This document shows positions 1 to 64,000 of a DNA stretch of 64,000 nt, one piece after another. This stretch comes from Rickettsiales bacterium. Lineage in GTDB: Bacteria > Pseudomonadota > Alphaproteobacteria > Rickettsiales > JABIRX01. The DNA is taken from positions 124-64,123 of the forward strand of contig JABJNB010000085.1 of NCBI GenBank assembly GCA_018659145.1, in the 5' to 3' direction. A model generated the notes under the pieces. It saw only the letters and a program-made list of their open reading frames with translations. It had not been told where the DNA came from and did not search any database. A program made the translations under genes and the position numbers. Position 1 is the stretch's first letter; the number at the start of each line of letters is the position of its first letter.

Positions 1-90
1 AAATATTTGCATAAACTACTCTCTGTAATTGCTGGCTATAACCATAAAAAGATTGAAGACTTGCTGCCATGGAATCTTAAACTGGATTGA
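1..90 (+). CDS. IS66-family transposase (TnpC), C-terminal fragment; gene continues beyond the left edge
   Basis: Frame 1 is open from base 1 and reads KYLHKLLSVIAGYNHKKIEDLLPWNLKLD, with stop TGA at 88-90. The ...LLPWN tail is the conserved C-terminus of IS66-family transposases (recognised from memory, not searched). Confidence 0.6.
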   Translation, partial: KYLHKLLSVIAGYNHKKIEDLLPWNLKLD

Positions 91-124
91 GTTTTAAGAT
101 AGACCGGGTTCACCGGACGCTTAC
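1..124 (+). mobile_element. Right end of an IS66-family insertion sequence (partial)
   Basis: The transposase 3' end (1-90) is followed by gaccgggttcaccggacgcttac (102-124). Its complement begins GTAAGCG, the usual outermost bases of IS66-family terminal inverted repeats. Confidence 0.5.
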
Positions 125-340
125 CAATTAAGTTACTTGCAAGAATAAGCTCTGAAGGCAGAGGCCTGTTGGCTTTGTAGCTTATTTTTTGAAGATATGG
201 GGACAGTGTATGTAACTATCCAGCAAAAAAGTTAGTCATGCAAATAATTAAGCAAACTGTGACCAGACCTTTCCCCCAGATCTTTCCACTCCCGATTTAT
301 GGGAAGAGCAAAAAGAGGTTTTTGGGTTTTAATTTTATGC

Positions 341-1624
341 TTAAATCGTAACAATAACTTGCTCATAAAACTCAATCACCATATTTTCTATTATTTCAAT
401 AAATTTCTTAGGGTTGTAAAACTCAGCTTTATTAAAATCCAATGATAGACGGATAGTGATTTTTGATATCGATTCAGTTCTTTTAATGACGTCAGTATTG
501 TAAGTTTTAAACTTGCCGTCTCTCTCATTTTGTAGTTGTTTTAAACTACAATATACCTCTTTGCTTTTTCCATATTTAACACCAATTTTAATTTGGTCCT
601 CAAGACCAGATTTATCTAGCTGCTTGAGTAGTGAGGTAATTTGACCAATTGCTTTCTTTTCTTTTTCTGGCTCTACAGCAACTTTTATTGTTGCTCTTGT
701 GGATCTAAAATCAATATTAAGTAAAGTTCTTAGTTTTGTATTTAAGCAAACAAAAGTAGATTCCAGCTCTCTTTTGTTTTTAAGGTTTTCAATAATTTCA
801 TCACTTCTGTTTTTAGAAGGTTTTGTGTCTATTTTAATTGAGCAGCTAAGTTTATTATCTTTGCTGTCTTTATTTCGTAGTGATGATTTATAGACCTGTA
901 AACAAATATCTCTTTCTTCTTGAACCCATAAACTAGATACTCTTTCAATATGTTCATTTTTTATTTTGAGGTGATCTTCATTAATAACTTTTGCATCCTC
1001 TTTCCAGAATTTACCCATTGAATTGAAGTGCGATACATCTACCTTGTCACTATCCATATATTTTAATAATTCCTCTAAGATGTATACTTGCTCTGGATCG
1101 TGAGATTCTCTTTCTTCTAATATTCCCAAAATGACTCTTTCTATATACACCCAAGACCAATGGTGATAATTACAACTTCCCAACTTGGTTATTTTTGAGG
1201 ACAAGTCATTGGATATAGTAATTAAATCACAACCCCACTCTTTTGCTGTTTTTGCATATCTTTTTAATTGCTCTGGGCATAAATCTTGCTTTAGTTTTGT
1301 CTCAATTAATGCTCCCCATGATATTACTGGATTTCCCTTTCCTGTAGTAATTACTATCAAGCTGTCCGGCCTATCTTTTTCAGAGGTTTTTACTTCATCG
1401 AATGAATGTAAGGTTGCTGATTTATTGGTTATGCTGCCTGATATACTTCTTAGTAAATTTTCTCTAAGAGGCTTTACTGCGGTTAAGCAAGATAGGAATA
1501 TATTTCTAAGAATTTGCTCTGGTTGGCCAGATGTAGGAAATAAGGATGATCTCTTCCTTTCCAAAGCTGACGGTTCTATTTCTAGTAGTTCAGCTACCTC
1601 GTTTAAATTTTTAGCTTTTTTCAT
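341..1624 (-). CDS. Hypothetical protein with PD-(D/E)xK (RecB/Cas4-like) nuclease motifs
   Basis: 427-aa ORF with ATG start. Residues ~85-125 read RPDSLIVI...(20 aa)...ALIETKLKQDLCPEQLKRY, i.e. PD ... ExK followed by QxxxY. The remaining ~300 aa carry no motif I recognise. Confidence 0.7.
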   Translation of the reverse strand: MKKAKNLNEVAELLEIEPSALERKRSSLFPTSGQPEQILRNIFLSCLTAVKPLRENLLRSISGSITNKSATLHSFDEVKTSEKDRPDSLIVITTGKGNPVISWGALIETKLKQDLCPEQLKRYAKTAKEWGCDLITISNDLSSKITKLGSCNYHHWSWVYIERVILGILEERESHDPEQVYILEELLKYMDSDKVDVSHFNSMGKFWKEDAKVINEDHLKIKNEHIERVSSLWVQEERDICLQVYKSSLRNKDSKDNKLSCSIKIDTKPSKNRSDEIIENLKNKRELESTFVCLNTKLRTLLNIDFRSTRATIKVAVEPEKEKKAIGQITSLLKQLDKSGLEDQIKIGVKYGKSKEVYCSLKQLQNERDGKFKTYNTDVIKRTESISKITIRLSLDFNKAEFYNPKKFIEIIENMVIEFYEQVIVTI

Positions 1625-1707
1625 TGTTTTAATATTATTAATTTAATTGTTATTACAGAATTAATCTTTGATTTAGAATAAAATTTATAAGGCTAAATAT
1701 AAAGTTT

Positions 1708-2622
1708 TTATTTTTTACTAAAAAAATCAATTATAGGATGCTTATCTCTTTTAATATCTAAAAAATTACCAGAATCAATATTCATGACATTTAATAGATT
1801 GTTCATGTGAATTTTTAGTAACTTACTATCATCTTCATCTAATTGCTTTATAGATTCTCTATATTCCATAAATGCTCGCGCCAGAACCTCTTTATGTTTA
1901 TAAGGCTCCTCTAACTTTTTACTCTCCGCTCTTCTGTTGCCAAAGAACATTGTAACCCAAATTGCAAAAGCCATGAGTGGTAACTTAAGCAATTGATAAA
2001 GCAATAATTTTTCAAATGTATTTATTGTAATTGCGTCTGGGCTAGCCATTCCATAATAAACCACAAAACAAAAGCTATAAAACCAATTTTGATTTTTATA
2101 CTCTGTAACTTTTTTATTAAAAATACCGGCTAAATTTGCAGTTGTAGCTCCTGACAATAGCTCTGTTTCAATTCACTCACAAAGCTCATCATATTTTTCA
2201 GTTTGCTCATTATAAAAATCATTAACCTTGTCCATTAAGCCTTTAACTTTCTCTCCTGCCTCATCAACTTCTGTTTCGTAGCCCTATATTTCTTTCTTGA
2301 ACTTATCACCCTCTTCTTTGGTTTTGGTAAAATTTTCTATGAGATCTTTTAATTGCGTCTTAAAAGATTCTTCATCCTCATTTCCTTCGCATATTGTATT
2401 ATAGTACTCTTGGATGCTACCTAACTTATTAGAAATTTCTTTTACTGCTTTTTCTAGCAAGCCAATTTCACCATCCTTTGCTTCTGTAGAATTTAATAGG
2501 TTATTTGCAGCTTTTGATGAACTACAAAATTGATTAATTTCTGCAAACTTGTCTCTTATACTATTATTAATCAGCTCTACCAGCTGATCTTTTCTCATAG
2601 CTTTTATCGTTATTTCCTTCAT
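1708..2622 (-). pseudogene. Nonsense-interrupted gene (N-terminal coiled-coil plus two predicted TM helices); annotated in the track as two ORFs
   Basis: Track ORFs 2284..2622 and 1708..2157 are in the same frame. The gap between them is open in that frame except for TAG (2284-2286) and TGA (2173-2175). The downstream ORF needs a TTG start and has no ATG before residue 37. Confidence 0.5.
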
Positions 2623-2781
2623 TTTAAATATTTTATTAGCAAATAATTAAAGATAAATCAGAATCCATTTGATTGATATCTGCAATAAAAATAGTCAAAA
2701 TTTCGACAAAAGCATCAAAAATTCACTTGGAGTACCAAGATCACTTTCGCGAAACAAATTGCTTGAAGCCAGCAAAATTCG

Positions 2782-2810
2782 AAGAGGACACAAAATCGCC
2801 GTGTCCTCTT
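2782..2810 (-). terminator. Possible hairpin terminator downstream of tRNA-Ala
   Basis: Perfect 10-bp stem aagaggacac (2782-2791) / gtgtcctctt (2801-2810) with a 9-nt loop. On the minus strand it is followed by cgaattttgc, only a short T run. Confidence 0.25.
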
Positions 2811-2913
2811 GTGAGGATCTTAAGAAAAGTATAAAAGCCCACTAATACTCGGCTTGCAGCCTCGATGTAGAATATTAGAAAAATACGAGAGAGAGGGGTT
2901 TGTGTAAAAATGA

Positions 2914-2989
<76 letters not shown>

Positions 2990-3115
2990 TTTTGAAAATT
3001 TGATATTTTGTATATATTATAAGATAAGTTATTATGCAAGAAGTGGGTACTTTATATTGCGACACAGCCTGCTGCCGCTCGCCCGTCTTCAAGCAATGTA
3101 GATCTTTTTTGTATC

Positions 3116-3440
3116 AGTGCAAGCGCGCGGGTCATTACTGCCAAGAGTAAAAACAGAATTATGCGACAAACATCCTTGTATAATACCAAATCCCATCTTT
3201 GTGAGTTGGTATGAGGATTTGCCCGAGAGGCAAATCCTCCGCGTAGCGTAAGGCATACGCGGCCTTAGAGCGCCCCATCTTAGAACCGCTTTTAAGATGG
3301 GAATTGGTATAACAAGGGTTCGGCGCGCAATAAAAAATGAATTTAATATTTTTTTAAACAAAGAATCATAGGAGCGGGGTTTTCCCGCCTAGAAGCATCG
3401 AGCTCGGTCTAGTGCGGGCGAGGGGAGCCCGCCCCTACGA
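3116..3440. repeat. Composite dispersed repeat (GC-rich palindrome P plus linker module L), inverted relative to the copies at 25.2 and 28.2 kb, carrying a nested insertion
   Basis: cattactgccaagagtaaaaacagaattatgcgac...acaagggttcggcgcgcaataaaaaatgaatttaat...ggagcggggttttcccgcc...gcccgcccctac aligns base-for-base with the reverse complement of 28148-28336 and 25222-25400, apart from the block 3184-3309. Confidence 0.8.
3184..3309. mobile_element. 126-bp MITE-like element nested inside the repeat
   Basis: Terminal inverted repeats taccaaatcccatctt (3184-3199) and aagatgggaattggta (3294-3309) match at 15 of 16 positions. The element interrupts the small hairpin cccttg..caaggg that is intact in the other two copies. 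Its interior has two further stems (gaggatttgcc/ggcaaatcctc and ccgcgta/tacgcgg). Confidence 0.6.
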
Positions 3441-3466
3441 TAAAAATGAATGAGGGTTGCGTAAAA

Positions 3467-4381
3467 TCAGTATGATATGCTTATGGGTGCCCCAAGAGGG
3501 ATGGCCAGATTTGTTTGTTTGTGGCCAATGTCTTTGATCCTAAATACAGGGATGTTTAATAAAGGAATGAATGTTTCAATGACATGGTTTGTAGCATCAC
3601 TCTCTGGGCTGCCTGACTTTTGACTGATGTCTCCAATGAATAGCGTTTGGCAATGGCTAAAGCTCCCTGCATTGAGTAAATGCCTCAGGGATCTGTCAAG
3701 AGCGTAGGCAGGTTCGTCATATTCTTCGAGCAACATAGAGAAGGGAGATGGCTTGGCTATATCCCATGTGGTTCCTATACTTGTTTGGATTAATGATAAA
3801 TTGCCGCCTAATAAGGGAGGTAACTCAGCTCCTGGTTTGATAGATTTTGCTAGACTATTTAAGGGTGTGATAGAGTAGGAAAGTGTTTTGCTTTGATTAT
3901 TTAGGATGTTAAATAAGTGATCTACACTTTCTTTATTGATTGATCCTTTGGCGCATTGACTGAGAGTTGGTCCATGTAGGCTAGATAAGCCCCAGTGATT
4001 ATTGCATAGCAAATGCAAGGACGTAATGTCGCTAAAGCCAACTAGTAGTTTATTGGTTTGAGGTGGATCTGATTTGAGTAATTGCGGCAATAGACGTGAT
4101 AATCCATATCCGCCTCGGGTAACCATGATGATGTTTGATTCATTACCATATAAGGCATTTCTGAGTTCAGCCAATCTCATCTCATCACTATGGGCTAAGA
4201 AGGGATCTGTATTCTTATTTGGGAAGTCAAATAATATTGTCTCTACATCCCGGCTTCTTAAAAATAGTACCATTTCTGCTATCTCGGCATCGCTATTTGG
4301 ATATGCTGGTGAGATTAGATAGACTTTCTTCTCACTTTGTAGATCTGGCCATATCTTGGGACGATTAACTTTTAGCTGCAT
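3467..4381 (-). CDS. ldcA: LD-carboxypeptidase (muramoyltetrapeptide carboxypeptidase, peptidase S66)
   Basis: Motifs VTRGGYGLSRLL, the serine motif GFSDITSLH and C-terminal IGHKQTNLAIPLG, at S66-typical spacing and length (304 aa). Confidence 0.85.
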   Translation of the reverse strand: MQLKVNRPKIWPDLQSEKKVYLISPAYPNSDAEIAEMVLFLRSRDVETILFDFPNKNTDPFLAHSDEMRLAELRNALYGNESNIIMVTRGGYGLSRLLPQLLKSDPPQTNKLLVGFSDITSLHLLCNNHWGLSSLHGPTLSQCAKGSINKESVDHLFNILNNQSKTLSYSITPLNSLAKSIKPGAELPPLLGGNLSLIQTSIGTTWDIAKPSPFSMLLEEYDEPAYALDRSLRHLLNAGSFSHCQTLFIGDISQKSGSPESDATNHVIETFIPLLNIPVFRIKDIGHKQTNLAIPLGAPISISY

Positions 4382-5096
4382 TAATAAACTCCTTAAAAAT
4401 TAGATAATGTGGATTGAAATTTGTTATTTGTTCTGATTTGGCGCAGAGCATTTCGGGATGCCATTGTATGGCGACAACAAATTTCTTATCTTGGAGCTCA
4501 ATTGCCTCAATGACACCATCTTCTGCTCTGGCTGAGGTGATGATAGGGTCTTTTACAGAGGCAATAGCTTCCTGATGATGGGAGTTGGTGGATATAACTG
4601 ATTTTCCTACAATTTTATGCAAAATAGTGTTTATCTCAATGTTGATATTATGGTCTTTTGTGAGATCAAAATGTTCAATATTTGTAGCAGATATATTATT
4701 CACATCGGAGGTTAGTTTACAGCCAAATAATCCGGCTAATACTTGCATGCCACCACAAATACATAGCATTGGCAAATTTATTTCAAGTGCTTTTGTGATT
4801 ATTGATTTTTCGAACTCAAAGCGCGGAGTTTCTTGATAGGGTGATTGTTCAGCCTTGCCCTCATACCAGTTATCTGGCATTGCATAAAAACCTCCAGGGA
4901 CTAATAGGCCATCAATTATATCTAAATATTCTGATGCCGAGTTACTATCACCATAGGGTACAAGAAGAGGAGTCCCGCCGGCTAATCTAACTGCATCAAT
5001 ATAATGAGTACGCAGCGCAAAATAGGGAAAGTCAGAGAAGCTGCCACTCGCTTCCCAATCTAAGAGAATGCCTATTATTGGTTTTTTCTGCTTCAT
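4365..5096 (-). CDS. Class-I glutamine amidotransferase, peptidase C26 / gamma-glutamyl-GABA hydrolase (PuuD)-like
   Basis: Nucleophile elbow CICGGMQVL, then SHHQEA and AIQWHPE. The track start (5165) is TTG. The ATG at 5096 (MKQKKPIIGILLDWE) matches the usual N-terminus. Confidence 0.8.
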   Translation of the reverse strand: MKQKKPIIGILLDWEASGSFSDFPYFALRTHYIDAVRLAGGTPLLVPYGDSNSASEYLDIIDGLLVPGGFYAMPDNWYEGKAEQSPYQETPRFEFEKSIITKALEINLPMLCICGGMQVLAGLFGCKLTSDVNNISATNIEHFDLTKDHNINIEINTILHKIVGKSVISTNSHHQEAIASVKDPIITSARAEDGVIEAIELQDKKFVVAIQWHPEMLCAKSEQITNFNPHYLIFKEFINAAKS

Positions 5097-5185
5097 ATCT
5101 TTCTTGCCAAGGTTAATGGTTAAAGGGCTTGCTAGAATTGTTAATAACTTTGTTTTAACAGTCAATTGATGATTGATGTAATATT

Positions 5186-5268
5186 GCAGGGGCGGACCCG
5201 TGTGTCAGACCGTCTTGTAACACATTTAGATCTCTCTTGTTATCTGGGCGAGCACACGGGTCCGCTTC
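5186..5268. repeat. Divergent copy of the GC-rich palindromic element, in the divergent promoter region of the C26 gene and metZ
   Basis: Perfect 13-bp arms gcggacccgtgtg (5192-5204) and cacacgggtccgc (5253-5265) around a 48-nt spacer. The overall layout (aggggcgg...atct...ctgggcg...) resembles the P module. Confidence 0.6.
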
Positions 5269-5340
5269 TGTGGCATGATTTCTGCTTGTTTTTATGGCTG
5301 GTTATGGCAGGTTTGTTTTTTTCTGTTATTTACAAAGGAT

Positions 5341-6543
5341 ATGAGCAATTATAAAAATAAAAAATTAGATAATGATAATCTAAATTTAGAAACCAAACTA
5401 ATTCGGGGCGACACTCTTCGGACCAATTTTGGCGAGACATCAGAAGCACTGTTTTTAAATTCAGGATTTTGTTATAATGATGCGGAAACAGCAGAGAGTC
5501 GATTTAATGGTGAAGATCCTGGATATGTTTATTCGCGCTATGTTAATCCAACATTAAAACTTTTAGAAGACCGTTTGGTACTACTTGAGTCCGGGGCTGA
5601 ATCTGCTTGTGTGATGGCTAGTGGTATGGCCGCGGTATTTGCTTCAATTATGTGTCAGGCAAAAGCAGGAGATCATATTATTGCCAATAAAGTCTTATTT
5701 GGTTCTTGTTATCACATTATTACCCAAATTTTACCTAATTATAATATTAGCTACACGTTAGTTGATGGAAGTGATGTGGATAATTTTGCAAAGGCAATTC
5801 AAGATAATACAACCCTAGCTTTTATAGAGACTCCTTCTAACCCAACACTTGATTTGGTCGACATTGAAGGCTTGGCAAAGATTTGTAAAGCAAGTGACAT
5901 TAAGCTTATAGTTGATAATATTTTTGCAACGAATTTAATGCAGAAACCTCTTGATTTAGGAGCGGATATAGTTATATATTCTACGACTAAACATATAGAT
6001 GGGCAAGGGAGAACGTTAGGGGGAGCCGTTCTTGGAACTACTCAGTTTATTCAGGAACAGCTCCTTCCGTTTCATCGTCATACAGGTCCCGCATTATCGC
6101 CTTTTAATGCTTGGTGTGTGACTAAATCCCTAGAGACATTTACGCTTCGTGTTGAGAAGCAATGTGAGAATGCTCATAAATTAGCAGAATTTTTAGAATC
6201 ACATCCCAAAACATCTAAGGTTATTTTTCCTTACTTAAAGTCACATCCGCAACATGATCTAGCGAAGAAGCAAATGTTATCTGGTGGATCTATGATAGGA
6301 TTAGAGGTTAATGGCGGGAAGAGCGAAGCTTTTAGATTTATGAACCAATTAACTCTAGTTGATATCTCAAATAATTTAGGTGATTCCAAATCCCTAATTA
6401 CGCATCCAGGTACAACCACGCATTCAAATATTGAAGCAGAGGAGCGTATTAAGCTTGGCATTACAGATGGTTTAATGAGATTCTCCGTAGGTCTGGAGCA
6501 TGTAGATGATTTGATCAATGATATTAATAACGCTTTAAAATAG
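5341..6543 (+). CDS. metZ: O-succinylhomoserine sulfhydrylase / cystathionine gamma-synthase family PLP enzyme
   Basis: Trans-sulfuration family motifs YSRYVNPT and YSTTKHIDGQGR (PLP lysine). The ATG at 5341 (MSNYKNKK) is preferred, because the 22-aa upstream extension in the track lies in repeat/promoter DNA. Confidence 0.85.
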   Translation: MSNYKNKKLDNDNLNLETKLIRGDTLRTNFGETSEALFLNSGFCYNDAETAESRFNGEDPGYVYSRYVNPTLKLLEDRLVLLESGAESACVMASGMAAVFASIMCQAKAGDHIIANKVLFGSCYHIITQILPNYNISYTLVDGSDVDNFAKAIQDNTTLAFIETPSNPTLDLVDIEGLAKICKASDIKLIVDNIFATNLMQKPLDLGADIVIYSTTKHIDGQGRTLGGAVLGTTQFIQEQLLPFHRHTGPALSPFNAWCVTKSLETFTLRVEKQCENAHKLAEFLESHPKTSKVIFPYLKSHPQHDLAKKQMLSGGSMIGLEVNGGKSEAFRFMNQLTLVDISNNLGDSKSLITHPGTTTHSNIEAEERIKLGITDGLMRFSVGLEHVDDLINDINNALK

Positions 6544-6547
6544 TAAC

Positions 6548-7294
6548 ATGGCTGGACATTCAAAATATGCAAATATCAAGCATAGAAAAGCAGCGCAAGA
6601 TTCAAAAAGAACAAAGTTGTTTAGTAAAGCTGCTAAGGAGTTAATAGTAGCTGCAAAGGGTGGAGCTGATCCTGATGGTAATGCGAGACTGAGGTCGGCG
6701 ATTATTGCCGCCAAGTCCGTTAACCTTCCGAGGGAGCGTATTGAATATGCTATTAAAAAAGGTTCCGGTAATTTAGAGGCTAATAATTACGAAGAAATTC
6801 GTTATGAGGCATATGGTCCAGCGGGCAGTGCTTTTGTTATTGAGTGTTTAACTGATAGTCGTAATCGCGCGGCTGCTGCAGTTAGAGCGCTTTTTACTAA
6901 GAATGGTGGCTCTTTAGCTGAGAATGGTTCTGTCATCTTTATGTTTGAGCATAAAGGTGTTGTTCGTTTTAATAAATCGGTGGCATCCGATGATGAAATC
7001 TTTGAAGAAGCTGTGTTGCTTGGCGCTGATTCTGTAGAATCTGATGATGATTTACATGAGATTCAAACCGAGATAAATGGTTACCCAGAGATTCGTGATA
7101 GTTTAATTGCAAAATATGGTGACCCAGTATCGGCTGCCATTGAGTGGTTAGCGAAGGATAATATCGATATCGATGCCTCTAAGGCAGACACTATGCTGAA
7201 AGTTATAGATTTGCTTGAGGAAGATGACGATGTTCAAAACTTTTACACAAATGCTAATATTCCGGAAGATGAGGGTGATAAGGATGATGAATAA
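6548..7294 (+). CDS. yebC: YebC/PmpR family DNA-binding transcriptional regulator
   Basis: Canonical N-terminus MAGHSKYANIKHRKAAQDSKR. It is 248 aa long and immediately upstream of ruvC, as in many bacteria. Confidence 0.95.
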   Translation: MAGHSKYANIKHRKAAQDSKRTKLFSKAAKELIVAAKGGADPDGNARLRSAIIAAKSVNLPRERIEYAIKKGSGNLEANNYEEIRYEAYGPAGSAFVIECLTDSRNRAAAAVRALFTKNGGSLAENGSVIFMFEHKGVVRFNKSVASDDEIFEEAVLLGADSVESDDDLHEIQTEINGYPEIRDSLIAKYGDPVSAAIEWLAKDNIDIDASKADTMLKVIDLLEEDDDVQNFYTNANIPEDEGDKDDE

Positions 7295-7396
7295 TATCGT
7301 AGGGGCTAACCTTATGCTAGCCCTGGTACAAGGAATATATGTATTTGCTAAAAAACGGGCGGCCACAAGGGCATCCTCTGTAGTTAAGAGTTTATA

Positions 7397-7849
7397 ATGA
7401 GAATACTTGGAATTGATCCAGCATTAACTAAATCAGGTTGGGCGGTGATTGAGCGTGTAGGTAATACCAATAAATATATAGCTTCTGGGATTATTAAAAC
7501 TGACAGCAAAACACCGCTGCCTGAGCGTTTGAAGGTTATCTATAAAGCTGTTGCAAATGTGATAAGCGAATATAATCCAGATAGTGCATCTATAGAAGAA
7601 ACTTTCGTAAATAAGAATCCTGCGACTTCATTAAAGCTTGGTTGCGCTAGGGGAGCGATAATGACTTGTCTGGCTATGCATGATTTGCAAGTGTCTGAAT
7701 TTACAGCGAAATATATAAAAAAATCACTTACTGGATCAGGAGCCGCGGATAAAAATCAGATGCTCAAGATGATAACTTTACTAATGCCTAAGGCTCAGGT
7801 TAAATATGATGATGAGGCTGATGCAATTGCAATTGCGTTGGCGGCGTAA
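7397..7849 (+). CDS. ruvC: Crossover junction endodeoxyribonuclease RuvC
   Basis: MRILGIDPALTKSGWAVIE (catalytic Asp), IEETFVNKN and C-terminal DEADAIAIAL. Confidence 0.9.
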   Translation: MRILGIDPALTKSGWAVIERVGNTNKYIASGIIKTDSKTPLPERLKVIYKAVANVISEYNPDSASIEETFVNKNPATSLKLGCARGAIMTCLAMHDLQVSEFTAKYIKKSLTGSGAADKNQMLKMITLLMPKAQVKYDDEADAIAIALAA

Positions 7850-7884
7850 GGACTGAGATTGTTAGTCTATGTAAGTTTTTCTAT

Positions 7885-8041
7885 CACCTGAAATCAAAAT
7901 TCCAAATTTTTTCCTTCTTAAAATATGTATTATATTTGTATAATTTATTTCAAATAGTTTTTGCTATTAAAAAAATTTTACCAAAAAATCTAAAACTTTT
8001 ATCGACAAACTCTTTCGCAATTATAATTGCGAGACAGCCTG
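7885..8041. repeat. AT-rich MITE-like repeat, family T
   Basis: Left end cacctgaaatcaaaattccaaattttttccttcttaaaa and right end gcaattataattgcgagacagcctg. Same architecture and shared internal blocks as 18569-18702. Confidence 0.6.
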
Positions 8042-8105
8042 TTAGTGTTTAATCTGTATAATAAGGGTTGGCCCAGATTTGATATTAGCCGCAATTATTA
8101 GAGTC

Positions 8106-11036
8106 TTATGCAGCGTCGTCGTTAGCTAAGGCATCGTTGGCTGAGTCATTTTGCTTGCTAGCTAGATTGATATTCTTTTTTAGATATTTCTTCAAATATC
8201 CACCTGTAACACTTTCTGGATTAGTAGATATTTCTTCAGGAGTACCTTCAGCTACAATCTTTCCACCCTTGTCACCACCACGTGGTCCAATATCAATGGC
8301 CCAATCTGCAGTTTTAATAACATCCATATTATGCTCAATAACAAGTACTGTGTTTCCACTATCAACTAGACGATGTAACACGCGTAGTAATTTTTTGATA
8401 TCAACAGAATGAAGACCAGTAGTTGGCTCATCAAGGATATATAAAGTTCTGCCAGTAGCTTTCTTGCATAATTCTTTAGCAAGCTTAACTCTCTGAGCCT
8501 CACCACCAGATAATGTTGTGGCGGATTGGCCTATTTTCATATAACCTAGACCTACTTCATATAATGCTTCGAACTTATCTCGGATGATAGGCATCCGTTT
8601 AAAGAAATACATAGCTTCCTCAACAGTCATAGCAAGCACATCGGCGATAGATTTGTTCTTATATTTTATTTCTAAAGTTTCTTTGTTATATCGAGCGCCT
8701 TTGCAAACATCACATAATACGTAAACATCTGGTAAGAAATGCATCTCAATTTTGATTAAGCCATCACCTTGACAATTCTCACAACGACCGCCCTTTACAT
8801 TGAATGAAAAGCGACCAGCTTTATAGCCACGAGCCTTAGATTCAGGTAAGTTGACATACCAGTCACGAATGGCCGTGAATGCTGCTGTATAAGTTGCAGG
8901 ATTTGACCTAGGAGTTCGACCAATCGGCGATTGATCAATCTCTATTATTTTATCAATATATTGCAAGCCTCTAATCTCATCATGAGGAGCCGGGGAGGCC
9001 TTAGTGCCGTTTAATTTCTTAGCTACGGCGCGATATAATGTTTCAATGATTAAAGTGGATTTACCACCACCAGATACACCGGTGATACAAGTAAATAATC
9101 CTACAGGAATCTTGCAGTTAATATTTTGTAGATTATTACCATGAGCATTAATAACTTCAATAGATCTATTGCCTTTAGGAATACGACGTTCTTTGGGAAT
9201 TGAGATGAATTCAGCACCGCTTAAATACCTACCAGTGACTGATTCAGGTACTTTTATAATTTCTTCAGGAGTACCTTCAGCTACTACTCTACCACCATAA
9301 ACGCCAGCTCCAGGTCCAATATCAACCAAGTAATCAGCTGCTATCATGGTTTCTTCATCATGCTCAACCACAATTACGGTGTTACCAAGGTCGCGTAAAT
9401 GTTTCAAGGTGTTAATCAACCTGTAATTATCAGCCTGATGTAGGCCAATAGAGGGCTCATCTAAAATGTACATCACGCCACTTAGTCCAGAACCTATTTG
9501 TGAGGCTAGTCTGATTCTTTGGCTCTCACCACCAGATAGGGTGCCAGCGTGACGATCCAAAGTTAAATATTCTAAGCCAACATCCAAAAGGAAGCCTAAT
9601 CTTCGAACAATTTCCTTTAAAACACGCTCTGCAATTTGTAGATGGGTTGGATTTAGTGTATCATTTAGACCATTAAACCAATTACTAGCATTTTCTATTG
9701 TAAGGGCCGTTATTTGACCAATGTGAAAACCATCAATTTGGATGCATAATGCTTCTGGCCTAAGTCTATAACCTTTGCACTTTCTGCAGCGTGTAACATT
9801 CTGATATTTTTCGCAATCTTCAATGATCCAATCTGTACCGGCTTCTTTTAATTTTCTTTCTAAGTAAGGTATAACGCCTTCAAAAGTCTTTTTGATGGTT
9901 TGCATGCGCAGGCCATCATGGAATCTAAATTTAATTTCTTTAGTTCCTGAGCCATACATGAGTCCTTCTCGGATCTCATCGCTTAATTTGTAATAAGGAG
10001 TCTCTAAGCTAAAGTCATAATGCTCAGATAATGCTTCTAGCACTTGCCCATAATGTTTATTTTGCATTTGGTGCCAAGGTGCTATAGCTCCTTCTGAGAT
10101 TGAAATTTCCTCATTAGGGACAATAAGTCCTTCGTCAAAATAATATTCGGTTCCCAAGCCATTACATGACTCGCAAGCGCCGTAAGGTGAGTTAAAAGAG
10201 AATAATCTTGGTTCTATTTCATCAATCGAAAAGCCTGAGTCAGGGCATGAGAATTTTTCAGAAAAACTGATGACATCACCAGTTTTGAAGTTTTCTTTTT
10301 CTTCGCCTTCAGGAACTTCTACCAACTGGATGTGCAAAAGGCCATCAGACAAGCGCAGAGCTGTTTCAATAGAGCTGGCTAATCTATTGTCCATATCTTC
10401 TTTTATGTCTAACCTATCGACCAATACTTTAATATTATGCTTTTTATTTTTGTCGATTTTAGGCAATTCTTCGACTTCGTAAAATTCGTTATCGATTTGT
10501 AGTCTTTGAAAACCTTGTTTCTTAATTTGAACGAGCTCTTTTCTATGCTCACCTTTTTGACCTTTGACGATTGGTGCTAGCAAATAAACTTTTGTGCCAA
10601 CGGGATATTTTTCTATGCGCTCAACCATATCTGTTACTGACTGGCTTTCGATTGGCTTTCCGGTTGTTGGTGAGATTGGAACTCCAATACGTGCAAATAA
10701 CAGACGCATATAGTCGTAAATCTCCGTTACCGTTGAAACTGTTGATCGGGGATTTTTAGATGTAGTTTTTTGATCAATAGCAATCGCAGGGGATAGCCCT
10801 TCTATTGATTCAACATCTGGTTTGTTTTGTAGGTTTAAAAATTGCCTGGCATATGTTGATAGACTCTCTACATATCTGCGCTGTCCTTCTGCATAGATAG
10901 TATCAAAGGCTAAAGATGATTTACCAGAGCCAGAGGGGCCTGTTACTACGATGAAACGATTTTTTGGGATCTTGATACTGATGTTTTTTAGATTATGCTC
11001 TCTTGCCTGATTAATGATTAGTTCTTTACTTGACAT
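8106..11036 (-). CDS. uvrA: Excinuclease ABC subunit A
   Basis: [11 protein letters not shown], two ABC modules ([14 protein letters not shown] and [11 protein letters not shown]) and zinc-finger cysteines (CxxC pairs). The ATG at 11036 ([18 protein letters not shown]) is preferred over the TTG at 11078. Confidence 0.97.
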
Positions 11037-11162
11037 ATCTCGATATTTTTTTCGATTTATTAACTTGAATACTGGCAAACTTCATATAAGCTCCAGCCAC
11101 TTATAGTCTATAGAATCATAAGTTTAAAGTTTTTTTATAATAAATATTTGCAGGTATTAAAG

Positions 11163-11657
11163 ATGGCTGGTTCAGTAAATAAAGTTATTTTAGTTGGTAA
11201 TTTGGGCGGCAATCCTGAGATTAGGAGTGCTCAAGATGGTAAAGAGATTGCTAACTTTTCTCTCGCGACTACCGAAAGCTGGAAAGATAAAAATACTGGT
11301 GAGCGTAAGGACAAAACTGAGTGGCATCGTGTGGTAATATTTAGCCCAGCGCTTGTCAATATTGCAAAGCAATATCTTAAGAAGGGCGCAAAGGTTTATG
11401 TTGAGGGAGCTTTGCAAACACGCAAATGGGTTGATAATAATGGTGCTGACAAATACACAACAGAAGTTGTTCTGACAGGCTTTAACTCGAATTTTACTAT
11501 GCTAGATGGCGCTAGTGGCGCTAGTGGCCCTAGTGGTAACCAAGGTTATTCGCCAAGCAATAACTCTAATTCGGCCCCAGCTGCTTCTCCAAAAAATAAC
11601 AAGGATACTAATCTCCAAAATTTTGAAGATGAGTTTGATGACGAGATACCGTTCTAG
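11163..11657 (+). CDS. ssb: Single-stranded DNA-binding protein
   Basis: OB-fold N-terminus [16 protein letters not shown], a Gly/Ser/Asn-rich linker and the acidic tail DDEIPF. Divergent from uvrA, the classical arrangement. ATG at 11163. Confidence 0.95.
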
Positions 11658-11780
11658 TTCTAAATAATTTTTTATTTAAGTATTTTGTGATTTAGGTTCT
11701 TCTTTGTAGATGCATGATGTTACCATAATGTGCCTACAAATTTTTTATTTATAACTTGCAACTAATAATATTTTATTATC

Positions 11781-12974
11781 ATGCTTAGCCCATTACTTAA
11801 CGTATATAATCGATGTGATATTTCCTTTGTTAAAGGCAAGGGGGCGTATCTTTATGCTGATAACGGCAGGGAGTATGTAGACTTTAGTAGTGGAGTGGCG
11901 GTAAACTCTCTTGGTCATAATCATCCAGCATTGGTTAAGACACTGCAAGATGCGGCTACTTTCCCATGGCATGTGTCAAATTTGTATAAAATTCCAGGAC
12001 AAGAGCAATTAGCGCAAAAGTTAGTCGATAATACCGGGCTTGATTATGTTTATTTTTGTAATTCTGGGGCAGAAGCAGTTGAGACTGCAATTAAGATAGT
12101 TCGAAAATATAACCATGATAATAATACCAATAAAACAGAGATATTAACCTTCGAACATGCTTTCCATGGGCGTACGATTGCAGCTATCTCTGCTGCTGGA
12201 TCGGAAAAGTATCAGCAAGGTTATGCCCCGTTATTGCCAGGGTTTACCGTGATCCCATCGGTGCACCATAATGATATAGAGGCTGTTGAAGGATATGTCT
12301 CCGAGCAAACATCAGCAATTATGTTGGAGCCAATTCAGGGCGAGGGTGGCATCAATGTTTTCTCGCAAAAGTTTTTACAAAGCCTTAGTAAATTATGTCA
12401 AGCTCGCAATATTGCTTTGATATTGGACGAAGTGCAATGTGGGGTTGGTAGGACAGGAAAGTTATTTCATTATTTGTGGCATGATATTAAGCCGGATATT
12501 ATTTGCTCTGCGAAGGGTATCGGGGGTGGATTCCCATTAAGTGCTTGTATTACTAACCTAGAATATGGATCTTGCATGATACCAGGTAGTCATGGTGGTA
12601 CCTACGGAGGTAACCCTTTGGCTATGAGTGTAGGGAATTGTATAATTGATGAAATTTTAAGTGATGGATTTCTAGAAAATGTTATTAAAGGTGGTGATTT
12701 TTTTAAAGCTAGTTTAGTTGAGCTGCAAAGAGAATTTCCTGAAATAATTACTGAAGTTAAAGGCTTGGGATTCTTATTGGGGCTTAAAATTAAAAATAAC
12801 TATATCAAGCTTGCCGATAGTCTGCGAATAGAAGGTGTTTTGACGGTGCCTGCCAGCAATGATGTAATACGTTTTATGCCTCCGCTCATTATAAAAGAAG
12901 AAGATATTGCTCTTGGTATAAAAAGATGCCGTAATGCGTTAACTAAATTTAAGGCAGAGGGTTTAAATGACTAA
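11781..12974 (+). CDS. argD: Acetylornithine aminotransferase (class III PLP aminotransferase)
   Basis: Motifs NSGAEAVE, LILDEVQCGVGRTGK and SAKGIGGGFPL (PLP lysine). Adjacent to argF. Confidence 0.9.
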   Translation: MLSPLLNVYNRCDISFVKGKGAYLYADNGREYVDFSSGVAVNSLGHNHPALVKTLQDAATFPWHVSNLYKIPGQEQLAQKLVDNTGLDYVYFCNSGAEAVETAIKIVRKYNHDNNTNKTEILTFEHAFHGRTIAAISAAGSEKYQQGYAPLLPGFTVIPSVHHNDIEAVEGYVSEQTSAIMLEPIQGEGGINVFSQKFLQSLSKLCQARNIALILDEVQCGVGRTGKLFHYLWHDIKPDIICSAKGIGGGFPLSACITNLEYGSCMIPGSHGGTYGGNPLAMSVGNCIIDEILSDGFLENVIKGGDFFKASLVELQREFPEIITEVKGLGFLLGLKIKNNYIKLADSLRIEGVLTVPASNDVIRFMPPLIIKEEDIALGIKRCRNALTKFKAEGLND

Positions 12975-13866
12975 GCAAACAAACTTTATAACTTATGATG
13001 ATTTTACAGCAGATCAGCTAAAAGGTATTATTGATCAGGCTATTTTATTAAAGAAAAACCCATATCAGTCATTATTGCATAATAAGCAATTGGTTATGAT
13101 CTTTCAAAAAAATTCTACTCGGACGAGGTTATCTTTTGAGATTGGTATGAATCAACTAGACGGGAATGCTGTTTTTTTAAGCAGTGATCAGTCGCAACTT
13201 GGTCGCGGTGAGATCATTGAAGATACGGCTCAGGTAATATCGCGTTATGCTGATATTGTGATGATTCGAGCAAATAGTCATGAAGATGTTCTTAAATTTG
13301 CGGAAAATGCGACAATACCTGTGATTAATGGTTTAACAGATTATAATCACCCTTGTCAGATCCTAGCAGACATTATGGCTTATACAGAGCATCGTGGTTC
13401 TATAGAGGGTAAGAAAGTTGCGTGGATCGGTGATGGTAATAATGTTTGTACTAGTTGGATTGAAGCGAGTCATAAATTTAATTTTGCTTTGCATATTGCT
13501 GTACCGAGTAAGTATGCAGCGGATAAAGTAGCATTGGACTTGGCAGCTAGCTATAATGCAAATATTACAATTACAGATGATCCTGCAGACGCATGTCGGA
13601 ATGCTGATCTTGTTACAACAGATAGTTGGGTATCAATGGGAGATCTGGATGCGGATGAGCGTATGGAAGCCTTAGCCCCATTTCAAGTGACTAGAGAGTT
13701 AATGGCGCTGGCTGGGCCACAGGCTCTGTTCATGCATTGCTTGCCAGCTCATCGAGGAGAGGAAGCCGAAACAGAGGTTATTGATGGCCCTGGGTCGGTT
13801 ATTTTTGATGAAGCAGAAAATAGATTACATGTACAAAAAGCAGTGATGTGCTACTTATTAACCTGA
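12967..13866 (+). CDS. argF: Ornithine carbamoyltransferase
   Basis: STRTR carbamoyl-phosphate motif, HPCQ and HCLPAHRGEE. Overlaps the argD stop by 8 nt. Confidence 0.92.
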   Translation: MTKQTNFITYDDFTADQLKGIIDQAILLKKNPYQSLLHNKQLVMIFQKNSTRTRLSFEIGMNQLDGNAVFLSSDQSQLGRGEIIEDTAQVISRYADIVMIRANSHEDVLKFAENATIPVINGLTDYNHPCQILADIMAYTEHRGSIEGKKVAWIGDGNNVCTSWIEASHKFNFALHIAVPSKYAADKVALDLAASYNANITITDDPADACRNADLVTTDSWVSMGDLDADERMEALAPFQVTRELMALAGPQALFMHCLPAHRGEEAETEVIDGPGSVIFDEAENRLHVQKAVMCYLLT

Positions 13867-13880
13867 ATATTATTAAAACT

Positions 13881-14678
13881 ATGAGAGCTTTATTGGAAAA
13901 GAAGCATTGTCAGGAAAAAATTGTTGCGATTTCATGCTACACAGCTCCAATAGCTCATATCTGCGCTGCTCATGCCGATATTATCTTAGTTGGCGATACG
14001 GTGGGGATGACAATTTATGGTCACAGTGATACTAAAAGTGTGACCTTGGATATGATGGTTAATCATGGCAGGGCAGTTTGTGATGCTGCATCGGATACTA
14101 ACTTTGTTATTGTTGATATGCCATATGGCACATATGAGTCTGATAAATATTTAGCTTTGAGTAATGCGCAGCGGCTTTTATCTGAAACAGGGGCTGATGC
14201 TGTGAAGTTGGAAGGGGGTACTGAAATATCTGAAAGCCTGCGTTTTTTGAAAGAAAATAATATTCAGATTGTAGGGCATATCGGTTTATTACCACAGCAA
14301 TTCGGCCAAGATAAGAAATATACCGTGCAAGGCAAAGTCAAGTTAGAGCAACAAAAAATTAAGGATGATTTAGATTTGCTATTAGAAATAGGTGTAGGTA
14401 TTATCTTTATAGAGTGTGTTTATAAAGAATTTGCAGATGTTTTAATGCAGGATAAACCGAGTATTTTTATTGGTATAGGCGCATCTGATGAATGTGATGG
14501 TCAGGTTTTAGTATCTGATGATATTTTGGGTTTAACTTATAAAATGAAGCCGCCTAAATTTGCTAAAACATATATCAATGGTAATGAAATTTTTGATCAA
14601 GCTATCTCTCAGTTCAGCCAGGATATACGTAATAAAGAATTCCCATCCTTAGATAACCTATATAGGCGCAAGTCATGA
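13881..14678 (+). CDS. panB: 3-methyl-2-oxobutanoate hydroxymethyltransferase
   Basis: Motifs VGDTVGMTIYGH, VDMPYGTY, KLEGG and GHIGLLPQ. The ATG at 13881 is preferred over the upstream start at 13848 in the ORF track. Confidence 0.9.
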   Translation: MRALLEKKHCQEKIVAISCYTAPIAHICAAHADIILVGDTVGMTIYGHSDTKSVTLDMMVNHGRAVCDAASDTNFVIVDMPYGTYESDKYLALSNAQRLLSETGADAVKLEGGTEISESLRFLKENNIQIVGHIGLLPQQFGQDKKYTVQGKVKLEQQKIKDDLDLLLEIGVGIIFIECVYKEFADVLMQDKPSIFIGIGASDECDGQVLVSDDILGLTYKMKPPKFAKTYINGNEIFDQAISQFSQDIRNKEFPSLDNLYRRKS

Positions 14679-16714
14679 TAAAACATATATATTCCCTAGT
14701 TACATATTTCGCTATTTGTTTGGGGCTATTTGTCACACCTATTACGGCACAAGAATCTGGTAATCATACTAGTGGCAATTATGCTGAAATTACATTAACG
14801 CCACAATATTTGCAAAGCCAAGCGGGCGACAGTATTAATTTGCTGCTTACTTTAGATTTACGGGAGAATTGGCATAGTTATTGGGAGAACCCGGGGGATT
14901 CTGGCTATCCAGTGACTTTAGAGATTAGGGCGCAGGAGAATGCAAAAATTATAGGGCAAACATCACAAATCCCTGAAATCATAGCATTCGATAATCTTGT
15001 TAATTACGGTTATCATGACAAGTTTTATATTAATTATAATTTAGAGCTCAATAAAGATTTAAGAAAGGGCGGGCATAAAATTAATCTAGAGCTGGCTTAT
15101 CTGGTTTGTAAGGATATTTGCATTCCTGAGTTCATGGATCTAGATTTCGAGATTACAATTGCAGAGGATAAAGTAGTCAATGCAGAATATAGCGAGTTAC
15201 TTGCTCAGAGTCAAAAGAGTTTCCCTCGTGATACTATCACTAATGCCCGGTTTAATATAGAGGATGATTTTGTTGTATTGGCTATCGACAAGGCTAGCAT
15301 ACCCAGCCTAACTCAGCTATATTTCTTTCCTAAGACTCATTCATTTCTAAAATATGAATTGGAGCAGGTGAGTCAAGTTATAGATCAAATTTATTTTAAA
15401 TTTCCGTATGATAATGATAGAGAGGTTGATCAATTAGTAGGTGTCTTGCAGACTTCTGGCGGAGGTATTGATATACAAGCGGAGTATGATCAGGATTTGC
15501 TATATCCTGCTGATTTGTCGCTAGATATTGTATATTTAGCAAAATTAATACTTTATGCAATTATTGGCGGAATAATTTTAAATTTCATGCCATGTGTATT
15601 TCCGGTCTTATCGCTTAAATGTCTGCATATAGCAAATAGCAAAAATAAGAAATTATCTGAAATCAAGCGATCAGCCTTTTTCTATCTCTTGGGAATAGAG
15701 GTTAGTTTTGTTATTTTTGCTGTTTTGATTATTTTATTAAAAAAAGCAGGCTTTGCTATTGGCTGGGGCTTTCATATGCAGTCAGCTTATTTTGTTGGAT
15801 TTTTGATAATGCTATTTTACTTAATAGCGCTGAATCTTAGCGATATTTTTACGTTAAATAATTTTTACTTATCTAACGCGAATTATAAATCGAGTAGCGA
15901 ATCCGTAAATAGCTTTTTGTCGGGAGCGTTAATGACTATTGTTGCCACGCCTTGCACTGGGCCCTTTATGGCTGCGGCAATAGGCTTTGCTTTTACCCAG
16001 GCCAATGCTGTTATTTATCTGATATTTTTGGCTTTGGGCTTTGGCCTAGCGCTACCGGTAATACTGATCTCATTAAGCGAGGTATTTATTCGCTTTATTC
16101 CCAGGTCTGGCAAATGGCTAATTAGTTTTAAGCAATTTTTAGCATTTCCTTTTTACCTAACTGTGGTGTGGTTATTGTGGATTTTCAATAACTTAACTAA
16201 TACGGATCTGTTATTCTTATTTATAATTACTTTATTGGTTATAACTTTTACTATCTGGATGATCGGTAAATTACATAACCCCTTATTTAAGATAGCTCTG
16301 GTCATTTTGACGGTTCTTGCGCCATATTGTTTTTATAATCACGTGAGCATGAGCGCAGGAAGCTCACCATCATCACAATATTTATATACTGCTGATTATT
16401 CCGAAAAATTAGTACAGAAATTAGTGCTGAAAAATAAGAAAATCTTTATAAATGTTACGGCGGATTGGTGTATCACTTGTCAATATAATAAAGTTCGGAG
16501 TTTTGGTACAAGTGAAGTTATCGAGTTCTTTAATCGTAATGAGATTCATTATATTGAAGCAGACTGGACTCATTACAATGCCGAAATAACAGCTCTGCTT
16601 GCAAAGTATGATAGGTCTGGAATCCCACTATATCTTTATATTGATCAAGGCGAAACTATGGTATTGCCACAGCTACTATCGCGAGAAGATATTTTTCAAA
16701 TGGTAAAAAGATAG
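14675..16714 (+). CDS. dsbD: Thiol:disulfide interchange protein, DsbD/ScsB family
   Basis: Signal peptide and an N-terminal periplasmic domain with CKDICIPE. CcdA-type membrane core with FMPCVFPVL and ATPCTGPF. C-terminal thioredoxin fold with WCITC. Its start overlaps the panB stop (ATGA). Confidence 0.85.
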   Translation: MIKHIYSLVTYFAICLGLFVTPITAQESGNHTSGNYAEITLTPQYLQSQAGDSINLLLTLDLRENWHSYWENPGDSGYPVTLEIRAQENAKIIGQTSQIPEIIAFDNLVNYGYHDKFYINYNLELNKDLRKGGHKINLELAYLVCKDICIPEFMDLDFEITIAEDKVVNAEYSELLAQSQKSFPRDTITNARFNIEDDFVVLAIDKASIPSLTQLYFFPKTHSFLKYELEQVSQVIDQIYFKFPYDNDREVDQLVGVLQTSGGGIDIQAEYDQDLLYPADLSLDIVYLAKLILYAIIGGIILNFMPCVFPVLSLKCLHIANSKNKKLSEIKRSAFFYLLGIEVSFVIFAVLIILLKKAGFAIGWGFHMQSAYFVGFLIMLFYLIALNLSDIFTLNNFYLSNANYKSSSESVNSFLSGALMTIVATPCTGPFMAAAIGFAFTQANAVIYLIFLALGFGLALPVILISLSEVFIRFIPRSGKWLISFKQFLAFPFYLTVVWLLWIFNNLTNTDLLFLFIITLLVITFTIWMIGKLHNPLFKIALVILTVLAPYCFYNHVSMSAGSSPSSQYLYTADYSEKLVQKLVLKNKKIFINVTADWCITCQYNKVRSFGTSEVIEFFNRNEIHYIEADWTHYNAEITALLAKYDRSGIPLYLYIDQGETMVLPQLLSREDIFQMVKR

Positions 16715-16826
16715 CACTCTATTTATTTGCAAGCTAGTTTAGCGCGATCGTTTATATCTATATAAAATCAGCGATTTTTTATTGTATTGTTATGAACCTG
16801 TTTATAAATACGTAATAAATACCAGT

Positions 16827-16890
16827 GAGACAGGCCCATTAAGCTCCTGTCTTGAATCAAAATCTTTATAACTTTTATTCAAGACAGGGC
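16827..16890. repeat. Short derivative of family T repeat
   Basis: gagacaggccc (16827-16837) followed by the palindrome cctgtcttgaatcaaaatc...ttattcaagacagg (16846-16888). These are the same end motifs as the family T termini. Confidence 0.55.
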
Positions 16891-17008
16891 TTGTTAAGGC
16901 TGATATTGAGCTTGGTACATAGAAGATTCTTACCAAGGGTATTTTTTGATTGTATTTAGGGTTTTACCTTGCTAAGGTGGAAGCGTTTTTTTAACCCTAG
17001 AGGTACCC

Positions 17009-18079
17009 ATGATACATATCGCAGAATATATTTGGATTGATGGCACAAATCCAGTTCCGTTAGTTAGATCAAAATCAAAAGTCTTTGCCCGGGATTATCT
17101 CGGTGAAGTGACATTAGATCAATTTTCAGAATGGAGCTTTGATGGATCTTCTACTAATCAAGCCAATGGTCATGATTCTGATTGTATTTTAAAACCGGTA
17201 AATTTTGTAAAAGACCCTATAAGAGGTGAAGGTAATTACTTGGTTTTATGTGAGGTGTTCTTACCAAATGGTGAAATCCACTCAACAAACACCAGGGCAA
17301 AGCTTAGAGAAGCTCTGGATAATGGTGGAGATGAGCATAATGCATGGGGTGGTTTTGAACAAGAATATATACTTTATAGTGATGGCAAGCCTTTAGGTTG
17401 GCCTGAAAAGGGTTTCCCAGCTCCGCAGGGACCTTATTATTGTGGTGTTGGGGCCGAACAGGCATCAGGGCGTCACATTGTTGAAGAACATTACCTTGCT
17501 TGTGCTGAGGCGGGTATTTTGATTTATGGTATTAATGCAGAAGTAATGCTTGGCCAGTGGGAATTTCAGGTCGGTTACAGGGGTTTTGATGACGAAGCTG
17601 TTGGCATCCTTAATGTTTCAGATCATACATGGTTGGCTAGATGGTTATTATATCGTATCGCAGAAGATTATCATGTTGAAGTTTCATTGGATAATAAGCC
17701 AATGAAAGGTAGCTGGAATGGTTCTGGTATGCATACAAATTTTTCAACTAATGCAACTAGAGATCCTAAGACAGGCCTGCAGGCTATTAAGGAAGCTACA
17801 ATAGCTTTAGAAGAAAATCATGCAGAGCATATAGCTGTTTATGGGCATTTGTTGCATGAGCGTTTAACGGGTGAGTATGAAACATCAGATATTAATGATT
17901 TCTCAGCTGGTGCTGCAGATAGAAGCTGCTCTATTCGTATTCCAAAGCCTGTGGAAATTGCTGGTTATGGTTATTTTGAAGATAGAAGACCTGGTGCCAA
18001 CTCAGATCCGTATGAAATTTCAGCGGCTTTGATCAATACTGTTTGTTTAGGTAAAAAATCTAGTAAAAAATTAGCGTAA
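17009..18079 (+). CDS. glnII: Glutamine synthetase type II (eukaryote-like GSII)
   Basis: 356 aa. N-terminus AEYIWIDG, then GWPEKGFPAPQGPYYCGVG, QWEFQVG and GSGMHTNFS, all hallmarks of type II rather than type I GS. Confidence 0.9.
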   Translation: MIHIAEYIWIDGTNPVPLVRSKSKVFARDYLGEVTLDQFSEWSFDGSSTNQANGHDSDCILKPVNFVKDPIRGEGNYLVLCEVFLPNGEIHSTNTRAKLREALDNGGDEHNAWGGFEQEYILYSDGKPLGWPEKGFPAPQGPYYCGVGAEQASGRHIVEEHYLACAEAGILIYGINAEVMLGQWEFQVGYRGFDDEAVGILNVSDHTWLARWLLYRIAEDYHVEVSLDNKPMKGSWNGSGMHTNFSTNATRDPKTGLQAIKEATIALEENHAEHIAVYGHLLHERLTGEYETSDINDFSAGAADRSCSIRIPKPVEIAGYGYFEDRRPGANSDPYEISAALINTVCLGKKSSKKLA

Positions 18080-18119
18080 CTACACAAATAGAATATTTTA
18101 TCATAAAATACTTAAAAAT

Positions 18120-18146
18120 GGCGTCCTATATGGGCGCTTTTTTTTA
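18120..18146 (+). terminator. Rho-independent terminator of glnII
   Basis: Stem gcgtcc/gggcgc (one G-U pair) with loop tatat, followed by eight T residues, about 40 nt after the glnII stop. Confidence 0.5.
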
Positions 18147-18264
18147 TTTGTAGGGAAACCCTTTGCAGGGGAGGTTCCACGTGCATTGCTGTCCGAAAAC
18201 AAGAGAGATTTATATTTGCAAAAGCATATAAGGGGCGAGGTCCCATAAGCGTTAACCATAATTG

Positions 18265-18441
18265 GCAAAAGAACTATGCCTAGCAAGATATTCTCAATAT
18301 TAATTAAATATTGTAGAGACGCAAAATCTTGCTTCTGGTGAGTGCAAGATACAAATACATAATTATCGTCGAAATGTTGAGGAGATTGGAGTGTTTCTAT
18401 TTGTTTTAAGTTGGCCACCAGGCGGCATGATGATGCGTCTC
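18265..18441. repeat. Dispersed repeat, family R (copy 1)
   Basis: Shares long blocks with 29185-29378: caaaagaact.tgcctag, ctcaatattaatta, tattgtagagacgcaaaatcttgc, gatacaaatacataattatcgtcgaaat, ttggagt, tttaagttg and catgat.atgcgtctc. Confidence 0.7.
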
Positions 18442-18513
18442 GGTGAGGGTCCGATATATTACGCAAGTAAGCAATGAAGAATATATGTTATCAATAGCTC
18501 TGGTTAGCGCTTA

Positions 18514-18702
18514 TGGGGCGGGGTTGTACCGCCCGTGAATAAGTTAGGAACCTCGATCCTACATAATGGGCTTGCCTCGAATCAAAGTCACAAATTTTTT
18601 TCTTCTTAAAAGATGTATAATTTATTTTGGATAGCTTTAGCTATTCAAAAAATCCAAGATCTTAAGAATAAAAATCTTTGCAATTTTGATTTAAGACAGG
18701 CC
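18514..18702. repeat. Composite: truncated GC-rich palindrome, ctcgatcctac linker and a full family T element
   Basis: ggggcggggttgtaccgccc, then ctcgatcctacataatg (also at 25406-25422). Family T follows, with imperfect ~26-bp inverted ends ggcttgcctcgaatcaaagtcacaaa / tttgcaattttgatttaagacaggcc. Confidence 0.6.
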
Positions 18703-18710
18703 CATAATAA

Positions 18711-20627
18711 TTAACTTACTTTTTCAAGAAGTTGGGTAATACGCTTAGCTAAGCCGGAAGGATTCTTCACAGCTTCGCCTTCGATGATGCAAGCTTGATC
18801 GTAAAGGGTTAAAAGAATATCAGCTGCAGCTGATTTGTTCTTTTCATCTTTAATCAAGTTATTTAAGCTTTTTATAATCTTATGATTTGGGTTAAGCTCT
18901 AATAGTTTTTTAGAAGGCTCTTTTAATTGACCTTGTTCGATTAACATACGCTCAATTCTTAAGTCCATAGCGCCTTCTCCGATTGCTAAGCATACAGGGG
19001 ATGATGTTAGTTTGGTTGAGATACGAATATCAGAAATATTATCTTTTAAGGTTTCTTTAGCAAATTCTTTAAGATCTTTTAACTCCTCACCCAGCTTCTC
19101 ATTCTTAGCCTTAGCATCGGCCTTATCTTCTGTTTTTTCGCCGATTTCATCTAGATCATCAGTGATACGTGATAAGGATTTAAAAGCTTTATCGTTATAT
19201 TGTGGGAAAGTAGTTGCCCAGAAATCATCTACTGGATCCATTAAGTATAAAACCTCAATATTTTTAGTTGTAAAAGCTTCAAGCTGAGGGTTGTTATCTA
19301 GTGAGTCAAGATCAGAGCCAATTAAGTAATAAATATCCTTTTGTTGTTCCGGCATGTTCTCAATATATTGGCTCAAAGAGATGTATTTTCCTTCTGATTT
19401 AGAAGTTTTGAATAGGCATAGATCAAATAACTTGTCTTTGTCACCAGAATGCTCGCATAATCCTTCTTTTAAGACAGATCCGAAATTCTCCCAGAAGCTT
19501 ACATATTCTTCATATTTTTTATCTTTTTGACGTGATAATTCAGTTAGAATCCTTTTAACTAAAGCGTTGCGGATTTTATCTACGATTACATTATTTTGTA
19601 ATGTTTCGCGTGAAATGTTTAGATTCAAATCTTCGGAATCTACAATTCCCTGAACAAATCTTAAATATGCGGGCATAAGCGCGACATTGTCTTCTGTGAT
19701 AAAGATTTTCTTAACATAAAGTTTAACACGAGTTTTGCGATCAGGATGAAATAAATCGAAAGGACGGCTTGATGGTACGAATAATAAATTCGTATATTCA
19801 ATAATACCTTCATTTTTGTTATGCAGTACTAAGCTTGGATCATCTACAGCATGTGCCAGAGATTTATAGAAGGCTGTATACTCTTCTTTTGTGATATCGG
19901 ACTTATTTTTGGTCCAAAGAGCTTTTGATGAATTAATGATTTCAGCATCCCGCTTTGCTGCTTTGTCTTTACCTTCCTCAGGAACTTCGTCAGTTGTTAG
20001 GGTTATAGTAAAAGGAATGTGATCAGAGTAAGTTTTTACAATATTTTTAATTGCAAACCCATCTAAATATTTACCTTCTTCTTTTTTTAAGTGCAGTATA
20101 ATTTTAGTACCTCTAATACCATCTTCAGCTTTTGCTTCGCTGATTGTAAATTCGCCTTGGCCATCTGATTGCCATTTGTAATAACCATCTTCACCTGCCT
20201 TATTAGAGATAACTTCAATATTCTCAGCAATGACAAATGCTGAGTAAAAGCCAACACCAAATTGCCCAATAAGATCGACGTCTTTTTTATTACTATCAGA
20301 GAAATTCTTTAAAAATTCTTCAGTACCAGATTTGGCAATCGTACCTAAGTTATTTATTAAGTCATCTTTGCTCATACCAATACCAGTATCGGTAACGACT
20401 ATTTGGTTTTGGGATTTATCTATATGAATGTTGATCCCTAGCTCATGGTTCTCACCTAAACCTTTTAATTTATCATTAGTTAGGGACTCGTAACGTAGCT
20501 TATCACATGCATCAGATGCGTTTGATAGTAACTCTCTAAGGAAAATATCTTTATTTGTATAAAGAGAGTTAATCATTAAATTTAAAACTTTGCCTATCTC
20601 GGCCCCAAATTTTCTTGTTTCAGTCAT
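18711..20627 (-). CDS. htpG: Molecular chaperone HtpG (Hsp90)
   Basis: GHKL ATPase motifs ELLSNASDACDKLRYE, DTGIGM and GQFGVGFYSAF. 638 aa. Confidence 0.97.
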   Translation of the reverse strand: MTETRKFGAEIGKVLNLMINSLYTNKDIFLRELLSNASDACDKLRYESLTNDKLKGLGENHELGINIHIDKSQNQIVVTDTGIGMSKDDLINNLGTIAKSGTEEFLKNFSDSNKKDVDLIGQFGVGFYSAFVIAENIEVISNKAGEDGYYKWQSDGQGEFTISEAKAEDGIRGTKIILHLKKEEGKYLDGFAIKNIVKTYSDHIPFTITLTTDEVPEEGKDKAAKRDAEIINSSKALWTKNKSDITKEEYTAFYKSLAHAVDDPSLVLHNKNEGIIEYTNLLFVPSSRPFDLFHPDRKTRVKLYVKKIFITEDNVALMPAYLRFVQGIVDSEDLNLNISRETLQNNVIVDKIRNALVKRILTELSRQKDKKYEEYVSFWENFGSVLKEGLCEHSGDKDKLFDLCLFKTSKSEGKYISLSQYIENMPEQQKDIYYLIGSDLDSLDNNPQLEAFTTKNIEVLYLMDPVDDFWATTFPQYNDKAFKSLSRITDDLDEIGEKTEDKADAKAKNEKLGEELKDLKEFAKETLKDNISDIRISTKLTSSPVCLAIGEGAMDLRIERMLIEQGQLKEPSKKLLELNPNHKIIKSLNNLIKDEKNKSAAADILLTLYDQACIIEGEAVKNPSGLAKRITQLLEKVS

Positions 20628-20661
20628 TATATCTTACAAATTCATTAATTGTTGAACGATG

Positions 20662-20690
20662 TATATAGTGAGTGAAATGCAGAATTCAAG
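20662..20690 (-). promoter_or_regulatory. Possible RpoH (sigma-32)-type heat-shock promoter of htpG
   Basis: The minus strand reads CTTGAA, 16 nt, then CTATATA, ending about 35 nt upstream of the htpG ATG. It is only a partial match to the alphaproteobacterial CTTG-N17-CYTATNT consensus (18 nt between CTTG and CTATATA). Confidence 0.3.
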
Positions 20691-20785
20691 GGTTGGTACC
20701 CAATTATTTTTATGTAGGGTCGGGAGATTGTATAGCCAAGAGACCTGGTTAATAATCGTTTTATGAGATGGTTAACACATCTGTA

Positions 20786-21508
20786 TTATTGCCAATTTCT
20801 GCAATATGAATTGACAATAGAGCAAGCGGCAATCATTGCGGTATCGGCACGTAGGATTCTAGGACCAAGTGAGATGTTTAGGGTGTCTGGGTGAGTATTG
20901 ATTAGTGATCTCTCTGTATCAGAAAATCCACCTTCTGGGCCAATGAGGATATAAGTCTTCTTATCTTGTGCCTCGGCGAGTTTTCCTAAGGCATCTTGAG
21001 GTGTAGAGCCATTTGCTGATTCATCAAAGAAAAGAATAATGGAGTCGGTGCAAGTTTTTAAATAGCGTTCGATAGAGAGGATGGGCTTTATATCGATTAA
21101 ATCTATCCTACCACACTGCTCAACGCCTTCAATCATGCTAAGTTTTAGCTTATCTTCGTTAACTTTGCGCACGATGGTATATTGGGTGGTAATGGGCTGC
21201 AATTCTGTAACACCTAATTCAGCAGCTTTTTTAGCAATAAAATCAGTTTTAACGTTTTTGACTGGGGCGTAACATAAGCTTAAATGTTTTGGCTTGGTAA
21301 AAGCTTTGTTTTGATGTGATATCGTAAAAAAGTAATTACCGTTATCTTGTTTAAAGATAGCGGTATATTCACCATCTTTGTCATTAAAGATTGCGACATC
21401 GCTATCATCTTTTAACCGTAGGACATTTTTGAGATAGTTGACCTGCTTTTTATCTAAGATAATTATGTCATCACTAGGCCTAAAGTTTATGTATAAACGT
21501 GTCGTCAT
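20786..21508 (-). CDS. rsmE: 16S rRNA (uracil1498-N3)-methyltransferase RsmE
   Basis: C-terminal SPOUT motifs IGPEGGFSDTE and LGPRILRADTA. 240 aa. Confidence 0.88.
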   Translation of the reverse strand: MTTRLYINFRPSDDIIILDKKQVNYLKNVLRLKDDSDVAIFNDKDGEYTAIFKQDNGNYFFTISHQNKAFTKPKHLSLCYAPVKNVKTDFIAKKAAELGVTELQPITTQYTIVRKVNEDKLKLSMIEGVEQCGRIDLIDIKPILSIERYLKTCTDSIILFFDESANGSTPQDALGKLAEAQDKKTYILIGPEGGFSDTERSLINTHPDTLNISLGPRILRADTAMIAACSIVNSYCRNWQ

Positions 21509-21514
21509 ACTATC

Positions 21515-22435
21515 TTAGAAGAGGAATCTATATGCGATAACAACTGAATTAATGACATAATCTCCAGATGCGGCATTGTCATAAGTAAAATTGATTTCAG
21601 CGTTTGCATCAAGATCTGTATAAGTTGTGCCACCTACAACCGCAGAATCAATCGGATAGTCGAGAGAGAAAGTAAAGTCACTGGTAATCATTACCGATGT
21701 TGCAAAAAGCTCTAAGGCCACTGATTTATTAAAGCGATATGTCATACCCATAGATGCTTGGACATAAGGGACGAAGTCATCTCCGAGGCCCGAGGTGGAG
21801 AAATAGCCGCCACCCACACCAAAGCCGATAAAAGGTGATATACTTTTCATGCCTCTTGGCCACTCTAATGCTAAATTAGCGCCGATATAATTAAACATGA
21901 GGGATGTATCGGAAGTGCTAAGGTCAAAAAAAGTATCCCCAATAGCATCCATCTCATCTAAGAATAAGCGCTTAGTACCGATTTCAACATCAAATCTAAT
22001 TAGCTCCCGATATTCAACACCAGTTTTTATAGCAAATCCAATCCCATCGCCAGAGGTTATATTAGTTGTGGTGTCGGTAAAATTATTTGTATCTGCGCCA
22101 ATGATTATGTTATTTGAGGAATCAGTAATATCGGTAGGGTACGTTAAGGAATCGACACTAATATCATTTATAGTGCCGCCAATATTATATGGTAGACTCA
22201 TGCCCATATAGAAACGGTATTTCTTTTGATTTGCCTCATACCACCAGAAGCTATGATCGCCTTCATATTGATCAACATGCAATGGTCCATAATCAGTTTT
22301 ATTTGCATTTGGTATATTAATTTGCCTCGGCACTGGGGCAGCATCTTCATATTCGAATACTAGTGCTTCCTCGGCCCTAAGATTTGTGCAAAGCAAAGAT
22401 AGCAATAATGATGTTATTAATAGCAGTGTACTCAT
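21515..22435 (-). CDS. Outer-membrane beta-barrel protein (unknown family)
   Basis: Signal peptide MSTLLLITSLLLSLLCTNLRAEE from the ATG at 22435 (the track start at 22468 is TTG). Alternating hydrophobic beta-strand pattern and the C-terminal aromatic signature YRFLF. Confidence 0.75.
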   Translation of the reverse strand: MSTLLLITSLLLSLLCTNLRAEEALVFEYEDAAPVPRQINIPNANKTDYGPLHVDQYEGDHSFWWYEANQKKYRFYMGMSLPYNIGGTINDISVDSLTYPTDITDSSNNIIIGADTNNFTDTTTNITSGDGIGFAIKTGVEYRELIRFDVEIGTKRLFLDEMDAIGDTFFDLSTSDTSLMFNYIGANLALEWPRGMKSISPFIGFGVGGGYFSTSGLGDDFVPYVQASMGMTYRFNKSVALELFATSVMITSDFTFSLDYPIDSAVVGGTTYTDLDANAEINFTYDNAASGDYVINSVVIAYRFLF

Positions 22436-22531
22436 AAAGTAATGCAGCGGTGATTTTGAGTTTAGCAATGTTTAATATGTTTAACTGAGTTTGTCATTAG
22501 TTAATATATTTATTATATTGAATTAATTATA

Positions 22532-22598
22532 GCGCGGCTCTCCCTTCTTGGAAGCATCGAGTTTAGTCTGCCAAGGGCCGCATACCCTGGTCCCTACA
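22532..22598. repeat. Degenerate copy of the GC-rich palindromic element overlapping the pgi stop codon
   Basis: gcgcggctctccc...ggaagcatcgagtttagtctgccaaggg...ccctggtccctac shares the central gaagcatcgag..ggtct block and the ccctac terminus with the P module. The terminal cta (22594-22596) is the complement of the pgi TAG. Confidence 0.5.
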
Positions 22599-23877
22599 AC
22601 AGGAATTTGGATTCTAATATTTCTTTTGAAATCTTTTTACCAAATTCAACAGCTGGCTGATCGAATGGGTTAATGCCGCGTACATATCCCATCAATATGG
22701 TCTCAAGCATAAAATGCATCATTAAGCCACCTAAGGCATAATCATTGAATTTGTCTATATTAAATCGTCTCAGCATTTTGCCTTTTTTAATAAATGATTG
22801 TATAGTGGCTTCTTGCTGAGCATAGGAGACATCGCCTATTGTTGTCCCTTTCAAATATTCGTAACCTTGAAAGTTCAATATACTATCATGAATCTTAGAG
22901 CCCTGATTTTGCGTGTTTATGGTAATGAAATTAAAGAATAAATCTTGCCCACCTTCTAGAAAATATTGCAGCAAGCTATGTTGGTCGATGCTGCCCAAAG
23001 CTTTAATGGGCAATAAGCCGCTACCATTTTTTCCTAATGATTCGGCAGTTAGCTGGGCATACCAGAAGGGTAGGTAATATAAGCGCTGCAAATAAGGGAT
23101 CATAACATTACTTTTTATACCGCTATCTTCCGCGGCAAGAAGTAAACTAGCGCCCTTGACAACGTCATGCTCGCTTCCTTCGGATAATAAAGATTTTAAG
23201 ACAAGGTCCGCTCCAGCGCAGAATTCTCTAATGTTGCAATCTATCACTGCAGCTGGCAATAATGCGACATTGGAGAAGCAGCTAAATCTACCACCAATAT
23301 TTGGGTTATGGATTAAATTGCGCGCACCTATCTCTTTAGCAAAATTATGAATGGGGTTGTCGGTGTCCTCTGTAATAAAAATAACATTCTGCTTTAGGTC
23401 ATGACCTTGGTCTTTGAAATAATTTAACGCCACAACCATTTGCGTAAGTGTCTCTATTGTTTTGCCGGACTTTGAGATGATAAGACACATCGTATCTTCG
23501 AACTCTATCGTATTTAAATATTCAATAAAGTTAATATAATGGATATTATCAATGAATTTGATTTCGATATTGTGTTTGAGAGAATATTGATAAAATTTAG
23601 TACCACATAATGTTTGGGCTCCCAGTGATGATCCACCAATACCAAAAATTAGTAATTTTTTATATTTAGATGAGATCTCTTTAGCCACATTATCAATTAT
23701 ATCAAAATCATTGAGATTAGTGTTTAGGCAGGATAATTGACCATCTTGGTAGTTGGTTTTTAGTATTTCTAATTGTGTGCTAACAAGCTCAATATTTTTC
23801 TGATAGTCTTGCTTGGAAATAAGCAGTTTTTCATTATCTTCTTTAAAACATGACACAAAATGCTGCGTATAAGGCAT
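22594..23877 (-). CDS. pgi: Glucose-6-phosphate isomerase (short bacterial type)
   Basis: Motifs FGIGGSSLG and SKSGKTIET, plus a C-terminal DQPAVE-type motif. The ATG at 23877 is preferred (the track start is TTG). Confidence 0.9.
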   Translation of the reverse strand: MPYTQHFVSCFKEDNEKLLISKQDYQKNIELVSTQLEILKTNYQDGQLSCLNTNLNDFDIIDNVAKEISSKYKKLLIFGIGGSSLGAQTLCGTKFYQYSLKHNIEIKFIDNIHYINFIEYLNTIEFEDTMCLIISKSGKTIETLTQMVVALNYFKDQGHDLKQNVIFITEDTDNPIHNFAKEIGARNLIHNPNIGGRFSCFSNVALLPAAVIDCNIREFCAGADLVLKSLLSEGSEHDVVKGASLLLAAEDSGIKSNVMIPYLQRLYYLPFWYAQLTAESLGKNGSGLLPIKALGSIDQHSLLQYFLEGGQDLFFNFITINTQNQGSKIHDSILNFQGYEYLKGTTIGDVSYAQQEATIQSFIKKGKMLRRFNIDKFNDYALGGLMMHFMLETILMGYVRGINPFDQPAVEFGKKISKEILESKFLL

Positions 23878-23975
23878 TATATCTACTTGCAAAACGGGGT
23901 TTTTGTTTTATATAAGGTGGCATCTATATTGCCATTCCTTAATTTGCTTGCAACATAAAACAAATATTTAAAAAA

Positions 23976-25127
23976 ATGAACAAATATCTTTTTACATCTG
24001 AATCTGTGTCTCATGGCCATCCTGACAAAGTATGTGATCAGATATCGGATATGATCCTAGATTTATATTTGTCTCAGGACAGCAATGCTAAGGTCGCAGC
24101 TGAGGCGGTAGCTGCTTATAACAAAGTTTTTATATCAGGAGAAATAGGCTCTAAGGTTACTATTCCTGATAATGTGATTGAACAAGAGATACGTAATTTA
24201 ATTAGAAAGATAGGTTATGTTGAAGGCTCTTTTGGAGCGGATAATGTTGAGATCGAGATAAGGCTTAACAAACAATCTGAGGACATTAATATTGGTGTTG
24301 ATAAGGCCAAGAAGGAAAATCAGGGCGCTGGTGATCAAGGAATTATGTTTGGTTTTGCTAGTAATAATTCTGAAAATTACATGCCAGCAAGTATCTCATA
24401 CGCGCATAGGGTTCTTAAAAGAGTTTTTGGAGATAATAAATTAAATTTAGGTCCTGATGCTAAATCGCAAATAACTATTGAGTATGTGAATGATAAGCCA
24501 GTACATTTGCACACCGTGCTACTCTCAATTCAGCATAAAAATGAGGTGTCACTTAGTGATATTGCAGCTGAGTGCAAACCTTTAATTACTAGCATCTTTC
24601 CAGATAAACTTATTTCCGATAAAACAAGATTTTTATTTAATCCTACAGGACGTTTTGTCATTGGTGGACCAGAAGGTGATGTTGGTTTAACGGGACGTAA
24701 AATTATAGTTGATACATATGGTGGTTATGCCACTCATGGCGGCGGCGCCTTTTCAGGCAAGGATCCGTCAAAGGTAGATAGGTCAGCAACCTATATGGCG
24801 CGTTACTTAGCCAAGAATATTGTAGCAGCGGGATTAGCTGGGCAATGTTTAATTCAATTATCTTATGCAATTGGTATGGCCAAGCCTATCTCTGTTTTTG
24901 TTAACTTCTATGGCACGGGTAAGATAGCGGAGCATAAGGTGGTTGAATATATTAAGGAAAATATAAATCTAACGCCTTATGGAATTATTACGACCTTAGA
25001 TCTTCGTCGACCAATTTATCAGCAAACAGCAACTTACGGTCATTTTGGTCGTAATCCGGAGGAGCATCCTGATTTTACTTGGGAAAGACTGGATTTGGTT
25101 GATGGTTTTACAGGGCTGTTGGGATAG
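23976..25127 (+). CDS. metK: S-adenosylmethionine synthetase
   Basis: Motifs FTSESVSHGHPDKVCDQISD, GAGDQGIMFG, DTYGG and GGGAFSGKDPSKVDRS. Confidence 0.97.
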   Translation: MNKYLFTSESVSHGHPDKVCDQISDMILDLYLSQDSNAKVAAEAVAAYNKVFISGEIGSKVTIPDNVIEQEIRNLIRKIGYVEGSFGADNVEIEIRLNKQSEDINIGVDKAKKENQGAGDQGIMFGFASNNSENYMPASISYAHRVLKRVFGDNKLNLGPDAKSQITIEYVNDKPVHLHTVLLSIQHKNEVSLSDIAAECKPLITSIFPDKLISDKTRFLFNPTGRFVIGGPEGDVGLTGRKIIVDTYGGYATHGGGAFSGKDPSKVDRSATYMARYLAKNIVAAGLAGQCLIQLSYAIGMAKPISVFVNFYGTGKIAEHKVVEYIKENINLTPYGIITTLDLRRPIYQQTATYGHFGRNPEEHPDFTWERLDLVDGFTGLLG

Positions 25128-25152
25128 TTTGATCTTAATATACTTATATAAA

Positions 25153-25422
25153 GGACCTGTCCCGAATCAAAATCACAAATTTTTTTCTTCTTAACAATCC
25201 CTGCCAAAAAAACCAAAATTGCGTAGGGGCGTGGTCCTCCCAACCTTGGTAGAGCTATCTCGGTGTTTCTGGGCGGGAGGACCCAGCCCCTACGATTCTT
25301 TATTACAAAAATATTAAATCCATTTTTATTATGCGCCGAACCCTTGTTATGCAAGGGTGTTTGTCGCACAATCCTGCTTTTGCTCTAGGCAGTAATGCAC
25401 AAAATCTCGATCCTACGTAATG
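25153..25422. repeat. Composite repeat filling the whole metK/ahcY convergent spacer (left half of family T, then P palindrome, L module and ctcgatcctac linker)
   Basis: ggacctgtcccgaatcaaaatcacaaatttttttcttcttaa. Then the P arms gtaggggcgtggtcctccc / gggaggacccagcccctac (25223-25293). Then an L module collinear with 28227-28336. The composite ends at the base before the ahcY stop. Confidence 0.8.
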
Positions 25423-26724
25423 TTAGTAGCGGTAGTTATCATTTTTAAATGGACCGTCTTGCTTGATGCCGATATAATCAGCTTGTTTCTTAGATAATTT
25501 TGTTAATTTTACACCCAGTTGATCAAGATGTAATCTGGCAACTTTTTCGTCCAATTCTTTTGGTAGCACGTAAACTTGTTTTTTGTAAGTGCCTTGATTA
25601 TGGAACAATTCAATTTGTGCCAAGATTTGGTTAGTGAATGAATTACTCATTACAAATGCTGGGTGCCCGGTCGCGCAGCCTAGATTAACCAATCTTCCTT
25701 CCGCAAGTAAGATAATTTTATTACCATTTGGCAAAGTGATTTGATCAGTTTGTGGTTTGATGTTGGTCCATTCATATTGCCTTAATGATTCAACTGCAAT
25801 TTCATTATCAAAATGACCAATATTACAAACAATAGCATTATCTTTCATCTGCAAAATATGCTCATGAGCTATGATGTCGCAATTACCAGTTGTGGTTACA
25901 AATAAATCAATATTATCGACAACATCTTCTATTGTTTTGACTTCAAATCCTTCCATTGCGGCTTGAAGAGCGCAGATAGGATCAATTTCTGTGATGATAA
26001 TTCTAGCTCCTTGTCCTTGCAGAGCTTTGGCGCAACCTTTACCAACATCGCCATAACCACAAACTAAAGCCACTTTTCCAGCAAGCATTACATCAGTTGC
26101 TCTTTTTATACCATCTACTAAAGATTCTCGGCAGCCATATAGATTGTCAAATTTTGATTTTGTAACAGAGTCATTCACATTAATGGCTGGGATTTTTAGT
26201 GTGCCAGCTTCAGCCATTTGGTTTAACCTAAGTACTCCGGTTGTTGTTTCCTCGGAAACGCCTAAGATGTTTTCAAGTAAGTCTGGATATTGTTGATGCA
26301 TGATAGTAGTTAAGTCGCCGCCATCATCAAGCAGCATATTTGGGACCCAGCCATCTGCCTTGATTGTTTGCTCTATACACCATTTATATTCTGACTCTGT
26401 TTCGCCTTTCCAAGCAAAGACGGGAACTCCGGTTGCAGCTATTGCAGCTGCTGCATGATCTTGTGTTGAGAAGATGTTACAACTACTCCATCTGACATTT
26501 GCGCCCAGATGAACTAGGGTTTCAATTAAAACCGCAGTCTCAATTGTCATATGCAAACAGCCAATTATATTGGCGCCTTTAAGTGGCTTGCTTTCACCAT
26601 ATTCGACTCTTAAGGACATAAGTCCTGGCATTTCTTTTTCAGCGATATTAATAGCTAAGCGGCCAGAAGCAGCTAGATTGATGTCTTTTATATGATAATC
26701 CATTTGTGAGTTTTTATTAAGCAT
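25423..26724 (-). CDS. ahcY: Adenosylhomocysteinase
   Basis: Motifs [10 protein letters not shown], the NAD site GYGDVGKG, and GHFDNEI. The ATG at 26724 ([11 protein letters not shown]) has AGAGGT 7 nt upstream. The track start at 26760 adds 12 unconserved residues. Confidence 0.95.
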
Positions 26725-26846
26725 TGTTATTACCTCTATTAAGTTCGCCATATGTAACATTAGATAATTAGACTGTCAATTAAAGCTAATGCCAAAACTG
26801 GCTAACAAATCGTGCTTAATGTTTGTGTTTATTTATTTTATTAGAA

Positions 26847-27716
26847 TCATCTGCCTTGATTCTGACTTGGATTCTGACTTTGCTTAACCCTGTCTGTCCA
26901 TGTGGGTTTCGGCTTATCACCCTCTGCTAATTCTGCTTCTAATTCTGCATCTAATTCTTTTGCTAATTCTGCATCTAATTCTGCTTCTAATTCTTTTTCT
27001 GTATATTCTACAGAAGAATTAAGTGCATGAGATGCTTGCTCTGATACTTCTAGTGCTTGTTCTGCACGTGCTATATCTCGCTCTAATTTCTCTTGATAAT
27101 CAGGTTGGCCTGCTAATGCATCTTCCCCTCCTAACCGCGCGAACTCAGCTTCTAGCTCGAGATCTTCTAGTGCCGCCTGTTGATCTAACTCATCTTCTAG
27201 CTCGTCCTCTTCTAGTAATCTTGGGTCAACGCCTAATTCTTTTGCCAATTCTGCCAATTCTTCTTCGCTGACCTCATTTTCATCAAACACTTGACTCATT
27301 TGATTTATTTTCTGCCCTAATTTATCTGATTCTCTTTGAGCTGCTGCTAGGGCTTGATCTAATTGTGCATTTGCAGCATCTGTGACAAGTTTGCCTATCT
27401 CTGGATGAGTGCCCTTTTGCGTACTTAATGTGAATGCGGTTTCTATGGTTTCGGCCCCTGCTCTAGGCAGCGCTAATCTTAAGCCAAGACCTTCACTATC
27501 TAGAGTGTTTAGTTTTTTTAAATAACGTGCTACTGACAAAACATCATTAGTCTTAATTGCATTATGCAATTTAACCTTGTTTCTCTCTATCCTAGCTTCT
27601 GTGCTCTCAAACTGTTTTGTTACAAATTCTATTGCATTCTTGAAAGATTTCATTTTTTCCTCTATGTTAACGTTATATTTCCCGGCCTTTACTAGATTCT
27701 TGTCCATTTTGGACAC
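26847..27716 (-). CDS. Acidic coiled-coil protein, possibly ESCRT-III/Snf7-like; function unknown
   Basis: 289-aa ORF (GTG at 27716 or ATG at 27707). The N-terminal half is Lys-rich and helical, and the C-terminal half is extremely Glu/Asp/Leu/Ala-rich (EEELAELAKELG, DELEDELD, ELEAELDAELAKELDAELEAELAE). There is no enzymatic motif. Confidence 0.7.
   Translation of the reverse strand: MSKMDKNLVKAGKYNVNIEEKMKSFKNAIEFVTKQFESTEARIERNKVKLHNAIKTNDVLSVARYLKKLNTLDSEGLGLRLALPRAGAETIETAFTLSTQKGTHPEIGKLVTDAANAQLDQALAAAQRESDKLGQKINQMSQVFDENEVSEEELAELAKELGVDPRLLEEDELEDELDQQAALEDLELEAEFARLGGEDALAGQPDYQEKLERDIARAEQALEVSEQASHALNSSVEYTEKELEAELDAELAKELDAELEAELAEGDKPKPTWTDRVKQSQNPSQNQGR
26923..26994. repeat. 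Six tandem 12-nt units inside the acidic protein gene
   Basis: Units are tctgctaattct, gcttctaattct, gcatctaattct, tttgctaattct, gcatctaattct and gcttctaattct. They are in frame and encode the (E/D)(A/L)EL... periodic tail. Confidence 0.85.
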
Positions 27717-28147
27717 GGTCCTGCCACTTTATATTCCCCTGACCTTGTTCAATATTTTCTCTACCAACTCCTTCGCGCCAACGTTTAAAATCATTGCTAC
27801 TAGATAAGCTCTTATGCTCATTATTTGGGCTTGATGAAGATACTTGCTCTTGATTAGTCTTCTTTACTTCTTCTGCCCTCCTTTTCTCGTTGCTAAACGG
27901 CCACATGATTTTATTGGTAATAGATTTATAGTTCTGTAGCCTAAGGATAGCATTTTTTCTGATAGCAGTAAAGAATTAGTTGCGTTCGTGCAACTGCCTG
28001 GGGTGCAAATCGTTTTATCTCCGCTCTTGGGGCTGTACTATCGAAGTCTAATTGATATCTGTAGGGTGTTGCACTTCCACATTAGTGCCTAGAGTTAAAA
28101 ACTATTAATCAAAATCCTGCGCTTTTTCACAAATCTGACCAATATAC

Positions 28148-28336
28148 AAAATTGCGTAGAGGCGTTGTCCTCCCGCCATTGGCAGACCGATCTCGATGCT
28201 TCTGGGCGGGAAAACCCCACCCCTACAATTCTTTGTTGAAAAAAAATTAAATTCATTTTTTCTTGTGCGCCGAACCCGTTTTGCACAAGGGGTTCTATCG
28301 CATAATTCTGCTTTTACTCTAGGCAGTAATGTGCAC
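28148..28336. repeat. P palindrome plus L module (same orientation as the 25.2-kb copy)
   Basis: aaaattgcgtagaggcgttgtcctcccgcc...ctgggcgggaaaaccccacccctac, followed by aattctttgttgaaaaaaaattaaattcatttttt...gcgccgaaccc...ctctaggcagtaatgtgcac. Confidence 0.8.
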
Positions 28337-28491
28337 TTCAATAATCCAACTTTGCCCCAGACATCTGTGTTGGAGGAAGGATCCAACTATTTTTTGTTTA
28401 AGGTATACAGAGGAGGGAATGCTCCAAATTATACATAGCAACTTAGTAGGCAAGAGTGCATCTTTGCCAGATGGAGTAGAAGCTCAGTCTA

Positions 28492-29225
28492 TTGCAAAAT
28501 CTATTTGGGCAAGGAGGCCCAAGTGGTATAAGCTCTTCTTCTGAGCATTGGAAAGATCTTACTAGCGTGATATTGTCTCTGCATAATGTGGCAGAAGGCT
28601 CTGTCGAGAAGTCCTGTCAGACAGGCGGAAAGAGAAAATCTTCTGCTAGTGAAATGCCTGATCAAGGTAAGAGGGCATTTGCTGCTGTAGAGGAGGATCC
28701 GATATTAAATTCAGCTTTAAGACGTGATGGAGATAGGAGGCCGGAACAAGTCTTTGCGAATGGTGTCATAAGAGAATTATATGATTTAACTAAGAGATCT
28801 GGAGGTTTGAATGATCAGGGCTTAATGTTGTTAGATTTGCCATTCTCAGACAGTCATCTAAAGATATCAAGACGGTATATTGGTTTTGATAAAAAAGGCG
28901 GTGTTCGAATAACCAATGGTCGGCGTCAAGAGGATGTTAATTCAGATCATTTAGCAGAAATAGTAGAGCATGTAGCGAATTTATATTTTTTTATGCCTCT
29001 TTGCCAATGGATAGAAGTATTATCAGTTATAATTATACTTTGGAAAAGAATTCAAGGGCTGATAGCATTTGCCTTACTAAAAGATTGGAGGCAGGTCAAG
29101 AGGAGAGCGTATTTTCGACATTACAGCCAATAACTCTAGCATTATTATCAGAGGATATAGATCATAAAGCGCTAAGCATAACTGACAAAAGAACTGTGCC
29201 TAGAAGGATATCCCCTCAATATTAA
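28492..29225 (+). pseudogene. Decayed paralog of the C-terminal module of the 867-aa protease-motif protein
   Basis: LLDLPFSDSHLKISRRYIGFDKKGGVRITNGRRQEDVNSDHLAEIVEHVAN aligns with LELPFSDSKIK..ISARHIGLDRDGSVQITNEKGKPDVSEAHLAEIRTHVAN of the neighbour. The alignment continues (SYNYTLE...FSTLQPITLALL vs CYDYIIDTE...FSALQPIPVELL) only after a frame change at the T7 tract 28986-28992. A further upstream piece from ATG 28419 lies in a third frame. Confidence 0.6.
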
Positions 29226-29378
29226 TTAATATTGTAGAGACGCAAAATCTTGCGTCTCTGAGGAGGTGGATACAAATACATAATTATCGTCGAAATATTG
29301 GGGAGGTTGGAGTATCTCGACTTATGGTTCTTATTTGCTTTAAGTTGCTAATCAGACGCATGATTATGCGTCTCTACA
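29185..29378. repeat. Dispersed repeat, family R (copy 2)
   Basis: Collinear with 18265-18441. It contains tgtagagacgca (29235-29246) ... tgcgtctctaca (29367-29378) as 12-bp inverted ends, and the hairpin agagacgca-aaatct-tgcgtctct. It supplies the last codons and the stop of the decayed paralog. Confidence 0.7.
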
Positions 29379-29389
29379 TTAATTTAGAT

Positions 29390-31993
29390 TTATTTTCCGT
29401 GACTAACCGGACCAACTTCTTGCTGATATCGATCTGCCAATGATTTATCACTCTGTTCTTGCAACTTTCTAGTCAAAAGTTCTACGGGTATTGGTTGTAA
29501 CGCTGAAAAAGCTATGCATGAAGAAGAATCTTCGCGTCTTTTAGTAACCTTAACGCCACCAGGAATCATTTCCGTATCTATAATATAGTCATAGCAGCTA
29601 GTTGATTGCGCGCTAGGTAGTGCTCCATAAAGATCTAATATATTTGCAACATGCGTTCTGATCTCAGCCAAATGTGCCTCACTTACATCTGGCTTACCCT
29701 TCTCATTAGTGATTTGCACACTGCCGTCTCTATCTAATCCTATATGCCGAGCTGATATTTTGGCTTGGCCATTTGCTTTAATCTTACTATCTGAAAATGG
29801 TAACTCTAATCGCATTAAACCATCCTTTAGAGATTGTGATTTACCCATTAAATGATAAAGAGTTATGATATCGTCTGTCGCAGACGCTGTTGGATGCGGG
29901 CTTAATGATAGTAGTGATCGGCTAGAGGCTGCTCTAGATTGCGTAAGTGGGCTTTGTGATAATCGTGAATATTTGATCAGAAAAGCTTGGATATCAGGAT
30001 TAGACCCTAGGCCTTCCTTCATATGTTGGATGATTCCTAGAAATGGCTGAAACTTAATATTGACGTCATGTTGTGTGTTAGCGCTCATCTTGGTGAACAA
30101 GTCATCACTTGTCTTGTTAAATCTTTTTATAAATACCATCATTTCATCTCTAGTTATATTTTTGATATTTATGGCTGTAATAGATTCCAAGATATTGAAA
30201 GGGCTTGCAAATGGGAGTAGCTTTATATTGCAATATTGCTGCTCTAAATATGCAATTTTTTGTTCAAAGAGTACAACAGTACTATTTGCGGTTTTATGAA
30301 ATTTTAGTGCATCCAGAGCAACTGCTTTATGTGTAATAAGCTCATTTAATAATTTTAATAATTTAGGTAACTTTTCTAAGTCTGGGCTTAGGAAGATGTT
30401 ATTAGTTGTTATATTAAAATCTTGTATAAATTGCCAAATGGTCTCGGGCGTTCCATATGTGAGTAGGTTGGGTAGTTCGAATGCAATAACGCCAATATCC
30501 TCAAAGGCTTGAGCGGAGTGAGGTGCAGCAGGTTTAGGCAAGGTTCGGCCCCACTGAAGATCGGGAGATATAATTACGCCGCCTAAATAAGTCATTATTA
30601 ATTCAGAAAATAGTAAATCTGGCCTAATATTTGCTGGGCGATTAAAATATTTATATACTGTGCTAAGCTTGTTATGTGGACTATGTTCTAGCATCATATC
30701 GGTGGCAGCGAGTAGGGCGTATTTATGTGAGTCATCTAAGGTTGATAATATTGCTGTATTGCCCTTGAGATATTGCTGGAGTAGTGCGACGTTAATTGTC
30801 GAGAGTGCTTGAAGGCTTGTGGGAAGTGCTAGGCTTCCTTTGTAATCGTTAAAACTTTGTTGTGGCACTGCCGCGTTTAGCATATCGATAAGTCTATCGC
30901 TTCTAGATCCGCTCAGTTGCAAGCAGTTGAGTCTTGCTTCGACTATCTCTTTTTGCTTGCTAGTGGGCATAAAGGCATTCTCTGCCAAACCTGTAATTCT
31001 ATTGTGGCCAGTAGTAATTCTTGGCGGAGAAGTTAGCACAAGATCTTTAATTAGGATGGCTACAGCAATTTGACAATCATTTGGCCCGGGCTGCTCATAA
31101 CATGGCTTGACTATATGGTCAGCCTCAAGGGCTTTTCTGCCATGCTTGATGGCTTCTCTTGCTCCAATATTCTCGGCAATTACCTCTAAAACTGCCACAG
31201 CTCTATCGAGAGATTTTGGATTAGTTCTGGTAATATCCATCATTGCTTGGTGTAAGCATTTTTTATGAAAAAGATCTTCACCCTCTGCTGTATATGGTAG
31301 AGAATTATAAAGTGAGATTACAGGTGAATCCTCATTCGTAAAGTCGAGGGCAAATAACACATAATGGTCTATAGAAGCATTTGTCCTCCTAAAGAGTAGG
31401 CTCATATATAGTTGCTTTATAGCTGGGTTATCCAAACCTTCTTTAAATGTATCTGTGCTAGTTATGGTGTATTTTTCTTGGGTATCTGGAGATGCTGCTG
31501 CGCCTTGAGATGTCTTTCGTAATTCGCCTGTAAAATTACCGATAAAAATACCCGGAGGAATCTGGTGATCTACTAGCAACAACTCTTTAACAATGATATC
31601 TGGTGATTGATCGATTTGAAAATGATGATCAACGATCGCGATGCAGCCATTTGCAAATTTTCCCGTAGAAGTTTGCGTTATACCAGAGCTATCAGATCTA
31701 GAAATGATCGTACTGGTATTAACTTTTGGCAATAATATGGCATGAGGGATATCTTGAATGGTGCGTCTTTGTTCTTCGGTTAAGAAGGTCTGTCTTACAC
31801 TATCCATAATGTTGATTATTTTAAAGCCTTCACCGCTATCTAATTTTCTGAGAAACTCTGCTTCACCATTTGATCTGAGATCTGTAAGGTAGGCATAATA
31901 TTCGTAATCGTCAAAGCCGGAGATTTTGGATAAAACTTCGATAAAATCATTATAATATTGAAATTTTATTGAAATTTTTGTGGCTGCGCGCAT
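29390..31993 (-). CDS. Large secreted-effector-like protein with a Ulp1/CE-clan cysteine protease (deSUMOylase/deubiquitinase-type) signature
   Basis: 867 aa, ATG start. Residues 209-232 DHYVLFALDFTNEDSPVISLYNSL parallel yeast Ulp1 HWALGIIDLKKKTIGYVDSL. Residues 299-311 YEQPGPNDCQIAV parallel Ulp1 PQQPNGYDCGIYV, with the same Gln-to-Cys spacing of 6. No other domain is recognised. Confidence 0.85.
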   Translation of the reverse strand: MRAATKISIKFQYYNDFIEVLSKISGFDDYEYYAYLTDLRSNGEAEFLRKLDSGEGFKIINIMDSVRQTFLTEEQRRTIQDIPHAILLPKVNTSTIISRSDSSGITQTSTGKFANGCIAIVDHHFQIDQSPDIIVKELLLVDHQIPPGIFIGNFTGELRKTSQGAAASPDTQEKYTITSTDTFKEGLDNPAIKQLYMSLLFRRTNASIDHYVLFALDFTNEDSPVISLYNSLPYTAEGEDLFHKKCLHQAMMDITRTNPKSLDRAVAVLEVIAENIGAREAIKHGRKALEADHIVKPCYEQPGPNDCQIAVAILIKDLVLTSPPRITTGHNRITGLAENAFMPTSKQKEIVEARLNCLQLSGSRSDRLIDMLNAAVPQQSFNDYKGSLALPTSLQALSTINVALLQQYLKGNTAILSTLDDSHKYALLAATDMMLEHSPHNKLSTVYKYFNRPANIRPDLLFSELIMTYLGGVIISPDLQWGRTLPKPAAPHSAQAFEDIGVIAFELPNLLTYGTPETIWQFIQDFNITTNNIFLSPDLEKLPKLLKLLNELITHKAVALDALKFHKTANSTVVLFEQKIAYLEQQYCNIKLLPFASPFNILESITAINIKNITRDEMMVFIKRFNKTSDDLFTKMSANTQHDVNIKFQPFLGIIQHMKEGLGSNPDIQAFLIKYSRLSQSPLTQSRAASSRSLLSLSPHPTASATDDIITLYHLMGKSQSLKDGLMRLELPFSDSKIKANGQAKISARHIGLDRDGSVQITNEKGKPDVSEAHLAEIRTHVANILDLYGALPSAQSTSCYDYIIDTEMIPGGVKVTKRREDSSSCIAFSALQPIPVELLTRKLQEQSDKSLADRYQQEVGPVSHGK

Positions 31994-32219
31994 CTCTTCT
32001 TCTCTAAATTATTTTTCTCAGAGCATCTTAATATATGATTTAACCTTAATTATCAATATGATCCTTGTCTGGTGAGTTCTGACTTTGGAGGGGTGTCTGT
32101 GAACAAAATTACTCATTTGCATAGGTATTGTTTATAGTGTCATCGAAGAATATTTGTAACTTTAGATTAGATTTTTTGCGAACATATGTTAAAAGGACCT
32201 CTTTTTTATAGAGGATATT

Positions 32220-33710
32220 ATGATTAGAGTTAAAGATTTGGCTATTGCATTTAATGGTCAGCCGATTTTTGAAGATGTGAATGTCCATTTTAATCCGGGA
32301 GAGAAGATTGGTTTAATTGGCCGTAATGGTAGTGGTAAATCTACTTTCTTAAAAATTTTATTGGGAAAATTAGAGCCAGACCTTGGTAAGGTAGAAATTT
32401 CTAATAATTATCGAATTGGTTATTTGGAGCAGCATTTGAGTTTCTCGCATTCCACCGTTTTGGATGAAATTGCGAGTGTGCTTCCAGAAGAGCGAATTTA
32501 TGAAGTTTGGAAAGGCGAGATGATTTTGCATGGACTTGGCTTTACAGATGAAGACTTCCAAAAAGATCCAAAAGACTTTTCAGGTGGTTATCAGGTAAAA
32601 ATCAATTTAGCAAAACTGCTTTTAGTTGAACCGGAATTATTGCTTTTAGATGAGCCTACCAATTATCTTGATATTCATTCAACAAAATGGCTTAAGAAAT
32701 TTCTTCAAGATTGGGAAGGTGAACTGATTCTAATTACGCATGATCGTCTTTTTATGGATAGCATTATCACCCATACTCTGAATGTGCATAGGGGACAGTT
32801 CCGTAAAATTCCGGGTAACACAAAGAAAATCAAAGATCAAATAGAGCAGGAAGAAGATATCTATGAAAAAACTCGTGTAAATCAAGAGAAGCAAAGGCAA
32901 AAAACTCAAGAATGGGTTGATAGATTTAAATCAAAGGCAAGTCAGGCAAGTAGGGCTCAGTCTAAGATGAAGGCTTTAGAGCGAGAAGGTGTGATGGAGA
33001 AATTGGATGATGTTGCCACATTAGATTTTCAATTTAATTACGAGCCATATGAAAGCCGCGAAAGTCTAGTGCAGACTAAAGCCGTAAATTTTGGTTATAA
33101 TGAAACTGAAACTCTAATTAAAAATTTATCTTTTGCGGTTAATAAAGGTGATAAAATTTGCGTGGTCGGTAAGAATGGTAAGGGTAAATCCACTTTACTT
33201 AAATTACTTGCTCAGGAAATGAAGGCAAGTTCTGGTACCGTAACGCAGCATGATAAAGTCAAGGTTGGATATTTTGGGCAGATGAATATTGATCGCTTGG
33301 ACCCGAAGAGGTCAGTTTGTGAAGAGATACAAACGGCAAGTCCTGGAGCTCCAATTGCTAATGTTAGGCGTACCTGCTCTAATGTAATGTTTTCGGGAGA
33401 TAATGCTCATAAGAAAGTTTCTGTATTATCTGGTGGTGAGAAGAGCCGCGTGATGCTAGGTAAAATTTTGTTACAACCGGTTAATTTGTTATTTTTAGAT
33501 GAGCCAACCAATCACTTAGATATGGAATCAGCTGAAGCACTTATGAATGCCGTGCAGGGGTTTAAAGGCTCTATTGTGATGGTTACGCATGATGAGTTCT
33601 TCTTAAAGAAAATAGCTAATAAGCTAATTGTTTACGATGAAGGGCGCGTGTTTATGTATGATGGCGACTATAAGACTTTTTTAAGGAAAGTTGGCTGGAA
33701 GGACGTTTAG
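32220..33710 (+). CDS. ABC-F family ATPase (no membrane domain)
   Basis: Two Walker A motifs (GRNGSGKST and GKNGKGKST) and two signatures (FSGGYQ and LSGGEK). A charged helical linker (QEKQRQKTQEWVDRFKSKASQASRAQSKMKALE) lies between the two modules. Confidence 0.9.
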   Translation: MIRVKDLAIAFNGQPIFEDVNVHFNPGEKIGLIGRNGSGKSTFLKILLGKLEPDLGKVEISNNYRIGYLEQHLSFSHSTVLDEIASVLPEERIYEVWKGEMILHGLGFTDEDFQKDPKDFSGGYQVKINLAKLLLVEPELLLLDEPTNYLDIHSTKWLKKFLQDWEGELILITHDRLFMDSIITHTLNVHRGQFRKIPGNTKKIKDQIEQEEDIYEKTRVNQEKQRQKTQEWVDRFKSKASQASRAQSKMKALEREGVMEKLDDVATLDFQFNYEPYESRESLVQTKAVNFGYNETETLIKNLSFAVNKGDKICVVGKNGKGKSTLLKLLAQEMKASSGTVTQHDKVKVGYFGQMNIDRLDPKRSVCEEIQTASPGAPIANVRRTCSNVMFSGDNAHKKVSVLSGGEKSRVMLGKILLQPVNLLFLDEPTNHLDMESAEALMNAVQGFKGSIVMVTHDEFFLKKIANKLIVYDEGRVFMYDGDYKTFLRKVGWKDV

Positions 33711-33747
33711 TCTTGATTGTCATTTGTTTGGAATATATGAACTGATG

Positions 33748-33817
33748 CAGAGGCGGGGTTCTACCCCTCCGGAAATATTGAGTTTGATCCACAAGGGCGG
33801 GAGAACCCCGCACCTAC
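33748..33817. repeat. GC-rich palindromic element P (solo copy) between the ABC-F gene and ddl
   Basis: gcagaggcggggttctacccctcc ... gggcgggagaaccccgcacctac, imperfect inverted arms around a central gagtttgatc block. Confidence 0.65.
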
Positions 33818-33831
33818 ATTAAAGGGTAAGT

Positions 33832-35021
33832 ATGGATAAAAAGAAAGTAGCTTTGTTTTTTGGTGGGAATTCCGCTGAACATGATATCTCTATTATAACG
33901 GCTTTATCTGTGTCGGGTGCAATTGATTCTCTTAAATATGAAGTTATTCCTGTTTATGCAGATAAGCAAAATAGGTTTTACAGTGGCGTAGAGTTATTAG
34001 ATCGTAGTAATTATTATTTATCAGAGAAAACCAAAAGTTCTGTTGATACGGTGGAGATTGTGATCAATCCGGCTAATGGTAGTCCGTCACTTAGGGTGGT
34101 AAATGACTCACGTTTTGCCAAAGCTAATATATAGATTTTGATATAGCCATGCCAGCATTTCATGGTGGTAGTGGTGAGGATGGAGCTTTTGTTGGCTTGC
34201 TTGAGTTTTTAAATATTCCCTATAGTGGGCCAAGAGCAATGGCCTCAAAGATTGTGATGAATAAATATATCGCAAAGGAATTATTCCGAAGCTGTGGAAT
34301 TAATGTTTTGCCAAGCAATCTTTTAACTCGTGATAATGAAGCGGAGTTCTTAGACTTAGATAGTTATGTTGATCAAGTAACGCTTAGCTACCCACTCTGT
34401 GTTAAGCCTTGCAATCTTGGTAGCTCGATTGGTGTTAATTTAGCTAAAGATGAGCTTGAGCTTAAATCTGCAATTACAGAGATTTTTAAAATAGATAATC
34501 AAATATTAGTTGAACCTTGTGTCGAGAATCTGGTGGAATTTAATGTATCGGTCAGCAGATCCTTTGGGGGTTTTAAAATTTCAGCTATTGAAAAGCCACT
34601 TCGAGAAGGCGATATATTAGATTTTAAAACAAAATATCTCAATGGTAAAACTAGAAAGGCTAAGTTATCGGTACCAAGTTCTGAGGGGATGGCCTCACTC
34701 TCGCGTGAATTAAATCCAGCTGAATTAACAGCTAAGCAAGAAGATCTTATCAAGTCTTATTCGCAAGCTGCTTTTGAACTTATCTGTGGAGCTGGCGCCC
34801 CTAGAATTGATTTTTTATGCGATAGTAAAACAGGCGAGATTTGGTTAAATGAAATTAATCCACTGCCCGGTTCTTTTGGTTACTACCTATGGGAAGCAGC
34901 GGAGCCTAAGGTTAATTTTACGAAATTACTTACGGGATTGATAGAGGAAGGATTTAGCCTCGATCAAAGCAGCAAAACTATTACGGACTCGGTACAAACC
35001 GGCAGTAATATTTTTGATTGA
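33832..35021 (+). pseudogene. ddl: D-alanine--D-alanine ligase, interrupted by a frameshift in a TA repeat
   Basis: ORF 33832..34134 (MDKKKVALFFGGNSAEHDISI...) and ORF 34149..35021 (..HGGSGEDGAFVGLLEFLNIPYSGP.., KPCNLGSSIGV, EINPLPGS) are the two halves of Ddl. The second frame is already open from 34128 (YIDFDIAMPAFHGG). Removing one TA from atatata (34127-34133) gives an uninterrupted ...AKANIDFDIAMPAFHGG. Confidence 0.7.
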
Positions 35022-35023
35022 TA

Positions 35024-35188
35024 CAAGGGGCGGGGTTTTGCAGGTTGTGTCGTAATTACATAATTCTTTGTGTAAAAAAACATTAAATTCATCATTAATA
35101 CGGAATGTTGTACGTCGGGGCGCGGGGTCCTCCCGCCCTTGGCAAGAGCGATCTTGATGCTTCTAGGCGGGAAAGCCCCGCCCCTAGG
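35024..35188. repeat. Composite repeat filling the ddl/asnB-like convergent spacer
   Basis: Half palindrome aaggggcggggtttt, an L-module fragment aattctttgtgtaaaaaaacattaaattcatcatt, then a full P palindrome cggggcgcggggtcctcccgccc...aggcgggaaagccccgcccctagg (35113-35188). Confidence 0.75.
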
Positions 35189-35200
35189 AAGTGCGACAAT

Positions 35201-36979
35201 TTACGAATTAATATAAACGATTAAATCATTATCCACTTCAAGATCTTTGCCTTTAATATGGTAATCATACCATAGGCTGTAAAAGATAAGTCCGAAAATA
35301 GCGGTTTCGTTTTTTTTGGTAAATTGAGTGATAAAATTCGCTAAGTTAGCATGATTGAATAAATCGGCAAAAGCTTCATGATTGCATAAATAATCGATCA
35401 AAAAAGGGCGCTGGTTGTTGAGCCATTGGTAGACAGGGAGTTTAAAACCTTTCTTTTTGCCAAAAGCATTAGCTTGCTTGAAATATGTGTCTAAATGTTG
35501 TCTTAGGCACCATTTGGCATATTTGAATTTTACTTTATATTTATTAGGAATCGATAATGCATAAGGCGATAGAGTTTGGTCGATGAAAGGTGTGCGACCT
35601 TCTATTGAGTTAGCCATTGTGCATCTATCTAATTTGGTCAATAGATTATTCGGTAGCCAGAATGAGCTATCAATTATTTGCATTTTTTGCAATCTGGTCC
35701 AAGGAAAATCATTGATTTGTTTGTAATCATCATCAATTGGTTGTTGCCATTTTTGAAAATTAATTGCAAATAACGAAGAGTCTCTAAATAAGCCTTTGAG
35801 GCTATGGCGTCTTTTGAAAATCCCACCAAATAAGCCAGCTTTATGATGGCGTCTGTAACCAGAGAAAAATTCGTCACCACCTTCACCACATAAAACTACT
35901 TTAACATGTTCTTTTGCTACCTCACTTAATTTATAAGTTGGTAAGCTGGCGGGGTCAATTAGTGGGTCATCTAAGCATTTGGCGGTTTTTACTAGATATT
36001 TCCAAAAATCATCTTCAGTAAATTCAACTTTATGAATATTGAATCCCATACCAGAAATAGCTTTTAGTGCTTTGGAGGTTTCATCATGCTCTTCTGATTC
36101 TGGAAATCCGGCTATAAATAAATGAATATTATGCGGCACAAGCTGTTTCATCCAATATAATATAACCGAAGAATCAACACCACCTGAGAAAAATAAGCCC
36201 ACTGGTACGTCAGATCTAAGATGCATGGCTGTTGAGTCGGAGATTTGCGCGGTCAGAGTATTTGGGTCAAAAGATTTCTTTTTACCTTCGAGCAACAATA
36301 GATCAATTGCATTATGAGTTATCTTGTTAACAATTTGATTATTTTCAAAAACGAGAGTTTCGCCAGGTAGTAATCTAAAAATATTGCGGAAAATTGTTTG
36401 TTTGGAAAGGCCAAAGCGTGCTTGAAGTAATTCATAAGCTTTTTCAGGCAGTAATTCTTTTTTTAGAATCTTGGAATTGGTAATAGCTGTAAGGTTTGAG
36501 GCAAAGATTATAGCGTTGTCTAGCATGCTGTAATAAAGTGGCTTAATACCGTAATTATCGCGCGATAAGATTAAGCGACTTTTTTGTACGTCATAAAGAG
36601 CAATAGCGTACATGCCTCGGAGTTTCTGGGTAAAATTTGCTTTGTATTTGTCAAAAAGATGCAAAATAACTTCGCAATCAGATTTGGTTTTAAATATTTC
36701 GTTATCAAATTCTTGGCGTAATTCAAGGTAATTATAAATCTCGCCATTTACAATTAATACATATTTGAGGCTACCTTTCTCGTCATGGAAATATAAAGGT
36801 TGGCCACCACTCTCCAAATCGATGATGGATAATCTGCGATGGAATAAGAAAATATTTTGTTCATAATATTCGCCAAAGCCATCAGGGCCACGTTCCAGCA
36901 GAGCGTCATTAAATACATTTGTTAGATGCTGTTTTTTAGCATCATTGATATTACCAAAAAGCCCTGCTATACCGCACAC
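35201..36979 (-). CDS. Asparagine synthetase B family glutamine-dependent amidotransferase
   Basis: N-terminal (M)CGIAG, an Ntn nucleophile Cys that must be residue 2. This fixes the GTG at 36979 as the start. PP-loop SGGVDSS. 592 aa. Confidence 0.9.
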   Translation of the reverse strand: MCGIAGLFGNINDAKKQHLTNVFNDALLERGPDGFGEYYEQNIFLFHRRLSIIDLESGGQPLYFHDEKGSLKYVLIVNGEIYNYLELRQEFDNEIFKTKSDCEVILHLFDKYKANFTQKLRGMYAIALYDVQKSRLILSRDNYGIKPLYYSMLDNAIIFASNLTAITNSKILKKELLPEKAYELLQARFGLSKQTIFRNIFRLLPGETLVFENNQIVNKITHNAIDLLLLEGKKKSFDPNTLTAQISDSTAMHLRSDVPVGLFFSGGVDSSVILYWMKQLVPHNIHLFIAGFPESEEHDETSKALKAISGMGFNIHKVEFTEDDFWKYLVKTAKCLDDPLIDPASLPTYKLSEVAKEHVKVVLCGEGGDEFFSGYRRHHKAGLFGGIFKRRHSLKGLFRDSSLFAINFQKWQQPIDDDYKQINDFPWTRLQKMQIIDSSFWLPNNLLTKLDRCTMANSIEGRTPFIDQTLSPYALSIPNKYKVKFKYAKWCLRQHLDTYFKQANAFGKKKGFKLPVYQWLNNQRPFLIDYLCNHEAFADLFNHANLANFITQFTKKNETAIFGLIFYSLWYDYHIKGKDLEVDNDLIVYINS

Positions 36980-37034
36980 AGTTATATTATATTAAATTAA
37001 TTATAAGCAAAATAGCAACCTACGGTATATAGTA

Positions 37035-38261
37035 ATGCAAATCAATGAAATTTTCTGGCCAAATTTTTTAGGAGCACATGATATTGAGATGGGTCTTGAT
37101 AGAGTTCTTGATTTTGCTATAGCGGTTGGTAACCCACAAAAATATTTAAAAAATCTAGTCCATGTGGCTGGCACTAATGGTAAGGGGTCAACAATTAGTT
37201 TTTTAGAAGCTATGCTCAGGAGCGCAGGATATAGTGTTAACGTCTATACATCACCGCATTTAGTGCATTTTAATGAACGTATAAAGTTAAATGGATATTA
37301 TATTAGTGATAGCGAGTTAATTGGTATTTTAAAGAGGTGCCAAGAGATTGAAGAAAAGCAGCCGGGCAAAGTTACTTTTTTTGAGGGCACTACAATGGCG
37401 GCATTACTTGCATTTGCTAAATTCCCCGCTGATTTTACTTTGATTGAAACGGGATTAGGGGGGCGTCTTGATGCGACTAACATTTTTGAACATAAGTTAT
37501 TATCCATTATCACCTTTATAGCTCAAGATCACGAAGAGTACCTAGGTAGTGATATTCTGGGGATAGCTGGTGAGAAAGCAGCGATTATGGATAATTCTGA
37601 TGTGGTTATATTGGCTAAGCAGGATGCAAATGTGCAGCAATTTTTAATTAACTATGCAGAAAAACGAGATAAAACCATAATGGAGAGTGGGGAGGTTTGT
37701 AAAGATCTGTTAGTCCAAGACTTGCCATTACTTGGCGCTCATCAAATTGATAATTTTAAGGCAGCTTTTACCGCCCTGACTCTTTTGGTTGGTATTGAGA
37801 AGGCTAAAGTTGGATATGATGGTTATAAAAGGTATTTTGCTTGGCCGGCCCGGATGCAGGAAATTTTATTTAAGGATGTGGTTAGTCGCTTAAAGCCGGG
37901 ATCTAAAGTTTATTTAGATGGGGCGCATAATGTTGCGGCAGGTTCTAAGATTGCGGAATATCTGGGGCCGGAATCTCATAAATATGCTAAAATCTATCTT
38001 ATTTGTAATCAGACGAAGGATCGTAACATAGAGGAGTTCTTAGCAGAATTCAGTAATATAAATTTAGATTGTTATTCTTATCACTTTGACCATACAAGAC
38101 CTTTTTATAAGGAGTCAGAGTTGAGAGATATGTTAGGCAATACTCATAAAGGTGGGTTTTATAATTGGGATGATGTCTGGAAGTTAGACCGGGGTAATAG
38201 CTTATTTTTAATTTGCGGATCGCTTTTTCTGGCGGGTCATTTTTTAGCAAATTATTCATAA
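37035..38261 (+). CDS. folC: Bifunctional folylpolyglutamate synthase / dihydrofolate synthase
   Basis: Mur-ligase P-loop HVAGTNGKGST, then TSPHL, ETGLGGRLDATN and DGAHN. Confidence 0.9.
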   Translation: MQINEIFWPNFLGAHDIEMGLDRVLDFAIAVGNPQKYLKNLVHVAGTNGKGSTISFLEAMLRSAGYSVNVYTSPHLVHFNERIKLNGYYISDSELIGILKRCQEIEEKQPGKVTFFEGTTMAALLAFAKFPADFTLIETGLGGRLDATNIFEHKLLSIITFIAQDHEEYLGSDILGIAGEKAAIMDNSDVVILAKQDANVQQFLINYAEKRDKTIMESGEVCKDLLVQDLPLLGAHQIDNFKAAFTALTLLVGIEKAKVGYDGYKRYFAWPARMQEILFKDVVSRLKPGSKVYLDGAHNVAAGSKIAEYLGPESHKYAKIYLICNQTKDRNIEEFLAEFSNINLDCYSYHFDHTRPFYKESELRDMLGNTHKGGFYNWDDVWKLDRGNSLFLICGSLFLAGHFLANYS

Positions 38262-38328
38262 ATTGTCCTTTTTACTTGATTGGAAGGAGGGTTGCTATTA
38301 TCTAGATGAGATCAAGATATAAGGAGTA

Positions 38329-39750
38329 ATGCAGAATTTTTATAATTTAATATTAGCTGGCGGAAGCGGCACGAGGCTTTGGCCCCTATCGAGGCAGACA
38401 TATCCTAAGCAGTTTATTAATTTTTTTGGCGAAAAGTCACTTTTTCAAGATACTTGTTTACGTGATAAATTGCATGAGAAGACAATTATCGCTACGGGCG
38501 AGAATCATCGTTTCTCAGTTCTGAATCAATTGAAACAAATAGGCTTGGATGCTGAAATTTTGGTAGAGCCTGATATCCGGGATACTTTTCCTATTATCTT
38601 GCTTTCAGCTCTTTATTTGAATAGCAAAGACCCTGAGAGTATTATGCTTGTTTTGGCATCGGATCATATAATCAAAGATGCGGATAAATTTAACAAAATT
38701 ATATCAAGCTCTATTCCAGCAGCCGAGGCTGGCTACTTTGTTACATTCGGGATTAAGCCTGATAGTCCAAATACAGGTTATGGGTATATTGAAAAATCAG
38801 ATAAGTTAGAGTTGGGCAAAGGGGAGCATAATTGTTATAAAGTAAAACAATTTCATGAAAAGCCGGACAAGGTAAAGGCGGAGGAATATTTATCTCAAGG
38901 TGATTGCTTTTGGAATTCTGGGATTTTTCTTTTTAAGACAGAAAGCTTTCTGAAGAAAATTAAAGAGACTTCACCTGATCTATATAGTTTGGCAGAGAAG
39001 AATATAGATGCCTTAACTAACTTAGCAGAATTTAAGCGTTTTAATAAGGAGTTATTTTGTCAATTCCCAAAAATCTCAATCGATTATGCTTATCTTGAAA
39101 AGGCGGATAATGTTGCAGTGAGTATTGCAGATATTGATTGGAATGATCTTGGGAGTTATGAAAGCTTGCATGATGTGGCAGATAAAGATCAAAACAATAA
39201 CTTTGCTGATTGCGAGTTGATAGCAAAAAATTCGACTAATCTGTTTATTAAGCAGGAGAATAAAGGTAAGTTGGTTGCAACTATAGGAGTTAGCGACTTG
39301 ATAATTATTGATACAAATGACGCTCTTCTAATAGCTAAACAGGGCGATAGTGGTTCTATCAAAGCTTTGGTCAATCAGCTGAAGAGCGTTGGTGATGAGC
39401 GAGTAAAATATCATAGCCTTAATTATAGGCCTTGGGGCAAGTATGTATCACTTGTAAAAGGCGATCATTTTCAGGTAAAAGAAATAACGGTTTATCCAGG
39501 GGGATTGTTATCGCTTCAATATCATCATTATAGATCGGAACATTGGATAGTGGTTGAGGGGACTGCGAAAGTTGAGATTGATGGAAAAATTAGTATTCTA
39601 AATGCTAATCAATCAATTTACATACCAAAAGAAGTGAGGCATCGTTTAACTAATGAGACTGATCAACCTCTTAAACTGATAGAAGTGCAAACGGGCGATA
39701 AAATTGATGAGGATGATATTGTTAGATTGGAAGATATTTATGGGAGGTAG
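38329..39750 (+). CDS. manC: Mannose-1-phosphate guanylyltransferase / mannose-6-phosphate isomerase (type II PMI)
   Basis: N-terminal LAGGSGTRLWPLSR nucleotidyltransferase motif. C-terminal cupin with RPWGKY, QYHHYRSEHWIVVEGTA and RHRLTN. Confidence 0.92.
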   Translation: MQNFYNLILAGGSGTRLWPLSRQTYPKQFINFFGEKSLFQDTCLRDKLHEKTIIATGENHRFSVLNQLKQIGLDAEILVEPDIRDTFPIILLSALYLNSKDPESIMLVLASDHIIKDADKFNKIISSSIPAAEAGYFVTFGIKPDSPNTGYGYIEKSDKLELGKGEHNCYKVKQFHEKPDKVKAEEYLSQGDCFWNSGIFLFKTESFLKKIKETSPDLYSLAEKNIDALTNLAEFKRFNKELFCQFPKISIDYAYLEKADNVAVSIADIDWNDLGSYESLHDVADKDQNNNFADCELIAKNSTNLFIKQENKGKLVATIGVSDLIIIDTNDALLIAKQGDSGSIKALVNQLKSVGDERVKYHSLNYRPWGKYVSLVKGDHFQVKEITVYPGGLLSLQYHHYRSEHWIVVEGTAKVEIDGKISILNANQSIYIPKEVRHRLTNETDQPLKLIEVQTGDKIDEDDIVRLEDIYGR

Positions 39751-39857
39751 TATCTCTATCAGGAGAGAAATTTTGTGGAGGAGAGAAGTTAAGAAAGCTA
39801 TTCTTTCTGTGTGCAGGATTTATATGTCCTTACGCCCAGTTTTTACCAATGAGTTAA

Positions 39858-40271
39858 TCACATATTAGCTTTAATAATATATAAAGTCCCAGCAAGTGCA
39901 AAGCCTAAGCCGTATCCAGCAATAACCTCAATCATATTATGTCCTGTTTTCTCTCTGAGATTTTGGATTTTCTGATTATCGGGAAATATTTCCTTTAGAG
40001 CCACAGCTTGCTTGCCGATTTTATTTCTAGTATCCATCGAATCGATAGCAATAATAGTAGCTACAACAAACATGATGCCAAAATTGCTAGTGAAGCCCTC
40101 AGATAGAGCTATATAAAACAACATGGAGCTTGTTATAGTGTTGTGGGTGCTAGGAATTCCGCCAAGGCCTATGGCTTTAAAATTTAGTGATTTGGCTTTT
40201 ATTGAATTGATTAAGAATTTTAATGATCCTGCTGCGAGATAGGCCAGGATCGGCAATATTAAATACACCAT
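39858..40271 (-). CDS. Divergent PAP2 family (DUF212/YuiD-like) membrane phosphatase-related protein
   Basis: GGIPSTHNT, IDSMDTRNKIGKQA and GHNMIEVIAG parallel GGMPSSHSA, YDA.GVRR..G.QA and GHTP.EV.AG of the YuiD family. 137 aa with 3-4 TM helices. Confidence 0.8.
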   Translation of the reverse strand: MVYLILPILAYLAAGSLKFLINSIKAKSLNFKAIGLGGIPSTHNTITSSMLFYIALSEGFTSNFGIMFVVATIIAIDSMDTRNKIGKQAVALKEIFPDNQKIQNLREKTGHNMIEVIAGYGLGFALAGTLYIIKANM

Positions 40272-40285
40272 TATACAAATATGTG

Positions 40286-41344
40286 TTAAATCTTTAAATT
40301 ATTAGCCAAGCACCATTTGATACTCTCATGCATACCTTGCTTTAAAGCTAGAATCGGCTGGTAGCCCAACTCTGCTTTTGCCTTGCTGATATCACAAGCA
40401 ATATTCTGATTCATTTCAGATAGGACATGTATTTTTTGTTGATACAAACCACATGTTTGCAGAGTCTTGTCAGCAAGCCTTGCGCAATCAGAAATAATAG
40501 CTGGTAGGCGTGGTATTGATGTTTTGGTATCAATACCTAATTCGCTCAGAACTTCTTGAATAGTTTTGACAATTTCATTCATAGAATATGGCTCTTCATC
40601 AGCTATCCAGTAAACCTCACCAATAGCTTTCTTCGAAGCGGCGCTTAGCAGCATACCAAGTGCTAAGCTATCCACATAGGCCATAGATCTTTGATTAGTT
40701 CCATCTCCTAGAATAGGAAACTTCCCATTTTTTATCATTGAAAAAAACAAAGTTTGCCTAGCTGGCTGACCTGGTCCGTAGAACCATGGCGCTCTAATGA
40801 TGGTAATTTCTGGAGTATTAGATTGTGTCATAAAATCTTGCAGTCCTAGCTCCATCAACTTTTTAGATAATCCATATTTCATATAAGGATTAAATTCATC
40901 TGTTTCTGTGAATTTATGGGTATTATTGGGGTTGCAGCCAAGTGGTGAGTTGGATGACATGATAACAAGTCGCTTAACTTTATTTTCTTTTGCAATATTT
41001 ACTAAATTTAACGAAGCTTTATAGTTGATATCAAAAAAATCTTTAGTTCTAAGTTTTGGATGAATAATTCCTGCTAGATGGATTACTAAGGCACCTTCAG
41101 AATTTTCAAACAGAGATTTTAATGAGTTATTATCTCGTATATCTCCGTTTACGATTTTTATTTTATCATCAAGAATGAGAGCTTTAGTATCTTCTCCTGT
41201 TGGAACTAGGCAGATTATTTCTTGCTGATGCTTTGCTGCGCTTATTTCTTTGATTTGATTGCGGATAGCTAAAACCACTCTTTTGCCGAGCCAGCCAGTT
41301 GCGCCGGTAATTATAATTTTATTATAGGAATTTAAATTTATCAT
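40286..41344 (-). CDS. Extended SDR, NAD-dependent epimerase/dehydratase family
   Basis: Rossmann motif ITGATGWLGKR and catalytic YGLSK (YxxxK). 352 aa. Confidence 0.85.
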   Translation of the reverse strand: MINLNSYNKIIITGATGWLGKRVVLAIRNQIKEISAAKHQQEIICLVPTGEDTKALILDDKIKIVNGDIRDNNSLKSLFENSEGALVIHLAGIIHPKLRTKDFFDINYKASLNLVNIAKENKVKRLVIMSSNSPLGCNPNNTHKFTETDEFNPYMKYGLSKKLMELGLQDFMTQSNTPEITIIRAPWFYGPGQPARQTLFFSMIKNGKFPILGDGTNQRSMAYVDSLALGMLLSAASKKAIGEVYWIADEEPYSMNEIVKTIQEVLSELGIDTKTSIPRLPAIISDCARLADKTLQTCGLYQQKIHVLSEMNQNIACDISKAKAELGYQPILALKQGMHESIKWCLANNLKI

Positions 41345-41350
41345 GAGTTT

Positions 41351-42223
41351 CTAGTAAATTAAGATAGCAAAGATTATTGACCAAATAATAAGCGTATTAC
41401 GCATTAATTGATCATGGATAATTAAGTCTGTTGGTGAGTCTCCTTGAATATCAACTAAGACAGCTTGATTGAACCTGATGAGGATAATAGCTGCTGGAAT
41501 AATTGTGATACCAAGATATTGGCCAAATTTGGCTATTCCATAATCTGAGAAACAAAATAGCAAATATGATGTTAGGGTAACGCTTGAAACTATGCTTAAA
41601 ATATTATCTAAAAAAGCTAAGTTATATCTAGCTAGTGATTTTCTTTGCAAATCTTTATCATTGTTTAATGCAATATCAGCTCTTCTTTTGCCCGTGACCA
41701 ACAGCAGTGACGCTGATGCTGTGCACATAATGATCCATGGGCTTAAAGTTAGATCTAATATTACTGCTCCAGCAAAAAGCCTAAGCACAAAGCCTGATGC
41801 CACAAAGAATAATTCAAGAATTGGCTGTGCTTTAAAATAGAAGCTATAGGCAAGATTAATTGCTAGGTAGAGTAGCAAAATTTGGGTGAAGCCCAAGTCC
41901 CATGGAGTGATATAATAAATAGCCGATAATGCAGCAAATAAACCAATAATTATTAGATATGCATTCTGGATTGATATAGCTCCGCTTGCCAGAGGTCTAA
42001 ACTTTTTGGTCTTATGTTTTTGATCAGCAGATTTATCTCTAATATCATTTATGATATAGACAATGGAAGACATTAGGCAGAAAACAACAAATCCTATAAT
42101 AGCTATCTTCAGATTAGGTAGTTGTAGTAGGGAGCCATCAAAAAATAATGGTATAAAAACAATAAGGTTTTTTACCCATTGCTTGATTCGAATTAGTGAG
42201 AGAATTGCTAATAAGTTTATCAT
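41351..42223 (-). CDS. UbiA-family polyprenyl-phosphate phosphoribosyltransferase (decaprenyl-phosphate 5-phosphoribosyltransferase-like)
   Basis: IRIKQWVKNLIV, YIINDIRDKSADQKHKTKKFRPLASG, GKRRADI and RKSLARYN track (from memory) M. tuberculosis Rv3806c IRPRQWVKNVLV, YLVNDVRDVEADREHPTKRFRPIAAG, GKRYAEL and RKSLESYT. About 8 TM helices. Confidence 0.85.
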   Translation of the reverse strand: MINLLAILSLIRIKQWVKNLIVFIPLFFDGSLLQLPNLKIAIIGFVVFCLMSSIVYIINDIRDKSADQKHKTKKFRPLASGAISIQNAYLIIIGLFAALSAIYYITPWDLGFTQILLLYLAINLAYSFYFKAQPILELFFVASGFVLRLFAGAVILDLTLSPWIIMCTASASLLLVTGKRRADIALNNDKDLQRKSLARYNLAFLDNILSIVSSVTLTSYLLFCFSDYGIAKFGQYLGITIIPAAIILIRFNQAVLVDIQGDSPTDLIIHDQLMRNTLIIWSIIFAILIY

Positions 42224-43680
42224 ATTGAGGTTTTGTAATTATATAAAAAATGCTTAATGTTACGCAAAGTTATAGCCATTATGGTTGCTTGTGGATTTGT
42301 ACCTGGTGCCTCAGGTATAATGCTCCCATCGGCAATAAACAAGTTTTTTATATTATGTAACTTGCCATAAGAATCTACAGCCGTGAGCGCTTTATTCTCG
42401 CCCATAGGACATGAGCTAAAGAGATGGATTGTCATTAGGTTATAATGCTTAAGTGCATAATGCGGGATATCACATTGGTATTTTTTATAGGTTGAATAGG
42501 CAGTGGATCCATAGATTGATGGGAAAACTTTCTTTGCATCAGAGGCGAACATTGCTTGCATCAAATAGTCCAAGCCTAATTTAATTTTGCCCCAATCATT
42601 TTTCGATAAATCATATTTTACAATAGGGTTATTAATATTGGGCAAAGCTATAATTTTACCGGATGACTCTGGCCGGATCATTGCATAATAAATACCTAAT
42701 TTATCGATATTTGGGATAAGGTTTTGGCGCCGCTCAAAATCTTCAGCAATATTCATGGCAACAAAACCAGGTTTCATGACGGAGCCACCAATTCTGATAT
42801 CTGGCATGAATTCTGTAATGGCTGTTTGCGGGACAGGATTAAATGGCATGGAGGTCACTGCGTCATTAAATTGCGCAATTGCTTTTATTGTTGGATGAAT
42901 CTTTAAACTATTACCAATATTATGATCCAGGCCATTTGTTTTAAGTAAAAATGGTGTTTGTATTGCCCCGCAACAGATAAAGATGTATTTTGTCTTGATG
43001 GAGATATTGCATTTTTTGCCATCATAATTTATCGCCGTGCCGGAGGCTTTAGTGACGGATCCATCTTTGATTGTTAAATTGGTGATTTTGCATTTAGCAA
43101 TTAACCTACCACCCATTCTTATAAATTCAGGGATTAGAGTTTTACTCATTGATTGCTTCTGATTATTCTTTTCAGCACGTTCAATTTGAGTTATTCTCCA
43201 ATTATTTTCTTTTCCTGCTTGTTTTAGAATTTCTTCTTCTTTAGCGAGTTTTGTTTTTTTAGTAGCATTGAGCAAGGTAAATATTTCGTCGTAATATGGC
43301 TTAAGGGATTTAGCTGAGAAATCTTTTATATCATATTTTTTTTGCCATGTATCTAGCAAATTATCTGGGCATTTTTGGACTAATCCACTATTTATTTCTG
43401 TACCACCACCAACGCATCTGCCTTCTGCATATGATATTGGAGGCTTGCCAAAGCAGGCTGTGATTCCGCCATTCCGCCATTTTTCTGTAAAATTCTTATA
43501 TTCTTTTGCATTTGGCTGCTTGGCATAATTGCCCTCTTCGGCCAAGATGACATCAATATTATTTTTAGCTAATTCCGATGCAACGAGACTACCACCAGCG
43601 CCAGATCCTATTACTAAAACATCGCAAGACAAATTACAATTATCTGATATTAGATGCGAGCCCGAGTTATGCATTTTCAT
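42220..43680 (-). CDS. GMC-family FAD-dependent oxidoreductase
   Basis: FAD motif DVLVIGSGAGGSLVA..LAEEG, then GRCVGGGTEINSG. C-terminal GMC signature HLFSSCPMG...NLFIADGSIIPEAPGTNPQATIMA. Confidence 0.88.
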   Translation of the reverse strand: MKMHNSGSHLISDNCNLSCDVLVIGSGAGGSLVASELAKNNIDVILAEEGNYAKQPNAKEYKNFTEKWRNGGITACFGKPPISYAEGRCVGGGTEINSGLVQKCPDNLLDTWQKKYDIKDFSAKSLKPYYDEIFTLLNATKKTKLAKEEEILKQAGKENNWRITQIERAEKNNQKQSMSKTLIPEFIRMGGRLIAKCKITNLTIKDGSVTKASGTAINYDGKKCNISIKTKYIFICCGAIQTPFLLKTNGLDHNIGNSLKIHPTIKAIAQFNDAVTSMPFNPVPQTAITEFMPDIRIGGSVMKPGFVAMNIAEDFERRQNLIPNIDKLGIYYAMIRPESSGKIIALPNINNPIVKYDLSKNDWGKIKLGLDYLMQAMFASDAKKVFPSIYGSTAYSTYKKYQCDIPHYALKHYNLMTIHLFSSCPMGENKALTAVDSYGKLHNIKNLFIADGSIIPEAPGTNPQATIMAITLRNIKHFLYNYKTSI

Positions 43681-44029
43681 AAATCTTATTTAAGATTACA
43701 TCCTGCTCGTAAAAACAAAGTAAGGTTAGGGATCTAATTAATCTAAGATATATTTTGCCATATGGGATAAAGGTAAAAATTTTACAAAGTTTACGATGCT
43801 GCTTCTTTGTTAGAGAGGTTGAAAATTTAGCAAATAGTAAGATGCCCAGAAAATGGTAAAATATAGTTAGGCAATTAATAGCAATATTTACGGGAAAGGG
43901 CAGGATGGATAATTCTTTTTTGATAAAGGAGGATGTTACTTGCATTATGTCACTTACCTCCTGATCCGATAATTTGTAATTAGATGGAATAATTATCTGC
44001 AATAGTAAGCCAGATATATTAAACATCAT
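43667..44029 (-). CDS. Small hydrophobic protein, unknown function (translationally coupled to the GMC oxidoreductase)
   Basis: 120-aa ORF overlapping both neighbours (by 11 nt upstream and 14 nt downstream). It has one or two hydrophobic helices (PVNIAINCLTIFYHFLGILLFA). No motif recognised. Confidence 0.55.
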   Translation of the reverse strand: MMFNISGLLLQIIIPSNYKLSDQEVSDIMQVTSSFIKKELSILPFPVNIAINCLTIFYHFLGILLFAKFSTSLTKKQHRKLCKIFTFIPYGKIYLRLIRSLTLLCFYEQDVILNKIYENA

Positions 44030-44369
44030 GCGCTATTAGAATCATGCCTATCGTAATGGCGATTAAACCAGAGATTTGCCAAATACCAAATGTTTCTTTA
44101 AATATTAAAAATGATGCTACAGAGAGTAAGGCAAATCCTGAAGATGCTAAAATTGGGTAACCAACTGATACTGGTAAATAATCAAGTGCTTTGGCGAAAA
44201 TAACTAAATTAATAACATAAAAAAAGATTGCCCCAACAAAATATGGGGATAGCAGCTTTAGCATCCATGATGTTTCTTCTGCCGTTGTGATCCGGCTATA
44301 TTTGAGCAATAAATTCCCAATAGTTGAATTGATTCCTGCTATTAATACTAAGATAATGCCTATGCTCAT
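44019..44369 (-). CDS. SMR/EamA-type 4-TM protein, ArnE/ArnF-like (polyprenyl-phosphate-sugar flippase subunit candidate)
   Basis: 116 aa with four TM helices. LDYLPVSVGYPILASSGFALLSV parallels the ArnE block LQNVPVGIAYPMLSLNFV. Confidence 0.7.
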   Translation of the reverse strand: MSIGIILVLIAGINSTIGNLLLKYSRITTAEETSWMLKLLSPYFVGAIFFYVINLVIFAKALDYLPVSVGYPILASSGFALLSVASFLIFKETFGIWQISGLIAITIGMILIAHDV

Positions 44370-45407
44370 TTAGATAATATATTTGATTATTGATAAACAT
44401 TTTTGTTTTAATGCAGATTGATGTTTTGATCCAGTAGAATATTTTCCGGCTAAAATAGCCTCTCTATTTTCGACATACCAATCATAAGTTTCTTGGAACA
44501 TTTTATAGCTAGAATATTGCGGTTTGAAACCAAGTAGTTTCTCAGCCTTGCTTATATCAAAATACATTGATCTACCATACATAAGTGAATGATAGCCACC
44601 AAGAGGCGATAGACCGAGTAAGCTTGTTACCTTCATTCCTGCGATAGTTAATCCCATTGGGACTGATTTTACTTTGCTTCCAGTGCCTGCATGCTTAGTT
44701 AAATTTTCTAACGTGTCACGCATTGAAGAAAATTCTTTAGCGCCGATATTAAAATCAGTATTTTCTTGATAAAACCCGGCTGCTATACAAGCATCCGCCA
44801 TATCGCTACTATGGATAAATTGATAAATATTATCGCCGCTACCAAGTACTGGAATATTGTAACCTTGATAGATCCATTCAAATAAAATTTGGAAAATACC
44901 AAGCCTGCCATGACCTAAAATTGTTCTAGGTCGTACAATAGAGATATTTAAACCTTTCTCTTTATATTCATGACATAATTCTTCTGCAGCATATTTGGCT
45001 TTACCATACTCCTCTTGTGGACTTGCTGAAGTTTGCTCGGTTACAGGATTATTTTCTGGCACGCCATAAACAGCGCTTGAAGAAGTATAAACAACTTTGG
45101 GAACGTTATTCTCTAAAGCTGCTTCTAAGATATTTTTGCTACCCTCATAATTAACTGACCAAAATAAGGCATTATCTTTTGCGATAGGAACTTGGGCGAC
45201 ATTGTGATGAATGATATCTATATTTTTGCAGGCATTATTTATTTGCTCGTAATTTCGTATATCACCTTGAATAAAGGTGAGATTCTTGTGATCGAATCCA
45301 GGCTTGTTCAGATCGAAAATTGTAACGTTATGGTCTTGATCTAGTAATTTTCTTGAAAGCGCTTCACCAAAAAAACCGCTGCCGCCTGTAACTAAAAGAT
45401 TGGTCAT
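44370..45407 (-). CDS. Extended SDR, NAD-dependent sugar epimerase/dehydratase/reductase family
   Basis: LLVTGGSGFFGEAL, catalytic YGKAKYAAE, and the SS triad region TSSSAVYG. 345 aa. Confidence 0.88.
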   Translation of the reverse strand: MTNLLVTGGSGFFGEALSRKLLDQDHNVTIFDLNKPGFDHKNLTFIQGDIRNYEQINNACKNIDIIHHNVAQVPIAKDNALFWSVNYEGSKNILEAALENNVPKVVYTSSSAVYGVPENNPVTEQTSASPQEEYGKAKYAAEELCHEYKEKGLNISIVRPRTILGHGRLGIFQILFEWIYQGYNIPVLGSGDNIYQFIHSSDMADACIAAGFYQENTDFNIGAKEFSSMRDTLENLTKHAGTGSKVKSVPMGLTIAGMKVTSLLGLSPLGGYHSLMYGRSMYFDISKAEKLLGFKPQYSSYKMFQETYDWYVENREAILAGKYSTGSKHQSALKQKCLSIIKYII

Positions 45408-45413
45408 TATTGT

Positions 45414-47249
45414 TTATTTATTTTGAGTAGTTAGAAATTCAATGTCTTCAATATAAAAGCAAATCTTTTCATTACTAGGGTTTTTTAATACAAACCTAAC
45501 GTATTTATGATCTTTTTGAAAATTATGAGATAATTCATATGATTTAAATTCAGGTGTGATTTTAATTATCTTGCCTATACCTTCCCGTGGAGAGGGGCCA
45601 TGTCTATCGACTTGTAATATTAATTTATCGCTTTTGCTTTCTTTCCCTAATCTGATTTGTGCCGTGAACTTATAATCTTTTGAATTGAATGGTTGGTAGT
45701 CCAGTACAGCCGAATTTTTTTCTTCGAAGCATATTTTATTGGCCTTTAAATTTGTTTTTACATTTCGTTCCTTTCTTAGTTTATAAGTTGGAGGAAGGCC
45801 TAGGCTTGTAATGGTATTATGTAGAAATGTATTTTCGGCTTCAACTTTGCTTAAAGAGGGGTCGTTAGGTATCTTAATTGTGACATTGTTAAAATTTGTA
45901 TATGATTTTTTATTTGTAAATGTGACGGAGAAGTTACCACATCCTATTTGTTCTTTTGAAATTATATGGCAGCCTTTTTCTAATAAAAATACTGGGATCC
46001 CAAACTGAAAACTTGTCCATAACCATCTGGCCGGGTCGCCATAGATGAAATCAACATTTTTTTGCTCTTGTAGTAAAATGTTGGCTATTATTTTATTAGT
46101 ACCAACCCTATTCCTAGGAATGAGTTCTTCGTTAGGCTTCAGTTTTGTATATTCTGATAGATAGCCGCTATAATATCTATAGCCGTCATGGGTGCCTATT
46201 TTGGGCCCCATAGGGATTAGTATATGCAGGAGCAATAAACCACAAATAGCAAAGTAGTATTTCTTTGCTATATTGTACTGCGATAGGTTAAAGAGAATGA
46301 AAATGATAGCAAAGTACATCAAGCCTAAAGCATAGGTTGGTGATGTAAAATTCTTAGTAGGGTATAAAGCCGCTATGATGCCTAGAATATATAAAAACAA
46401 TTCTAGATGTTTCTTTTTTGCATGATATTTAAGACTGGAAAAGCACAATGATATGATAAGTAAGCCATAAGTTACATAGTTAAATAATATTGAGAAAACG
46501 TAGAGGTTTTTTTCTTTTGGCCAGTAGCTACTATCAGACATAGTTCTGGACATGTGTTCAATAATATTCTGCAAATTAAGTAATGAAAAGTCTGTTAGAA
46601 CAGCCAGACATGCAAATGTGCTTAAGGTGCTAATAGATATGATTGCGGCATCTGTGAAAAATACTGATAATTTCTTCTTATATTTATTTGAGTCGTATAA
46701 ATACGCAGTCAGTAATATTGCGTATAAGCAAAAATCTATTCTGGCAAAAACTGATAATGCAAAGCAGGTGCCACATATTAGGGCATAAAAATGATTGGTG
46801 TTATATTTTAATTTCTTAGTAAAATAGAGGGTGAGGAGTAAGAAAAAAGCAGCGAGGACATGCGTGTTATAATATAGACCCGAGAATATTAATTCTTGCG
46901 TGGATACAAATACTAGAGCAAATAAAATTATTGAAGATTTTTCTTTAATATAGTCTCTAGCAATCAATGCGCAGATCAAGAAATTTAAGGAAGCTAGCAA
47001 TGCAATAAAATAGTACAAAAACTTAGCTTGTTCGCCGAAAATATTGTAAATAAAATTACCGAGATAAAAAATTAGAGGTTGAGCAGATAGATTGTATTTA
47101 AAGGTATCGTAATTTAGAGTAATAGACCCATATATTAACGAGGCCCCATCTTCATCATAGAAGGTATTTCCTGTGTGCAAAAATAAGAAGGCTAAAATTG
47201 TAAAAAATGATATATAGATTATATTATTTTGATTCAAAGAATGGGACAT
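45414..47249 (-). CDS. GT-C-fold (ArnT/PMT-like) polytopic glycosyltransferase candidate with a C-terminal beta-sandwich (CBM-like) domain
   Basis: About 11 hydrophobic helices in residues 1-400, with an acidic first-loop motif FYDEDGASLIY. The soluble tail of about 200 aa ends ...YVRFVLKNPSNEKICFYIEDIEFL, a pattern typical of jelly-roll carbohydrate-binding modules. Confidence 0.7.
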   Translation of the reverse strand: MSHSLNQNNIIYISFFTILAFLFLHTGNTFYDEDGASLIYGSITLNYDTFKYNLSAQPLIFYLGNFIYNIFGEQAKFLYYFIALLASLNFLICALIARDYIKEKSSIILFALVFVSTQELIFSGLYYNTHVLAAFFLLLTLYFTKKLKYNTNHFYALICGTCFALSVFARIDFCLYAILLTAYLYDSNKYKKKLSVFFTDAAIISISTLSTFACLAVLTDFSLLNLQNIIEHMSRTMSDSSYWPKEKNLYVFSILFNYVTYGLLIISLCFSSLKYHAKKKHLELFLYILGIIAALYPTKNFTSPTYALGLMYFAIIFILFNLSQYNIAKKYYFAICGLLLLHILIPMGPKIGTHDGYRYYSGYLSEYTKLKPNEELIPRNRVGTNKIIANILLQEQKNVDFIYGDPARWLWTSFQFGIPVFLLEKGCHIISKEQIGCGNFSVTFTNKKSYTNFNNVTIKIPNDPSLSKVEAENTFLHNTITSLGLPPTYKLRKERNVKTNLKANKICFEEKNSAVLDYQPFNSKDYKFTAQIRLGKESKSDKLILQVDRHGPSPREGIGKIIKITPEFKSYELSHNFQKDHKYVRFVLKNPSNEKICFYIEDIEFLTTQNK

Positions 47250-47491
47250 ATAATATTATTATGTGATGAGTGAGTGGTGGTCACCTGTAAGTATAAGGGT
47301 AAGTTTTTTCATTACTAGGTATTTAGAGGGTATTCTGATTGATGTTTGATTATAAAGAGAAGTTCTTTTTAAACCAGTGGTTTTTATGATCTAAATGCGC
47401 TAGTAGTGTTTCTATAGAGCCGTATCATTACCATTGCCATGATGAGAGGTTTGCTTAGTTTAGCAATTTTTTTTACAAACTAATTACGCTT

Positions 47492-49948
47492 ATGAACAAA
47501 AATAGTGGTGATCAGGCTATCAGTTGCCAAATGAAAAAACAAATTTGTTGTATAGGTACAGGGGTATTGATCCTAGTATCAATTATGATGCTGATATTTT
47601 ATCCGTCCATTTTGCAAAATAAAAAATACGGATTAGTCCCTTTGGAGCAAAGTAAAGCTATGGATGAAAATGCATATCAGGTTTTGAGAGAAAATATGCC
47701 AGATTATAGCATATTTTCTATGAAAAATAATTTAGATTTTAATGCTGATTATGTAAACTTGCATTTGCCTAAGTTGCAGACACAGAATAAGGCCTTGTCA
47801 AGAAATCGGATACCAGCTTATGACGAGAGTAGAATCTTGGGTTTAAGTTTACTAGGACATCCTTTGGCCGATCCTTTTAATCCTTTGAATTTTTTCTTTA
47901 GTTCGTTTGAACCTGGGCATACAATTCTTCTTAAGAATATTTCGTATTTGTTACTTGGGTTGATTTTCTATATTGTGCTTATATTTAAGCTTAATATTAC
48001 TAATAATATTTGGCTGGTTATCTCCGGAGCTTTTCTTTATGTGTTAATGCCTAATAGTATTTATTATCTGCATTGGGATAATTATATAGGGCTAACAATG
48101 GTACTGCCACTGATATTTATAGGAATAGTTGATCTCTTCAAGAAAAATTGGCCCGCTGCTTTATTATATTTAACTGCCGCTGGGTCCTTTTCCTTCTTAT
48201 TCAATATGTTTGAATTATTTTGTTACAGTATAATTTTTACAACTATTTTTTTTACGGCCCTAGCTTTAAAGGAAGTTAGGTCATTTAAGGATATTGGATT
48301 GGTAGTAGGCTTAATTTTTGTTGCAGCTTCACTGATAATTTTGATTTCATTTCCTCAGATTTCTTACAGCATTGAATACCTGTCTGAATTAACTAGATCA
48401 GGTCATTTTAATTGGGATGTTTATGTAAAGAGGCAGGCTTATTATCCAAAGCATGAAAGTCAGCTTTTGGGCCTGCTTGGCTTTCCGGTGATATGGAAAA
48501 CGCAGCATAATATTTTTGCTAATTTGGCAATCATATTCTCAATAGTGGTTGCGCTTACAAATTATAAAAAATTAAGCAATGTGATGAAGGCAATATCAGT
48601 TACCTTTCTTTGTAGCTTTGTCTTCCTATTTGTCGGATTTATAGATCTTCCTTTGCAGTTGTTTAATTTTTATAACTTATTCGCTAATCAAATCCGTTCG
48701 CTCTATATTTTAACTTTCCTGGGATCTATTTTATTTATCTATGGTTGCGATACTCTATTATTTGAGAAAGAGACAATATCTTGGGGCTTTTTACGAAACA
48801 ACCTTAGCAAAGTTTTGGCTATTATGGTGCTACTTCATGTAGTTATAATTTTATATTTTTACTTAGGTTTGAATGTTTTTCATTTCTCCTCTAGGCTATC
48901 CTGGTACCAAGACTTGCTTAATCAAAATTATTATTTGTTAGCTATAATTGCGACTCCAATTTTTATGTTAATTTTGTGGAGCAATATACAGAATCACTAT
49001 TATGCCAGAAGGTTATTAATTTGTATTCCTTTGTGTATCATAGCGCCATTATTGATTTTTGCTAAAATGACAGTGCCATTTTATAGTGATGACGATGTGC
49101 TTTCTTTGCAGGTAAATAATCATAAAAGCTTTTCTACTAGAGCAATTCTAATTGACCAAAAAAATGAAGCAAAATGCCCTAATTGCTGGCAAAAAGATTT
49201 GGGCACTATCCTTTGGAGCATGGGAGAGGTGCCCATAACAGGTTACGATACAGGGATTAAGGGTAAAACAACGGAAATTTTCAGAGAGTTTTGGAAGGAT
49301 GAAGATTATAATACTCTAGCTTTAAATCCTAGGTTTAGCTGGATTCATTGGCAAGATTATTGGATACCTCCAACATCTAAAAAGTTAATTACTCGTAATG
49401 CTAAGGGTAGTTTTATTCAATCGAATATGATTAAAAAAATGCAAATTTTGGGAGTCTCGAGAATTTATACCAATTATCAGTTGAGTAATTTGGATATTAA
49501 AGATCGTTTTTATAATATGGATTTATATGATCTTGGCTTTGAAACTCCATTTTCGATAGTGAGTAATTGTGAAATCGTGGATATAGAGAGATCAATATTA
49601 AATAGTGAAAGCTTTGCTCAGAATGATTGTATAATTAATGATGTATCATACAATCAGATAAGTTTTAATGATGGTTTGCCTCAATTTCATATGCAAAATC
49701 AGCTAGCTTTTTTAGTGATCCCGTATGATTTTCCAGGGTCATTCTACCTGCTTGATCAAGATAGTAATATTAGGTTGGCAGAGAGTGGAGCTACAGGGTT
49801 TTATATTGTTGATTTAAAAGAGCATAATAATTTGGGCATTAATTTTGATCATGAATCTTTGTGGAATAAGATAAAGGTAGCATTATTAGGGTTGTTTTTA
49901 TTGATAATTATGTTCTTTTTGCTTAGACGTCTTTATGTAAAAACATAA
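47492..49948 (+). CDS. Large polytopic membrane protein, YfhO/GT-C-like candidate
   Basis: 818 aa. Many TM helices in residues 20-540, then a soluble region of about 250 aa, then a final C-terminal TM anchor (VALLGLFLLIIMFFLL). This is the topology typical of YfhO-type lipid-linked-sugar transferases. No catalytic motif verified. Confidence 0.7.
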   Translation: MNKNSGDQAISCQMKKQICCIGTGVLILVSIMMLIFYPSILQNKKYGLVPLEQSKAMDENAYQVLRENMPDYSIFSMKNNLDFNADYVNLHLPKLQTQNKALSRNRIPAYDESRILGLSLLGHPLADPFNPLNFFFSSFEPGHTILLKNISYLLLGLIFYIVLIFKLNITNNIWLVISGAFLYVLMPNSIYYLHWDNYIGLTMVLPLIFIGIVDLFKKNWPAALLYLTAAGSFSFLFNMFELFCYSIIFTTIFFTALALKEVRSFKDIGLVVGLIFVAASLIILISFPQISYSIEYLSELTRSGHFNWDVYVKRQAYYPKHESQLLGLLGFPVIWKTQHNIFANLAIIFSIVVALTNYKKLSNVMKAISVTFLCSFVFLFVGFIDLPLQLFNFYNLFANQIRSLYILTFLGSILFIYGCDTLLFEKETISWGFLRNNLSKVLAIMVLLHVVIILYFYLGLNVFHFSSRLSWYQDLLNQNYYLLAIIATPIFMLILWSNIQNHYYARRLLICIPLCIIAPLLIFAKMTVPFYSDDDVLSLQVNNHKSFSTRAILIDQKNEAKCPNCWQKDLGTILWSMGEVPITGYDTGIKGKTTEIFREFWKDEDYNTLALNPRFSWIHWQDYWIPPTSKKLITRNAKGSFIQSNMIKKMQILGVSRIYTNYQLSNLDIKDRFYNMDLYDLGFETPFSIVSNCEIVDIERSILNSESFAQNDCIINDVSYNQISFNDGLPQFHMQNQLAFLVIPYDFPGSFYLLDQDSNIRLAESGATGFYIVDLKEHNNLGINFDHESLWNKIKVALLGLFLLIIMFFLLRRLYVKT

Positions 49949-49970
49949 TTCAAAAAACTTACTTAAGTTT

Positions 49971-50753
49971 ATGCTGTTAACCAAAATAATCCAAAAAAGA
50001 AACTTACAAGCAGGAATAGCTTTGTTTAAACGGGATCTGTTAGTGTCGAGGCAAAAATCTTATCTGTCCATTGTATGGGATATCTCAGAGCCATTAATAT
50101 TGGCAGTTTTTTTCATACTATTATATCAAAGAAAAGTTTTTTCCGTGCCAAATGCGGGAATGAGTTATGGTTTATATGTCGCATTTGGCATGTTGCTATG
50201 GCAAAGTTTCTTAGAGGCGCTAACTCAGCCAATATCAATTTTTGACCGATATAAGAATTTATTTGCTCATGTAAAAATAAATAATGGGGTGATCTTATAT
50301 GCTTTGGTTTTTAGCTTGCTATATAACCTAGGTTTTAGGGTTATTATTATGTGTGCAATATTGGCTTATTATAAAAGCTTTGTCTTCCTTCATGTTTTGT
50401 TTTTTGTGTTTGCGAGTGTGCTTATTATAGTGCCAGGTATCTCTATTGGTTTTTTTTTGGCAGCATTTGGGCCTTTTCGGGAGGATATAAAAAGATTTAT
50501 CAGTTTGATTTCGCGCCCCTTAATGTTTCTAAGCTGCACTATCTTTCCAATGCCACCTTCTGGCGTGCTGTCTTATGTTAATTTTTTGAACCCTGCAGCA
50601 GTATTTATTAACAATATTAGGTATATAGCCGTGCATGGTAACTTTTATAACTTTGAGGCTCTAATAATATGGCTGATTGGCTTTTGTGTATTTTTTCTAT
50701 TCGCATGGAAGCTATTTAAATTTGCTATAAAATATTTAATGGAAAGATCATGA
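49971..50753 (+). CDS. wzm: ABC-2 type polysaccharide export permease
   Basis: 260 aa, six TM helices, N-terminal FKRDLLVSRQKSYLSIVWDISEPL typical of Wzm/KpsM/TagG. Its stop overlaps the start of the following ATPase gene. Confidence 0.85.
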   Translation: MLLTKIIQKRNLQAGIALFKRDLLVSRQKSYLSIVWDISEPLILAVFFILLYQRKVFSVPNAGMSYGLYVAFGMLLWQSFLEALTQPISIFDRYKNLFAHVKINNGVILYALVFSLLYNLGFRVIIMCAILAYYKSFVFLHVLFFVFASVLIIVPGISIGFFLAAFGPFREDIKRFISLISRPLMFLSCTIFPMPPSGVLSYVNFLNPAAVFINNIRYIAVHGNFYNFEALIIWLIGFCVFFLFAWKLFKFAIKYLMERS

Positions 50754-51982
50754 GTGCTCAGACTATAATTGTTAAAAATTTAAGTAAAAAATATACAAAA
50801 TTTCCTGATAAGAATAAATTCCGATTTTTATTTTCCTTATTACGAGAGTTCTTTTTTGATAAAGTTGATGACAATTTAAAAGGAGATGAATTTTGGGCTT
50901 TTAAAGACATTAACTTTACTTTGAATAAAGGTGAGGTTTTTGCAATTCTTGGGTCTAATGGTAGTGGTAAATCTACTCTTTTGAAGGCTATCTACGGATT
51001 GATAAAGACCACCTCTGGCGAGGTAGGTGTTAATGGTAGGGTGGATGCTTTGATTAATTTGGGGGCTGGTTTTAATCGAGATTTGTCAGGGCGTGATAAT
51101 ATTAAAAGCCATGCAGCGCTTCATAATTATCCAGTTGGTGGAATAGATGATTTGGTAGAGCAAGTTGTAGAATTTTCAGAATTAGGAGATTTTATAGATT
51201 CGCCAGTGAAAAACTATAGCTCTGGAATGTATTCAAGACTTGGTTTCTCGTTAATTACTCATATGAAGCCAGATGTTTTAATTATAGATGAAGTATTGGC
51301 TGTGGGTGATGTATCCTTCCAAAATAAATGCTTTGTGAAAATGCAGGAATTAAAAACTCAGGGTGTAACGTTTCTTATGGTATCTCATAACCAATCCCAG
51401 ATTGCACAATTTTGTGATCGTGCTTTATGGCTTGAGAAAGGTGAGTTTAAAGAATTGGGCGAGGCCGGTGAGGTTCTAAAGAAATATATCAAATATATGA
51501 ATGAGAAAAATTTTCATGTAGTTGATGAGGTAAAAAAGAATGGATCTAAACAATCAATATATGGGCCAATTCATAATTTTGAGAATCAAATTCAGAATGT
51601 AAAGGTGGAGATAGTTGGGGATAATGAGGAGGGTCAAATCATAACAGGTGGTAATGCGATTGTAGAATATGACTTTGAGCTATTAAAATCTGTTGAAAAT
51701 TTAAATGTATCGTTAAATTTTAGTAAAGAGGATGGTCGCCTTATGAGTACTATCAATACTGTAAATGGAGATCTATTGCGGTCAATTAAGAGTGGTAAAG
51801 TAAAATGCCGAGTTTATATTGAGGATTTGAATCTGAATCCGGGCATTTACGTGTTAGTATTTGTGGTTCAAGATAATCATCGTTATATCTACCGTAATAT
51901 TATAACAAAATTTAATATTTTAGCTTCGAATGATTTGGTATGGGGAGAGATTAATTTAAAATATAAATATCAGACTTTTTAA
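50750..51982 (+). CDS. wzt: Polysaccharide ABC transporter ATP-binding protein with a C-terminal extension
   Basis: GSNGSGKSTLLK, LSGRDNI, YSSGMYSRLGFS and LIIDEVLAVGD. An extra domain of about 150 aa follows the NBD, as in Wzt proteins that bind the terminal cap of the O-polysaccharide. Confidence 0.9.
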   Translation: MSAQTIIVKNLSKKYTKFPDKNKFRFLFSLLREFFFDKVDDNLKGDEFWAFKDINFTLNKGEVFAILGSNGSGKSTLLKAIYGLIKTTSGEVGVNGRVDALINLGAGFNRDLSGRDNIKSHAALHNYPVGGIDDLVEQVVEFSELGDFIDSPVKNYSSGMYSRLGFSLITHMKPDVLIIDEVLAVGDVSFQNKCFVKMQELKTQGVTFLMVSHNQSQIAQFCDRALWLEKGEFKELGEAGEVLKKYIKYMNEKNFHVVDEVKKNGSKQSIYGPIHNFENQIQNVKVEIVGDNEEGQIITGGNAIVEYDFELLKSVENLNVSLNFSKEDGRLMSTINTVNGDLLRSIKSGKVKCRVYIEDLNLNPGIYVLVFVVQDNHRYIYRNIITKFNILASNDLVWGEINLKYKYQTF

Positions 51983-53029
<1,047 letters not shown>

Positions 53030-55063
53030 ATGAACTTATCGATGTCTCAACAGAAATCTATTGCAATTTTTGCTCATAACTCCAAAGATGCATATTCTGG
53101 CGGGAGATATCATGCTTTTATTATAGCCCTTGCACTAGTGCGAGCTGGTTTTCGTGTGACGCTTGTGACAAATAACGTGCCGGTTTTTTATGATGATTTT
53201 TCTAATTATAAGGAAACCGAGAGTTTAAAAATTCACTTAGTTAAATCTTTTAAGCAGAAATATTTAAGCCAGTGTTTTGACATTGTTTTTTTGGTTCCAG
53301 GAATGGATGGTTACCATAATTCTAATATTTATAAATTGGCCCTCAGGCAGAAGAAGCAATTTGGATCCAAGTTATTTTTGTTGAATTTTGAGTCACCAAA
53401 TTGGTTTAATCAATATGCATCACAAAATCGTAGAGAATCTTTATGGGCTGGGTGGAAATTTGTGGCCAAACATAGTGATATGATTCTTTCGATGACAGAA
53501 GAGGCTGTTAAGTATGCAAAAGAATATTATGATGTAGATGATGTGCGGCATTCCTATTGCTATCCATCCATAAACAATCAAGCTATACAGAGTTTGCCAG
53601 ATTACCCGAAAGAAAAAAATATAATTTGCTTTTATCGCAGATCGCATGGCTCTCACAAAGGGGGTGGGGTAATAAAGGATCTGTTTGTGGAAGAAATGAG
53701 AGGCTATACTGTAAAGTTACTCTGCGGCCTAGATCTGCCCGATGGTAGAGACTATATCAAATTATTAGAATGCGCTAATATGTTTGGAATAAGGATTGAA
53801 GTTATTAGTCGGGTATCTGACATAGAAAAATTTACTGAATATAAAAAAGCAAAATTATTGATCTTTCCATCGCAATTTGAGGGTTTCGGATATCCTCCAG
53901 TTGAAGCATTAGCATGCAATACAGAATGCGCATGTTATGACCTCCCTGTGCTTAGGGAAACTTGTGGTAAGAAGTTAATTTATGCAAAACATTCTGATAT
54001 TAATGACCTAAAAGATAAAATAAGAAAATTTCTGAGAAAGAAAAGTAAAAAAAATCAGAATTATGCTGCAGAATTTATGCAGAAATATTCTTTAGACTCT
54101 ATGAGTAATAAGCTGGACTCTATTATAAGGGGGCTGGATACAAGGAAAGCAATAGAGGTATACCCCCATATTGGAGACTTAGAAGATATAAAGTTTTACC
54201 TCAAATCCTTTGCACTAAGTCGGAGTAGATTTTCTATTTGTAGTTACCGCTTTTTAAGATATTGCGTTCGGCGAACTAATCACTTGTATCATTACTATTT
54301 CTATCGGCCCTTGTCAGGCCAAGGCTATAAAAAGAATCTAATAGGGCAAGCAAAAAGCAATGCTAATACATCTATTCAAGGCTTACAAAATATTTATGAC
54401 TCCAAAAGGATTTTTATAATAGGCAATGGCCCAAGTGTGTCATATTCAGATCTAGAAAAGCTACAAAATGAGATATGCTTTTGTATGAATAGGTTTTCGA
54501 TGTGTTACGATAAGACTTCTTTTCGGCCAGACCTTACTTTTGTAGAAGATAAATTGATGATTAAGAGTCATATTAATAGTATCTTACAAAATGCCCAAAC
54601 GAGGGTTATTGCCCCTGAAATGTATACTAAAGAAATTGAGCATGAGTCGCTTATAAAATTTAAACTTTTGCCTAACCCAAGTGGAAAGAATCTTTCGCCT
54701 GATCATAATTCAGGAATTTATTTTGGTGCATCGGTAGTTTATAGTGCAATCCAAACTGCAATATGGTGTGGAGCCAAAGAGATATATTTATATGGCATTG
54801 ATCATTCAATGAATATTCCTAAAACTGTTGATAAAAAAGATAGTAGGATAGTTATTGCAAATAATGAAAATAATCATTTCATTAAAAATTATAGAGATAA
54901 AAATGAAGGATGGTGTTGTCCAGATTATCAAATGATTGATCAATCGTTTGATAATGCAAAAAAATATGCTGATAAAAATAACATTGTTATTAGAAATGCT
55001 ACAAGAGGTGGTAAGTTAGAAGTCTTTGAAAGGATTAATCTGGATGATTTATTTGAGAGATGA
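53030..55063 (+). CDS. Two-domain glycosyltransferase: N-terminal GT4 (GT-B) fused to a C-terminal MptE/DUF115 (Maf/CstII-like) domain
   Basis: Residues ~1-370 carry FPSQFEGFGYPPVEALAC (EX7E). Residues ~450-677 carry IFIIGNGPSVSY, CMNRF, AKEIYLYGIDHS and NNHFIKNY. These parallel C. jejuni CstII VIIAGNGPSLK, RCNQF, YKEIYLSGIDFY and NSHYIGH (from memory). Confidence 0.8.
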   Translation: MNLSMSQQKSIAIFAHNSKDAYSGGRYHAFIIALALVRAGFRVTLVTNNVPVFYDDFSNYKETESLKIHLVKSFKQKYLSQCFDIVFLVPGMDGYHNSNIYKLALRQKKQFGSKLFLLNFESPNWFNQYASQNRRESLWAGWKFVAKHSDMILSMTEEAVKYAKEYYDVDDVRHSYCYPSINNQAIQSLPDYPKEKNIICFYRRSHGSHKGGGVIKDLFVEEMRGYTVKLLCGLDLPDGRDYIKLLECANMFGIRIEVISRVSDIEKFTEYKKAKLLIFPSQFEGFGYPPVEALACNTECACYDLPVLRETCGKKLIYAKHSDINDLKDKIRKFLRKKSKKNQNYAAEFMQKYSLDSMSNKLDSIIRGLDTRKAIEVYPHIGDLEDIKFYLKSFALSRSRFSICSYRFLRYCVRRTNHLYHYYFYRPLSGQGYKKNLIGQAKSNANTSIQGLQNIYDSKRIFIIGNGPSVSYSDLEKLQNEICFCMNRFSMCYDKTSFRPDLTFVEDKLMIKSHINSILQNAQTRVIAPEMYTKEIEHESLIKFKLLPNPSGKNLSPDHNSGIYFGASVVYSAIQTAIWCGAKEIYLYGIDHSMNIPKTVDKKDSRIVIANNENNHFIKNYRDKNEGWCCPDYQMIDQSFDNAKKYADKNNIVIRNATRGGKLEVFERINLDDLFER

Positions 55064-56436
55064 GTGAGAGTCTCAACATATTGATTAGAGGTCCATTATG
55101 GACCGGTTGGACTTCGGGCTATTGTGCTTTTACAAGAGATATATTCGGACTATTTAATGCAATTACACCTAACGTTAGATATCAGTTCCATAGGAGGGAT
55201 GATATAATAGTTGGGAATTTAAAAAATTATTTTCTAAAACACGGAAATCTTCAGGATAAATACTATGATAGTGATGACATATCTCATTTTGACATAGTTA
55301 TTAATATAGGAACTCCTGCGGAAGTAGAGCTTATTCCGCATCTTAAGAATGTATTATATACATTCTGGGAAACGGATCTAATTAATACATATGACCTAGG
55401 TAGGGGACAGTCATGGACTGACTTGATGAACAAGTACAATGAAGTGTGGTCATCCTCTAATTTTGCTCTTGAGGTTTATAAGAAATCTGGCGTGACATCA
55501 AATCTAAGGGTTATTAGGTGGCCAATGACTTTTGACGATAATGAAAGATCTCAGCTATCAGATGAATCCAGTTCTGAGCGTATTTTTAACCCTAAGGAGC
55601 ATTTGTTGCTTAGGTTAGCTTTTGAAGCTTGTAAGAAATGGGGGATAGCATCAAAGATTAGGGGTGCTAAGTGGCCAATTGCTTTTGGTAAAAAGAGCGT
55701 TGCTAAATCAATAGATGGATTTAATTTTAACCGTCTTTTTAGCTCTAAAAAATACTCGCTTAATGAAATTATTGAGCAGCATAAATGTGTTTATTTCTCA
55801 TGCGGAGAGTTTCAGCCTAGGAAAAACTTTGAACAAATGATCCACAGCTTTTTACTTGCTTTGGGAAAAGAAAGTAAAGTATGTTTGATATTAAAGGTAT
55901 CTTTAGGATCTGTATCAAAGTTCAAAGATAGCAAAGATTTGATCAAGTATATTGAATCCAAATTTGCTTCCTACAGTGGCACTTTATCAAATATATATAT
56001 TATATGCTCGCATATACCAAAAGCGGCTTTGATGAGCATTCATTGCAAGGCGAGTTTTTATGTTACGACTTCGAAAGGAGAGGGGTTGGGTGGACCAATT
56101 ATTGATGCCATGAAAGAAAAAACACCAATAATAGCCCATACCTTCTCTTCATTTAAAGATTTCCTTAGCCAGGATAATGCAATTCTATTTGATTACCATC
56201 TTGAAAATGTAATAGGAATGCCTTTTCCGGCATATTCTGCTTTGCAAAAATGGGCAGCTTTTAAAACAAAGGATATTGTATCTGCATTTTCTGAGTCTTA
56301 TGAAATTTACGGCACGGAAAAATATACTGAGTTATCAGAATCAGCAAAGTCTAAAGCTTTTGAATTATTTGAATTTAATAATGTGAAAAAGGGTGTTACT
56401 CAAATTTTAGGATCGAATAATGAAATTATTAATTAG
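55060..56436 (+). CDS. GT4-family (GT-B) glycosyltransferase
   Basis: YTFWETDLI block and C-terminal TTSKGEGLGGPIIDAM (EX7E-type). Paralog of the next gene. Confidence 0.75.
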   Translation: MSESLNILIRGPLWTGWTSGYCAFTRDIFGLFNAITPNVRYQFHRRDDIIVGNLKNYFLKHGNLQDKYYDSDDISHFDIVINIGTPAEVELIPHLKNVLYTFWETDLINTYDLGRGQSWTDLMNKYNEVWSSSNFALEVYKKSGVTSNLRVIRWPMTFDDNERSQLSDESSSERIFNPKEHLLLRLAFEACKKWGIASKIRGAKWPIAFGKKSVAKSIDGFNFNRLFSSKKYSLNEIIEQHKCVYFSCGEFQPRKNFEQMIHSFLLALGKESKVCLILKVSLGSVSKFKDSKDLIKYIESKFASYSGTLSNIYIICSHIPKAALMSIHCKASFYVTTSKGEGLGGPIIDAMKEKTPIIAHTFSSFKDFLSQDNAILFDYHLENVIGMPFPAYSALQKWAAFKTKDIVSAFSESYEIYGTEKYTELSESAKSKAFELFEFNNVKKGVTQILGSNNEIIN

Positions 56437-57612
56437 AGGACCCTTTTTTTTAAAAGGTAATGGCTATGCTTCGGCATTAAAGGCTCATATTAATGTTTTT
56501 GCAGATGTTTTTGAACAAACGAAATTTGAGAATTTTAAACCTATTGGATTAAATGAAGTTGAAAGTAATTCGTATAATGATTTTATTACCAAAAATTTAA
56601 TATCGAGTAACTGGAAGCCAGATGTGACAATTAATTACCTTGCCCCCAATGTCGCACAAAAGTATCGTGGTTGCTTCAATATTATATTTACATACTGGGA
56701 AACGGATTTGATTCCTGGTAATGCTAATTCAAGTAATAGAACTAAGGAAAAGAACAATTGGGTTCAGCAATTAAATGGCTATGATTTAGTCTTAACTGCA
56801 TCAAGCTATGCTAAGCAAGCCTTCATAGATAGTGGTGTAGTTAGACCTATTGAAGTGCTTCCTTGGCCACTCGAGGAAGTCTCTTCTGAAGTAAATGCTC
56901 TTAATACAAATTTCTTAAATGTGATTAATGGAGAGGAGAGGGGACTTTTTGAAATACAAGCCAACAGTTCTTTTATCCTCTCGTCAATTGGTGAGTACCA
57001 AGCTAGAAAAAATTTTCATCAGTTAATTAAAAATTTCATTATTACTTTCTATAACGATAATTCTAAGGCATTAATTTTAAAGCTGTCAAATACTGGGGTG
57101 GCATTTTATAAAAGTAATATAATTATTCAGGACATTCAGCATTATATCAAAAGTATCAAGCTTCCTGAACCAGTGCGTTGCAGTATATATGTTTCTACTG
57201 AGCATTTAAGAAAATCCGAAATTATTAATATTTTACAATCATCAGACTATTATATTACAACCTCAAGAGGTGAGGGAATGGGGGGTCCTGTGATTGAGGC
57301 GCTAGATTTAGGAGTTCCAGTAATATCAGGTTGGCATACCTCTTTAAAAGATTTTTAAATCATAGTAATTCCATTCAAATAGATCATTATAGTGATTATA
57401 TACAAGAAAAGAACTCTGTTCATTATGAAGATCATCAGCAATGTGCTTATTACAGAGATGGATCAATCCAGCAGAGTCTTGTAGAGTCTTTAGAGAGGTC
57501 ACAGTCTTTTTCTAAAGAGAAAATTAAAAAAGAGATTAATAGTTTATTGGGCATGGAACGGAATAAACAATTGTTTAATAAAATTATTAAACAATATATA
57601 GGGCAAATATGA
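56420..57612 (+). pseudogene. GT4-family glycosyltransferase paralog, frameshifted in a T5 tract
   Basis: ORF 56420..57358 ends ...GWHTSLKDF, then TAA. The ORF at 57331..57612 continues in another frame with LNHSNSIQIDHYSDYI, matching SFKDFLSQDNAILFDYHLENV of the upstream paralog. One extra T in ttttt (57352-57356) would restore the frame. Confidence 0.65.
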
Positions 57613-57737
57613 GAGTTGTGTTTATAAAAGAAAATTATGGATCTTAGTCAACCCTAGTTATAACTATGGTGCAACGAAGTAATTAAGAAAAAGCATTTCT
57701 CTTTAATGTCAAAACAACTAAATAATAATTTTATTAT

Positions 57738-58784
57738 ATGATTACTGTATCAATAATCGGCTTCGGAAAAATGGGGCAAATACGTGCCTCTGCTATAGAA
57801 AAAGTTGCATTAGCTAAAATAAAAAATGTATTTGATCCAAATGTAGCCGATTTAAAAAGTCAGTATCCTGTAGCTAAAAGTTATGCAGAGATATTGGATG
57901 ACTCTGAAATTGAGGCGGTGTTTTTATGTTTGGCCAATTATTTGAATAAAGAATATGCGATAAGAGCTCTAGAAGCAGGCAAGCATGTATTCTGTGAGAA
58001 GCCGCCGGCATTTAATGCAAGCGAGGTCGAAGAGATTATTGCGGCTGAGAAAAAATCTGGGAAAAAATTAATGTATGGATTTAATCATAGGCAACATGGG
58101 GCTGTGATTAGAATGAAGCAAGAAATTGATAGTGGAACCTTGGGCAAAGTCCTTTGGATGAGAGGGAGATACGGCAAGAGTGTAGATAAAGATTTTTATA
58201 ATTGTTGGCGCTCTGACAAGGAGCTATCTGGCGGCGGTATATTGCTTGATCAAGGAATTCATATGTTGGATTTATTTCTACATTTTGGCAAAAACTTTGA
58301 TGATGTACATGCTTTTGTGTCAAACCTATATTGGAAGTTAGATGGAATTGAGGATAATGTATTTGCAATTATGAGAAATAATGAGGATGGTATTGTAGCT
58401 TCGCTTCATTCTACCATGACACAATGGCGTCACTTATTTTCTCTAGAAGTATTCCTTGAGAAGGGTTATATGGTATTAAATGGCTTGAAGACTTCTTCTA
58501 ATACTTATGGAAAAGAAGAGTTAACGATTGCAAGGAATAGATCAACTGCTCCAGCTGCATCATGGGATGATGAAGAGAGGATAGAGTATGAAATTGATAA
58601 TTCTTGGCAAAATGAAGTTGATAGTTTCTTTGATGCTGTTATCAATGATTTGCCGATATCTTCTGGCTCCTCTCTGGATTCATTGAATGTTATGCGATTA
58701 ATTGATCGTATTTATGAAAATGAGACTAAGGTAAATGATGTGCTTCATGAAGATTTGCAGGCGATGGAAAAAGATACAATATAA
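57738..58784 (+). CDS. Gfo/Idh/MocA family NAD(P)-dependent sugar dehydrogenase
   Basis: N-terminal Rossmann motif IIGFGKMG, GKHVFCEKP (EKP motif) and GGGILLDQGIHMLD. Confidence 0.88.
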   Translation: MITVSIIGFGKMGQIRASAIEKVALAKIKNVFDPNVADLKSQYPVAKSYAEILDDSEIEAVFLCLANYLNKEYAIRALEAGKHVFCEKPPAFNASEVEEIIAAEKKSGKKLMYGFNHRQHGAVIRMKQEIDSGTLGKVLWMRGRYGKSVDKDFYNCWRSDKELSGGGILLDQGIHMLDLFLHFGKNFDDVHAFVSNLYWKLDGIEDNVFAIMRNNEDGIVASLHSTMTQWRHLFSLEVFLEKGYMVLNGLKTSSNTYGKEELTIARNRSTAPAASWDDEERIEYEIDNSWQNEVDSFFDAVINDLPISSGSSLDSLNVMRLIDRIYENETKVNDVLHEDLQAMEKDTI

Positions 58785-58789
58785 ATAAT

Positions 58790-59359
58790 ATGGACGATTA
58801 TAATACAGATTGGCTAGATGATTATTTTGATAGATATAAAAAATTAGCTTTCGAGAAAGAAATATACCCAGACCTAATTACTTTTAAGGAAATGGCCTTA
58901 GAAGTGAAGGCTAATAACAAAAAGATTATCTTTATTGGTAATGGGGCGAGCGCAGCAACGTCAAGCCATTGCGCTGTGGATTTTACTAAGCAAGCAGGAG
59001 TTAGGTCAATTACTTTTAATGAAGCTGGATTGCTTACTTGTTTTGCGAATGATTTTGGTTATGAGAACTCGCATGCTAAGGCGCTTGATTTTTACGCTTT
59101 AGAAGGTGATTTAGTGGTTTTGGTAAGCTGTAGTGGAAATTCGCCAAATATTGTAAAAGCTGCGGAATTTGCTAAATCAAAAGGTCTTAAAATAATTACA
59201 TTCACAGGATGCTCGGCAGATAACGCCTCAAGGCAGCTAGGTGATTTGAACTTTTGGGTTGATTCAAAAGCATATAACGTGATTGAATCTATTCATATGA
59301 TGTGGATTACTTGTGTGGTTGATTTAATTGTCGGTAAGGCTGAATATTCAGTTTCGTAA
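58790..59359 (+). CDS. SIS-domain sugar-phosphate isomerase, GmhA (sedoheptulose-7-phosphate isomerase)-like
   Basis: IGNGASAATSSHCAVDF, NDFGYEN, VSCSGNSPNIVKAAEFAKSKGLKIITFTG. These parallel E. coli GmhA GNGGS...H.A.E, NDFGF and STSGNSANVIKAI..A...GMKVITLTG. Confidence 0.88.
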   Translation: MDDYNTDWLDDYFDRYKKLAFEKEIYPDLITFKEMALEVKANNKKIIFIGNGASAATSSHCAVDFTKQAGVRSITFNEAGLLTCFANDFGYENSHAKALDFYALEGDLVVLVSCSGNSPNIVKAAEFAKSKGLKIITFTGCSADNASRQLGDLNFWVDSKAYNVIESIHMMWITCVVDLIVGKAEYSVS

Positions 59360-60154
59360 ATGCAAGAGCTGGCTACAAGATCATTTGAAGAGAAGGTAGA
59401 TTTTTACAATCACTTATACCTAGGTAAAAACACGCAAATTGTAGCAAAGGATTTCTATCCAAATAATCTGGAGGAAGCATATAAAATTCAGGCTTATATT
59501 CTGAAGAAGTCAGATTATGATTATCAAAACTTTAAATTAGGTGGTACTAATTTAGCAACTCAGAAGAAATTTAATGTAACAGATAGCTACTTTGGTAAAA
59601 TTGCTAATAAACATTGTCATCAGATTCAAAAACAACATCAAGTAATAGATCTAAAATCCGGTGATGAAGAATTATCTGCTGAACTAGAAATAATAATTGA
59701 ATTATCTAGAGATATTTCATTGAGTGAAAAGGTGGGTAGCCAGAAGATATCTGAACTAATATCGTCTTATACTATTGGTTTAGAATTTCCTACTAACTAT
59801 ATTGCAAATCTTGAGGCAGTCGGTGTTAATGGGCTCGTTGCTGAAAATTGTGCAGCAGGGTATTTAATTTGCGGTGAATTACTTTCGTATAAATCAAATA
59901 TTTTTAACCTTGGAGATAAGTTCGCAATTTATCAGGAAGATGTCTTATTGTCTCAAGGCTTATATGGCAATATTATAGGTGGTATTGAAGGGACTCTAAT
60001 TGACTTTATTAGGATTGCTCAGTTGCAAAATATTGCCCTTAGAAAAGGCTCCTTAATTGCAACAGGAGGTATCACAGAATGTATTAAGATATTAAGTGGG
60101 AAAACTATTAGGTTGGTGAGTAAGGTGTATGAGAAGAGTTTTAAGGTAATATAG
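59360..60154 (+). CDS. FAH-superfamily hydratase/dehydratase (MhpD/HpcG 2-oxo-4-enoate hydratase-like)
   Basis: EEAYKIQAYILKK..NFKLGGTNLATQKKFNV..SYFGKI and ELEIIIEL follow the AY.iQ...G.KiG.T....Q...v..P..G and E.EiA pattern of this family. Weaker recognition than for its neighbours. Confidence 0.65.
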   Translation: MQELATRSFEEKVDFYNHLYLGKNTQIVAKDFYPNNLEEAYKIQAYILKKSDYDYQNFKLGGTNLATQKKFNVTDSYFGKIANKHCHQIQKQHQVIDLKSGDEELSAELEIIIELSRDISLSEKVGSQKISELISSYTIGLEFPTNYIANLEAVGVNGLVAENCAAGYLICGELLSYKSNIFNLGDKFAIYQEDVLLSQGLYGNIIGGIEGTLIDFIRIAQLQNIALRKGSLIATGGITECIKILSGKTIRLVSKVYEKSFKVI

Positions 60155-60157
60155 TTA

Positions 60158-60946
60158 ATGGATTTAATCGCTGTAAAATTGCAAGAGGCTGTTAAAGCAT
60201 CAGTTATTGGTATTGATCAAGTAAATTGCTTGGGTGAGATAGAAAGTAAATCTAGGCATGATTATGTTTCCAAGCTTGATTTAGAATTGCAAAATCGCCT
60301 TATTATTAATATTGCTAAAATATTGCCGGGGACCGAGATTTATAGTGAAGAGAATGTATCCGAGTATCAGGATATAAAAGGGAATGCAGTTATTATTGAT
60401 CCTCTCGATGGTACTTTTAACGCTATATCAGAAATTCCATTTTATGCTATATCCATTGCTTATATTAAGGATAATATACCGGTTATTGGCATTACTTATG
60501 ACATAAAAAATGATGAAATATTTGTTGGAATTAAGAACCTAGGCATGTTCGTTAATGGTAAGAAGGCTCTTGCAAATATAAAGCATGAATTTAGTAAATC
60601 TATAGCGATCAGCAGTGGGTTTATAGAGTTGGCTGCACGTAAGAATCCTAAGATATTATCTGCACTTGGGGAAGAGGCGAGGATTAGGATGCTTGGCTCC
60701 CAAGCATTACAACTTGCTTATGTGGCGGCTGGAAGGATTAGAGCTAATATTAATTATGAAGCAAAATATTGGGATGATATAGCCGGGTATGTTATGCTTA
60801 ATGAAATGGGTTTTGTATACGGAGATTTTAATGGTCAGAAGATTTTTCCAAAATCTTATATAGACTCAAAAGAGAATTTAAAGTCATTTGCTTATCATCC
60901 AAATGATAGTGAGAAATTAGCTAATATTTTAAAAGATTTGATATGA
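60158..60946 (+). CDS. Inositol monophosphatase family sugar-phosphate phosphatase
   Basis: Metal-binding motifs EE (YSEEN), IIDPLDGTFN and YWDDIAGY. Confidence 0.85.
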   Translation: MDLIAVKLQEAVKASVIGIDQVNCLGEIESKSRHDYVSKLDLELQNRLIINIAKILPGTEIYSEENVSEYQDIKGNAVIIDPLDGTFNAISEIPFYAISIAYIKDNIPVIGITYDIKNDEIFVGIKNLGMFVNGKKALANIKHEFSKSIAISSGFIELAARKNPKILSALGEEARIRMLGSQALQLAYVAAGRIRANINYEAKYWDDIAGYVMLNEMGFVYGDFNGQKIFPKSYIDSKENLKSFAYHPNDSEKLANILKDLI

Positions 60947-61608
60947 CAAAGACTATTGCTATGATACCGGCCCGAATGGGTAGCCAGAGGTTAAAAAAGA
61001 AGAATTTATGTGAAATTTTGCCCGGAATCACATTAATTGAATATGTTATTAACAAGTGTTTAGCAGCTGAGTGCTTTGATGAAGTGTGGATTAATTCTGA
61101 GAATGAAGAATTTTCCAAATTTGCCGATAATAAAAACATTTTTTTTCATAAAAGGCCAGAGAAGTTAGGTGATAATAACGCAACTAGTGAGCAATTTATA
61201 TATGAGTTTTTGCAGAGCCATGAGTCTACTCACATAGTGCAGGTTCATTCTATAGCCCCGCTTCTCACCATAAATGAAATTAAAAGCTTTACGAATTTTT
61301 TTGTAGAATCGGATAACAATGTATTACTGTCATATATTGCAGATCAAATTGAATGTGTTTATTTAGATAAGCCGGTTAATTTTACTTTTAATAAAAAAAC
61401 TAATTCTCAAGACTTATCGCCGATCCAAAGAGTAACATGGAGTATTACTGGCTGGAAATCAGATGATTATATCCGGGCCTATGAAGCTGGAGAATGTGCT
61501 ACATATTCTGGCAAAATAGGTTTTTATGAGGTGGATAAAATTTCTGGACATGTGATTAAAACTCAGCATGATCTGGACATTGCAAAAGCATTATTGGAGA
61601 CTTTATAA
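60943..61608 (+). CDS. Acylneuraminate/Kdo-type cytidylyltransferase (CMP-ulosonic acid synthetase family)
   Basis: IAMIPARMGSQRLKKKNL matches the IPAR.GS.R...KN P-loop of the NeuA/KdsB/PseF family. 221 aa. Confidence 0.85.
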   Translation: MTKTIAMIPARMGSQRLKKKNLCEILPGITLIEYVINKCLAAECFDEVWINSENEEFSKFADNKNIFFHKRPEKLGDNNATSEQFIYEFLQSHESTHIVQVHSIAPLLTINEIKSFTNFFVESDNNVLLSYIADQIECVYLDKPVNFTFNKKTNSQDLSPIQRVTWSITGWKSDDYIRAYEAGECATYSGKIGFYEVDKISGHVIKTQHDLDIAKALLETL

Positions 61609-62537
61609 TGAAACAACGGATTCTTGTATCAAATATTATGATGCTCAAAGAAAGGGAGCGTTTTCAAGCTATTTTAGAATCACATGATTTAGAGCCAATA
61701 TTTCCTAAGGTAGGACAATTTCTTTCTGAGGCGGAATTATTAGGATATGCTGGGAATATTGATGCTATGCTTGCTGGTGATGATCATATTACGCGACACT
61801 TTCTTGAGAAGGCTGTTCCAAGGCTTAAGGTTATTTCTAAATGGGGTACGGGTATTGACTCTATAGACCTGTCTGCAGCGAAAGAGTTGGGGATTAAAGT
61901 TTGTAACTCACCGGCGGCATTTAGTGATGCTGTGGCTGATGTAGCTTTGGGATATATAATTGACTTGTATCGTAGTATTAGCTTAATTGACCGACAGGTT
62001 CGAAGTGGGGCATGGCCAAAACCAACGGGGTTTGTTTTGCGAGGCAAAACATTAGGCATGATAGGATTCGGTGCAATTGGTAGAGCTATAGCGGAGAGAG
62101 CAAAGGCTTTTGGTATGGATGTTGTCTACTTTGATGTTAAGCAAGGGGATGCCATGCAAGGTGCTAGTTTTGTCAAGACAGAAGAGGTTTTTAAGCAATC
62201 TGATGTTATTTGTTTAGCATGTAATCTAACAGCTGATAATCACCACTTGATTGATAGTAAGGCGATTTCATTAATGAAAAACGATGTTAAAATAGTTAAT
62301 GTGGCAAGAGGACCTTTGATTAAGGAGGTTGATTTAATTGCTGCTTTAGAGCAGGAATCAATAGGGGGCGTAGCTTTAGATGTATTTGAAGATGAGCCAA
62401 TTTGCCAGAGTTCTGGTTTATTAAAATTTAACAATACTATTTTTGGGTCGCATAATGCCAATAATGCTTTTGAGGCCAATGAATATGTGCATCAAAATAC
62501 AATAAATAATTTATTAGATGGCCTTGGCAAACTATAA
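61608..62537 (+). CDS. D-isomer-specific 2-hydroxyacid dehydrogenase
   Basis: NAD motif GMIGFGAIGRAIAERAKAFGMDV, plus VNVARG and the catalytic region ...FGSHNA. Confidence 0.9.
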   Translation: MKQRILVSNIMMLKERERFQAILESHDLEPIFPKVGQFLSEAELLGYAGNIDAMLAGDDHITRHFLEKAVPRLKVISKWGTGIDSIDLSAAKELGIKVCNSPAAFSDAVADVALGYIIDLYRSISLIDRQVRSGAWPKPTGFVLRGKTLGMIGFGAIGRAIAERAKAFGMDVVYFDVKQGDAMQGASFVKTEEVFKQSDVICLACNLTADNHHLIDSKAISLMKNDVKIVNVARGPLIKEVDLIAALEQESIGGVALDVFEDEPICQSSGLLKFNNTIFGSHNANNAFEANEYVHQNTINNLLDGLGKL

Positions 62538-63231
62538 AAGAAGTTATTTTGCTAATGAATATAGTATATTTGCTCATTTGTGGCAAAGTATTCTAACTAC
62601 TTATAATTTAGCAATTGAAGCAAGAGGAGAGTTTAATTTAATGCTCTCAGGTGGTAACACACCAATTAGATTTTATAATTACTTGCTGGTAGCCGAGGAT
62701 CTTGAATTGATCGATTGGGCGCAGGTGAATATTTTCTTTTCGGATGAGCGTTATGTTGATCAAAGTTCAGATGATAATAATTGTAAGCAGGCCCGGGAGC
62801 ATTTTTTAGATAAATTAACTACAAGGAATATCTTTGATTTTAAAACTGATTTATCACCTGAGGCCGCAGCTCAAGATATGTCGGATCGAACAAAGAAGCA
62901 TTTTGCTCTTGGCGATGGAGAGGTTCCAGCATTTGATTTTTGCTTTTTAGGATTTGGAGAGGATGGACATTTTGCCTCCATTTTTCCAGAGGTGCCCTTA
63001 GATGAGATAGGGGAAGAAATTTGCTATAGTCGGTTTATTGATAAACTTAAAAAGCATAGATTAACTTTTTCGCTTAAGGTCATGCATAATGCGAAAGCGT
63101 TGGTGTTTATTGTTAGCAATGCTAATAAAAAAAGATTAATGGAGGATTTAGGATCCCGAGCTCAAAAGCTGCCGATTGATTATCTTGAGTCTCATAATAA
63201 TATTGAATGGTTGGTGTTGGATGAGTCTTAA
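62518..63231 (+). CDS. 6-phosphogluconolactonase family (sugar-phosphate lactonase / NagB superfamily)
   Basis: LSGGNTPIRFY, FFSDERYV and FLGFGEDGHFASIFP, the three signature blocks of Pgl/DevB lactonases. Confidence 0.85.
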   Translation: MALANYKRSYFANEYSIFAHLWQSILTTYNLAIEARGEFNLMLSGGNTPIRFYNYLLVAEDLELIDWAQVNIFFSDERYVDQSSDDNNCKQAREHFLDKLTTRNIFDFKTDLSPEAAAQDMSDRTKKHFALGDGEVPAFDFCFLGFGEDGHFASIFPEVPLDEIGEEICYSRFIDKLKKHRLTFSLKVMHNAKALVFIVSNANKKRLMEDLGSRAQKLPIDYLESHNNIEWLVLDES

Positions 63232-63976
63232 AAGTTGTTTGCGCAATAAATACCATCTCGTGCGAAAAGTTATTTTGACTCCGATTCGATCTAGGGCTAA
63301 AGCAGAATTGCGATCTTATAAAAATTTACATAAAGGCAAAAAAGTTATTATTATTGGCAACGGCCCAAGTGTCAGGCTAGAAGATTTAGAACAATTTAAA
63401 GATTATGTTACATTTAGCTGTAATCGATTTCACTTATGTTATAAAGATACGGGCTTTAGACCTACGTATACAGTATGTATTGACCCTAATATGATTAGGG
63501 ATTTTGGTCACGACATTGCTAAGAATTGTGAGAATGATTTGTTTATATCTAGTTCTAATATAACTAAAAACCATGATAATGCCAAATATATTTATCGACA
63601 TAGAACTCTACCATTTGTTTTTAGCGAAGATGTAGCGGAGTATGTTTCGAATGGATCATCGGTTGTATGTGTAGCGATGCAGATAGCTTGCTATATGGGG
63701 GCAAAAGAGATTTATCTTTATGGTGTGGACCATTCATTTGAGTATAGTAAGGGAGCTGCTTTGTGGGATAGTAAATCGGTGAGAGGAGATAATAATCACT
63801 TCATTGATAATTACAGAAGTAATAAAAAATGGCGGGCCCCTCAAACAGAGGAAATCGAAGATAGTTATCAGATGTGTAAAGCATGGCTTAAGGAGCATGA
63901 TATTTCAATATTTAATATTTCGCGTAAAACAAAATTGGATATTTTTCCAAAATTAAATATTGAAAAGATCGATTAA
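63221..63976 (+). CDS. Stand-alone MptE/DUF115 (Maf/CstII-like) putative CMP-ulosonic-acid transferase
   Basis: VIIIGNGPSVRLEDL, SCNRF, AKEIYLYGVDHS and NNHFIDNY. Clear paralog of residues ~450-677 of the 53030..55063 product. The ATG at 63221 is preferred (the track start at 63176 is TTG). Confidence 0.75.
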   Translation: MSLKSCLRNKYHLVRKVILTPIRSRAKAELRSYKNLHKGKKVIIIGNGPSVRLEDLEQFKDYVTFSCNRFHLCYKDTGFRPTYTVCIDPNMIRDFGHDIAKNCENDLFISSSNITKNHDNAKYIYRHRTLPFVFSEDVAEYVSNGSSVVCVAMQIACYMGAKEIYLYGVDHSFEYSKGAALWDSKSVRGDNNHFIDNYRSNKKWRAPQTEEIEDSYQMCKAWLKEHDISIFNISRKTKLDIFPKLNIEKID

Positions 63977-64000
63977 TATATTTGTATTATTAATAATTAG

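What the first reader, a model, noticed from the sequence alone, without database searches (positions are those of the whole stretch)
29390..31993. 867-aa protein with a Ulp1-like (CE clan) cysteine protease signature: candidate deSUMOylase/deubiquitinase effector
Seen: H210 in DHYVLFALDF, N230 in ISLYNSL, Q301 and C307 in YEQPGPNDCQIAV (His codon 31364-31366, Cys codon 31073-31075). The order His - Asp/Asn - Gln - Cys, the hydrophobic context and the Gln-to-Cys spacing of 6 are those of yeast Ulp1 (H514, D531, Q574, C580), as I recall it.
Established: CE-clan proteases in bacteria (ChlaDUB1, SseL, ElaD, XopD, RickCE, Legionella LotB-type) are secreted effectors acting on host ubiquitin/SUMO/NEDD8, some with acetyltransferase activity. 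Bacteria themselves lack these modifiers.
Notable: Asn replaces the canonical Asp. About 550 further residues have no recognisable domain, and the gene lies in a repeat-flanked islet between ahcY and an ABC-F gene.
Basis: partly seen in the sequence, partly recalled or inferred. Interest (0 to 1): 0.65.

Follow-up and report, generated by a model that had tools for sequence, protein, structure and literature searches.

The report
Orphan protein with protease-like motif
A real, apparently transcribed 867-residue gene of an uncultured marine alphaproteobacterium has no detectable relatives and carries a short motif resembling the active site of Ulp1-type cysteine proteases; the motif is rarer than chance, but no profile or structure test confirms it, and nothing supports a host-targeting effector.

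Summary
ORF 29390-31993 (-) encodes 867 aa with H210, N230, Q301 and C307 at the stated codons.

A three-block motif test built only from known CE-clan proteases picks this same H/N/C triple as the best in the protein. It scores 16.4 bits with five C48 references (0/1407 real decoys, 10/5000 shuffles). It scores 25.4 bits when ElaD and SseL are added (0/20000 shuffles).

Every stronger test is negative or uninformative:
- Pfam, NCBIfam, local hmmsearch --max and hhalign give no significant match.
- Two further conserved CE blocks are absent.
- Both AlphaFold models are unusable (pLDDT 36 and 43).
- No homologue exists among 5.8 billion proteins, apart from a strain variant and the neighbouring paralogue.

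The effector reading has no support. The organism looks metabolically self-sufficient, and the window shows no secretion system.

Asn at the third catalytic position is not new: ASFV pS273R has it, and so do ElaD and SseL by alignment. LotB is an OTU enzyme, not CE. The flanking repeats are intergenic repeats found throughout the window.

The C-terminal ~150 aa is a lineage-specific module duplicated in an adjacent frameshifted gene.

My estimate is about 0.35 that residues ~185-330 form a very divergent CE-type thiol enzyme. Otherwise the motif is chance.

The parts
29390..31993 (-). 867-aa ORF (ATG start, purine-rich stretch GAGAAGAAGAG just upstream); lineage-specific orphan gene
   Evidence: The only database relatives are itself, a 96% strain fragment and the neighbouring paralogue. 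Contigs of X1-X3 match without gaps. pN/pS is about 0.38. An RNA contig covers 31086-31281.
31004..31441 (-). Residues ~185-330: candidate, unproven CE-type catalytic core with H210-Y211, N230, Q301 and C307
   Evidence: The three-block PSSM optimum over the whole protein falls here. Low-confidence AF2 predicts a beta-hairpin at 210-217/225-233. No HMM or HH support.
31364..31366 (-). His210 codon, followed by Tyr211 (aromatic 'gatekeeper' position)
   Evidence: PMC7391069 for the gatekeeper concept.
31304..31306 (-). Asn230 codon (third catalytic position; Asp in Ulp1, Asn in ASFV pS273R and, by alignment, in ElaD and SseL)
   Evidence: PMC9866604.
31073..31093 (-). Gln301 to Cys307 (QPGPNDC), the putative oxyanion Gln and nucleophile Cys
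   Evidence: hhalign's only local hit aligns this stretch to Ulp1/SENP8 Q-x5-C, at P 0.15 and 0.075.
29450..29869 (-). Residues 709-848: C-terminal module of unknown fold, shared with the adjacent gene
   Evidence: tblastn gives 47% identity at E 3e-15, plus 30% identity at E 1e-3 in a second frame. Alignment A2 shows 42% identity. No Pfam or PDB match.
28492..29225 (+). Convergent paralogue of the C-terminal module, frameshifted in a T7 run (28986-28992); probably a decaying gene
   Evidence: The frameshift site is spanned without differences by X1 and X2 contigs.
29228..29384 (.). Repeat E2: two hairpins with 28-nt inverted arms between the two convergent genes; multi-copy
   Evidence: Inverted repeat I1. 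Depth about 77x against about 5x for the flanks. A second copy lies at 18298-18441.
28078..28333 (.). Repeat E1: MITE-like element with 22-nt terminal inverted repeats, upstream of the paralogue; multi-copy
   Evidence: Inverted repeat I3. Depth 60-80x. Further partial copies lie at 25214-25397, 3133-3410, 35062-35186 and 22551-22578.
26847..27716 (-). 289-aa acidic coiled-coil orphan ORF with a 12-nt tandem repeat, in the same stretch between ahcY and the ABC-F gene
   Evidence: No Pfam hit. Four metatranscriptome contigs lie on it or just beside it.

Best explanation
The gene is a genuine, apparently transcribed, fast-evolving protein specific to one lineage of uncultured marine Alphaproteobacteria.

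The most likely specific mechanism is inferred, not shown. Residues ~185-330 would form a very divergent CE-type (circularly permuted papain-like) thiol enzyme:
- His210 sits at the start of a beta-strand.
- Asn230 sits at the end of the neighbouring strand and orients the His.
- Gln301 contributes to the oxyanion hole.
- Cys307 is the nucleophile.
- Tyr211 restricts the P2 position to Gly-like residues.

Such an enzyme would cleave a peptide or isopeptide bond after a small-residue C-terminal tail. Alternatively, like YopJ and LegCE, it would use the same site to transfer an acyl group.

The roughly 350-residue region that follows (mostly helical in a low-confidence model) and the C-terminal ~150-residue module, which is duplicated next door, would provide targeting or substrate binding. 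The substrate is unknown. Nothing indicates that it is a eukaryotic modifier.
For: The catalytic order H - N - Q-x5-C and the residues are as stated. A PSSM scan built from known CE proteases alone finds H210/N230/C307 (or Q301) as the global optimum in three versions:
- 16.0 bits, shuffle P 0.017, 2/1407 decoys.
- 16.4 bits, P 0.002, 0/1407 decoys.
- 25.4 bits, 0/20000 shuffles, decoy maximum 15.5.

Under the C48-only PSSM the true catalytic blocks of the validated CE deubiquitinases ElaD and SseL score only 11.5 and -18.6 bits. ElaD finds no C48 chain by phmmer. CE families are therefore mutually invisible by sequence, and the target resembles C48 more than they do.

An aromatic residue follows the His (PMC7391069). 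Asn at the third position is precedented (PMC9866604). The AF2 domain model, though low in confidence, predicts a hairpin with H210 at the start and N230 near the end. The only hhalign local hit is the Cys motif. The gene is under purifying selection and an RNA contig covers it.
Against: There is no significant profile match of any kind. The extended hhalign alignment does not put H210 on the catalytic His.

Two independent conserved CE blocks are absent: the strand before the His (phi-phi-P-I-N, P=0.44) and the WLND-type helix (P=0.13). Three near-invariant C48 positions differ: Trp after His becomes Tyr, the Asn two residues after the Gln (Q-x-N) becomes Gly, and Gly after Cys becomes Gln. 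The N230-C307 spacing of 77 exceeds the 35-58 seen in all seven references.

Both AF2 models are unusable, and the domain model puts a strand where CE has the Cys helix. Foldseek finds nothing. I fixed the block limits and spacing windows of the motif test after seeing the target.
Confidence: 0.35

Rival explanations
1. The motif is a chance match. The protein is a lineage-specific, largely alpha-helical, non-CE protein, such as a structural, adaptor or other unknown-fold protein. It sits in a small flexible stretch of orphan genes and decaying paralogues between ahcY and the ABC-F gene.
For: All profile and structure tests are negative or uninformative. The independent blocks B0 and BN are absent. 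The loose pattern is common by chance, at 1-2% of proteins. With the SENP8-weighted PSSM the shuffle P is only 0.017. Low-confidence AF2 predicts mostly helices. Neighbouring genes are also orphans or pseudogenes. Relatively relaxed selection, pN/pS 0.38.
Against: The same triple is the global optimum in every version of the PSSM scan. It exceeds all 1407 real decoys in two versions, by 10 bits in the seven-reference version. The hydrophobic context, the aromatic residue after His, the NS[L] after the second strand and the D-C pair all agree with CE families.
Confidence: 0.45
2. The protein is a CE-fold enzyme that is a secreted effector removing eukaryotic ubiquitin, SUMO or NEDD8 in a protist or animal host.
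For: It shares the motif evidence above. Known bacterial CE enzymes are mostly effectors embedded in large multidomain proteins (PMC4961225). Among the UvrA relatives that carry a more specific name than Alphaproteobacteria or Proteobacteria are Rickettsiales, Rickettsiaceae and Jidaibacter MAGs, at 65-67% identity.
Against: No secretion-system, ankyrin, LRR or other eukaryote-like genes occur in 64 kb. The window and a 74%-UvrA relative with a 1.5-Mb contig encode broad biosynthesis: the Met cycle, Arg, His, NAD, pantothenate, folate and O-antigen. That is untypical of obligate intracellular bacteria. There is no signal peptide or transmembrane segment by eye. The samples are open marine and estuary metagenomes.
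Confidence: 0.08
3. The active site has a papain-like (CA-clan) arrangement: Q301 and C307 work with a downstream His (H330, H422, H436 or H439) instead of H210 and N230.
For: Q-x5-C is also the papain Gln19-Cys25 spacing (my knowledge). Several His residues lie downstream.
Against: None of the downstream His residues is followed by an aromatic residue or sits in a recognisable His/Asn motif. No CA-clan family hits in Pfam or the PDB.
Confidence: 0.04
4. The protein is part of a conflict system (toxin, defence or phage-derived cargo). The duplicated C-terminal module would be the shared delivery or recognition part.
For: An orphan gene with an inverted, decaying partial duplicate next to it and MITE-like repeats around it.
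Against: PADLOC and PHROGs give no meaningful hits. No relatives occur in viral contigs, phages or plasmids. No immunity-like small ORF or integrase is evident. GC is 38.6% against 36.0% for the window, so composition is not foreign.
Confidence: 0.08

Closest known systems
Ulp1/SENP family (MEROPS C48, Pfam PF02902; Ulp1 H514/D531/Q574/C580)
   Same: The order His, acid/amide, Gln-x5-Cys is the same. HYVLFALDF resembles HWALGIIDL, LYNSL resembles YVDSL, and QPGPNDC.I.V resembles QPNGYDCGIYV. The C48-derived PSSM scores the triple at 16.4 bits.
   Different: No profile match. Tyr replaces the invariant Trp, Asn replaces Asp, Gln replaces the Gly after Cys, and the QxN Asn is missing. The WLND helix and the P-I-N strand are not found. 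The Asn-to-Cys spacing is 77, against 44-53 in Ulp1, SENP1 and SENP8.
ElaD / SseL (bacterial CE-clan deubiquitinases)
   Same: Asn sits at the third catalytic position in the same local context: ElaD ...VIFNSL, SseL ...LIFNTY, target ...SLYNSL. All are bacterial proteins with the CE core embedded among other regions. They too are undetectable from C48 by sequence.
   Different: No sequence match to ElaD or SseL. A PSSM built from those two alone gives 10.9 bits, within the null range. They keep HW, the P-I-N / V-N-T strand and C-G. They belong to enterobacteria: SseL is a Salmonella effector, and ElaD is encoded in the E. coli chromosome.
ASFV pS273R protease (CE clan; His168/Asn187/Cys232, Gln226)
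   Same: A His/Asn/Cys triad with Q-x5-C and His-to-Asn spacing of 19, against 20 here (residue numbers from PMC9866604).
   Different: It is a viral polyprotein-processing enzyme. No sequence comparison was run here, so the resemblance rests on residue numbers only.
RickCE (Rickettsia bellii CE deubiquitinase)
   Same: An alphaproteobacterial large multidomain protein with an internal CE core, and with long insertions tolerated in the fold (PMC4961225).
   Different: RickCE was recognisable as CE by sequence, and it is an effector of an obligate intracellular bacterium. No similarity to the target was detected in PDB searches.

Membership tests
Peptidase C48 (Ulp1/SENP, PF02902) | Significant match to the family profile | tested here: not met
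   Pfam gives 0 hits at E<=10 for the whole protein and for four pieces. A local HMM of 125 C48 sequences run with --max gives scores of -1 to -3 bits. hhalign gives P=0.15 and 0.075, with probability below 1%.
Peptidase C48 (Ulp1/SENP, PF02902) | Invariant residues around the active site (H-W, D-S, Q-x-N, D-C-G) | tested here: not met
   Of the A1 invariant columns, the target keeps H, L, S, Q, D and C. It has Y for W, N for D, G for the Q-x-N Asn and Q for the Gly after Cys.
Peptidase C48 (Ulp1/SENP, PF02902) | N-terminal WLND substrate-tunnel helix and the phi-phi-P-I-N strand before the His | tested here: not met
   Block scores fall within the null range: B0 P=0.44 and BN P=0.13.
Clan CE (fold level) | Catalytic residues in the order His, Asp/Asn/Glu, Gln, Cys, with Gln six residues before Cys | tested here: met
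   H210, N230, Q301 and C307. This is the global optimum of the three-block PSSM scans.
Clan CE (fold level) | Aromatic 'gatekeeper' residue directly after the catalytic His (for Ubl/DUB-type members) | tested here: met
   Y211. The criterion is from PMC7391069, which also notes that it does not separate proteases from acetyltransferases.
Clan CE (fold level) | CE fold: His and Asp/Asn on adjacent strands of a central sheet, Cys at the N-terminus of a helix, triad residues adjacent in space | tested here: inconclusive
   AF2 full length has pLDDT 36 and the 184-362 domain has pLDDT 43. The hairpin 210-217/225-233 is predicted, but 308-315 is modelled as a strand. Foldseek against the PDB gives a best E of 0.47 and no CE chain. 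No homologues exist for an alignment.
Clan CE (fold level) | Cys-dependent isopeptidase, peptidase or acyltransferase activity | not testable with these tools
   Needs recombinant protein with C307A, H210A and N230A controls.
Secreted bacterial effector acting on host Ub/Ubl | Dedicated secretion system and/or a host-associated lifestyle | tested here: inconclusive
   None appears in the 64-kb window. A relative's UvrA neighbourhood and the window encode broad biosynthesis. The rest of the genome was not available.
Bacterial Ubl-conjugation operons (Bil/Bub/CBASS-type) with a deconjugating peptidase | Adjacent E1, E2 and Ubl genes | tested here: not met
   The neighbours are metK, ahcY, an orphan coiled-coil gene, the paralogue, an ABC-F gene, ddl and asnB. 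PADLOC gives no hit.

The most novel reading that the evidence does not exclude
The protein founds a new, sequence-isolated family of the CE clan (His/Asn/Cys, Tyr gatekeeper, long insertion before the Cys loop). It occurs in an apparently free-living, streamlined marine alphaproteobacterium. It would act not on a host modifier but on a bacterial or phage substrate with a small-residue tail, or process its own lineage-specific C-terminal module.
Probability: 0.15. Interest if true: 0.6.

Novelty: new variant of a known kind. Interest (0 to 1): 0.3.

Why it matters
If the CE assignment were confirmed, it would extend Ulp1-type enzymes to a planktonic, apparently free-living marine bacterium. 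That bacterium has no evident host and no evident Ubl system, which raises the question of what such enzymes cleave outside host-pathogen settings. It would also give an example of a CE family invisible to all current profiles.

If the motif is chance, the case is a useful caution. A four-residue catalytic signature in the right order occurs in 1-2% of proteins. Even a context-aware match near P of 1e-3 cannot carry a functional annotation for an orphan protein.

Tried and rejected
Searches that found nothing:
- Homologue searches: 5.8 billion clusters returned only the query itself. Exhaustive phmmer over 1.84 billion representatives returned only a 96% fragment and the neighbouring paralogue. 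JGI metagenome contigs returned only the same sequence. Viral contigs, plasmids and phages returned nothing.
- Family libraries: Pfam and NCBIfam gave nothing, and PHROGs and PADLOC gave nothing meaningful.
- PDB by sequence gave nothing for the whole protein or the 173-aa core. The C-terminal module profile gave nothing in the PDB or Pfam.

Structure: single-sequence AF2 of the full length and of residues 184-362 was too poor to use. Foldseek on the domain model returned noise. I did not feed AF2 an alignment of C48 proteins with the target forced in. The result would follow the alignment and be circular.

Profiles: I collected a C48 family with a five-seed profile, but it came back as almost only vertebrate SENP8. 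HMMs and hhalign from it showed nothing significant.

Islet reading rejected: GC is not deviant, and the flanking repeats E1 and E2 recur in other intergenic regions of the window.

Taxonomy: the ahcY-based scan gave at most 72% identity, to assorted MAGs. UvrA gave unnamed marine relatives at 71-88%, and Rickettsiales-labelled MAGs only at 65-67%. Exact-sequence look-ups of window proteins were not on record.

Promoter and terminator scans were at background level.
Full report
**1. The observation**

The ORF 29390..31993 on the minus strand is real: ATG start, 867 codons, no internal stop.

The recalled Ulp1 numbering is right. My Ulp1 403-621 and SENP8 sequences matched PDB 1EUV and 1XT9 at 100%. 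Columns H112, D129, Q172 and C178 of alignment A1 are Ulp1 H514, D531, Q574 and C580.

Several results show a genuine coding gene:
- Contigs of three independent runs match the gene without gaps.
- A roughly 97-98% strain variant carries an in-frame 3-nt deletion.
- 28 listed strain variants give pN/pS of about 0.38.
- A metatranscriptome of the same study has a 196-nt contig at 31086-31281. It also has contigs on ahcY, the neighbouring coiled-coil gene and the ABC-F gene.

**2. The protein is an orphan**

Pfam and NCBIfam give no hit even at E<=10, for the whole protein; Pfam gives none for four pieces either. The PDB by sequence gives nothing.

The 5.8-billion-cluster search returns only the protein itself. 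The exhaustive phmmer run over 1.84 billion representatives returns two proteins: a 152-aa fragment, 96% identical, which is a strain variant, and a 213-aa protein, which is the neighbouring ORF. JGI metagenome contigs hold only the same sequence. Viral contigs, plasmids and phages hold nothing.

**3. Is the motif more than chance?**

That is ordinary.

I then built position-specific scores for three blocks: around the His, around the Asp, and from the Gln to past the Cys. They came from known CE proteases only. I searched the whole protein for the best co-linear combination.

| Reference set | Score | Shuffles reaching it | Real decoys reaching it |
|---|---|---|---|
| SENP8-weighted, 125 sequences | 16.0 bits | 336/20000 | 2/1407 |
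| Five equally weighted C48 references | 16.4 bits | 10/5000 | 0/1407 (1/1407 reversed) |
| Same plus ElaD and SseL | 25.4 bits | 0/20000 | 0/1407 (maximum 15.5) |

As a calibration, the true catalytic blocks of ElaD and SseL score only 11.5 and -18.6 bits under the C48-only matrix. Both are validated CE deubiquitinases of another family. ElaD also finds no C48 chain by phmmer. Lack of profile similarity is therefore normal between CE families, and the target looks more C48-like than they do.

Tyr211 fits the aromatic gatekeeper position after the catalytic His (PMC7391069).

Two caveats apply. I fixed the block limits and spacing windows after seeing the target. A reader scanning a window can also recognise many different signatures.

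**4. Tests that failed or could not decide**

- Local HMMs of C48 run with all filters off give negative bit scores.
- hhalign gives one local hit, the Cys motif, at P=0.15 and 0.075. When extended, it aligns DHYVLFALDF to the WLND helix of SENP8 rather than to the catalytic His.
- Two further conserved CE blocks were not used in the selection, so they are independent tests. Neither is present: the phi-phi-P-I-N strand before the His (P=0.44) and the WLND-type helix (P=0.13).
- Three near-invariant C48 positions differ: W to Y, the QxN Asn to G, and the Gly after Cys to Q.
- The Asn-to-Cys distance of 77 is longer than the 35-58 in any of the seven references.
- With no homologues, AlphaFold had a one-sequence alignment. 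pLDDT was 36 for the full length and 43 for residues 184-362.
- The domain model does predict a hairpin at 210-217/225-233, with the His at its start and the Asn near its end. It also puts a strand where CE has the Cys helix. Foldseek finds nothing, with best E 0.47. The structural test is therefore inconclusive.

**5. Surroundings**

The stretch between ahcY (25423-26760) and the ABC-F gene (32220-33710) holds, in order:
- A 289-aa acidic coiled-coil orphan with a 12-nt tandem repeat.
- Repeat E1 (28078-28333), with 22-nt terminal inverted repeats.
- A convergent gene, 28492-29225.
- Repeat E2 (29228-29384), made of two hairpins.
- The 867-aa gene.

The convergent gene is a paralogue of residues 709-848 of the 867-aa protein. 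tblastn gives 47% identity at E 3e-15, continuing in another frame at 30% identity. The frameshift-corrected alignment shows 42% identity. The frameshift lies in a T7 run at 28986-28992. Two other assemblies span it unchanged. So the '550 residues without a domain' end in a lineage-specific duplicated module.

E1 and E2 are multi-copy, at 60-80x depth against about 5x for the flanks. They recur in other intergenic regions of the window. They do not mark an island. GC is not deviant: 38.6% for the ORF against 36.0% for the window.

**6. Organism and the effector idea**

The sequence comes from marine metagenomes. UvrA has unnamed marine relatives at 71-88% identity, a 'MAG Alphaproteobacteria' at 77%, and Rickettsiales-, Rickettsiaceae- and Jidaibacter-labelled MAGs at 65-67%.

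A relative with 74% identical UvrA lies on a 1.5-Mb contig. Its SSB-UvrA-ArgD-ArgF-PanB neighbourhood is syntenic with the window. That neighbourhood also holds genes for His, NAD and folate synthesis and a pilin. The window itself encodes the methionine cycle, Arg, pantothenate, Asn and Gln synthesis, and a large O-antigen cluster.

No secretion system, E1/E2/Ubl gene or eukaryote-like domain is present. This looks like a streamlined, self-sufficient bacterium. The 'secreted effector on host Ub/SUMO' reading therefore has no support here, although the rest of the genome is unseen.

**7.

- LotB (Lpg1621) is an OTU enzyme (PMC7690952; PMC7391069 places lpg1621 in the OTU cluster). Legionella CE members are the SidE-family DUB domains, LegCE, lpg1148 (LupA) and lpg1949.
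- Asn in the triad is precedented: ASFV pS273R uses His168/Asn187/Cys232 (PMC9866604), and ElaD and SseL have Asn by alignment.
- Bacteria do have Ubl-conjugation systems (PMC10557695; 10.1101/2023.09.04.556158; PMC11601603).
- CE enzymes can be acetyltransferases using the same site (PMC4961225, PMC7391069).

**8. Verdict**

It is the only evidence. Membership of C48 was tested and not met. Membership of the CE clan at fold level could not be tested.

I put about 0.35 on a very divergent CE-type thiol enzyme, whether protease or acyltransferase. I put about 0.45 on a chance motif in a protein of another fold. The remainder goes to minor rivals.

The finding is of modest interest until orthologues, a structure or an assay exist.

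Noticed in passing
window 28492-29225 (+), T7 run at 28986-28992: The gene convergent with the 867-aa ORF encodes a paralogue of its C-terminal ~150 residues (42-47% identity). It is interrupted by a frameshift in a run of seven T. X1 and X2 contigs span the site unchanged, so it is a real pseudogene or a slippage site.
   Followed up: partly
window 28078-28333; further copies at 25214-25397, 3133-3410, 35062-35186, 22551-22578: E1 is a MITE-like element of about 256 bp with 22-nt terminal inverted repeats. It has several partial copies in intergenic regions of the window. Metagenome contig depth over it is 60-80x, against about 5x for the flanks. No Rfam family matches it.
   Followed up: partly
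window 29228-29384; second copy at 18298-18441: E2 is a repeat of about 155 bp made of two hairpins (28-nt inverted arms). It lies between the convergent genes, at about 77x depth. It may act as a bidirectional terminator, but the consensus terminator scan did not call it.
   Followed up: partly
window 33832-35021 (ddl), position 34125: D-Ala-D-Ala ligase is split into two ORFs in the window. Contigs of X1, X2 and X3 all carry one extra A after 34125, which would restore the frame. The window sequence therefore has at least one single-base indel that the population does not share.
   Followed up: yes
window 26847-27716 (-): A 289-aa very acidic coiled-coil orphan protein with a 12-nt tandem repeat encoding (E-L-x-A)n. 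There are no Pfam hits and only coiled-coil noise in PADLOC. Four metatranscriptome contigs lie on it or just beside it.
   Followed up: partly
window 30873 (inside the 867-aa ORF, about codon 374): A divergent strain in run X5 has an in-frame 3-nt deletion. The listed strain variants cluster in the Ser/Thr/Ala-rich linkers (residues 160-166 and 692-717). None of the listed variants falls between codons 167 and 364, though 28 further variants were not listed.
   Followed up: partly
window 45414-47249 (-), 47492-49948 (+), 55060-56436 (+), 341-1624 (-), 21515-22468 (-): Five further long ORFs (611, 818, 458, 427 and 317 aa) have no Pfam match at E<=1e-5. Three of them sit in or next to the O-antigen / glycosyltransferase cluster at about 38-63 kb.
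   Followed up: no
locus L082 / L083 (ENA contigs of about 1.5 Mb): Relatives with 74% identical UvrA lie on contigs of 1.50-1.51 Mb. Their SSB-UvrA-ArgD-ArgF-PanB neighbourhood is syntenic with the window. They could serve to test whether ahcY and the ABC-F gene are adjacent where the orphan genes are missing.
   Followed up: no

Follow-up and report, generated by a model that had tools for sequence, protein, structure and literature searches.

An operon of eight genes from a Rickettsiales bacterium probably encodes an extended "three-component" system for the extracytoplasmic pentofuranose glycosylation of an O-polysaccharide of the ABC-transporter type. Within this assignment, good support exists for a polyprenyl-phosphate pentofuranose donor pathway that is accompanied by a flippase and a periplasmic GT-C enzyme and lies within an O-antigen locus of the ABC-transporter type. 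Three-component systems of this kind were described by Kelly et al. in 2024 (PMC11127046), and the general scheme was therefore already known. The initial annotation had read the operon as a complete pathway built from non-mycobacterial parts; its general reading stands, as a variant of the published concept rather than as a new principle (PMC11127046).

The operon and its neighbors occupy the following positions in the window, the whole 64,000-nucleotide stretch of DNA that was analyzed.

38329..39750, plus strand: ManC (mannose-1-phosphate guanylyltransferase/isomerase; Pfam NTP_transferase and MannoseP_isomer), convergent with the 3' end of the operon
39858..40271, minus strand: DUF212 (divergent PAP2) membrane protein, candidate polyprenyl-phospho-ribose-5-phosphate 5-phosphatase (Pfam DUF212, 86.4 bits)
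40286..41344, minus strand: extended SDR "SDR2", second oxidoreductase of the putative redox module (Pfam Epimerase, 1.3e-29)
41351..42223, minus strand: short-form polyprenyl-phosphate 5-phosphoribosyltransferase (PPPRS) of the Rv3806c type, UbiA family, without a HAD phosphatase domain (NF008978 and 8j8j)
42220..43680, minus strand: GMC-family FAD oxidoreductase without a signal peptide, candidate dehydrogenase for a lipid-linked ribofuranose hydroxyl (Pfam)
43667..44029, minus strand: 120-aa putative small subunit paired with the GMC flavoprotein; a single hydrophobic helix lies at its center (synteny and fusion)
44019..44369, minus strand: SMR-family four-TM protein, candidate polyprenyl-phosphate sugar flippase (Pfam Multi_Drug_Res)
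44370..45407, minus strand: extended SDR "SDR1", NAD-type oxidoreductase of the putative redox module, candidate ketoreductase/epimerase for a lipid-linked sugar (Pfam Epimerase, 5.5e-42)
45414..47249, minus strand: GT-C fold glycosyltransferase, candidate periplasmic pentofuranosyltransferase (fold and weak PMT_2)
47492..49948, plus strand: 818-aa polytopic membrane protein (about 12 TM segments), divergent from the operon, possibly a second GT-C-like enzyme
49971..53029, plus strand: Wzm (ABC2_membrane), Wzt with a C-terminal Wzt_C carbohydrate-binding domain (ABC_tran and Wzt_C) and Gmd (GDP_Man_Dehyd, 1.8e-135), all by Pfam

The ORF listing of the window gives eight tightly packed minus-strand ORFs at 39858-47249, identical to those first reported, with junctions in transcription order of +6, 0, -11, -14, -4, +6 and +14 nt; the earlier description of genes overlapping or at most 14 nt apart was correct. 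The family assignments were upheld by Pfam and NCBIfam, with that of the GT-C protein confirmed by structure after a weak PMT_2 match; the 120-aa protein matched no family. Simple promoter and terminator scans of the operon performed no better than shuffles, and operon status is therefore drawn from gene packing and from synteny conserved elsewhere.

The UbiA-family protein is of the PRPP:polyprenyl-phosphate phosphoribosyltransferase type. It scores 210.4 bits (cut-off 207) against NCBIfam NF008978, decaprenyl-phosphate phosphoribosyltransferase, and matches the Rv3806c structure 8j8j over its full length (residues 6-282, E=1.1e-40), with its NDxRDxxxD, KxFRPxA and GKRxA motifs aligned. The motifs QWVKN, NDIRDKSADQKHKTKKFRPLASG and GKRRA, on which the initial annotation had based its comparison with Rv3806c, are present in the translation and align likewise. 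Aromatic prenyltransferases, the grouping that would have spoken against a PRPP:polyprenyl-phosphate phosphoribosyltransferase, match at 1e-4 as compared with 1e-40 for 8j8j.

For the subsequent phosphatase step, the proposed YuiD-type PAP2 (DUF212) protein is plausible. Its invariant residues are K18, N22, PSTH40-43, D77, R82, R106, H111 and E115, and, judged by sequence, the PAP2 catalytic residues are retained. Each of the four close homologs that lie on long contigs is adjoined by a short PPPRS gene, as is DUF212 in four further loci (L017, L031, L048 and L151), and this linkage holds with or without the GMC module (L090, L151), while none of 25 HAD-fused PPPRS genes has a DUF212 neighbor. 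DUF212 thus tracks the short PPPRS genes, those with no HAD phosphatase fused to them, in keeping with a place in the 5-phosphatase slot. Statistical support for the association outside DUF212's own subfamily is modest: DUF212 lies beside the short PPPRS in only 3 of 32 cases in one survey and 1 of 80 in another, a minority which implies that other phosphatases serve elsewhere.

The GMC flavoprotein (GMC_oxred_N 1.9e-25, GMC_oxred_C 1.5e-19), which has more than 2600 homologs, conserves GxGxxG, E49 and the catalytic His/Asn pair H419 and N462. Its AF2 model (pLDDT 79.6) retrieved as best Foldseek matches the large subunit of membrane-bound fructose dehydrogenase and the alpha subunit of FAD-glucose dehydrogenase, followed by cholesterol oxidase, C-glycoside 3-oxidase and pyranose oxidase. 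The predicted structure thus comes closest to sugar dehydrogenases that are bound to the membrane and pair with small subunits. The 120-aa hydrophobic protein of the initial annotation is indeed present, and is recast here as the partner of this enzyme. In an iterated HMM search of 86 loci, members of its family immediately precede the GMC gene in 76, transcribed from the same strand with the two genes touching or overlapping, and are joined in frame to the N-terminus of the GMC protein in 6; BLASTP aligned it with the N-terminus of a 602-aa fusion protein (P0006) at E=1e-7. No Pfam or PDB family matched it. It belongs to a previously unannotated family and, on this sequence evidence, accompanies the GMC enzyme as a conserved partner or as a domain fused to its N-terminus.

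The SMR protein, with four TM segments, exceeds the Multi_Drug_Res cut-off (33.2 bits; cut-off 23.7) and has weak ArnF (3e-6) and ArnE (3e-4) matches, in support of the suggestion that an SMR/ArnE-type protein fills the flippase slot. An SMR gene occurs in about 39 of the 86 GMC-anchored loci, and GtrA takes its place in 3. The GT-C protein is a near-orphan, with 39 matches at E<1e-3 among 1.84 billion representatives. Homologs whose alignments begin at residue ~6 back its long, 611-aa ORF. The N-terminal ~345 aa are polytopic (at least 8 TM helices, YDEDG after TM1; AF2 pLDDT ~90 for the TM domain) and the C-terminal ~265 aa soluble and poorly modeled. Pfam PMT_2 matched weakly (20.8 bits, cut-off 26.1, E=4.7e-4), and the NCBIfam LA_3751/2 putative glycosyltransferase family at E=2.6e-8; 5 of 25 relatives match PMT_2. 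Foldseek PDB ranks 1-34 were almost all GT-C enzymes, two GPI-transamidase chains among them, and included ArnT (5f15, the best at 4.9e-4), Pmt4, ALG9/12, STT3/PglB and EmbA/B/C; E<=1e-3 was reached by the top match only, and TM-scores were 0.24-0.43. The AF2 model and these matches support a GT-C fold for the first gene, as had been proposed.

Apart from the GT-C gene, the sole variable member, the operon is a seven-gene cassette that is conserved in at least seven phyla and whose locations include rhizobial symbiosis plasmids (pNGR234a). The same cassette is carried by both pNGR234a and pRCCGE531b, the latter being an "elaborate" candidate system in Fig. S12 of Kelly et al. (PMC11127046). 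In a set of 41 GMC-anchored, species-representative loci whose flanks were complete, the small protein was found in 40, SDR1 in 38, SDR2 in 37 and an SMR gene in 17, with a PPPRS gene within 10 kb in only 28. Two loci (L088 and L089) reproduce the gene order of the operon, DUF212 included, and L087 has the same gene set with DUF212 placed after the GT-C gene.

The two SDRs share 22% identity. SDR1 is nearest among solved structures to the sterol 3-dehydrogenase NSDHL (6jkg, 7e-23), then to GalE-like enzymes, and its TGGxGxxG, D32, SSS109-111 and Y134xxxK138 are at least 95% conserved among 77 orthologs. SDR2 has only a weak PDB relative (RmlB, 7.5e-13) and the same level of conservation at TGxxGWLG, SSNSP130-134 and Y157xxxK161 (75 orthologs). 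Within the portion of the window that was annotated, gmd (52004-53029) has no rmd or fcl neighbor. It had been cautioned that one SDR could be the missing GDP-4-keto-6-deoxymannose reductase, outside the lipid-linked pathway. We reject this very improbable assignment: both SDRs co-occur with the GMC gene at the above frequencies in many phyla, a Gmd homolog occurs in 1 of 90 such loci, and neither SDR reaches an Rmd/Fcl model threshold.

From part-by-part homology and fold, conserved synteny and the small-subunit/GMC fusion, all computed here, we infer substrates, step order, oxidation site, acceptor and product as follows. At the cytoplasmic face, the short PPPRS would transfer ribose-5-phosphate from PRPP to polyprenyl phosphate, presumably undecaprenyl phosphate. 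The DUF212 protein, whose catalytic loops lie on the K/R-rich, presumably cytoplasmic side, would strip the 5-phosphate, standing in for the HAD domain that in most relatives forms part of PPPRS as a fusion. A conserved redox module of the small subunit, GMC, SDR1 and SDR2 would then remodel the lipid-linked ribofuranose: the FAD enzyme would oxidize a ring hydroxyl (C2' or C3') to a ketone, which the two NAD(P)-dependent SDRs would reduce and/or epimerize to a pentofuranose other than ribose. The SMR protein would flip the donor, and the GT-C enzyme would move the sugar onto the polymer in the periplasm.

The initial annotation had the GMC enzyme and one extended SDR replace DprE1/DprE2 with different folds, epimerizing C2' to yield polyprenyl-phospho-D-arabinofuranose and D-Araf on the glycan. 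The window has no DprE1/DprE2 homolog, the module adjoins PPPRS, and an FAD oxidase with an NAD(P)H reductase follows the same chemical logic (PMC11127046); moreover, among 80 PPPRS-anchored metagenome loci, one has GMC and several have DprE1, with no overlap. However, six Ilumatobacteraceae loci (L068, L070, L075, L077, L079 and L085) contain the full small-GMC-SDR2-SDR1 module, one PPPRS, and homologs of DprE1 and DprE2 with 44-46% identity to the M. tuberculosis proteins (for L079, the Pfam domains FAD_binding_4 plus ALO, and adh_short, bear this out). Duplicate functions within each cluster are unlikely, and one reductase would suffice for C2' epimerization, yet two SDR families are kept nearly everywhere. 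The substitution is thereby weakened to a tentative possibility: simple replacement of DprE1/DprE2 by the module is improbable, and the product may not be arabinofuranose. We consider a product other than D-Araf, such as Xylf, Lyxf or an L-series pentofuranose, to be more likely than D-Araf; the former has about an even chance, and the latter is possible but doubtful.

Many GMC enzymes, such as choline oxidase, HMF oxidase and aryl-alcohol oxidase, oxidize primary alcohols. A change more radical than epimerization, for example oxidation of C5' to an aldehyde or acid by GMC, followed by a decarboxylating NSDHL/UXS-like SDR and a ketoreductase, would yield a tetrofuranose, a furanuronic acid or a C4-inverted L-pentofuranose. 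Those three oxidases are among the GMC structural neighbors, SDR1's nearest solved relative is the decarboxylating NSDHL, three redox proteins suit a three-step route, and coexistence with DprE1/DprE2 implies a different product. Such a route is nonetheless pure conjecture and improbable, as the closest GMC neighbors (fructose 5-dehydrogenase, glucose dehydrogenase, cholesterol oxidase and glycoside 3-oxidase) mostly act on secondary or anomeric hydroxyls, and to our knowledge none of the three products is known from bacterial glycans.

Pfam identifies manC, wzm, wzt, gmd and GT1 genes around the operon, making the O-antigen decoration originally suggested the natural target; wzm, wzt and gmd indicate an ABC-transporter-dependent O-polysaccharide locus that likely supplies the acceptor. 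The Citrobacter youngae O1/O2 loci are parallel, combining manC, wzm, wzt and gmd with PPPRS, flippase and GT-C (PMC11127046). The divergent 818-aa protein has only a weak YfhO match (E=0.0033), no NCBIfam family and no similarity to the operon GT-C. The same donor could instead serve lipid A/core or another glycolipid, or a protein (pilin, for example) in the periplasm or at the cell surface. The near-orphan GT-C best resembles ArnT, a lipid A modifier, and then protein O-mannosyltransferases; a homologous donor is used for pilin in P. aeruginosa (PMC11127046); and the rhizobial cassette resides on symbiosis plasmids, away from O-antigen genes. Such acceptors are unlikely, given that the operon is embedded between manC and the wzm-wzt-gmd-GT genes, as in Citrobacter, with no adjacent pilin gene.

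To the published scheme, this analysis adds the seven-gene cassette and its spread across phyla, the apparently obligate partnership of the 120-aa protein with the GMC protein, and the pairing of DUF212 with short PPPRS. It also adds that neither SDR is the partner of gmd, and that the GMC module coexists with true DprE1/DprE2 in six loci.

Eight minus-strand open reading frames make up the operon (39858-47249). The gene content claimed by the initial annotation was confirmed, with junctions of +6, 0, -11, -14, -4, +6 and +14 nt in the order in which the genes are listed here.

Genes of the operon, with their family matches (Pfam/NCBIfam)
45414-47249, minus strand: GT-C-like transferase (GT-C), weak PMT_2 match
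44370-45407, minus strand: extended SDR (SDR1)
44019-44369, minus strand: SMR family protein, with ArnE and ArnF among its weak matches
43667-44029, minus strand: 120-aa small protein, matching no family
42220-43680, minus strand: GMC flavoprotein, GMC_oxred_N and GMC_oxred_C
41351-42223, minus strand: polyprenyl-phosphate 5-phosphoribosyltransferase (PPPRS), UbiA
40286-41344, minus strand: extended SDR (SDR2)
39858-40271, minus strand: DUF212 (divergent PAP2) protein

Genes flanking the operon
38329-39750, convergent with the operon: manC
47492-49948, plus strand, divergent from the operon: 818-aa polytopic membrane protein, heading a wzm-wzt-gmd operon
50750-51982: Wzt with a Wzt_C domain
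52004-53029, plus strand: gmd

Beyond the 818-aa gene come wzm, wzt, gmd and three GT1-type genes, housekeeping genes lie upstream, and G+C content is ~34-36%; the whole is an ABC-transporter-dependent O-polysaccharide locus. Scans for consensus promoters and terminators across 39600-47600 gave counts equal to those in shuffled sequence and were therefore left out of the evidence. The 818-aa protein is possibly another GT-C-like enzyme; it has ~12 TM segments, fits no NCBIfam family, and its one match, to YfhO, is sub-threshold (E=0.0033). A 677-aa protein (53030-55063, plus strand) carries a GT1 domain and an MptE-like domain which, together with the Wzt_C domain, hints by analogy with E. coli O9a-type loci at a chain-terminating modification system. 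Farther downstream, a run of seven plus-strand genes (57738-63231) forms a second unusual sugar-activation set: a GFO/IDH/MocA dehydrogenase, a GmhA-like SIS isomerase, a 264-aa protein of no family, an inositol-monophosphatase-like phosphatase, a CMP-type cytidylyltransferase (PseF/KdsB-like), a D-2-hydroxyacid dehydrogenase and a 6-phosphogluconolactonase-like protein. Judged by its members, this run may make an unusual CMP-activated sugar. The interval 35201-38261, which separates manC from the housekeeping genes, holds an AsnB-type glutamine amidotransferase (minus strand) and a FolC/Mur-ligase-like protein (plus strand), and an 867-aa open reading frame at 29390-31993 (minus strand) is without a Pfam family.

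The committed step of the pathway is assigned to the UbiA-family protein, a PPPRS of 290 aa without a HAD domain. It scores 210.4 bits on the NCBIfam model for decaprenyl-phosphate phosphoribosyltransferase (NF008978, curated cut-off 207), far above its scores on the quinone, haem and chlorophyll prenyltransferase models. Its residues 6-282 align with the solved structure of Rv3806c (8j8j) at E=1.1e-40, as against only ~1e-4 for archaeal UbiA prenyltransferases, and the motifs NDxRDxxxD, KxFRPxA and GKRxA are in register between the two proteins. The motifs first quoted for this protein are present in the sequence, and it tracks Rv3806c as had been claimed; it did not group with aromatic prenyltransferases, the outcome that would have refuted the initial reading, and that assignment is ruled out by the NF008978 score and the 8j8j alignment. 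Metagenomes were scanned for PPPRS with a three-sequence alignment, a seven-sequence alignment being too divergent. The Caudoviricetes ct9Mr3 system described by Kelly et al. was not among the hits when PPPRS was run by tblastn against a phage collection.

The general idea of a lipid-linked pentofuranose system has already been published in the account by Kelly, Duong, Nothof, Lowary and Whitfield (PNAS 2024) of the Citrobacter youngae O1 and O2 O-antigens, which are made from manC/wzm/wzt/gmd loci and gain alpha-Ribf or Xylf side chains (PMC11127046). There, a HAD-fused PPPRS (ORF15) takes PRPP to undecaprenyl-phospho-ribofuranose, a single SDR (ORF13) converts Ribf to Xylf, a MATE protein (ORF14) is the presumed flippase, and a GT-C enzyme that founded GT136 (ORF12) performs periplasmic sugar transfer (PMC11127046). 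Additional candidate loci, Rhizobium sp. CCGE531 (CP032687.1) among them, are given in Fig. S12 of that paper, SMR transporters and "multiple different epimerases" being present in some of them; Araf-containing glycans go with DprE1/DprE2 homologs, and no solved glycan is known to contain D-lyxofuranose (PMC11127046). The system in the window resembles that of C. youngae in its PRPP-dependent UbiA-type PPPRS, predicted lipid-linked pentofuranose donor, candidate flippase, putative periplasmic GT-C, auxiliary cytoplasmic oxidoreductases predicted to alter the pentose, and setting in a manC/wzm/wzt/gmd O-antigen locus. It differs in having a separate DUF212 membrane protein as candidate phosphatase rather than a fused HAD domain, an SMR protein rather than a MATE flippase, and, for the proposed tailoring, the small subunit, GMC flavoprotein and two extended SDRs rather than one SDR. 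The operon is thus a variant of the published three-component pentofuranose systems, and the four-protein redox module (small protein, GMC, SDR1 and SDR2) is its unexplored core.

The phosphatase slot would be filled in alternative ways among relatives of the operon. An N-terminal HAD domain is present in 25 of 57 PPPRS genes adjacent to a GMC gene, and DUF212 is near none of these 25; within the same set it accompanies 3 of 32 short PPPRS genes, and short ones only. Viewed from DUF212, its close homologs on long contigs adjoin a short PPPRS in four of four cases, one of which (locus L090, 3884-6845) consists of PPPRS, DUF212 and a 542-aa membrane protein without the GMC/SDR module. At a further locus (L151, 398-3436), DprE1, PPPRS and DUF212 occur together. 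DUF212 is therefore tied to PPPRS and not to the redox module. The protein matches its Pfam family at 86.4 bits (cut-off 26.5), and K18, PSTH40-43, R106, H111 and E115 are invariant in 12 sequences. The conserved PAP2 residues sit in two K/R-rich loops, which by the positive-inside rule would place them on the cytoplasmic face, the same side as the 5-phosphate. Gene linkage and conserved residues thus support the initial assignment of DUF212 to the 5-phosphatase slot, with its activity a candidate one. Literature searches turned up no study of what DUF212 does.

For the small protein, neither Pfam nor PDB gave a significant match. An iterated profile found it directly upstream of GMC on the same strand, overlapping or abutting, in 76 loci, and in six further loci as an in-frame fusion at the N-terminus of GMC; a 602-aa fusion of the two was also among the protein-search matches. 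This makes the small protein an obligate partner or domain of the GMC flavoenzyme, and the same conserved placement rules out a spurious or generic hydrophobic peptide. In the GMC protein itself, both Pfam domains score above cut-offs, the fold was confirmed by structure comparison (model pLDDT 79.6), and the FAD motif G25-G30 and catalytic pair H419/N462 are at least 95% conserved. The closest folds are the large subunits of membrane-bound fructose dehydrogenase and FAD-glucose dehydrogenase (E ~1e-27 to 1e-23), followed by cholesterol oxidase, C-glycoside 3-oxidase and pyranose oxidase.

The best structural matches, Gluconobacter fructose dehydrogenase (7w2j) and the gamma-alpha FAD-glucose dehydrogenase of Burkholderia cepacia (6a2u/8grj), consist of a GMC large subunit and a small subunit encoded immediately upstream, a pairing that the window GMC shares. 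In those enzymes the small subunit has a Tat signal, is a member of Gluconate_2-dh3 and acts in the periplasm alongside a cytochrome c subunit. In contrast, no RR (Tat) motif was seen in the window's small protein, the operon holds no cytochrome gene, and Gluconate_2-dh3 (PF13618) was matched by one of 19 members of the small-protein family, at a sub-threshold E=0.17. No signal peptide or Tat motif was found in GMC either, so the window enzyme is presumably cytoplasmic, unlike the periplasmic FAD dehydrogenases, and we infer from its sequence a membrane-associated sugar dehydrogenase.

SDR1 and SDR2 are 22% identical and belong to distinct families, with catalytic motifs intact in both. The initial annotation had allowed that one of them might be the missing 4-reductase partner of gmd, and no rmd, fcl or per partner of that gene is recognisable in the annotated part of the window. 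Among 90 GMC-anchored loci, however, a Gmd homolog occurs in one and both SDRs are nearly always there, which rules out either SDR as the gmd partner.

The redox module is widespread. GMC has more than 2600 homologs, and a scan of one genome per species gave at least 576 confirmed relatives, the best of them 48% identical. The best 80 of these at least 576 come from Alpha-, Beta- and Gammaproteobacteria, Cyanobacteria (Planktothrix, Lyngbya), Actinomycetota (Ilumatobacteraceae, Acidimicrobiia), Verrucomicrobiota, Acidobacteriota, Planctomycetales and Patescibacteria. Overall, the module is found in several hundred species-level genomes of Proteobacteria, Cyanobacteria, Actinomycetota, Verrucomicrobiota, Acidobacteriota and Patescibacteria, and also on rhizobial symbiosis plasmids. 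Co-occurrence was scored by comparing the window proteins with all open reading frames of GMC loci, the counts covering the 41 loci with full 10-kb flanks.

Window proteins found in the 41 GMC loci with full 10-kb flanks
Small protein: 40 of 41
SDR1: 38 of 41
SDR2: 37 of 41
PPPRS: 28 of 41
SMR: 17 of 41

Two other loci (L088 and L089) keep the window's gene order, DUF212 included, and a third (L087) has the same gene set with DUF212 after GT-C; SDR1 is 58-63% identical between the window and these three. The cassette of conserved operon genes was also located on the symbiosis plasmids pNGR234a of Sinorhizobium fredii NGR234, beside nodS (NC_000914.2, 299625-307690; NGR_RS31055-31085; our locus L005), pMLa of Mesorhizobium japonicum and pRCCGE531b of Rhizobium sp. 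CCGE531, the last being the Rhizobium plasmid that Kelly et al. list. The R. gallicum symbiosis plasmid has it as well. A search of pNGR234a for nod-box-like patterns returned a site near nodS and none upstream of the cassette, and we found no published function for the cassette, rhizobial copies included. The rhizobial plasmids carry orthologous SDR1, SMR, small protein, GMC (~40% identity), SDR2 and PPPRS, plus a large polytopic membrane protein. Their PPPRS has an N-terminal HAD domain and there is no DUF212, the reverse of the window; the genes form two divergent operons, the membrane transferase has no detectable similarity to the window GT-C, and the setting is a symbiosis plasmid rather than an O-antigen locus.

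The mycobacterial decaprenyl-phospho-arabinose (DPA) pathway comprises Rv3806c, Rv3807c, DprE1, DprE2, Rv3789 and Emb/Aft, and has proteobacterial relatives in Azorhizobium noeCHOP and in the pilin arabinosylation of P. aeruginosa PA7. The window system shares with it a homologous first enzyme (E=1e-40 to 8j8j), a candidate phosphatase of the PAP2 superfamily, the pairing of a flavoenzyme with a reductase, a small membrane protein as presumed flippase and a transferase of the GT-C type. In place of the classical PAP2 there is DUF212, and in place of VAO-type DprE1 (FAD_binding_4 and ALO) and classical-SDR DprE2 (adh_short), neither of which has a homolog in the window, there are a GMC-fold flavoenzyme with a dedicated small subunit and two extended SDRs. 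Three of the four steps of DPA synthesis have Azorhizobium counterparts in noeC, noeH and noeO, orthologs of the respective M. tuberculosis enzymes, and no GMC enzyme takes part (PMC5080398).

The flavoenzyme-plus-reductase logic and the lack of DprE proteins in the window are consistent with the initial proposal that GMC and an SDR replace DprE1/DprE2. The replacement does not account for the two SDR families, which are kept nearly everywhere although C2' epimerisation needs one reductase. Moreover, six MAG loci of Ilumatobacteraceae (Actinomycetota; L068, L070, L075, L077, L079 and L085) hold the full small protein-GMC-SDR2-SDR1 module together with DprE1 and DprE2 homologs that share 44-46% identity with their M. 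tuberculosis counterparts, one PPPRS only within 17 kb, and a 1382-aa PMT_2-type GT-C. The independent check on the DprE1/DprE2 seed sequences was the Pfam domains of their hits, which in L079 are FAD_binding_4 and ALO (DprE1) and adh_short (DprE2).

Module and DprE genes in Ilumatobacteraceae locus L079
~10000-11428: GMC
11421-12455: SDR2
12425-13495: SDR1
14651-15529: DprE2
15451-16812: DprE1
20479-21393: PPPRS

Two systems of the same function are unlikely in one cluster, and the co-occurrence suggests that these loci make two different lipid-linked pentose donors from one precursor; the six loci, all of one family, may reflect a single evolutionary event. Because real DprE1/DprE2 coexist with it, the redox module probably differs from them in function. 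From the retained SDR pair and the six loci, we favour a product other than DPA. Candidates are Xylf, a C3' epimer; Lyxf, a double epimer, should the module act on or alongside Araf; an L-series pentofuranose reached through a keto intermediate; and, less likely, a product of C5' chemistry.

The remaining two slots concern export and transfer. The ArnE-like protein matches the SMR family (33.2 bits, cut-off 23.7) and has four TM segments as first described, which makes it a candidate for the flippase. The GT-C is a near-orphan: a word-indexed homolog search returned the protein itself alone, and an exhaustive search found 39 weak relatives, whose profile had no sequence match in the PDB. The public gene call (P0121) covers the last 379 aa only of the 611-aa open reading frame, but the alignment with its relatives starts at residue ~6, and TM1-TM5, with a YDEDG motif after TM1, fall within the first 232 aa; the long frame is thus the real gene. 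The TM domain was modelled with a pLDDT of about 90, the C-terminal 180 residues not confidently, and Foldseek ranks 1-34 were nearly all GT-C enzymes (ArnT, Pmt4, ALG9/12, STT3/PglB and EmbA/B/C). Only the top match, ArnT (5f15, 4.9e-4), reached E<=1e-3, and TM-scores were 0.24-0.43, so that the model supports the original GT-C-like label at low similarity. Pairwise comparison detected no similarity between the window GT-C and the large membrane protein of the Rhizobium CCGE531 cassette, the neighbouring 818-aa protein or the 536-542-aa membrane proteins of L087-L090. By sequence, the large membrane transferase is the variable part of the system, the sole slot filled by unrelated proteins. 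The ArnT/ArnE/ArnF system likewise pairs an SMR-type flippase for an undecaprenyl-phosphate sugar with a GT-C transferase. Its L-Ara4N donor, which carries a pyranose, is made from a nucleotide sugar by the GT2 enzyme ArnC and not from PRPP as proposed for the window pathway, and lipid A receives the sugar.

We propose a pathway in which PPPRS, by its homology, would join PRPP and polyprenyl phosphate into polyprenyl-P-ribose-5-P and DUF212, by its gene linkage, would take off the 5-phosphate. The small-subunit/GMC enzyme would then oxidise a ring hydroxyl, SDR1 and SDR2 would reduce and/or epimerise the product, the SMR protein would flip the donor, and GT-C would move the sugar onto the Wzm/Wzt-exported polysaccharide. 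Of the pathway as first annotated, the gene set and the identity of PPPRS thus stand, the DprE1/DprE2 replacement is weakened, and the gmd caveat does not hold. As a tentative proposal, which we hold to be possible but somewhat short of probable, the redox module is a distinct route from polyprenyl-P-Ribf (or -Araf) to a donor that is neither Araf nor ORF13-type Xylf, with D-Lyxf and an L-series pentofuranose as candidates, and the DUF212 subfamily is the first assigned "divergent PAP2", a cytoplasm-facing phosphoribose 5-phosphatase.

DprE1 is a validated tuberculosis drug target, and its type of chemistry is not the sole one whose flavoenzyme is associated with polyprenyl-phospho-ribose. The cassette also offers a compact, portable gene set for glycoengineering side-chain pentofuranoses. 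Should the module yield a novel pentose, or a sugar akin to one, on the lipid carrier, this would be a fourth route beside direct Ribf, ORF13-type Xylf and DprE1/E2-type Araf. The finding would then give functions to two function-less families, the GMC-associated small protein and the DUF212 subfamily, and would explain an unannotated cassette of hundreds of genomes, including the symbiosis plasmids of nodulating rhizobia and bloom-forming cyanobacteria, and would point to surface sugars that may have escaped standard analyses.

Follow-up and report, generated by a model that had tools for sequence, protein, structure and literature searches.

How might a bacterium make a CMP-activated keto-sugar acid when the genes at hand include no enzyme to condense a sugar with PEP? 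This question is raised by eight co-directional genes near the end of a 64,000-nucleotide stretch of DNA (the window) from contig JABJNB010000085.1 of a Rickettsiales bacterium, within an O-antigen locus of an uncultured marine alphaproteobacterium. An earlier note, made from the sequence alone, had pointed to these genes and read them as an aldolase-independent, Entner-Doudoroff-style route to a CMP-activated 3-deoxy-ulosonic acid, possibly from a heptose phosphate. We find that the genes belong to a widespread set, of which we found no published description, and that an aldolase-free route is supported, whereas the specific dehydration route to a 3-deoxy heptose acid is not.

The eight genes of the window

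The observation in the earlier note holds: all eight open reading frames are present on the + strand, the junctions between them run from a 5-base gap to a 20-base overlap, and the family assignments hold.

57738..58784 (+), Gfo/Idh/MocA NAD(P)-dependent sugar oxidoreductase, 348 aa
58790..59359 (+), divergent GmhA/DiaA-like SIS-domain sugar-phosphate isomerase, 189 aa
59360..60154 (+), MhpD/HpcG/4-oxalocrotonate-decarboxylase-like enzyme of predicted FAH fold (metal-dependent), 264 aa
60158..60946 (+), inositol-monophosphatase (IMPase)-family phosphatase, 262 aa
60943..61608 (+), NeuA/KdsB-family cytidylyltransferase, 221 aa
61608..62537 (+), D-isomer-specific 2-hydroxyacid dehydrogenase, 309 aa
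62518..63231 (+), 6-phosphogluconolactonase (Pgl)-family lactonase, 237 aa
63221..63976 (+), MptE-like (DUF115; Maf/CstII-like) putative transferase, 251 aa

The first gene matches PF01408, PF22725 and PF02894, shows the EKP and D-x3-H motifs, and has DgpA, glucose-fructose oxidoreductase, aldose-aldose oxidoreductase and 1,5-anhydrofructose reductase as its nearest solved relatives. The SIS protein matches PF13580 and PF01380, and its best NCBIfam hit is gmhA (TIGR00441), although at 84 bits it falls far below the cut-off of 209.45. In an alignment to B. pseudomallei GmhA, the metal/catalytic residues H64, E68, Q175 and H183 read H, D, E and T in the window protein, such that one of the four positions is lost.

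The 264-aa protein has no Pfam hit. However, its AlphaFold model (pLDDT 70.7) gave 8ih6, 1sv6, 5d2i and 2eb6 as the top Foldseek hits (E 5e-15 to 1e-11), indicating an MhpD/HpcG/NahK-like fold, and a profile of its family hits MhpD at E 1.2e-19, with the Lys and the three metal-binding Glu aligned. These residues (K59, E108, E110 and E142) are invariant in 30 relatives. The close family is very rare, with 4-5 proteins, while the wider family has 429 representatives.

The phosphatase matches PF00459 at 120.5 bits and shows the DPLDGT and WDD motifs; its best NCBIfam hit, the bifunctional FBPase/IMPase family, is below cut-off. The cytidylyltransferase matches PF02348 but scores far below every NCBIfam equivalog cut-off (PseF 58.8 against 205.7, KdsB models at 44 bits or less), and its nearest structures are CMP-Neu5Ac synthetases at E 4e-10. 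The 2-hydroxyacid dehydrogenase matches PF02826 and PF00389, with the Arg, Glu/Asp and His catalytic positions visible, and its nearest relatives are phosphoglycerate dehydrogenase 1wwk (E 2e-52), glyoxylate/hydroxypyruvate reductases and a probable 2-ketogluconate reductase, 9m0t. The lactonase matches PF01182, passes the TIGR01198 pgl cut-off (149.6 bits against 124.45) and shows the GEDGHFAS motif. The final protein matches PF01973 (60.7 bits against a cut-off of 34.6), with a weak N-terminal similarity to the C. jejuni CstII sialyltransferase (E 8e-5). Two small corrections to the earlier note concern this last gene. Its open reading frame opens at a TTG at 63176, but it most likely starts at the ATG at 63221, as called on four other contigs, and since it ends at 63976 it is complete, although the locus continues beyond the window.

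The surrounding locus

The genes upstream indicate an ABC-transporter-dependent O-polysaccharide locus.

49971..51982 (+), Wzm (ABC-2 permease, 49971-50753; PF01061) and Wzt (ATPase with a C-terminal Wzt_C glycan-binding domain, 50750-51982; PF00005 and PF14524)
52004..53029 (+), GDP-mannose 4,6-dehydratase (PF16363, 452 bits)
53030..55063 (+), GT1 plus MptE-like fusion glycosyltransferase, 677 aa (PF00534 and PF01973)
55060..57612 (+), two GT1-like glycosyltransferase genes between the polymerase-like fusion gene and the eight genes (weak PF00534 and PF13692 hits)

Wzm and Wzt also adjoin the gene set in several other loci. The GDP-mannose 4,6-dehydratase is not part of the set and would supply another sugar of the same polysaccharide; a ManC lies at 38329-39750. 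The fusion protein is the likely polymerase or transferase of the same glycan and a second candidate user of the CMP-sugar; homologous multi-domain GT1/MptE-like proteins adjoin the set in 21 of 80 loci, including those of Pseudoalteromonas spongiae, Leisingera and Sinorhizobium fredii SMH12. The second of the two GT1-like genes (56420-57612) is split in the window into 312-aa and 93-aa pieces but is a single 397-aa gene on the JGI contig that carries the identical lactonase, and the stop lies next to an A/T run at 57345-57358.

A conserved cassette in varying order

We next asked whether the arrangement is a chance neighbourhood. The same eight genes in the same order recur on an independent contig, L005, at 51-75% identity, and variants recur in dozens of metagenome loci with shuffled gene order. 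The signature gene is the cytidylyltransferase, which belongs to a distinct and tightly conserved family of more than 1,500 homologues, the top 120 of them at 56-79% identity, with a mean column identity of 72% across Alpha- and Gammaproteobacteria and Omnitrophica and 528 confirmed metagenomic loci. Related sets occur in P. spongiae, in Leisingera, on two metagenome-assembled chromosomes (these four being loci L008, L009, L011 and L012), on the S. fredii SMH12 megaplasmid and in Paenibacillus cellulosilyticus.

In the 15 loci with at least 5 kb on both sides of the cytidylyltransferase, Gfo/Idh/MocA is present in 13, the 2-hydroxyacid dehydrogenase in 12, IMPase in 11 and SIS in 10, and we regard these four with the cytidylyltransferase as the five core genes. 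The FAH-like enzyme and the lactonase are accessory. The FAH-like gene, which defines a 'type A' cassette, occurs in 14 of 80 loci and never together with a DUF386 protein that takes its place in 'type B' cassettes and matches the N-acetylneuraminate anomerase family. The Pgl-type lactonase is present in 13-14 loci, and in Leisingera it is replaced by an unrelated SGL/gluconolactonase-family gene. Homologues of the MptE-like protein adjoin the cassette in loci L005, L008, L012 and L018. Some loci (L040 and L092) carry only the cytidylyltransferase, a Pgl-like gene and an MptE-like gene, meaning either that the other genes lie elsewhere in those genomes or that the precursor can come from central metabolism. 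This census rests on our own calling of open reading frames on metagenome contigs, many of them short.

No PEP-condensing synthase accompanies the set

The earlier note saw no NeuB or KdsA, which is correct for the window, and held that a canonical synthase set immediately downstream that accounted for the cytidylyltransferase would overturn its reading. A NeuB does lie about 6 kb downstream, but within a full pseudaminic-acid PseB/C/F/G/H/I set with its own cytidylyltransferase, PseF, and so does not account for the cytidylyltransferase of the cassette. No NeuB or KdsA was found within about 10 kb of the cytidylyltransferase in L008, L009, L011 or L012, these being every long locus with precomputed Pfam calls, and no synthase-like family recurs when the proteins of 86 loci are clustered. 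Synthases encoded far from the cassette, however, cannot be excluded.

A proposed route through oxidation of a sugar phosphate

We propose, with moderate confidence and by genomic inference alone, that the cassette makes a CMP-activated 2-ulosonic (2-keto) sugar acid without any PEP- or pyruvate-condensing synthase, the copy in the window being of type A with lactonase and transferase. In this view, the SIS isomerase would convert a ketose phosphate to the aldose phosphate, the Gfo/Idh/MocA enzyme would oxidise C1 to the lactone phosphate, and the lactonase would open this to the aldonate phosphate, a step that can also occur spontaneously, which would explain why the lactonase is optional. 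The 2-hydroxyacid dehydrogenase would then oxidise the C2-OH to give the 2-keto acid phosphate, and the FAH-like enzyme, where present, would modify this 2-oxo acid at C3/C4, the candidates being C3 epimerisation through the metal-bound enolate or 4-OH elimination, although this role is speculative. Finally, the phosphatase would remove the phosphate, the cytidylyltransferase would make the CMP-sugar, and the MptE-like protein and/or the upstream GT1-MptE fusion would transfer it to the polysaccharide.

The recruitment of two unrelated lactonase families points to oxidation of an aldose at C1. A 2-keto acid intermediate is suggested by the core 2-hydroxyacid dehydrogenase, by the accessory MhpD-like enzyme, which keeps the Lys and three-Glu metal site of enzymes that bind 2-oxo acids, and by the sialate-anomerase homologue of type B cassettes. 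However, Gfo/Idh/MocA enzymes also oxidise C2, C3 or C4 positions, and the best solved relative, DgpA, is a 3-oxidase. What our analysis shows is the families and folds, the intact catalytic motifs, the conserved co-occurrence and the absence of an accompanying synthase, whereas every substrate, the order of steps, the regiochemistry of the Gfo enzyme, the carbon number (C6 and C7 both being possible) and the role of the FAH-like enzyme are inferred.

Alternative readings

The interpretation in the earlier note is partly supported. Our analysis supports its reading that the eight genes form one functional module, that this module ends in a NeuA/KdsB-family cytidylyltransferase and a CstII/Maf-like transferase, that it contains a sugar C1-oxidation and lactonase step, and that it lacks a PEP-condensing synthase. 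Its specific scheme, in which the FAH-fold protein dehydrates a heptonate phosphate, derived from sedoheptulose-7-P through GmhA, to a 2-keto-3-deoxy acid phosphate that is then dephosphorylated and CMP-activated, we consider unlikely. In its favour, a GmhA-like SIS, a dehydrogenase and a lactonase are present, FAH-fold enzymes do act on 2-keto-3-deoxy sugar acids, the PF02348 substrates characterised so far are 3-deoxy, near-canonical GmhA genes follow the cassette in two loci, and the minimal cytidylyltransferase, Pgl and MptE modules could in principle draw on KDPG from a cellular Entner-Doudoroff pathway. However, the FAH-like gene is only an accessory, type B cassettes contain no candidate dehydratase at all, and MhpD-class enzymes act at C3-C4 of acids that are already 2-oxo, not on aldonates. 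No Edd/IlvD-type or enolase-type aldonate dehydratase is present in the window or in the four long loci, leaving the 3-deoxy product unsupported. The scheme also leaves the core 2-hydroxyacid dehydrogenase with no role, although this is the natural generator of the 2-keto group, with precedents in KguD/2-ketogluconate reductases, PdxB and SerA, all from that family. The heptose origin is weak, given the low score of the cassette SIS against GmhA and its lost position, and since the near-canonical GmhA genes sit separately beside the cassette.

Another way to view the cassette is that it does not build the carbon skeleton, but tailors Kdo-8-P or a nonulosonic acid made by a synthase encoded elsewhere (a housekeeping KdsA or the neighbouring Pse set), through oxidation/reduction epimerisation by Gfo and the 2-hydroxyacid dehydrogenase, before dephosphorylating and CMP-activating the variant (a 'Kdx'). 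This would parallel capsule loci that carry only kpsF and kpsU, and capsule loci do often duplicate only the SIS isomerase and the cytidylyltransferase of the Kdo pathway (PMC13171606). The Gfo/Idh/MocA (YjhC) and DUF386 (NanQ) families are known to act on sialic acids, PF05159 Kdo-transferase-like genes lie beside the cassette, and Sinorhizobium K antigens contain Kdo derivatives (PMC4881576). We nevertheless find this doubtful, since two recruited lactonase families fit aldose C1 oxidation and not the tailoring of an acid that already has its carboxylate, the SIS is GmhA/DiaA-like and not KdsD/KpsF-like, the cytidylyltransferase is far from the KdsB and PseF equivalogs, and the cassette also occurs in Paenibacillus, a Gram-positive organism that is not expected to make Kdo. 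It is likewise unlikely, in our view, that the product is not an ulosonic acid but an aldonic or other hydroxy acid, or a polyol phosphate, cytidylylated as a phosphodiester donor (CDP- or CMP-linked, teichoic-acid-like), or that the genes serve two separate pathways that merely travel together. That every substrate is inferred leaves room for this, 2-hydroxyacid dehydrogenases often run in the reducing direction (the relatives of the window protein are mostly reductases), and the MptE-like fold is a general nucleotide-binding fold. However, CDP activation needs the phosphate to stay, yet a phosphatase is a core gene; the PF02348 members characterised so far make CMP-ulosonates; the DUF386 homologue and the MhpD-like enzyme both point to a 2-keto acid; and the five core genes stay together despite shuffled order across phyla.

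Comparison with known CMP-ulosonate pathways

The characterised PF02348 substrates are 3-deoxy-2-ulosonic acids, such that a 3-hydroxy or 4-deoxy ulosonic acid would be without precedent for this family, and this weighs against our proposal. In other respects the cassette follows the logic of CMP-ulosonate synthesis, with a PF02348 cytidylyltransferase, a phosphatase before activation as in the Kdo and Neu5Ac pathways, a CstII-like/MptE-like transferase, and PF05159 KpsC/KpsS-type genes beside the cassette both downstream of the window and in S. fredii SMH12. Where it would differ, if our reading is right, is in reaching the keto-sugar acid by oxidising a sugar phosphate and not by the usual PEP condensation.

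The gene set and its family assignments

The region 57738-63976 holds eight ORFs, all on the + strand, whose junctions range from a 5-base gap to a 20-base overlap. In order, they encode:

Gfo/Idh/MocA oxidoreductase
SIS-domain protein
264-aa protein without a Pfam hit, MhpD/FAH-like in predicted fold
IMPase-family phosphatase
PF02348 cytidylyltransferase (predicted)
D-2-hydroxyacid dehydrogenase
6-phosphogluconolactonase-family protein
MptE-like protein, which probably starts at 63221 (251 aa) and ends at 63976, inside the window

Comparison with Pfam and NCBIfam confirmed seven of the eight family assignments, and the gene set described in the earlier note is real. The SIS-domain protein has gmhA as its best NCBIfam hit, but at only 84 bits on TIGR00441 against a cut-off of 209.45. 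It is equally similar to DiaA, and at the catalytic/metal positions H64, E68, Q175 and H183 of B. pseudomallei GmhA it reads H, D, E and T. The lactonase, in contrast, scores 149.6 bits on TIGR01198, above the curated cut-off of 124.45, and carries the GEDGHFAS active-site motif. The D-2-hydroxyacid dehydrogenase has both PF02826 (178 bits) and PF00389 (70.6 bits) domains, and the catalytic Arg, Glu/Asp and His can be read directly from its translation. It reaches no equivalog cut-off, however (192 against 454 for PGDH). The MptE-like protein scores 60.7 on PF01973 against a cut-off of 34.6, and gives a weak, N-terminal-only match to the sialyltransferase CstII (E 8e-5). A scan for promoters and terminators found no more sites than in shuffled sequence, and so is uninformative about operon limits.

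The cytidylyltransferase scores 64.2 bits on PF02348 against 22.6, and its closest structures are CMP-Neu5Ac synthetases. It falls below the equivalog cut-offs of the known types, scoring 58.8 against 205.7 on the PseF model TIGR03584 and 18-44 bits on KdsB models with cut-offs of 155-281. Instead, it belongs to its own family, for which NCBIfam has no equivalog.

For the 264-aa protein, an AlphaFold model built on its four close homologues (pLDDT 70.7) matched MhpD, HpcG and 4-oxalocrotonate decarboxylase at Foldseek E 5e-15 to 1e-11, with a TM of about 0.7. A 30-sequence profile hit MhpD (1sv6) at E 1e-19, with the catalytic Lys and the three metal-binding Glu (E-x-E...E) aligned, and these residues are invariant in 30 relatives. 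The protein itself does not reach the Pfam PF01557 threshold, although distant relatives do. The earlier note's assignment to the MhpD/FAH family is therefore right at the fold level. The context, however, is a polysaccharide locus with no aromatic meta-cleavage genes.

The surrounding polysaccharide locus

Upstream on the same strand lie Wzm and a Wzt with a C-terminal glycan-binding domain, a GDP-mannose 4,6-dehydratase, a 677-aa GT1 plus MptE-like fusion, two more GT1-like genes and, further upstream, ManC. This is an ABC-transporter-dependent O-polysaccharide locus. UvrA places the organism among uncultured marine Alphaproteobacteria, the best named hits being a metagenome-assembled alphaproteobacterium at 77% and Rickettsiales at about 65%.

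A GT1-like gene at 56420-57612 is split into ORFs of 312 aa and 93 aa at an A/T run near 57345-57358, yet it is an intact 397 aa on the JGI contig that carries the identical lactonase. This is a frameshift, either real or an assembly error. The D-Ala-D-Ala ligase gene (33832-35021) is also split, into 100-aa and 290-aa ORFs in different frames, and a second split gene, this one usually essential, suggests sequencing or assembly frameshifts in this contig. On the minus strand, 39858-47249 carries a divergent PAP2 (DUF212), an SDR epimerase, a UbiA-family prenyltransferase, a GMC oxidoreductase, two small membrane proteins (one SMR-like), a second SDR and a 611-aa GT-C (PMT_2-like) protein. This cluster resembles decaprenyl-phospho-arabinose-type pathways for a lipid-linked sugar donor, with a GMC oxidoreductase where DprE1 would be. 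Two large ORFs, at 29390-31993 (-, 867 aa) and 47492-49948 (+, 818 aa), have no significant Pfam or NCBIfam hit. The second has only a faint YfhO-like match and sits directly upstream of wzm.

The 49-kb JGI contig with the identical lactonase (JGI 3300072015; L001, 2275-3050) shows what follows the window. Directly after the cassette come a near-canonical GmhA (196 aa, 188 bits on gmhA), a GmhB-like HAD phosphatase, a 501-aa KpsC/KpsS-like PF05159 protein, a complete pseudaminic-acid set (PseB, PseC, PseF, PseG, PseH and the NeuB-type PseI) and a diacylglycerol-kinase-like gene. The earlier note had named a downstream synthase set accounting for the cytidylyltransferase as the observation that would overturn its reading. 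The NeuB about 6 kb downstream of the window does not fill that role, because the Pse set brings its own PF02348 gene, PseF, and the window enzyme scores far below the PseF cut-off. The locus may therefore encode two different CMP-activated acids.

Distribution of the cassette

The 264-aa protein is very rare in close form: a word-indexed search found only four close proteins, one of whose loci (contig L005) carries all eight genes in the same order. An exhaustive profile search gave 429 unnamed representatives of the wider family. Scanning genomes with a narrow alignment returned only two distant relatives, in a Saprospiraceae genome and in an alphaproteobacterial single-cell genome. The one examined, in the alphaproteobacterium (L007, 8305-13204; 25% identity), lies among genes for a class IV aminotransferase, a sulfotransferase, an ABC-2 transporter and a PhyH dioxygenase, an unrelated context. 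The wider family is therefore not specific to this cassette. A search of a plasmid collection with the FAH-like protein at E 1e-8 found nothing, although a copy exists in Sinorhizobium fredii at lower similarity.

The cytidylyltransferase was the more informative probe. It has more than 1,500 homologues, whose source annotations are generic, and the best 120 of these are 56-79% identical. Mean column identity is 72% across Alpha- and Gammaproteobacteria and Omnitrophica, and a metagenome scan confirmed at least 528 loci.

Gene contexts of the cytidylyltransferase family in selected loci (genes in order)
Pseudoalteromonas spongiae (L008): Gfo, SIS, acyltransferase, FAH-like, IMPase, cytidylyltransferase, 2-hydroxyacid dehydrogenase, Pgl, MptE-like; next to Wzt
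Leisingera (L009): Gfo, unknown, SIS, IMPase, cytidylyltransferase, 2-hydroxyacid dehydrogenase, MptE-like, then an SGL gluconolactonase-family gene in place of Pgl
Two metagenome-assembled chromosomes (L011, L012): further variants of the set
Sinorhizobium fredii SMH12 megaplasmid (L093): 2-hydroxyacid dehydrogenase, Gfo, SIS, FAH-like, IMPase, cytidylyltransferase; beside two PF05159 capsule genes
Paenibacillus cellulosilyticus (L094): DUF386, cytidylyltransferase, SIS, 2-hydroxyacid dehydrogenase, IMPase, methyltransferase-like, Gfo

The S. fredii SMH12 copy, a type A cassette (plasmid psfSMH12a, record 1536664-1561308), additionally lies beside a 1361-aa GT1 protein, a WcbI+GSCFA protein and IS66/integrase genes, making this a capsule (KPS)-type region in a cultured rhizobium. 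We found no published K-antigen structure for this strain.

We then called ORFs on all fetched loci and scored them against the window proteins.

Gene presence among the 15 loci with at least 5 kb on both sides of the cytidylyltransferase
Gfo: 13
2-hydroxyacid dehydrogenase: 12
IMPase: 11
SIS: 10
FAH-like: 5
Pgl: 5
DUF386: 4

Across 80 loci, the FAH-like gene (14 loci) and DUF386 (16 loci) never occur together. DUF386 loci have a more divergent 2-hydroxyacid dehydrogenase and often a roughly 320-aa protein, with no Pfam or NCBIfam hit, that we read by eye as methyltransferase-like. We therefore distinguish type A cassettes (FAH-like, as in the window) from type B cassettes (DUF386 in place of the FAH-like gene; L025, L026, L060, L068, L069, L075, L076, L079 and L094). 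The DUF386 (YhcH) protein matches the N-acetylneuraminate anomerase family at 97.6 bits, below the equivalog cut-off of 160. A 316-aa protein in Leisingera is not FAH-like (hhalign probability 0.5%). It matches the roughly 320-aa family of type B cassettes, but only weakly (36 bits).

No PEP-condensing synthase is encoded among the eight genes. No PF03102 or KdsA-type family lies within about 10 kb of the cytidylyltransferase in L008, L009, L011 or L012, and no NeuB- or KdsA-like family is recurrent in 86 loci. Likewise, no Edd/IlvD-family or enolase-superfamily aldonate dehydratase domain was found in the window cassette or in related loci. A few Wzx/Wzy loci, among them L040 (4423-7035) and L092 (10004-12120), carry only the cytidylyltransferase, a Pgl-like gene and an MptE-like gene, with Gfo, SIS, IMPase and the 2-hydroxyacid dehydrogenase missing from the stretch in view. 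Either the rest is encoded elsewhere or the precursor comes from central metabolism. We rejected chance juxtaposition as an explanation for the gene set, because the core recurs in shuffled order across phyla.

A proposed aldolase-independent route to a CMP-activated sugar acid

The five-gene core fits a linear route with an optional lactonase and an optional 2-oxo-acid enzyme. In this view, the SIS protein would convert a ketose phosphate to an aldose phosphate, which Gfo would oxidise to the lactone phosphate. This would be opened to the aldonate phosphate by Pgl or SGL, or spontaneously, and the 2-hydroxyacid dehydrogenase would then yield the 2-keto-aldonate phosphate. An optional change at C3/C4 by the MhpD-like enzyme, or ring opening/closing by DUF386, would precede removal of the phosphate by the IMPase, CMP activation and transfer by MptE-like proteins. 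Recruitment of two unrelated lactonase families is the best single sign of a C1 oxidation. The 2-hydroxyacid dehydrogenase family includes enzymes that interconvert aldonate phosphates and their 2-keto forms, such as KguD, PdxB and SerA, and a 2-ketogluconate reductase is among the hits of the window protein. Both alternative accessory enzymes belong to families that handle 2-oxo or ulosonic acids, and a phosphatase placed before cytidylylation mirrors the Kdo and Neu5Ac pathways. While the gene families, their conserved residues and the recurrence of the set without a recurrent PEP-condensing synthase beside it are results of the analysis, all substrates, the order of steps and the carbon number are inferred, as are the catalytic activities, including cytidylylation, the action of the FAH-like enzyme and the use of a CMP-sugar donor by the MptE-like protein. 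We consider this reading about as likely as not.

The interpretation in the earlier note was borne out only in part. Its general idea, an aldolase-free route to a CMP-activated sugar acid, is supported by comparative genomics, but its Entner-Doudoroff, 3-deoxy and heptose details are not. Its scheme omits the 2-hydroxyacid dehydrogenase, a core gene, and relies on the FAH-fold protein as an aldonate dehydratase, whereas that protein is accessory, absent from most cassettes, and of the MhpD class, which acts on acids that are already 2-oxo. As no Edd/IlvD-type or enolase-type dehydratase is present, a 3-deoxy product has no support. A heptose origin is possible but weak, given the divergence of the cassette SIS from GmhA, and separate near-canonical GmhA genes (188-190 bits) sit next to the cassette in two loci. 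We regard this scheme as unlikely. Tailoring of Kdo or a nonulosonic acid made by a distant synthase has precedent in capsule loci that carry only kpsF and kpsU, but does not explain the lactonases, the GmhA-like SIS or the Paenibacillus copy, and we hold it to be improbable. A non-ulosonic, phosphodiester-type product conflicts with a core phosphatase and seems equally doubtful as the scheme of the note.

A bolder possibility, which we offer only tentatively, is that this represents a third, aldolase-independent way of making CMP-activated ulosonic acids, widespread in marine bacteria, rhizobia and some Firmicutes. A ketose phosphate would have its C1 oxidised to a carboxylate in four steps (isomerase, C1 dehydrogenase, lactonase, 2-hydroxyacid dehydrogenase), yielding a 2-ulosonic acid that is not 3-deoxy, a class of sugar donor not yet known. 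In type A cassettes the MhpD-like enzyme may go on to eliminate the 4-OH and give a 4-deoxy-2-ulosonic acid, of the kind reported chemically (a 4-deoxy-2-hexulosonic acid) in the E. coli K3 capsule (Dengler et al. 1988, cited in PMC10433991), for whose biosynthesis we found no account. The K3 locus was unassigned in 2023, and term searches did not find it in the 2026 capsule-typing paper. At the DNA level, blastn of the window and P. spongiae genes against 5,426 E. coli genomes found nothing, and the link to K3 remains conjectural. In S. fredii SMH12, the product would be an undetermined acid component of a capsule-type (KPS-like) polysaccharide. In Sinorhizobium, strain-specific genes in the rkp-3 region determine the K-antigen structure, in Rm41 by making its pseudaminic-acid residue (PMC4881576), and the SMH12 copy beside KpsC/S-type genes is therefore a good experimental entry point.

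Literature searches covering the enzymes, DUF115/DUF386, ulosonic acids and SMH12 found no description of this gene set. All known CMP-activated sugars (Kdo, sialic, pseudaminic and legionaminic acids and their relatives) get their 2-keto-3-deoxy acid head from a PEP or pyruvate aldol condensation. A route that reaches a CMP-ulosonic acid by oxidising a sugar phosphate would add a new biosynthetic logic, and probably a new class of acidic surface sugar, one that would be missed by current genome mining, which keys on NeuB and KdsA. The cassette is common in marine metagenomes and also occurs in culturable, genetically tractable strains (P. spongiae, Leisingera, S. fredii SMH12 and P. cellulosilyticus), so the idea can be tested directly. 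It could also explain orphan sugars such as 4-deoxy-2-hexulosonic acid and unidentified rhizobial 'Kdx' residues, and would supply new enzymes for making CMP-sugar analogues.

Comparison with known pathways

The proposed chemistry of C1 oxidation to a lactone, Pgl-type hydrolysis and interconversion of 2-hydroxy and 2-keto acid phosphates has direct precedents in oxidative sugar-phosphate and 2-keto-aldonate metabolism (Zwf/Pgl; the 2-keto-6-phosphogluconate reductase KguD; oxidation of aldonate phosphates to 2-oxo acids by PdxB and SerA). Those, however, are catabolic or cofactor pathways and are not known to be coupled to a cytidylyltransferase and a glycosyltransferase, and here the C1 dehydrogenase is Gfo/Idh/MocA rather than Zwf. 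With MhpD, HpcG and NahK (2-oxopent-4-enoate hydratase, 2-oxo-hept-3-ene-1,7-dioate hydratase and 4-oxalocrotonate decarboxylase of the FAH superfamily), the 264-aa protein shares its predicted fold, its length and the conserved Lys and three Glu metal ligands. Identity is about 15%, though, and its substrate is presumably a polyhydroxylated 2-oxo acid. The sialic-acid salvage enzymes NanQ/YhcH and YjhC find counterparts in the DUF386 protein of type B cassettes and, distantly, in the cassette Gfo enzyme, but the setting is biosynthetic rather than catabolic and DUF386 is absent from the window's own type A cassette.

Relative to the CMP-nonulosonic acid pathways (Neu5Ac, pseudaminic and legionaminic acid: NeuB/PseI/LegI plus NeuA/PseF/LegF, with Maf/CstII-type transferases), the cytidylyltransferase is closest to CMP-Neu5Ac synthetases and PseF, the putative transferase is MptE-like with weak similarity to CstII, and a complete Pse set lies immediately downstream in the same locus. 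The cassette itself has no NeuB-type synthase, aminotransferase or acetyltransferase, and its precursor genes are sugar-phosphate rather than nucleotide-sugar enzymes. With the CMP-Kdo pathway (KdsD/KpsF, KdsA, KdsC, KdsB/KpsU), the proposed route shares its overall logic of a SIS-domain sugar-phosphate isomerase, a phosphorylated 2-keto acid, a dedicated phosphatase and a PF02348 cytidylyltransferase, as well as its location in ABC-transporter polysaccharide loci next to PF05159 (KpsC/S-like) genes. It differs in that the SIS is GmhA/DiaA-like rather than KdsD-like, the phosphatase is of the IMPase family rather than HAD, the cytidylyltransferase scores 44 bits or less on KdsB models and, in place of a KdsA-type PEP aldolase, there stand two dehydrogenases and a lactonase.
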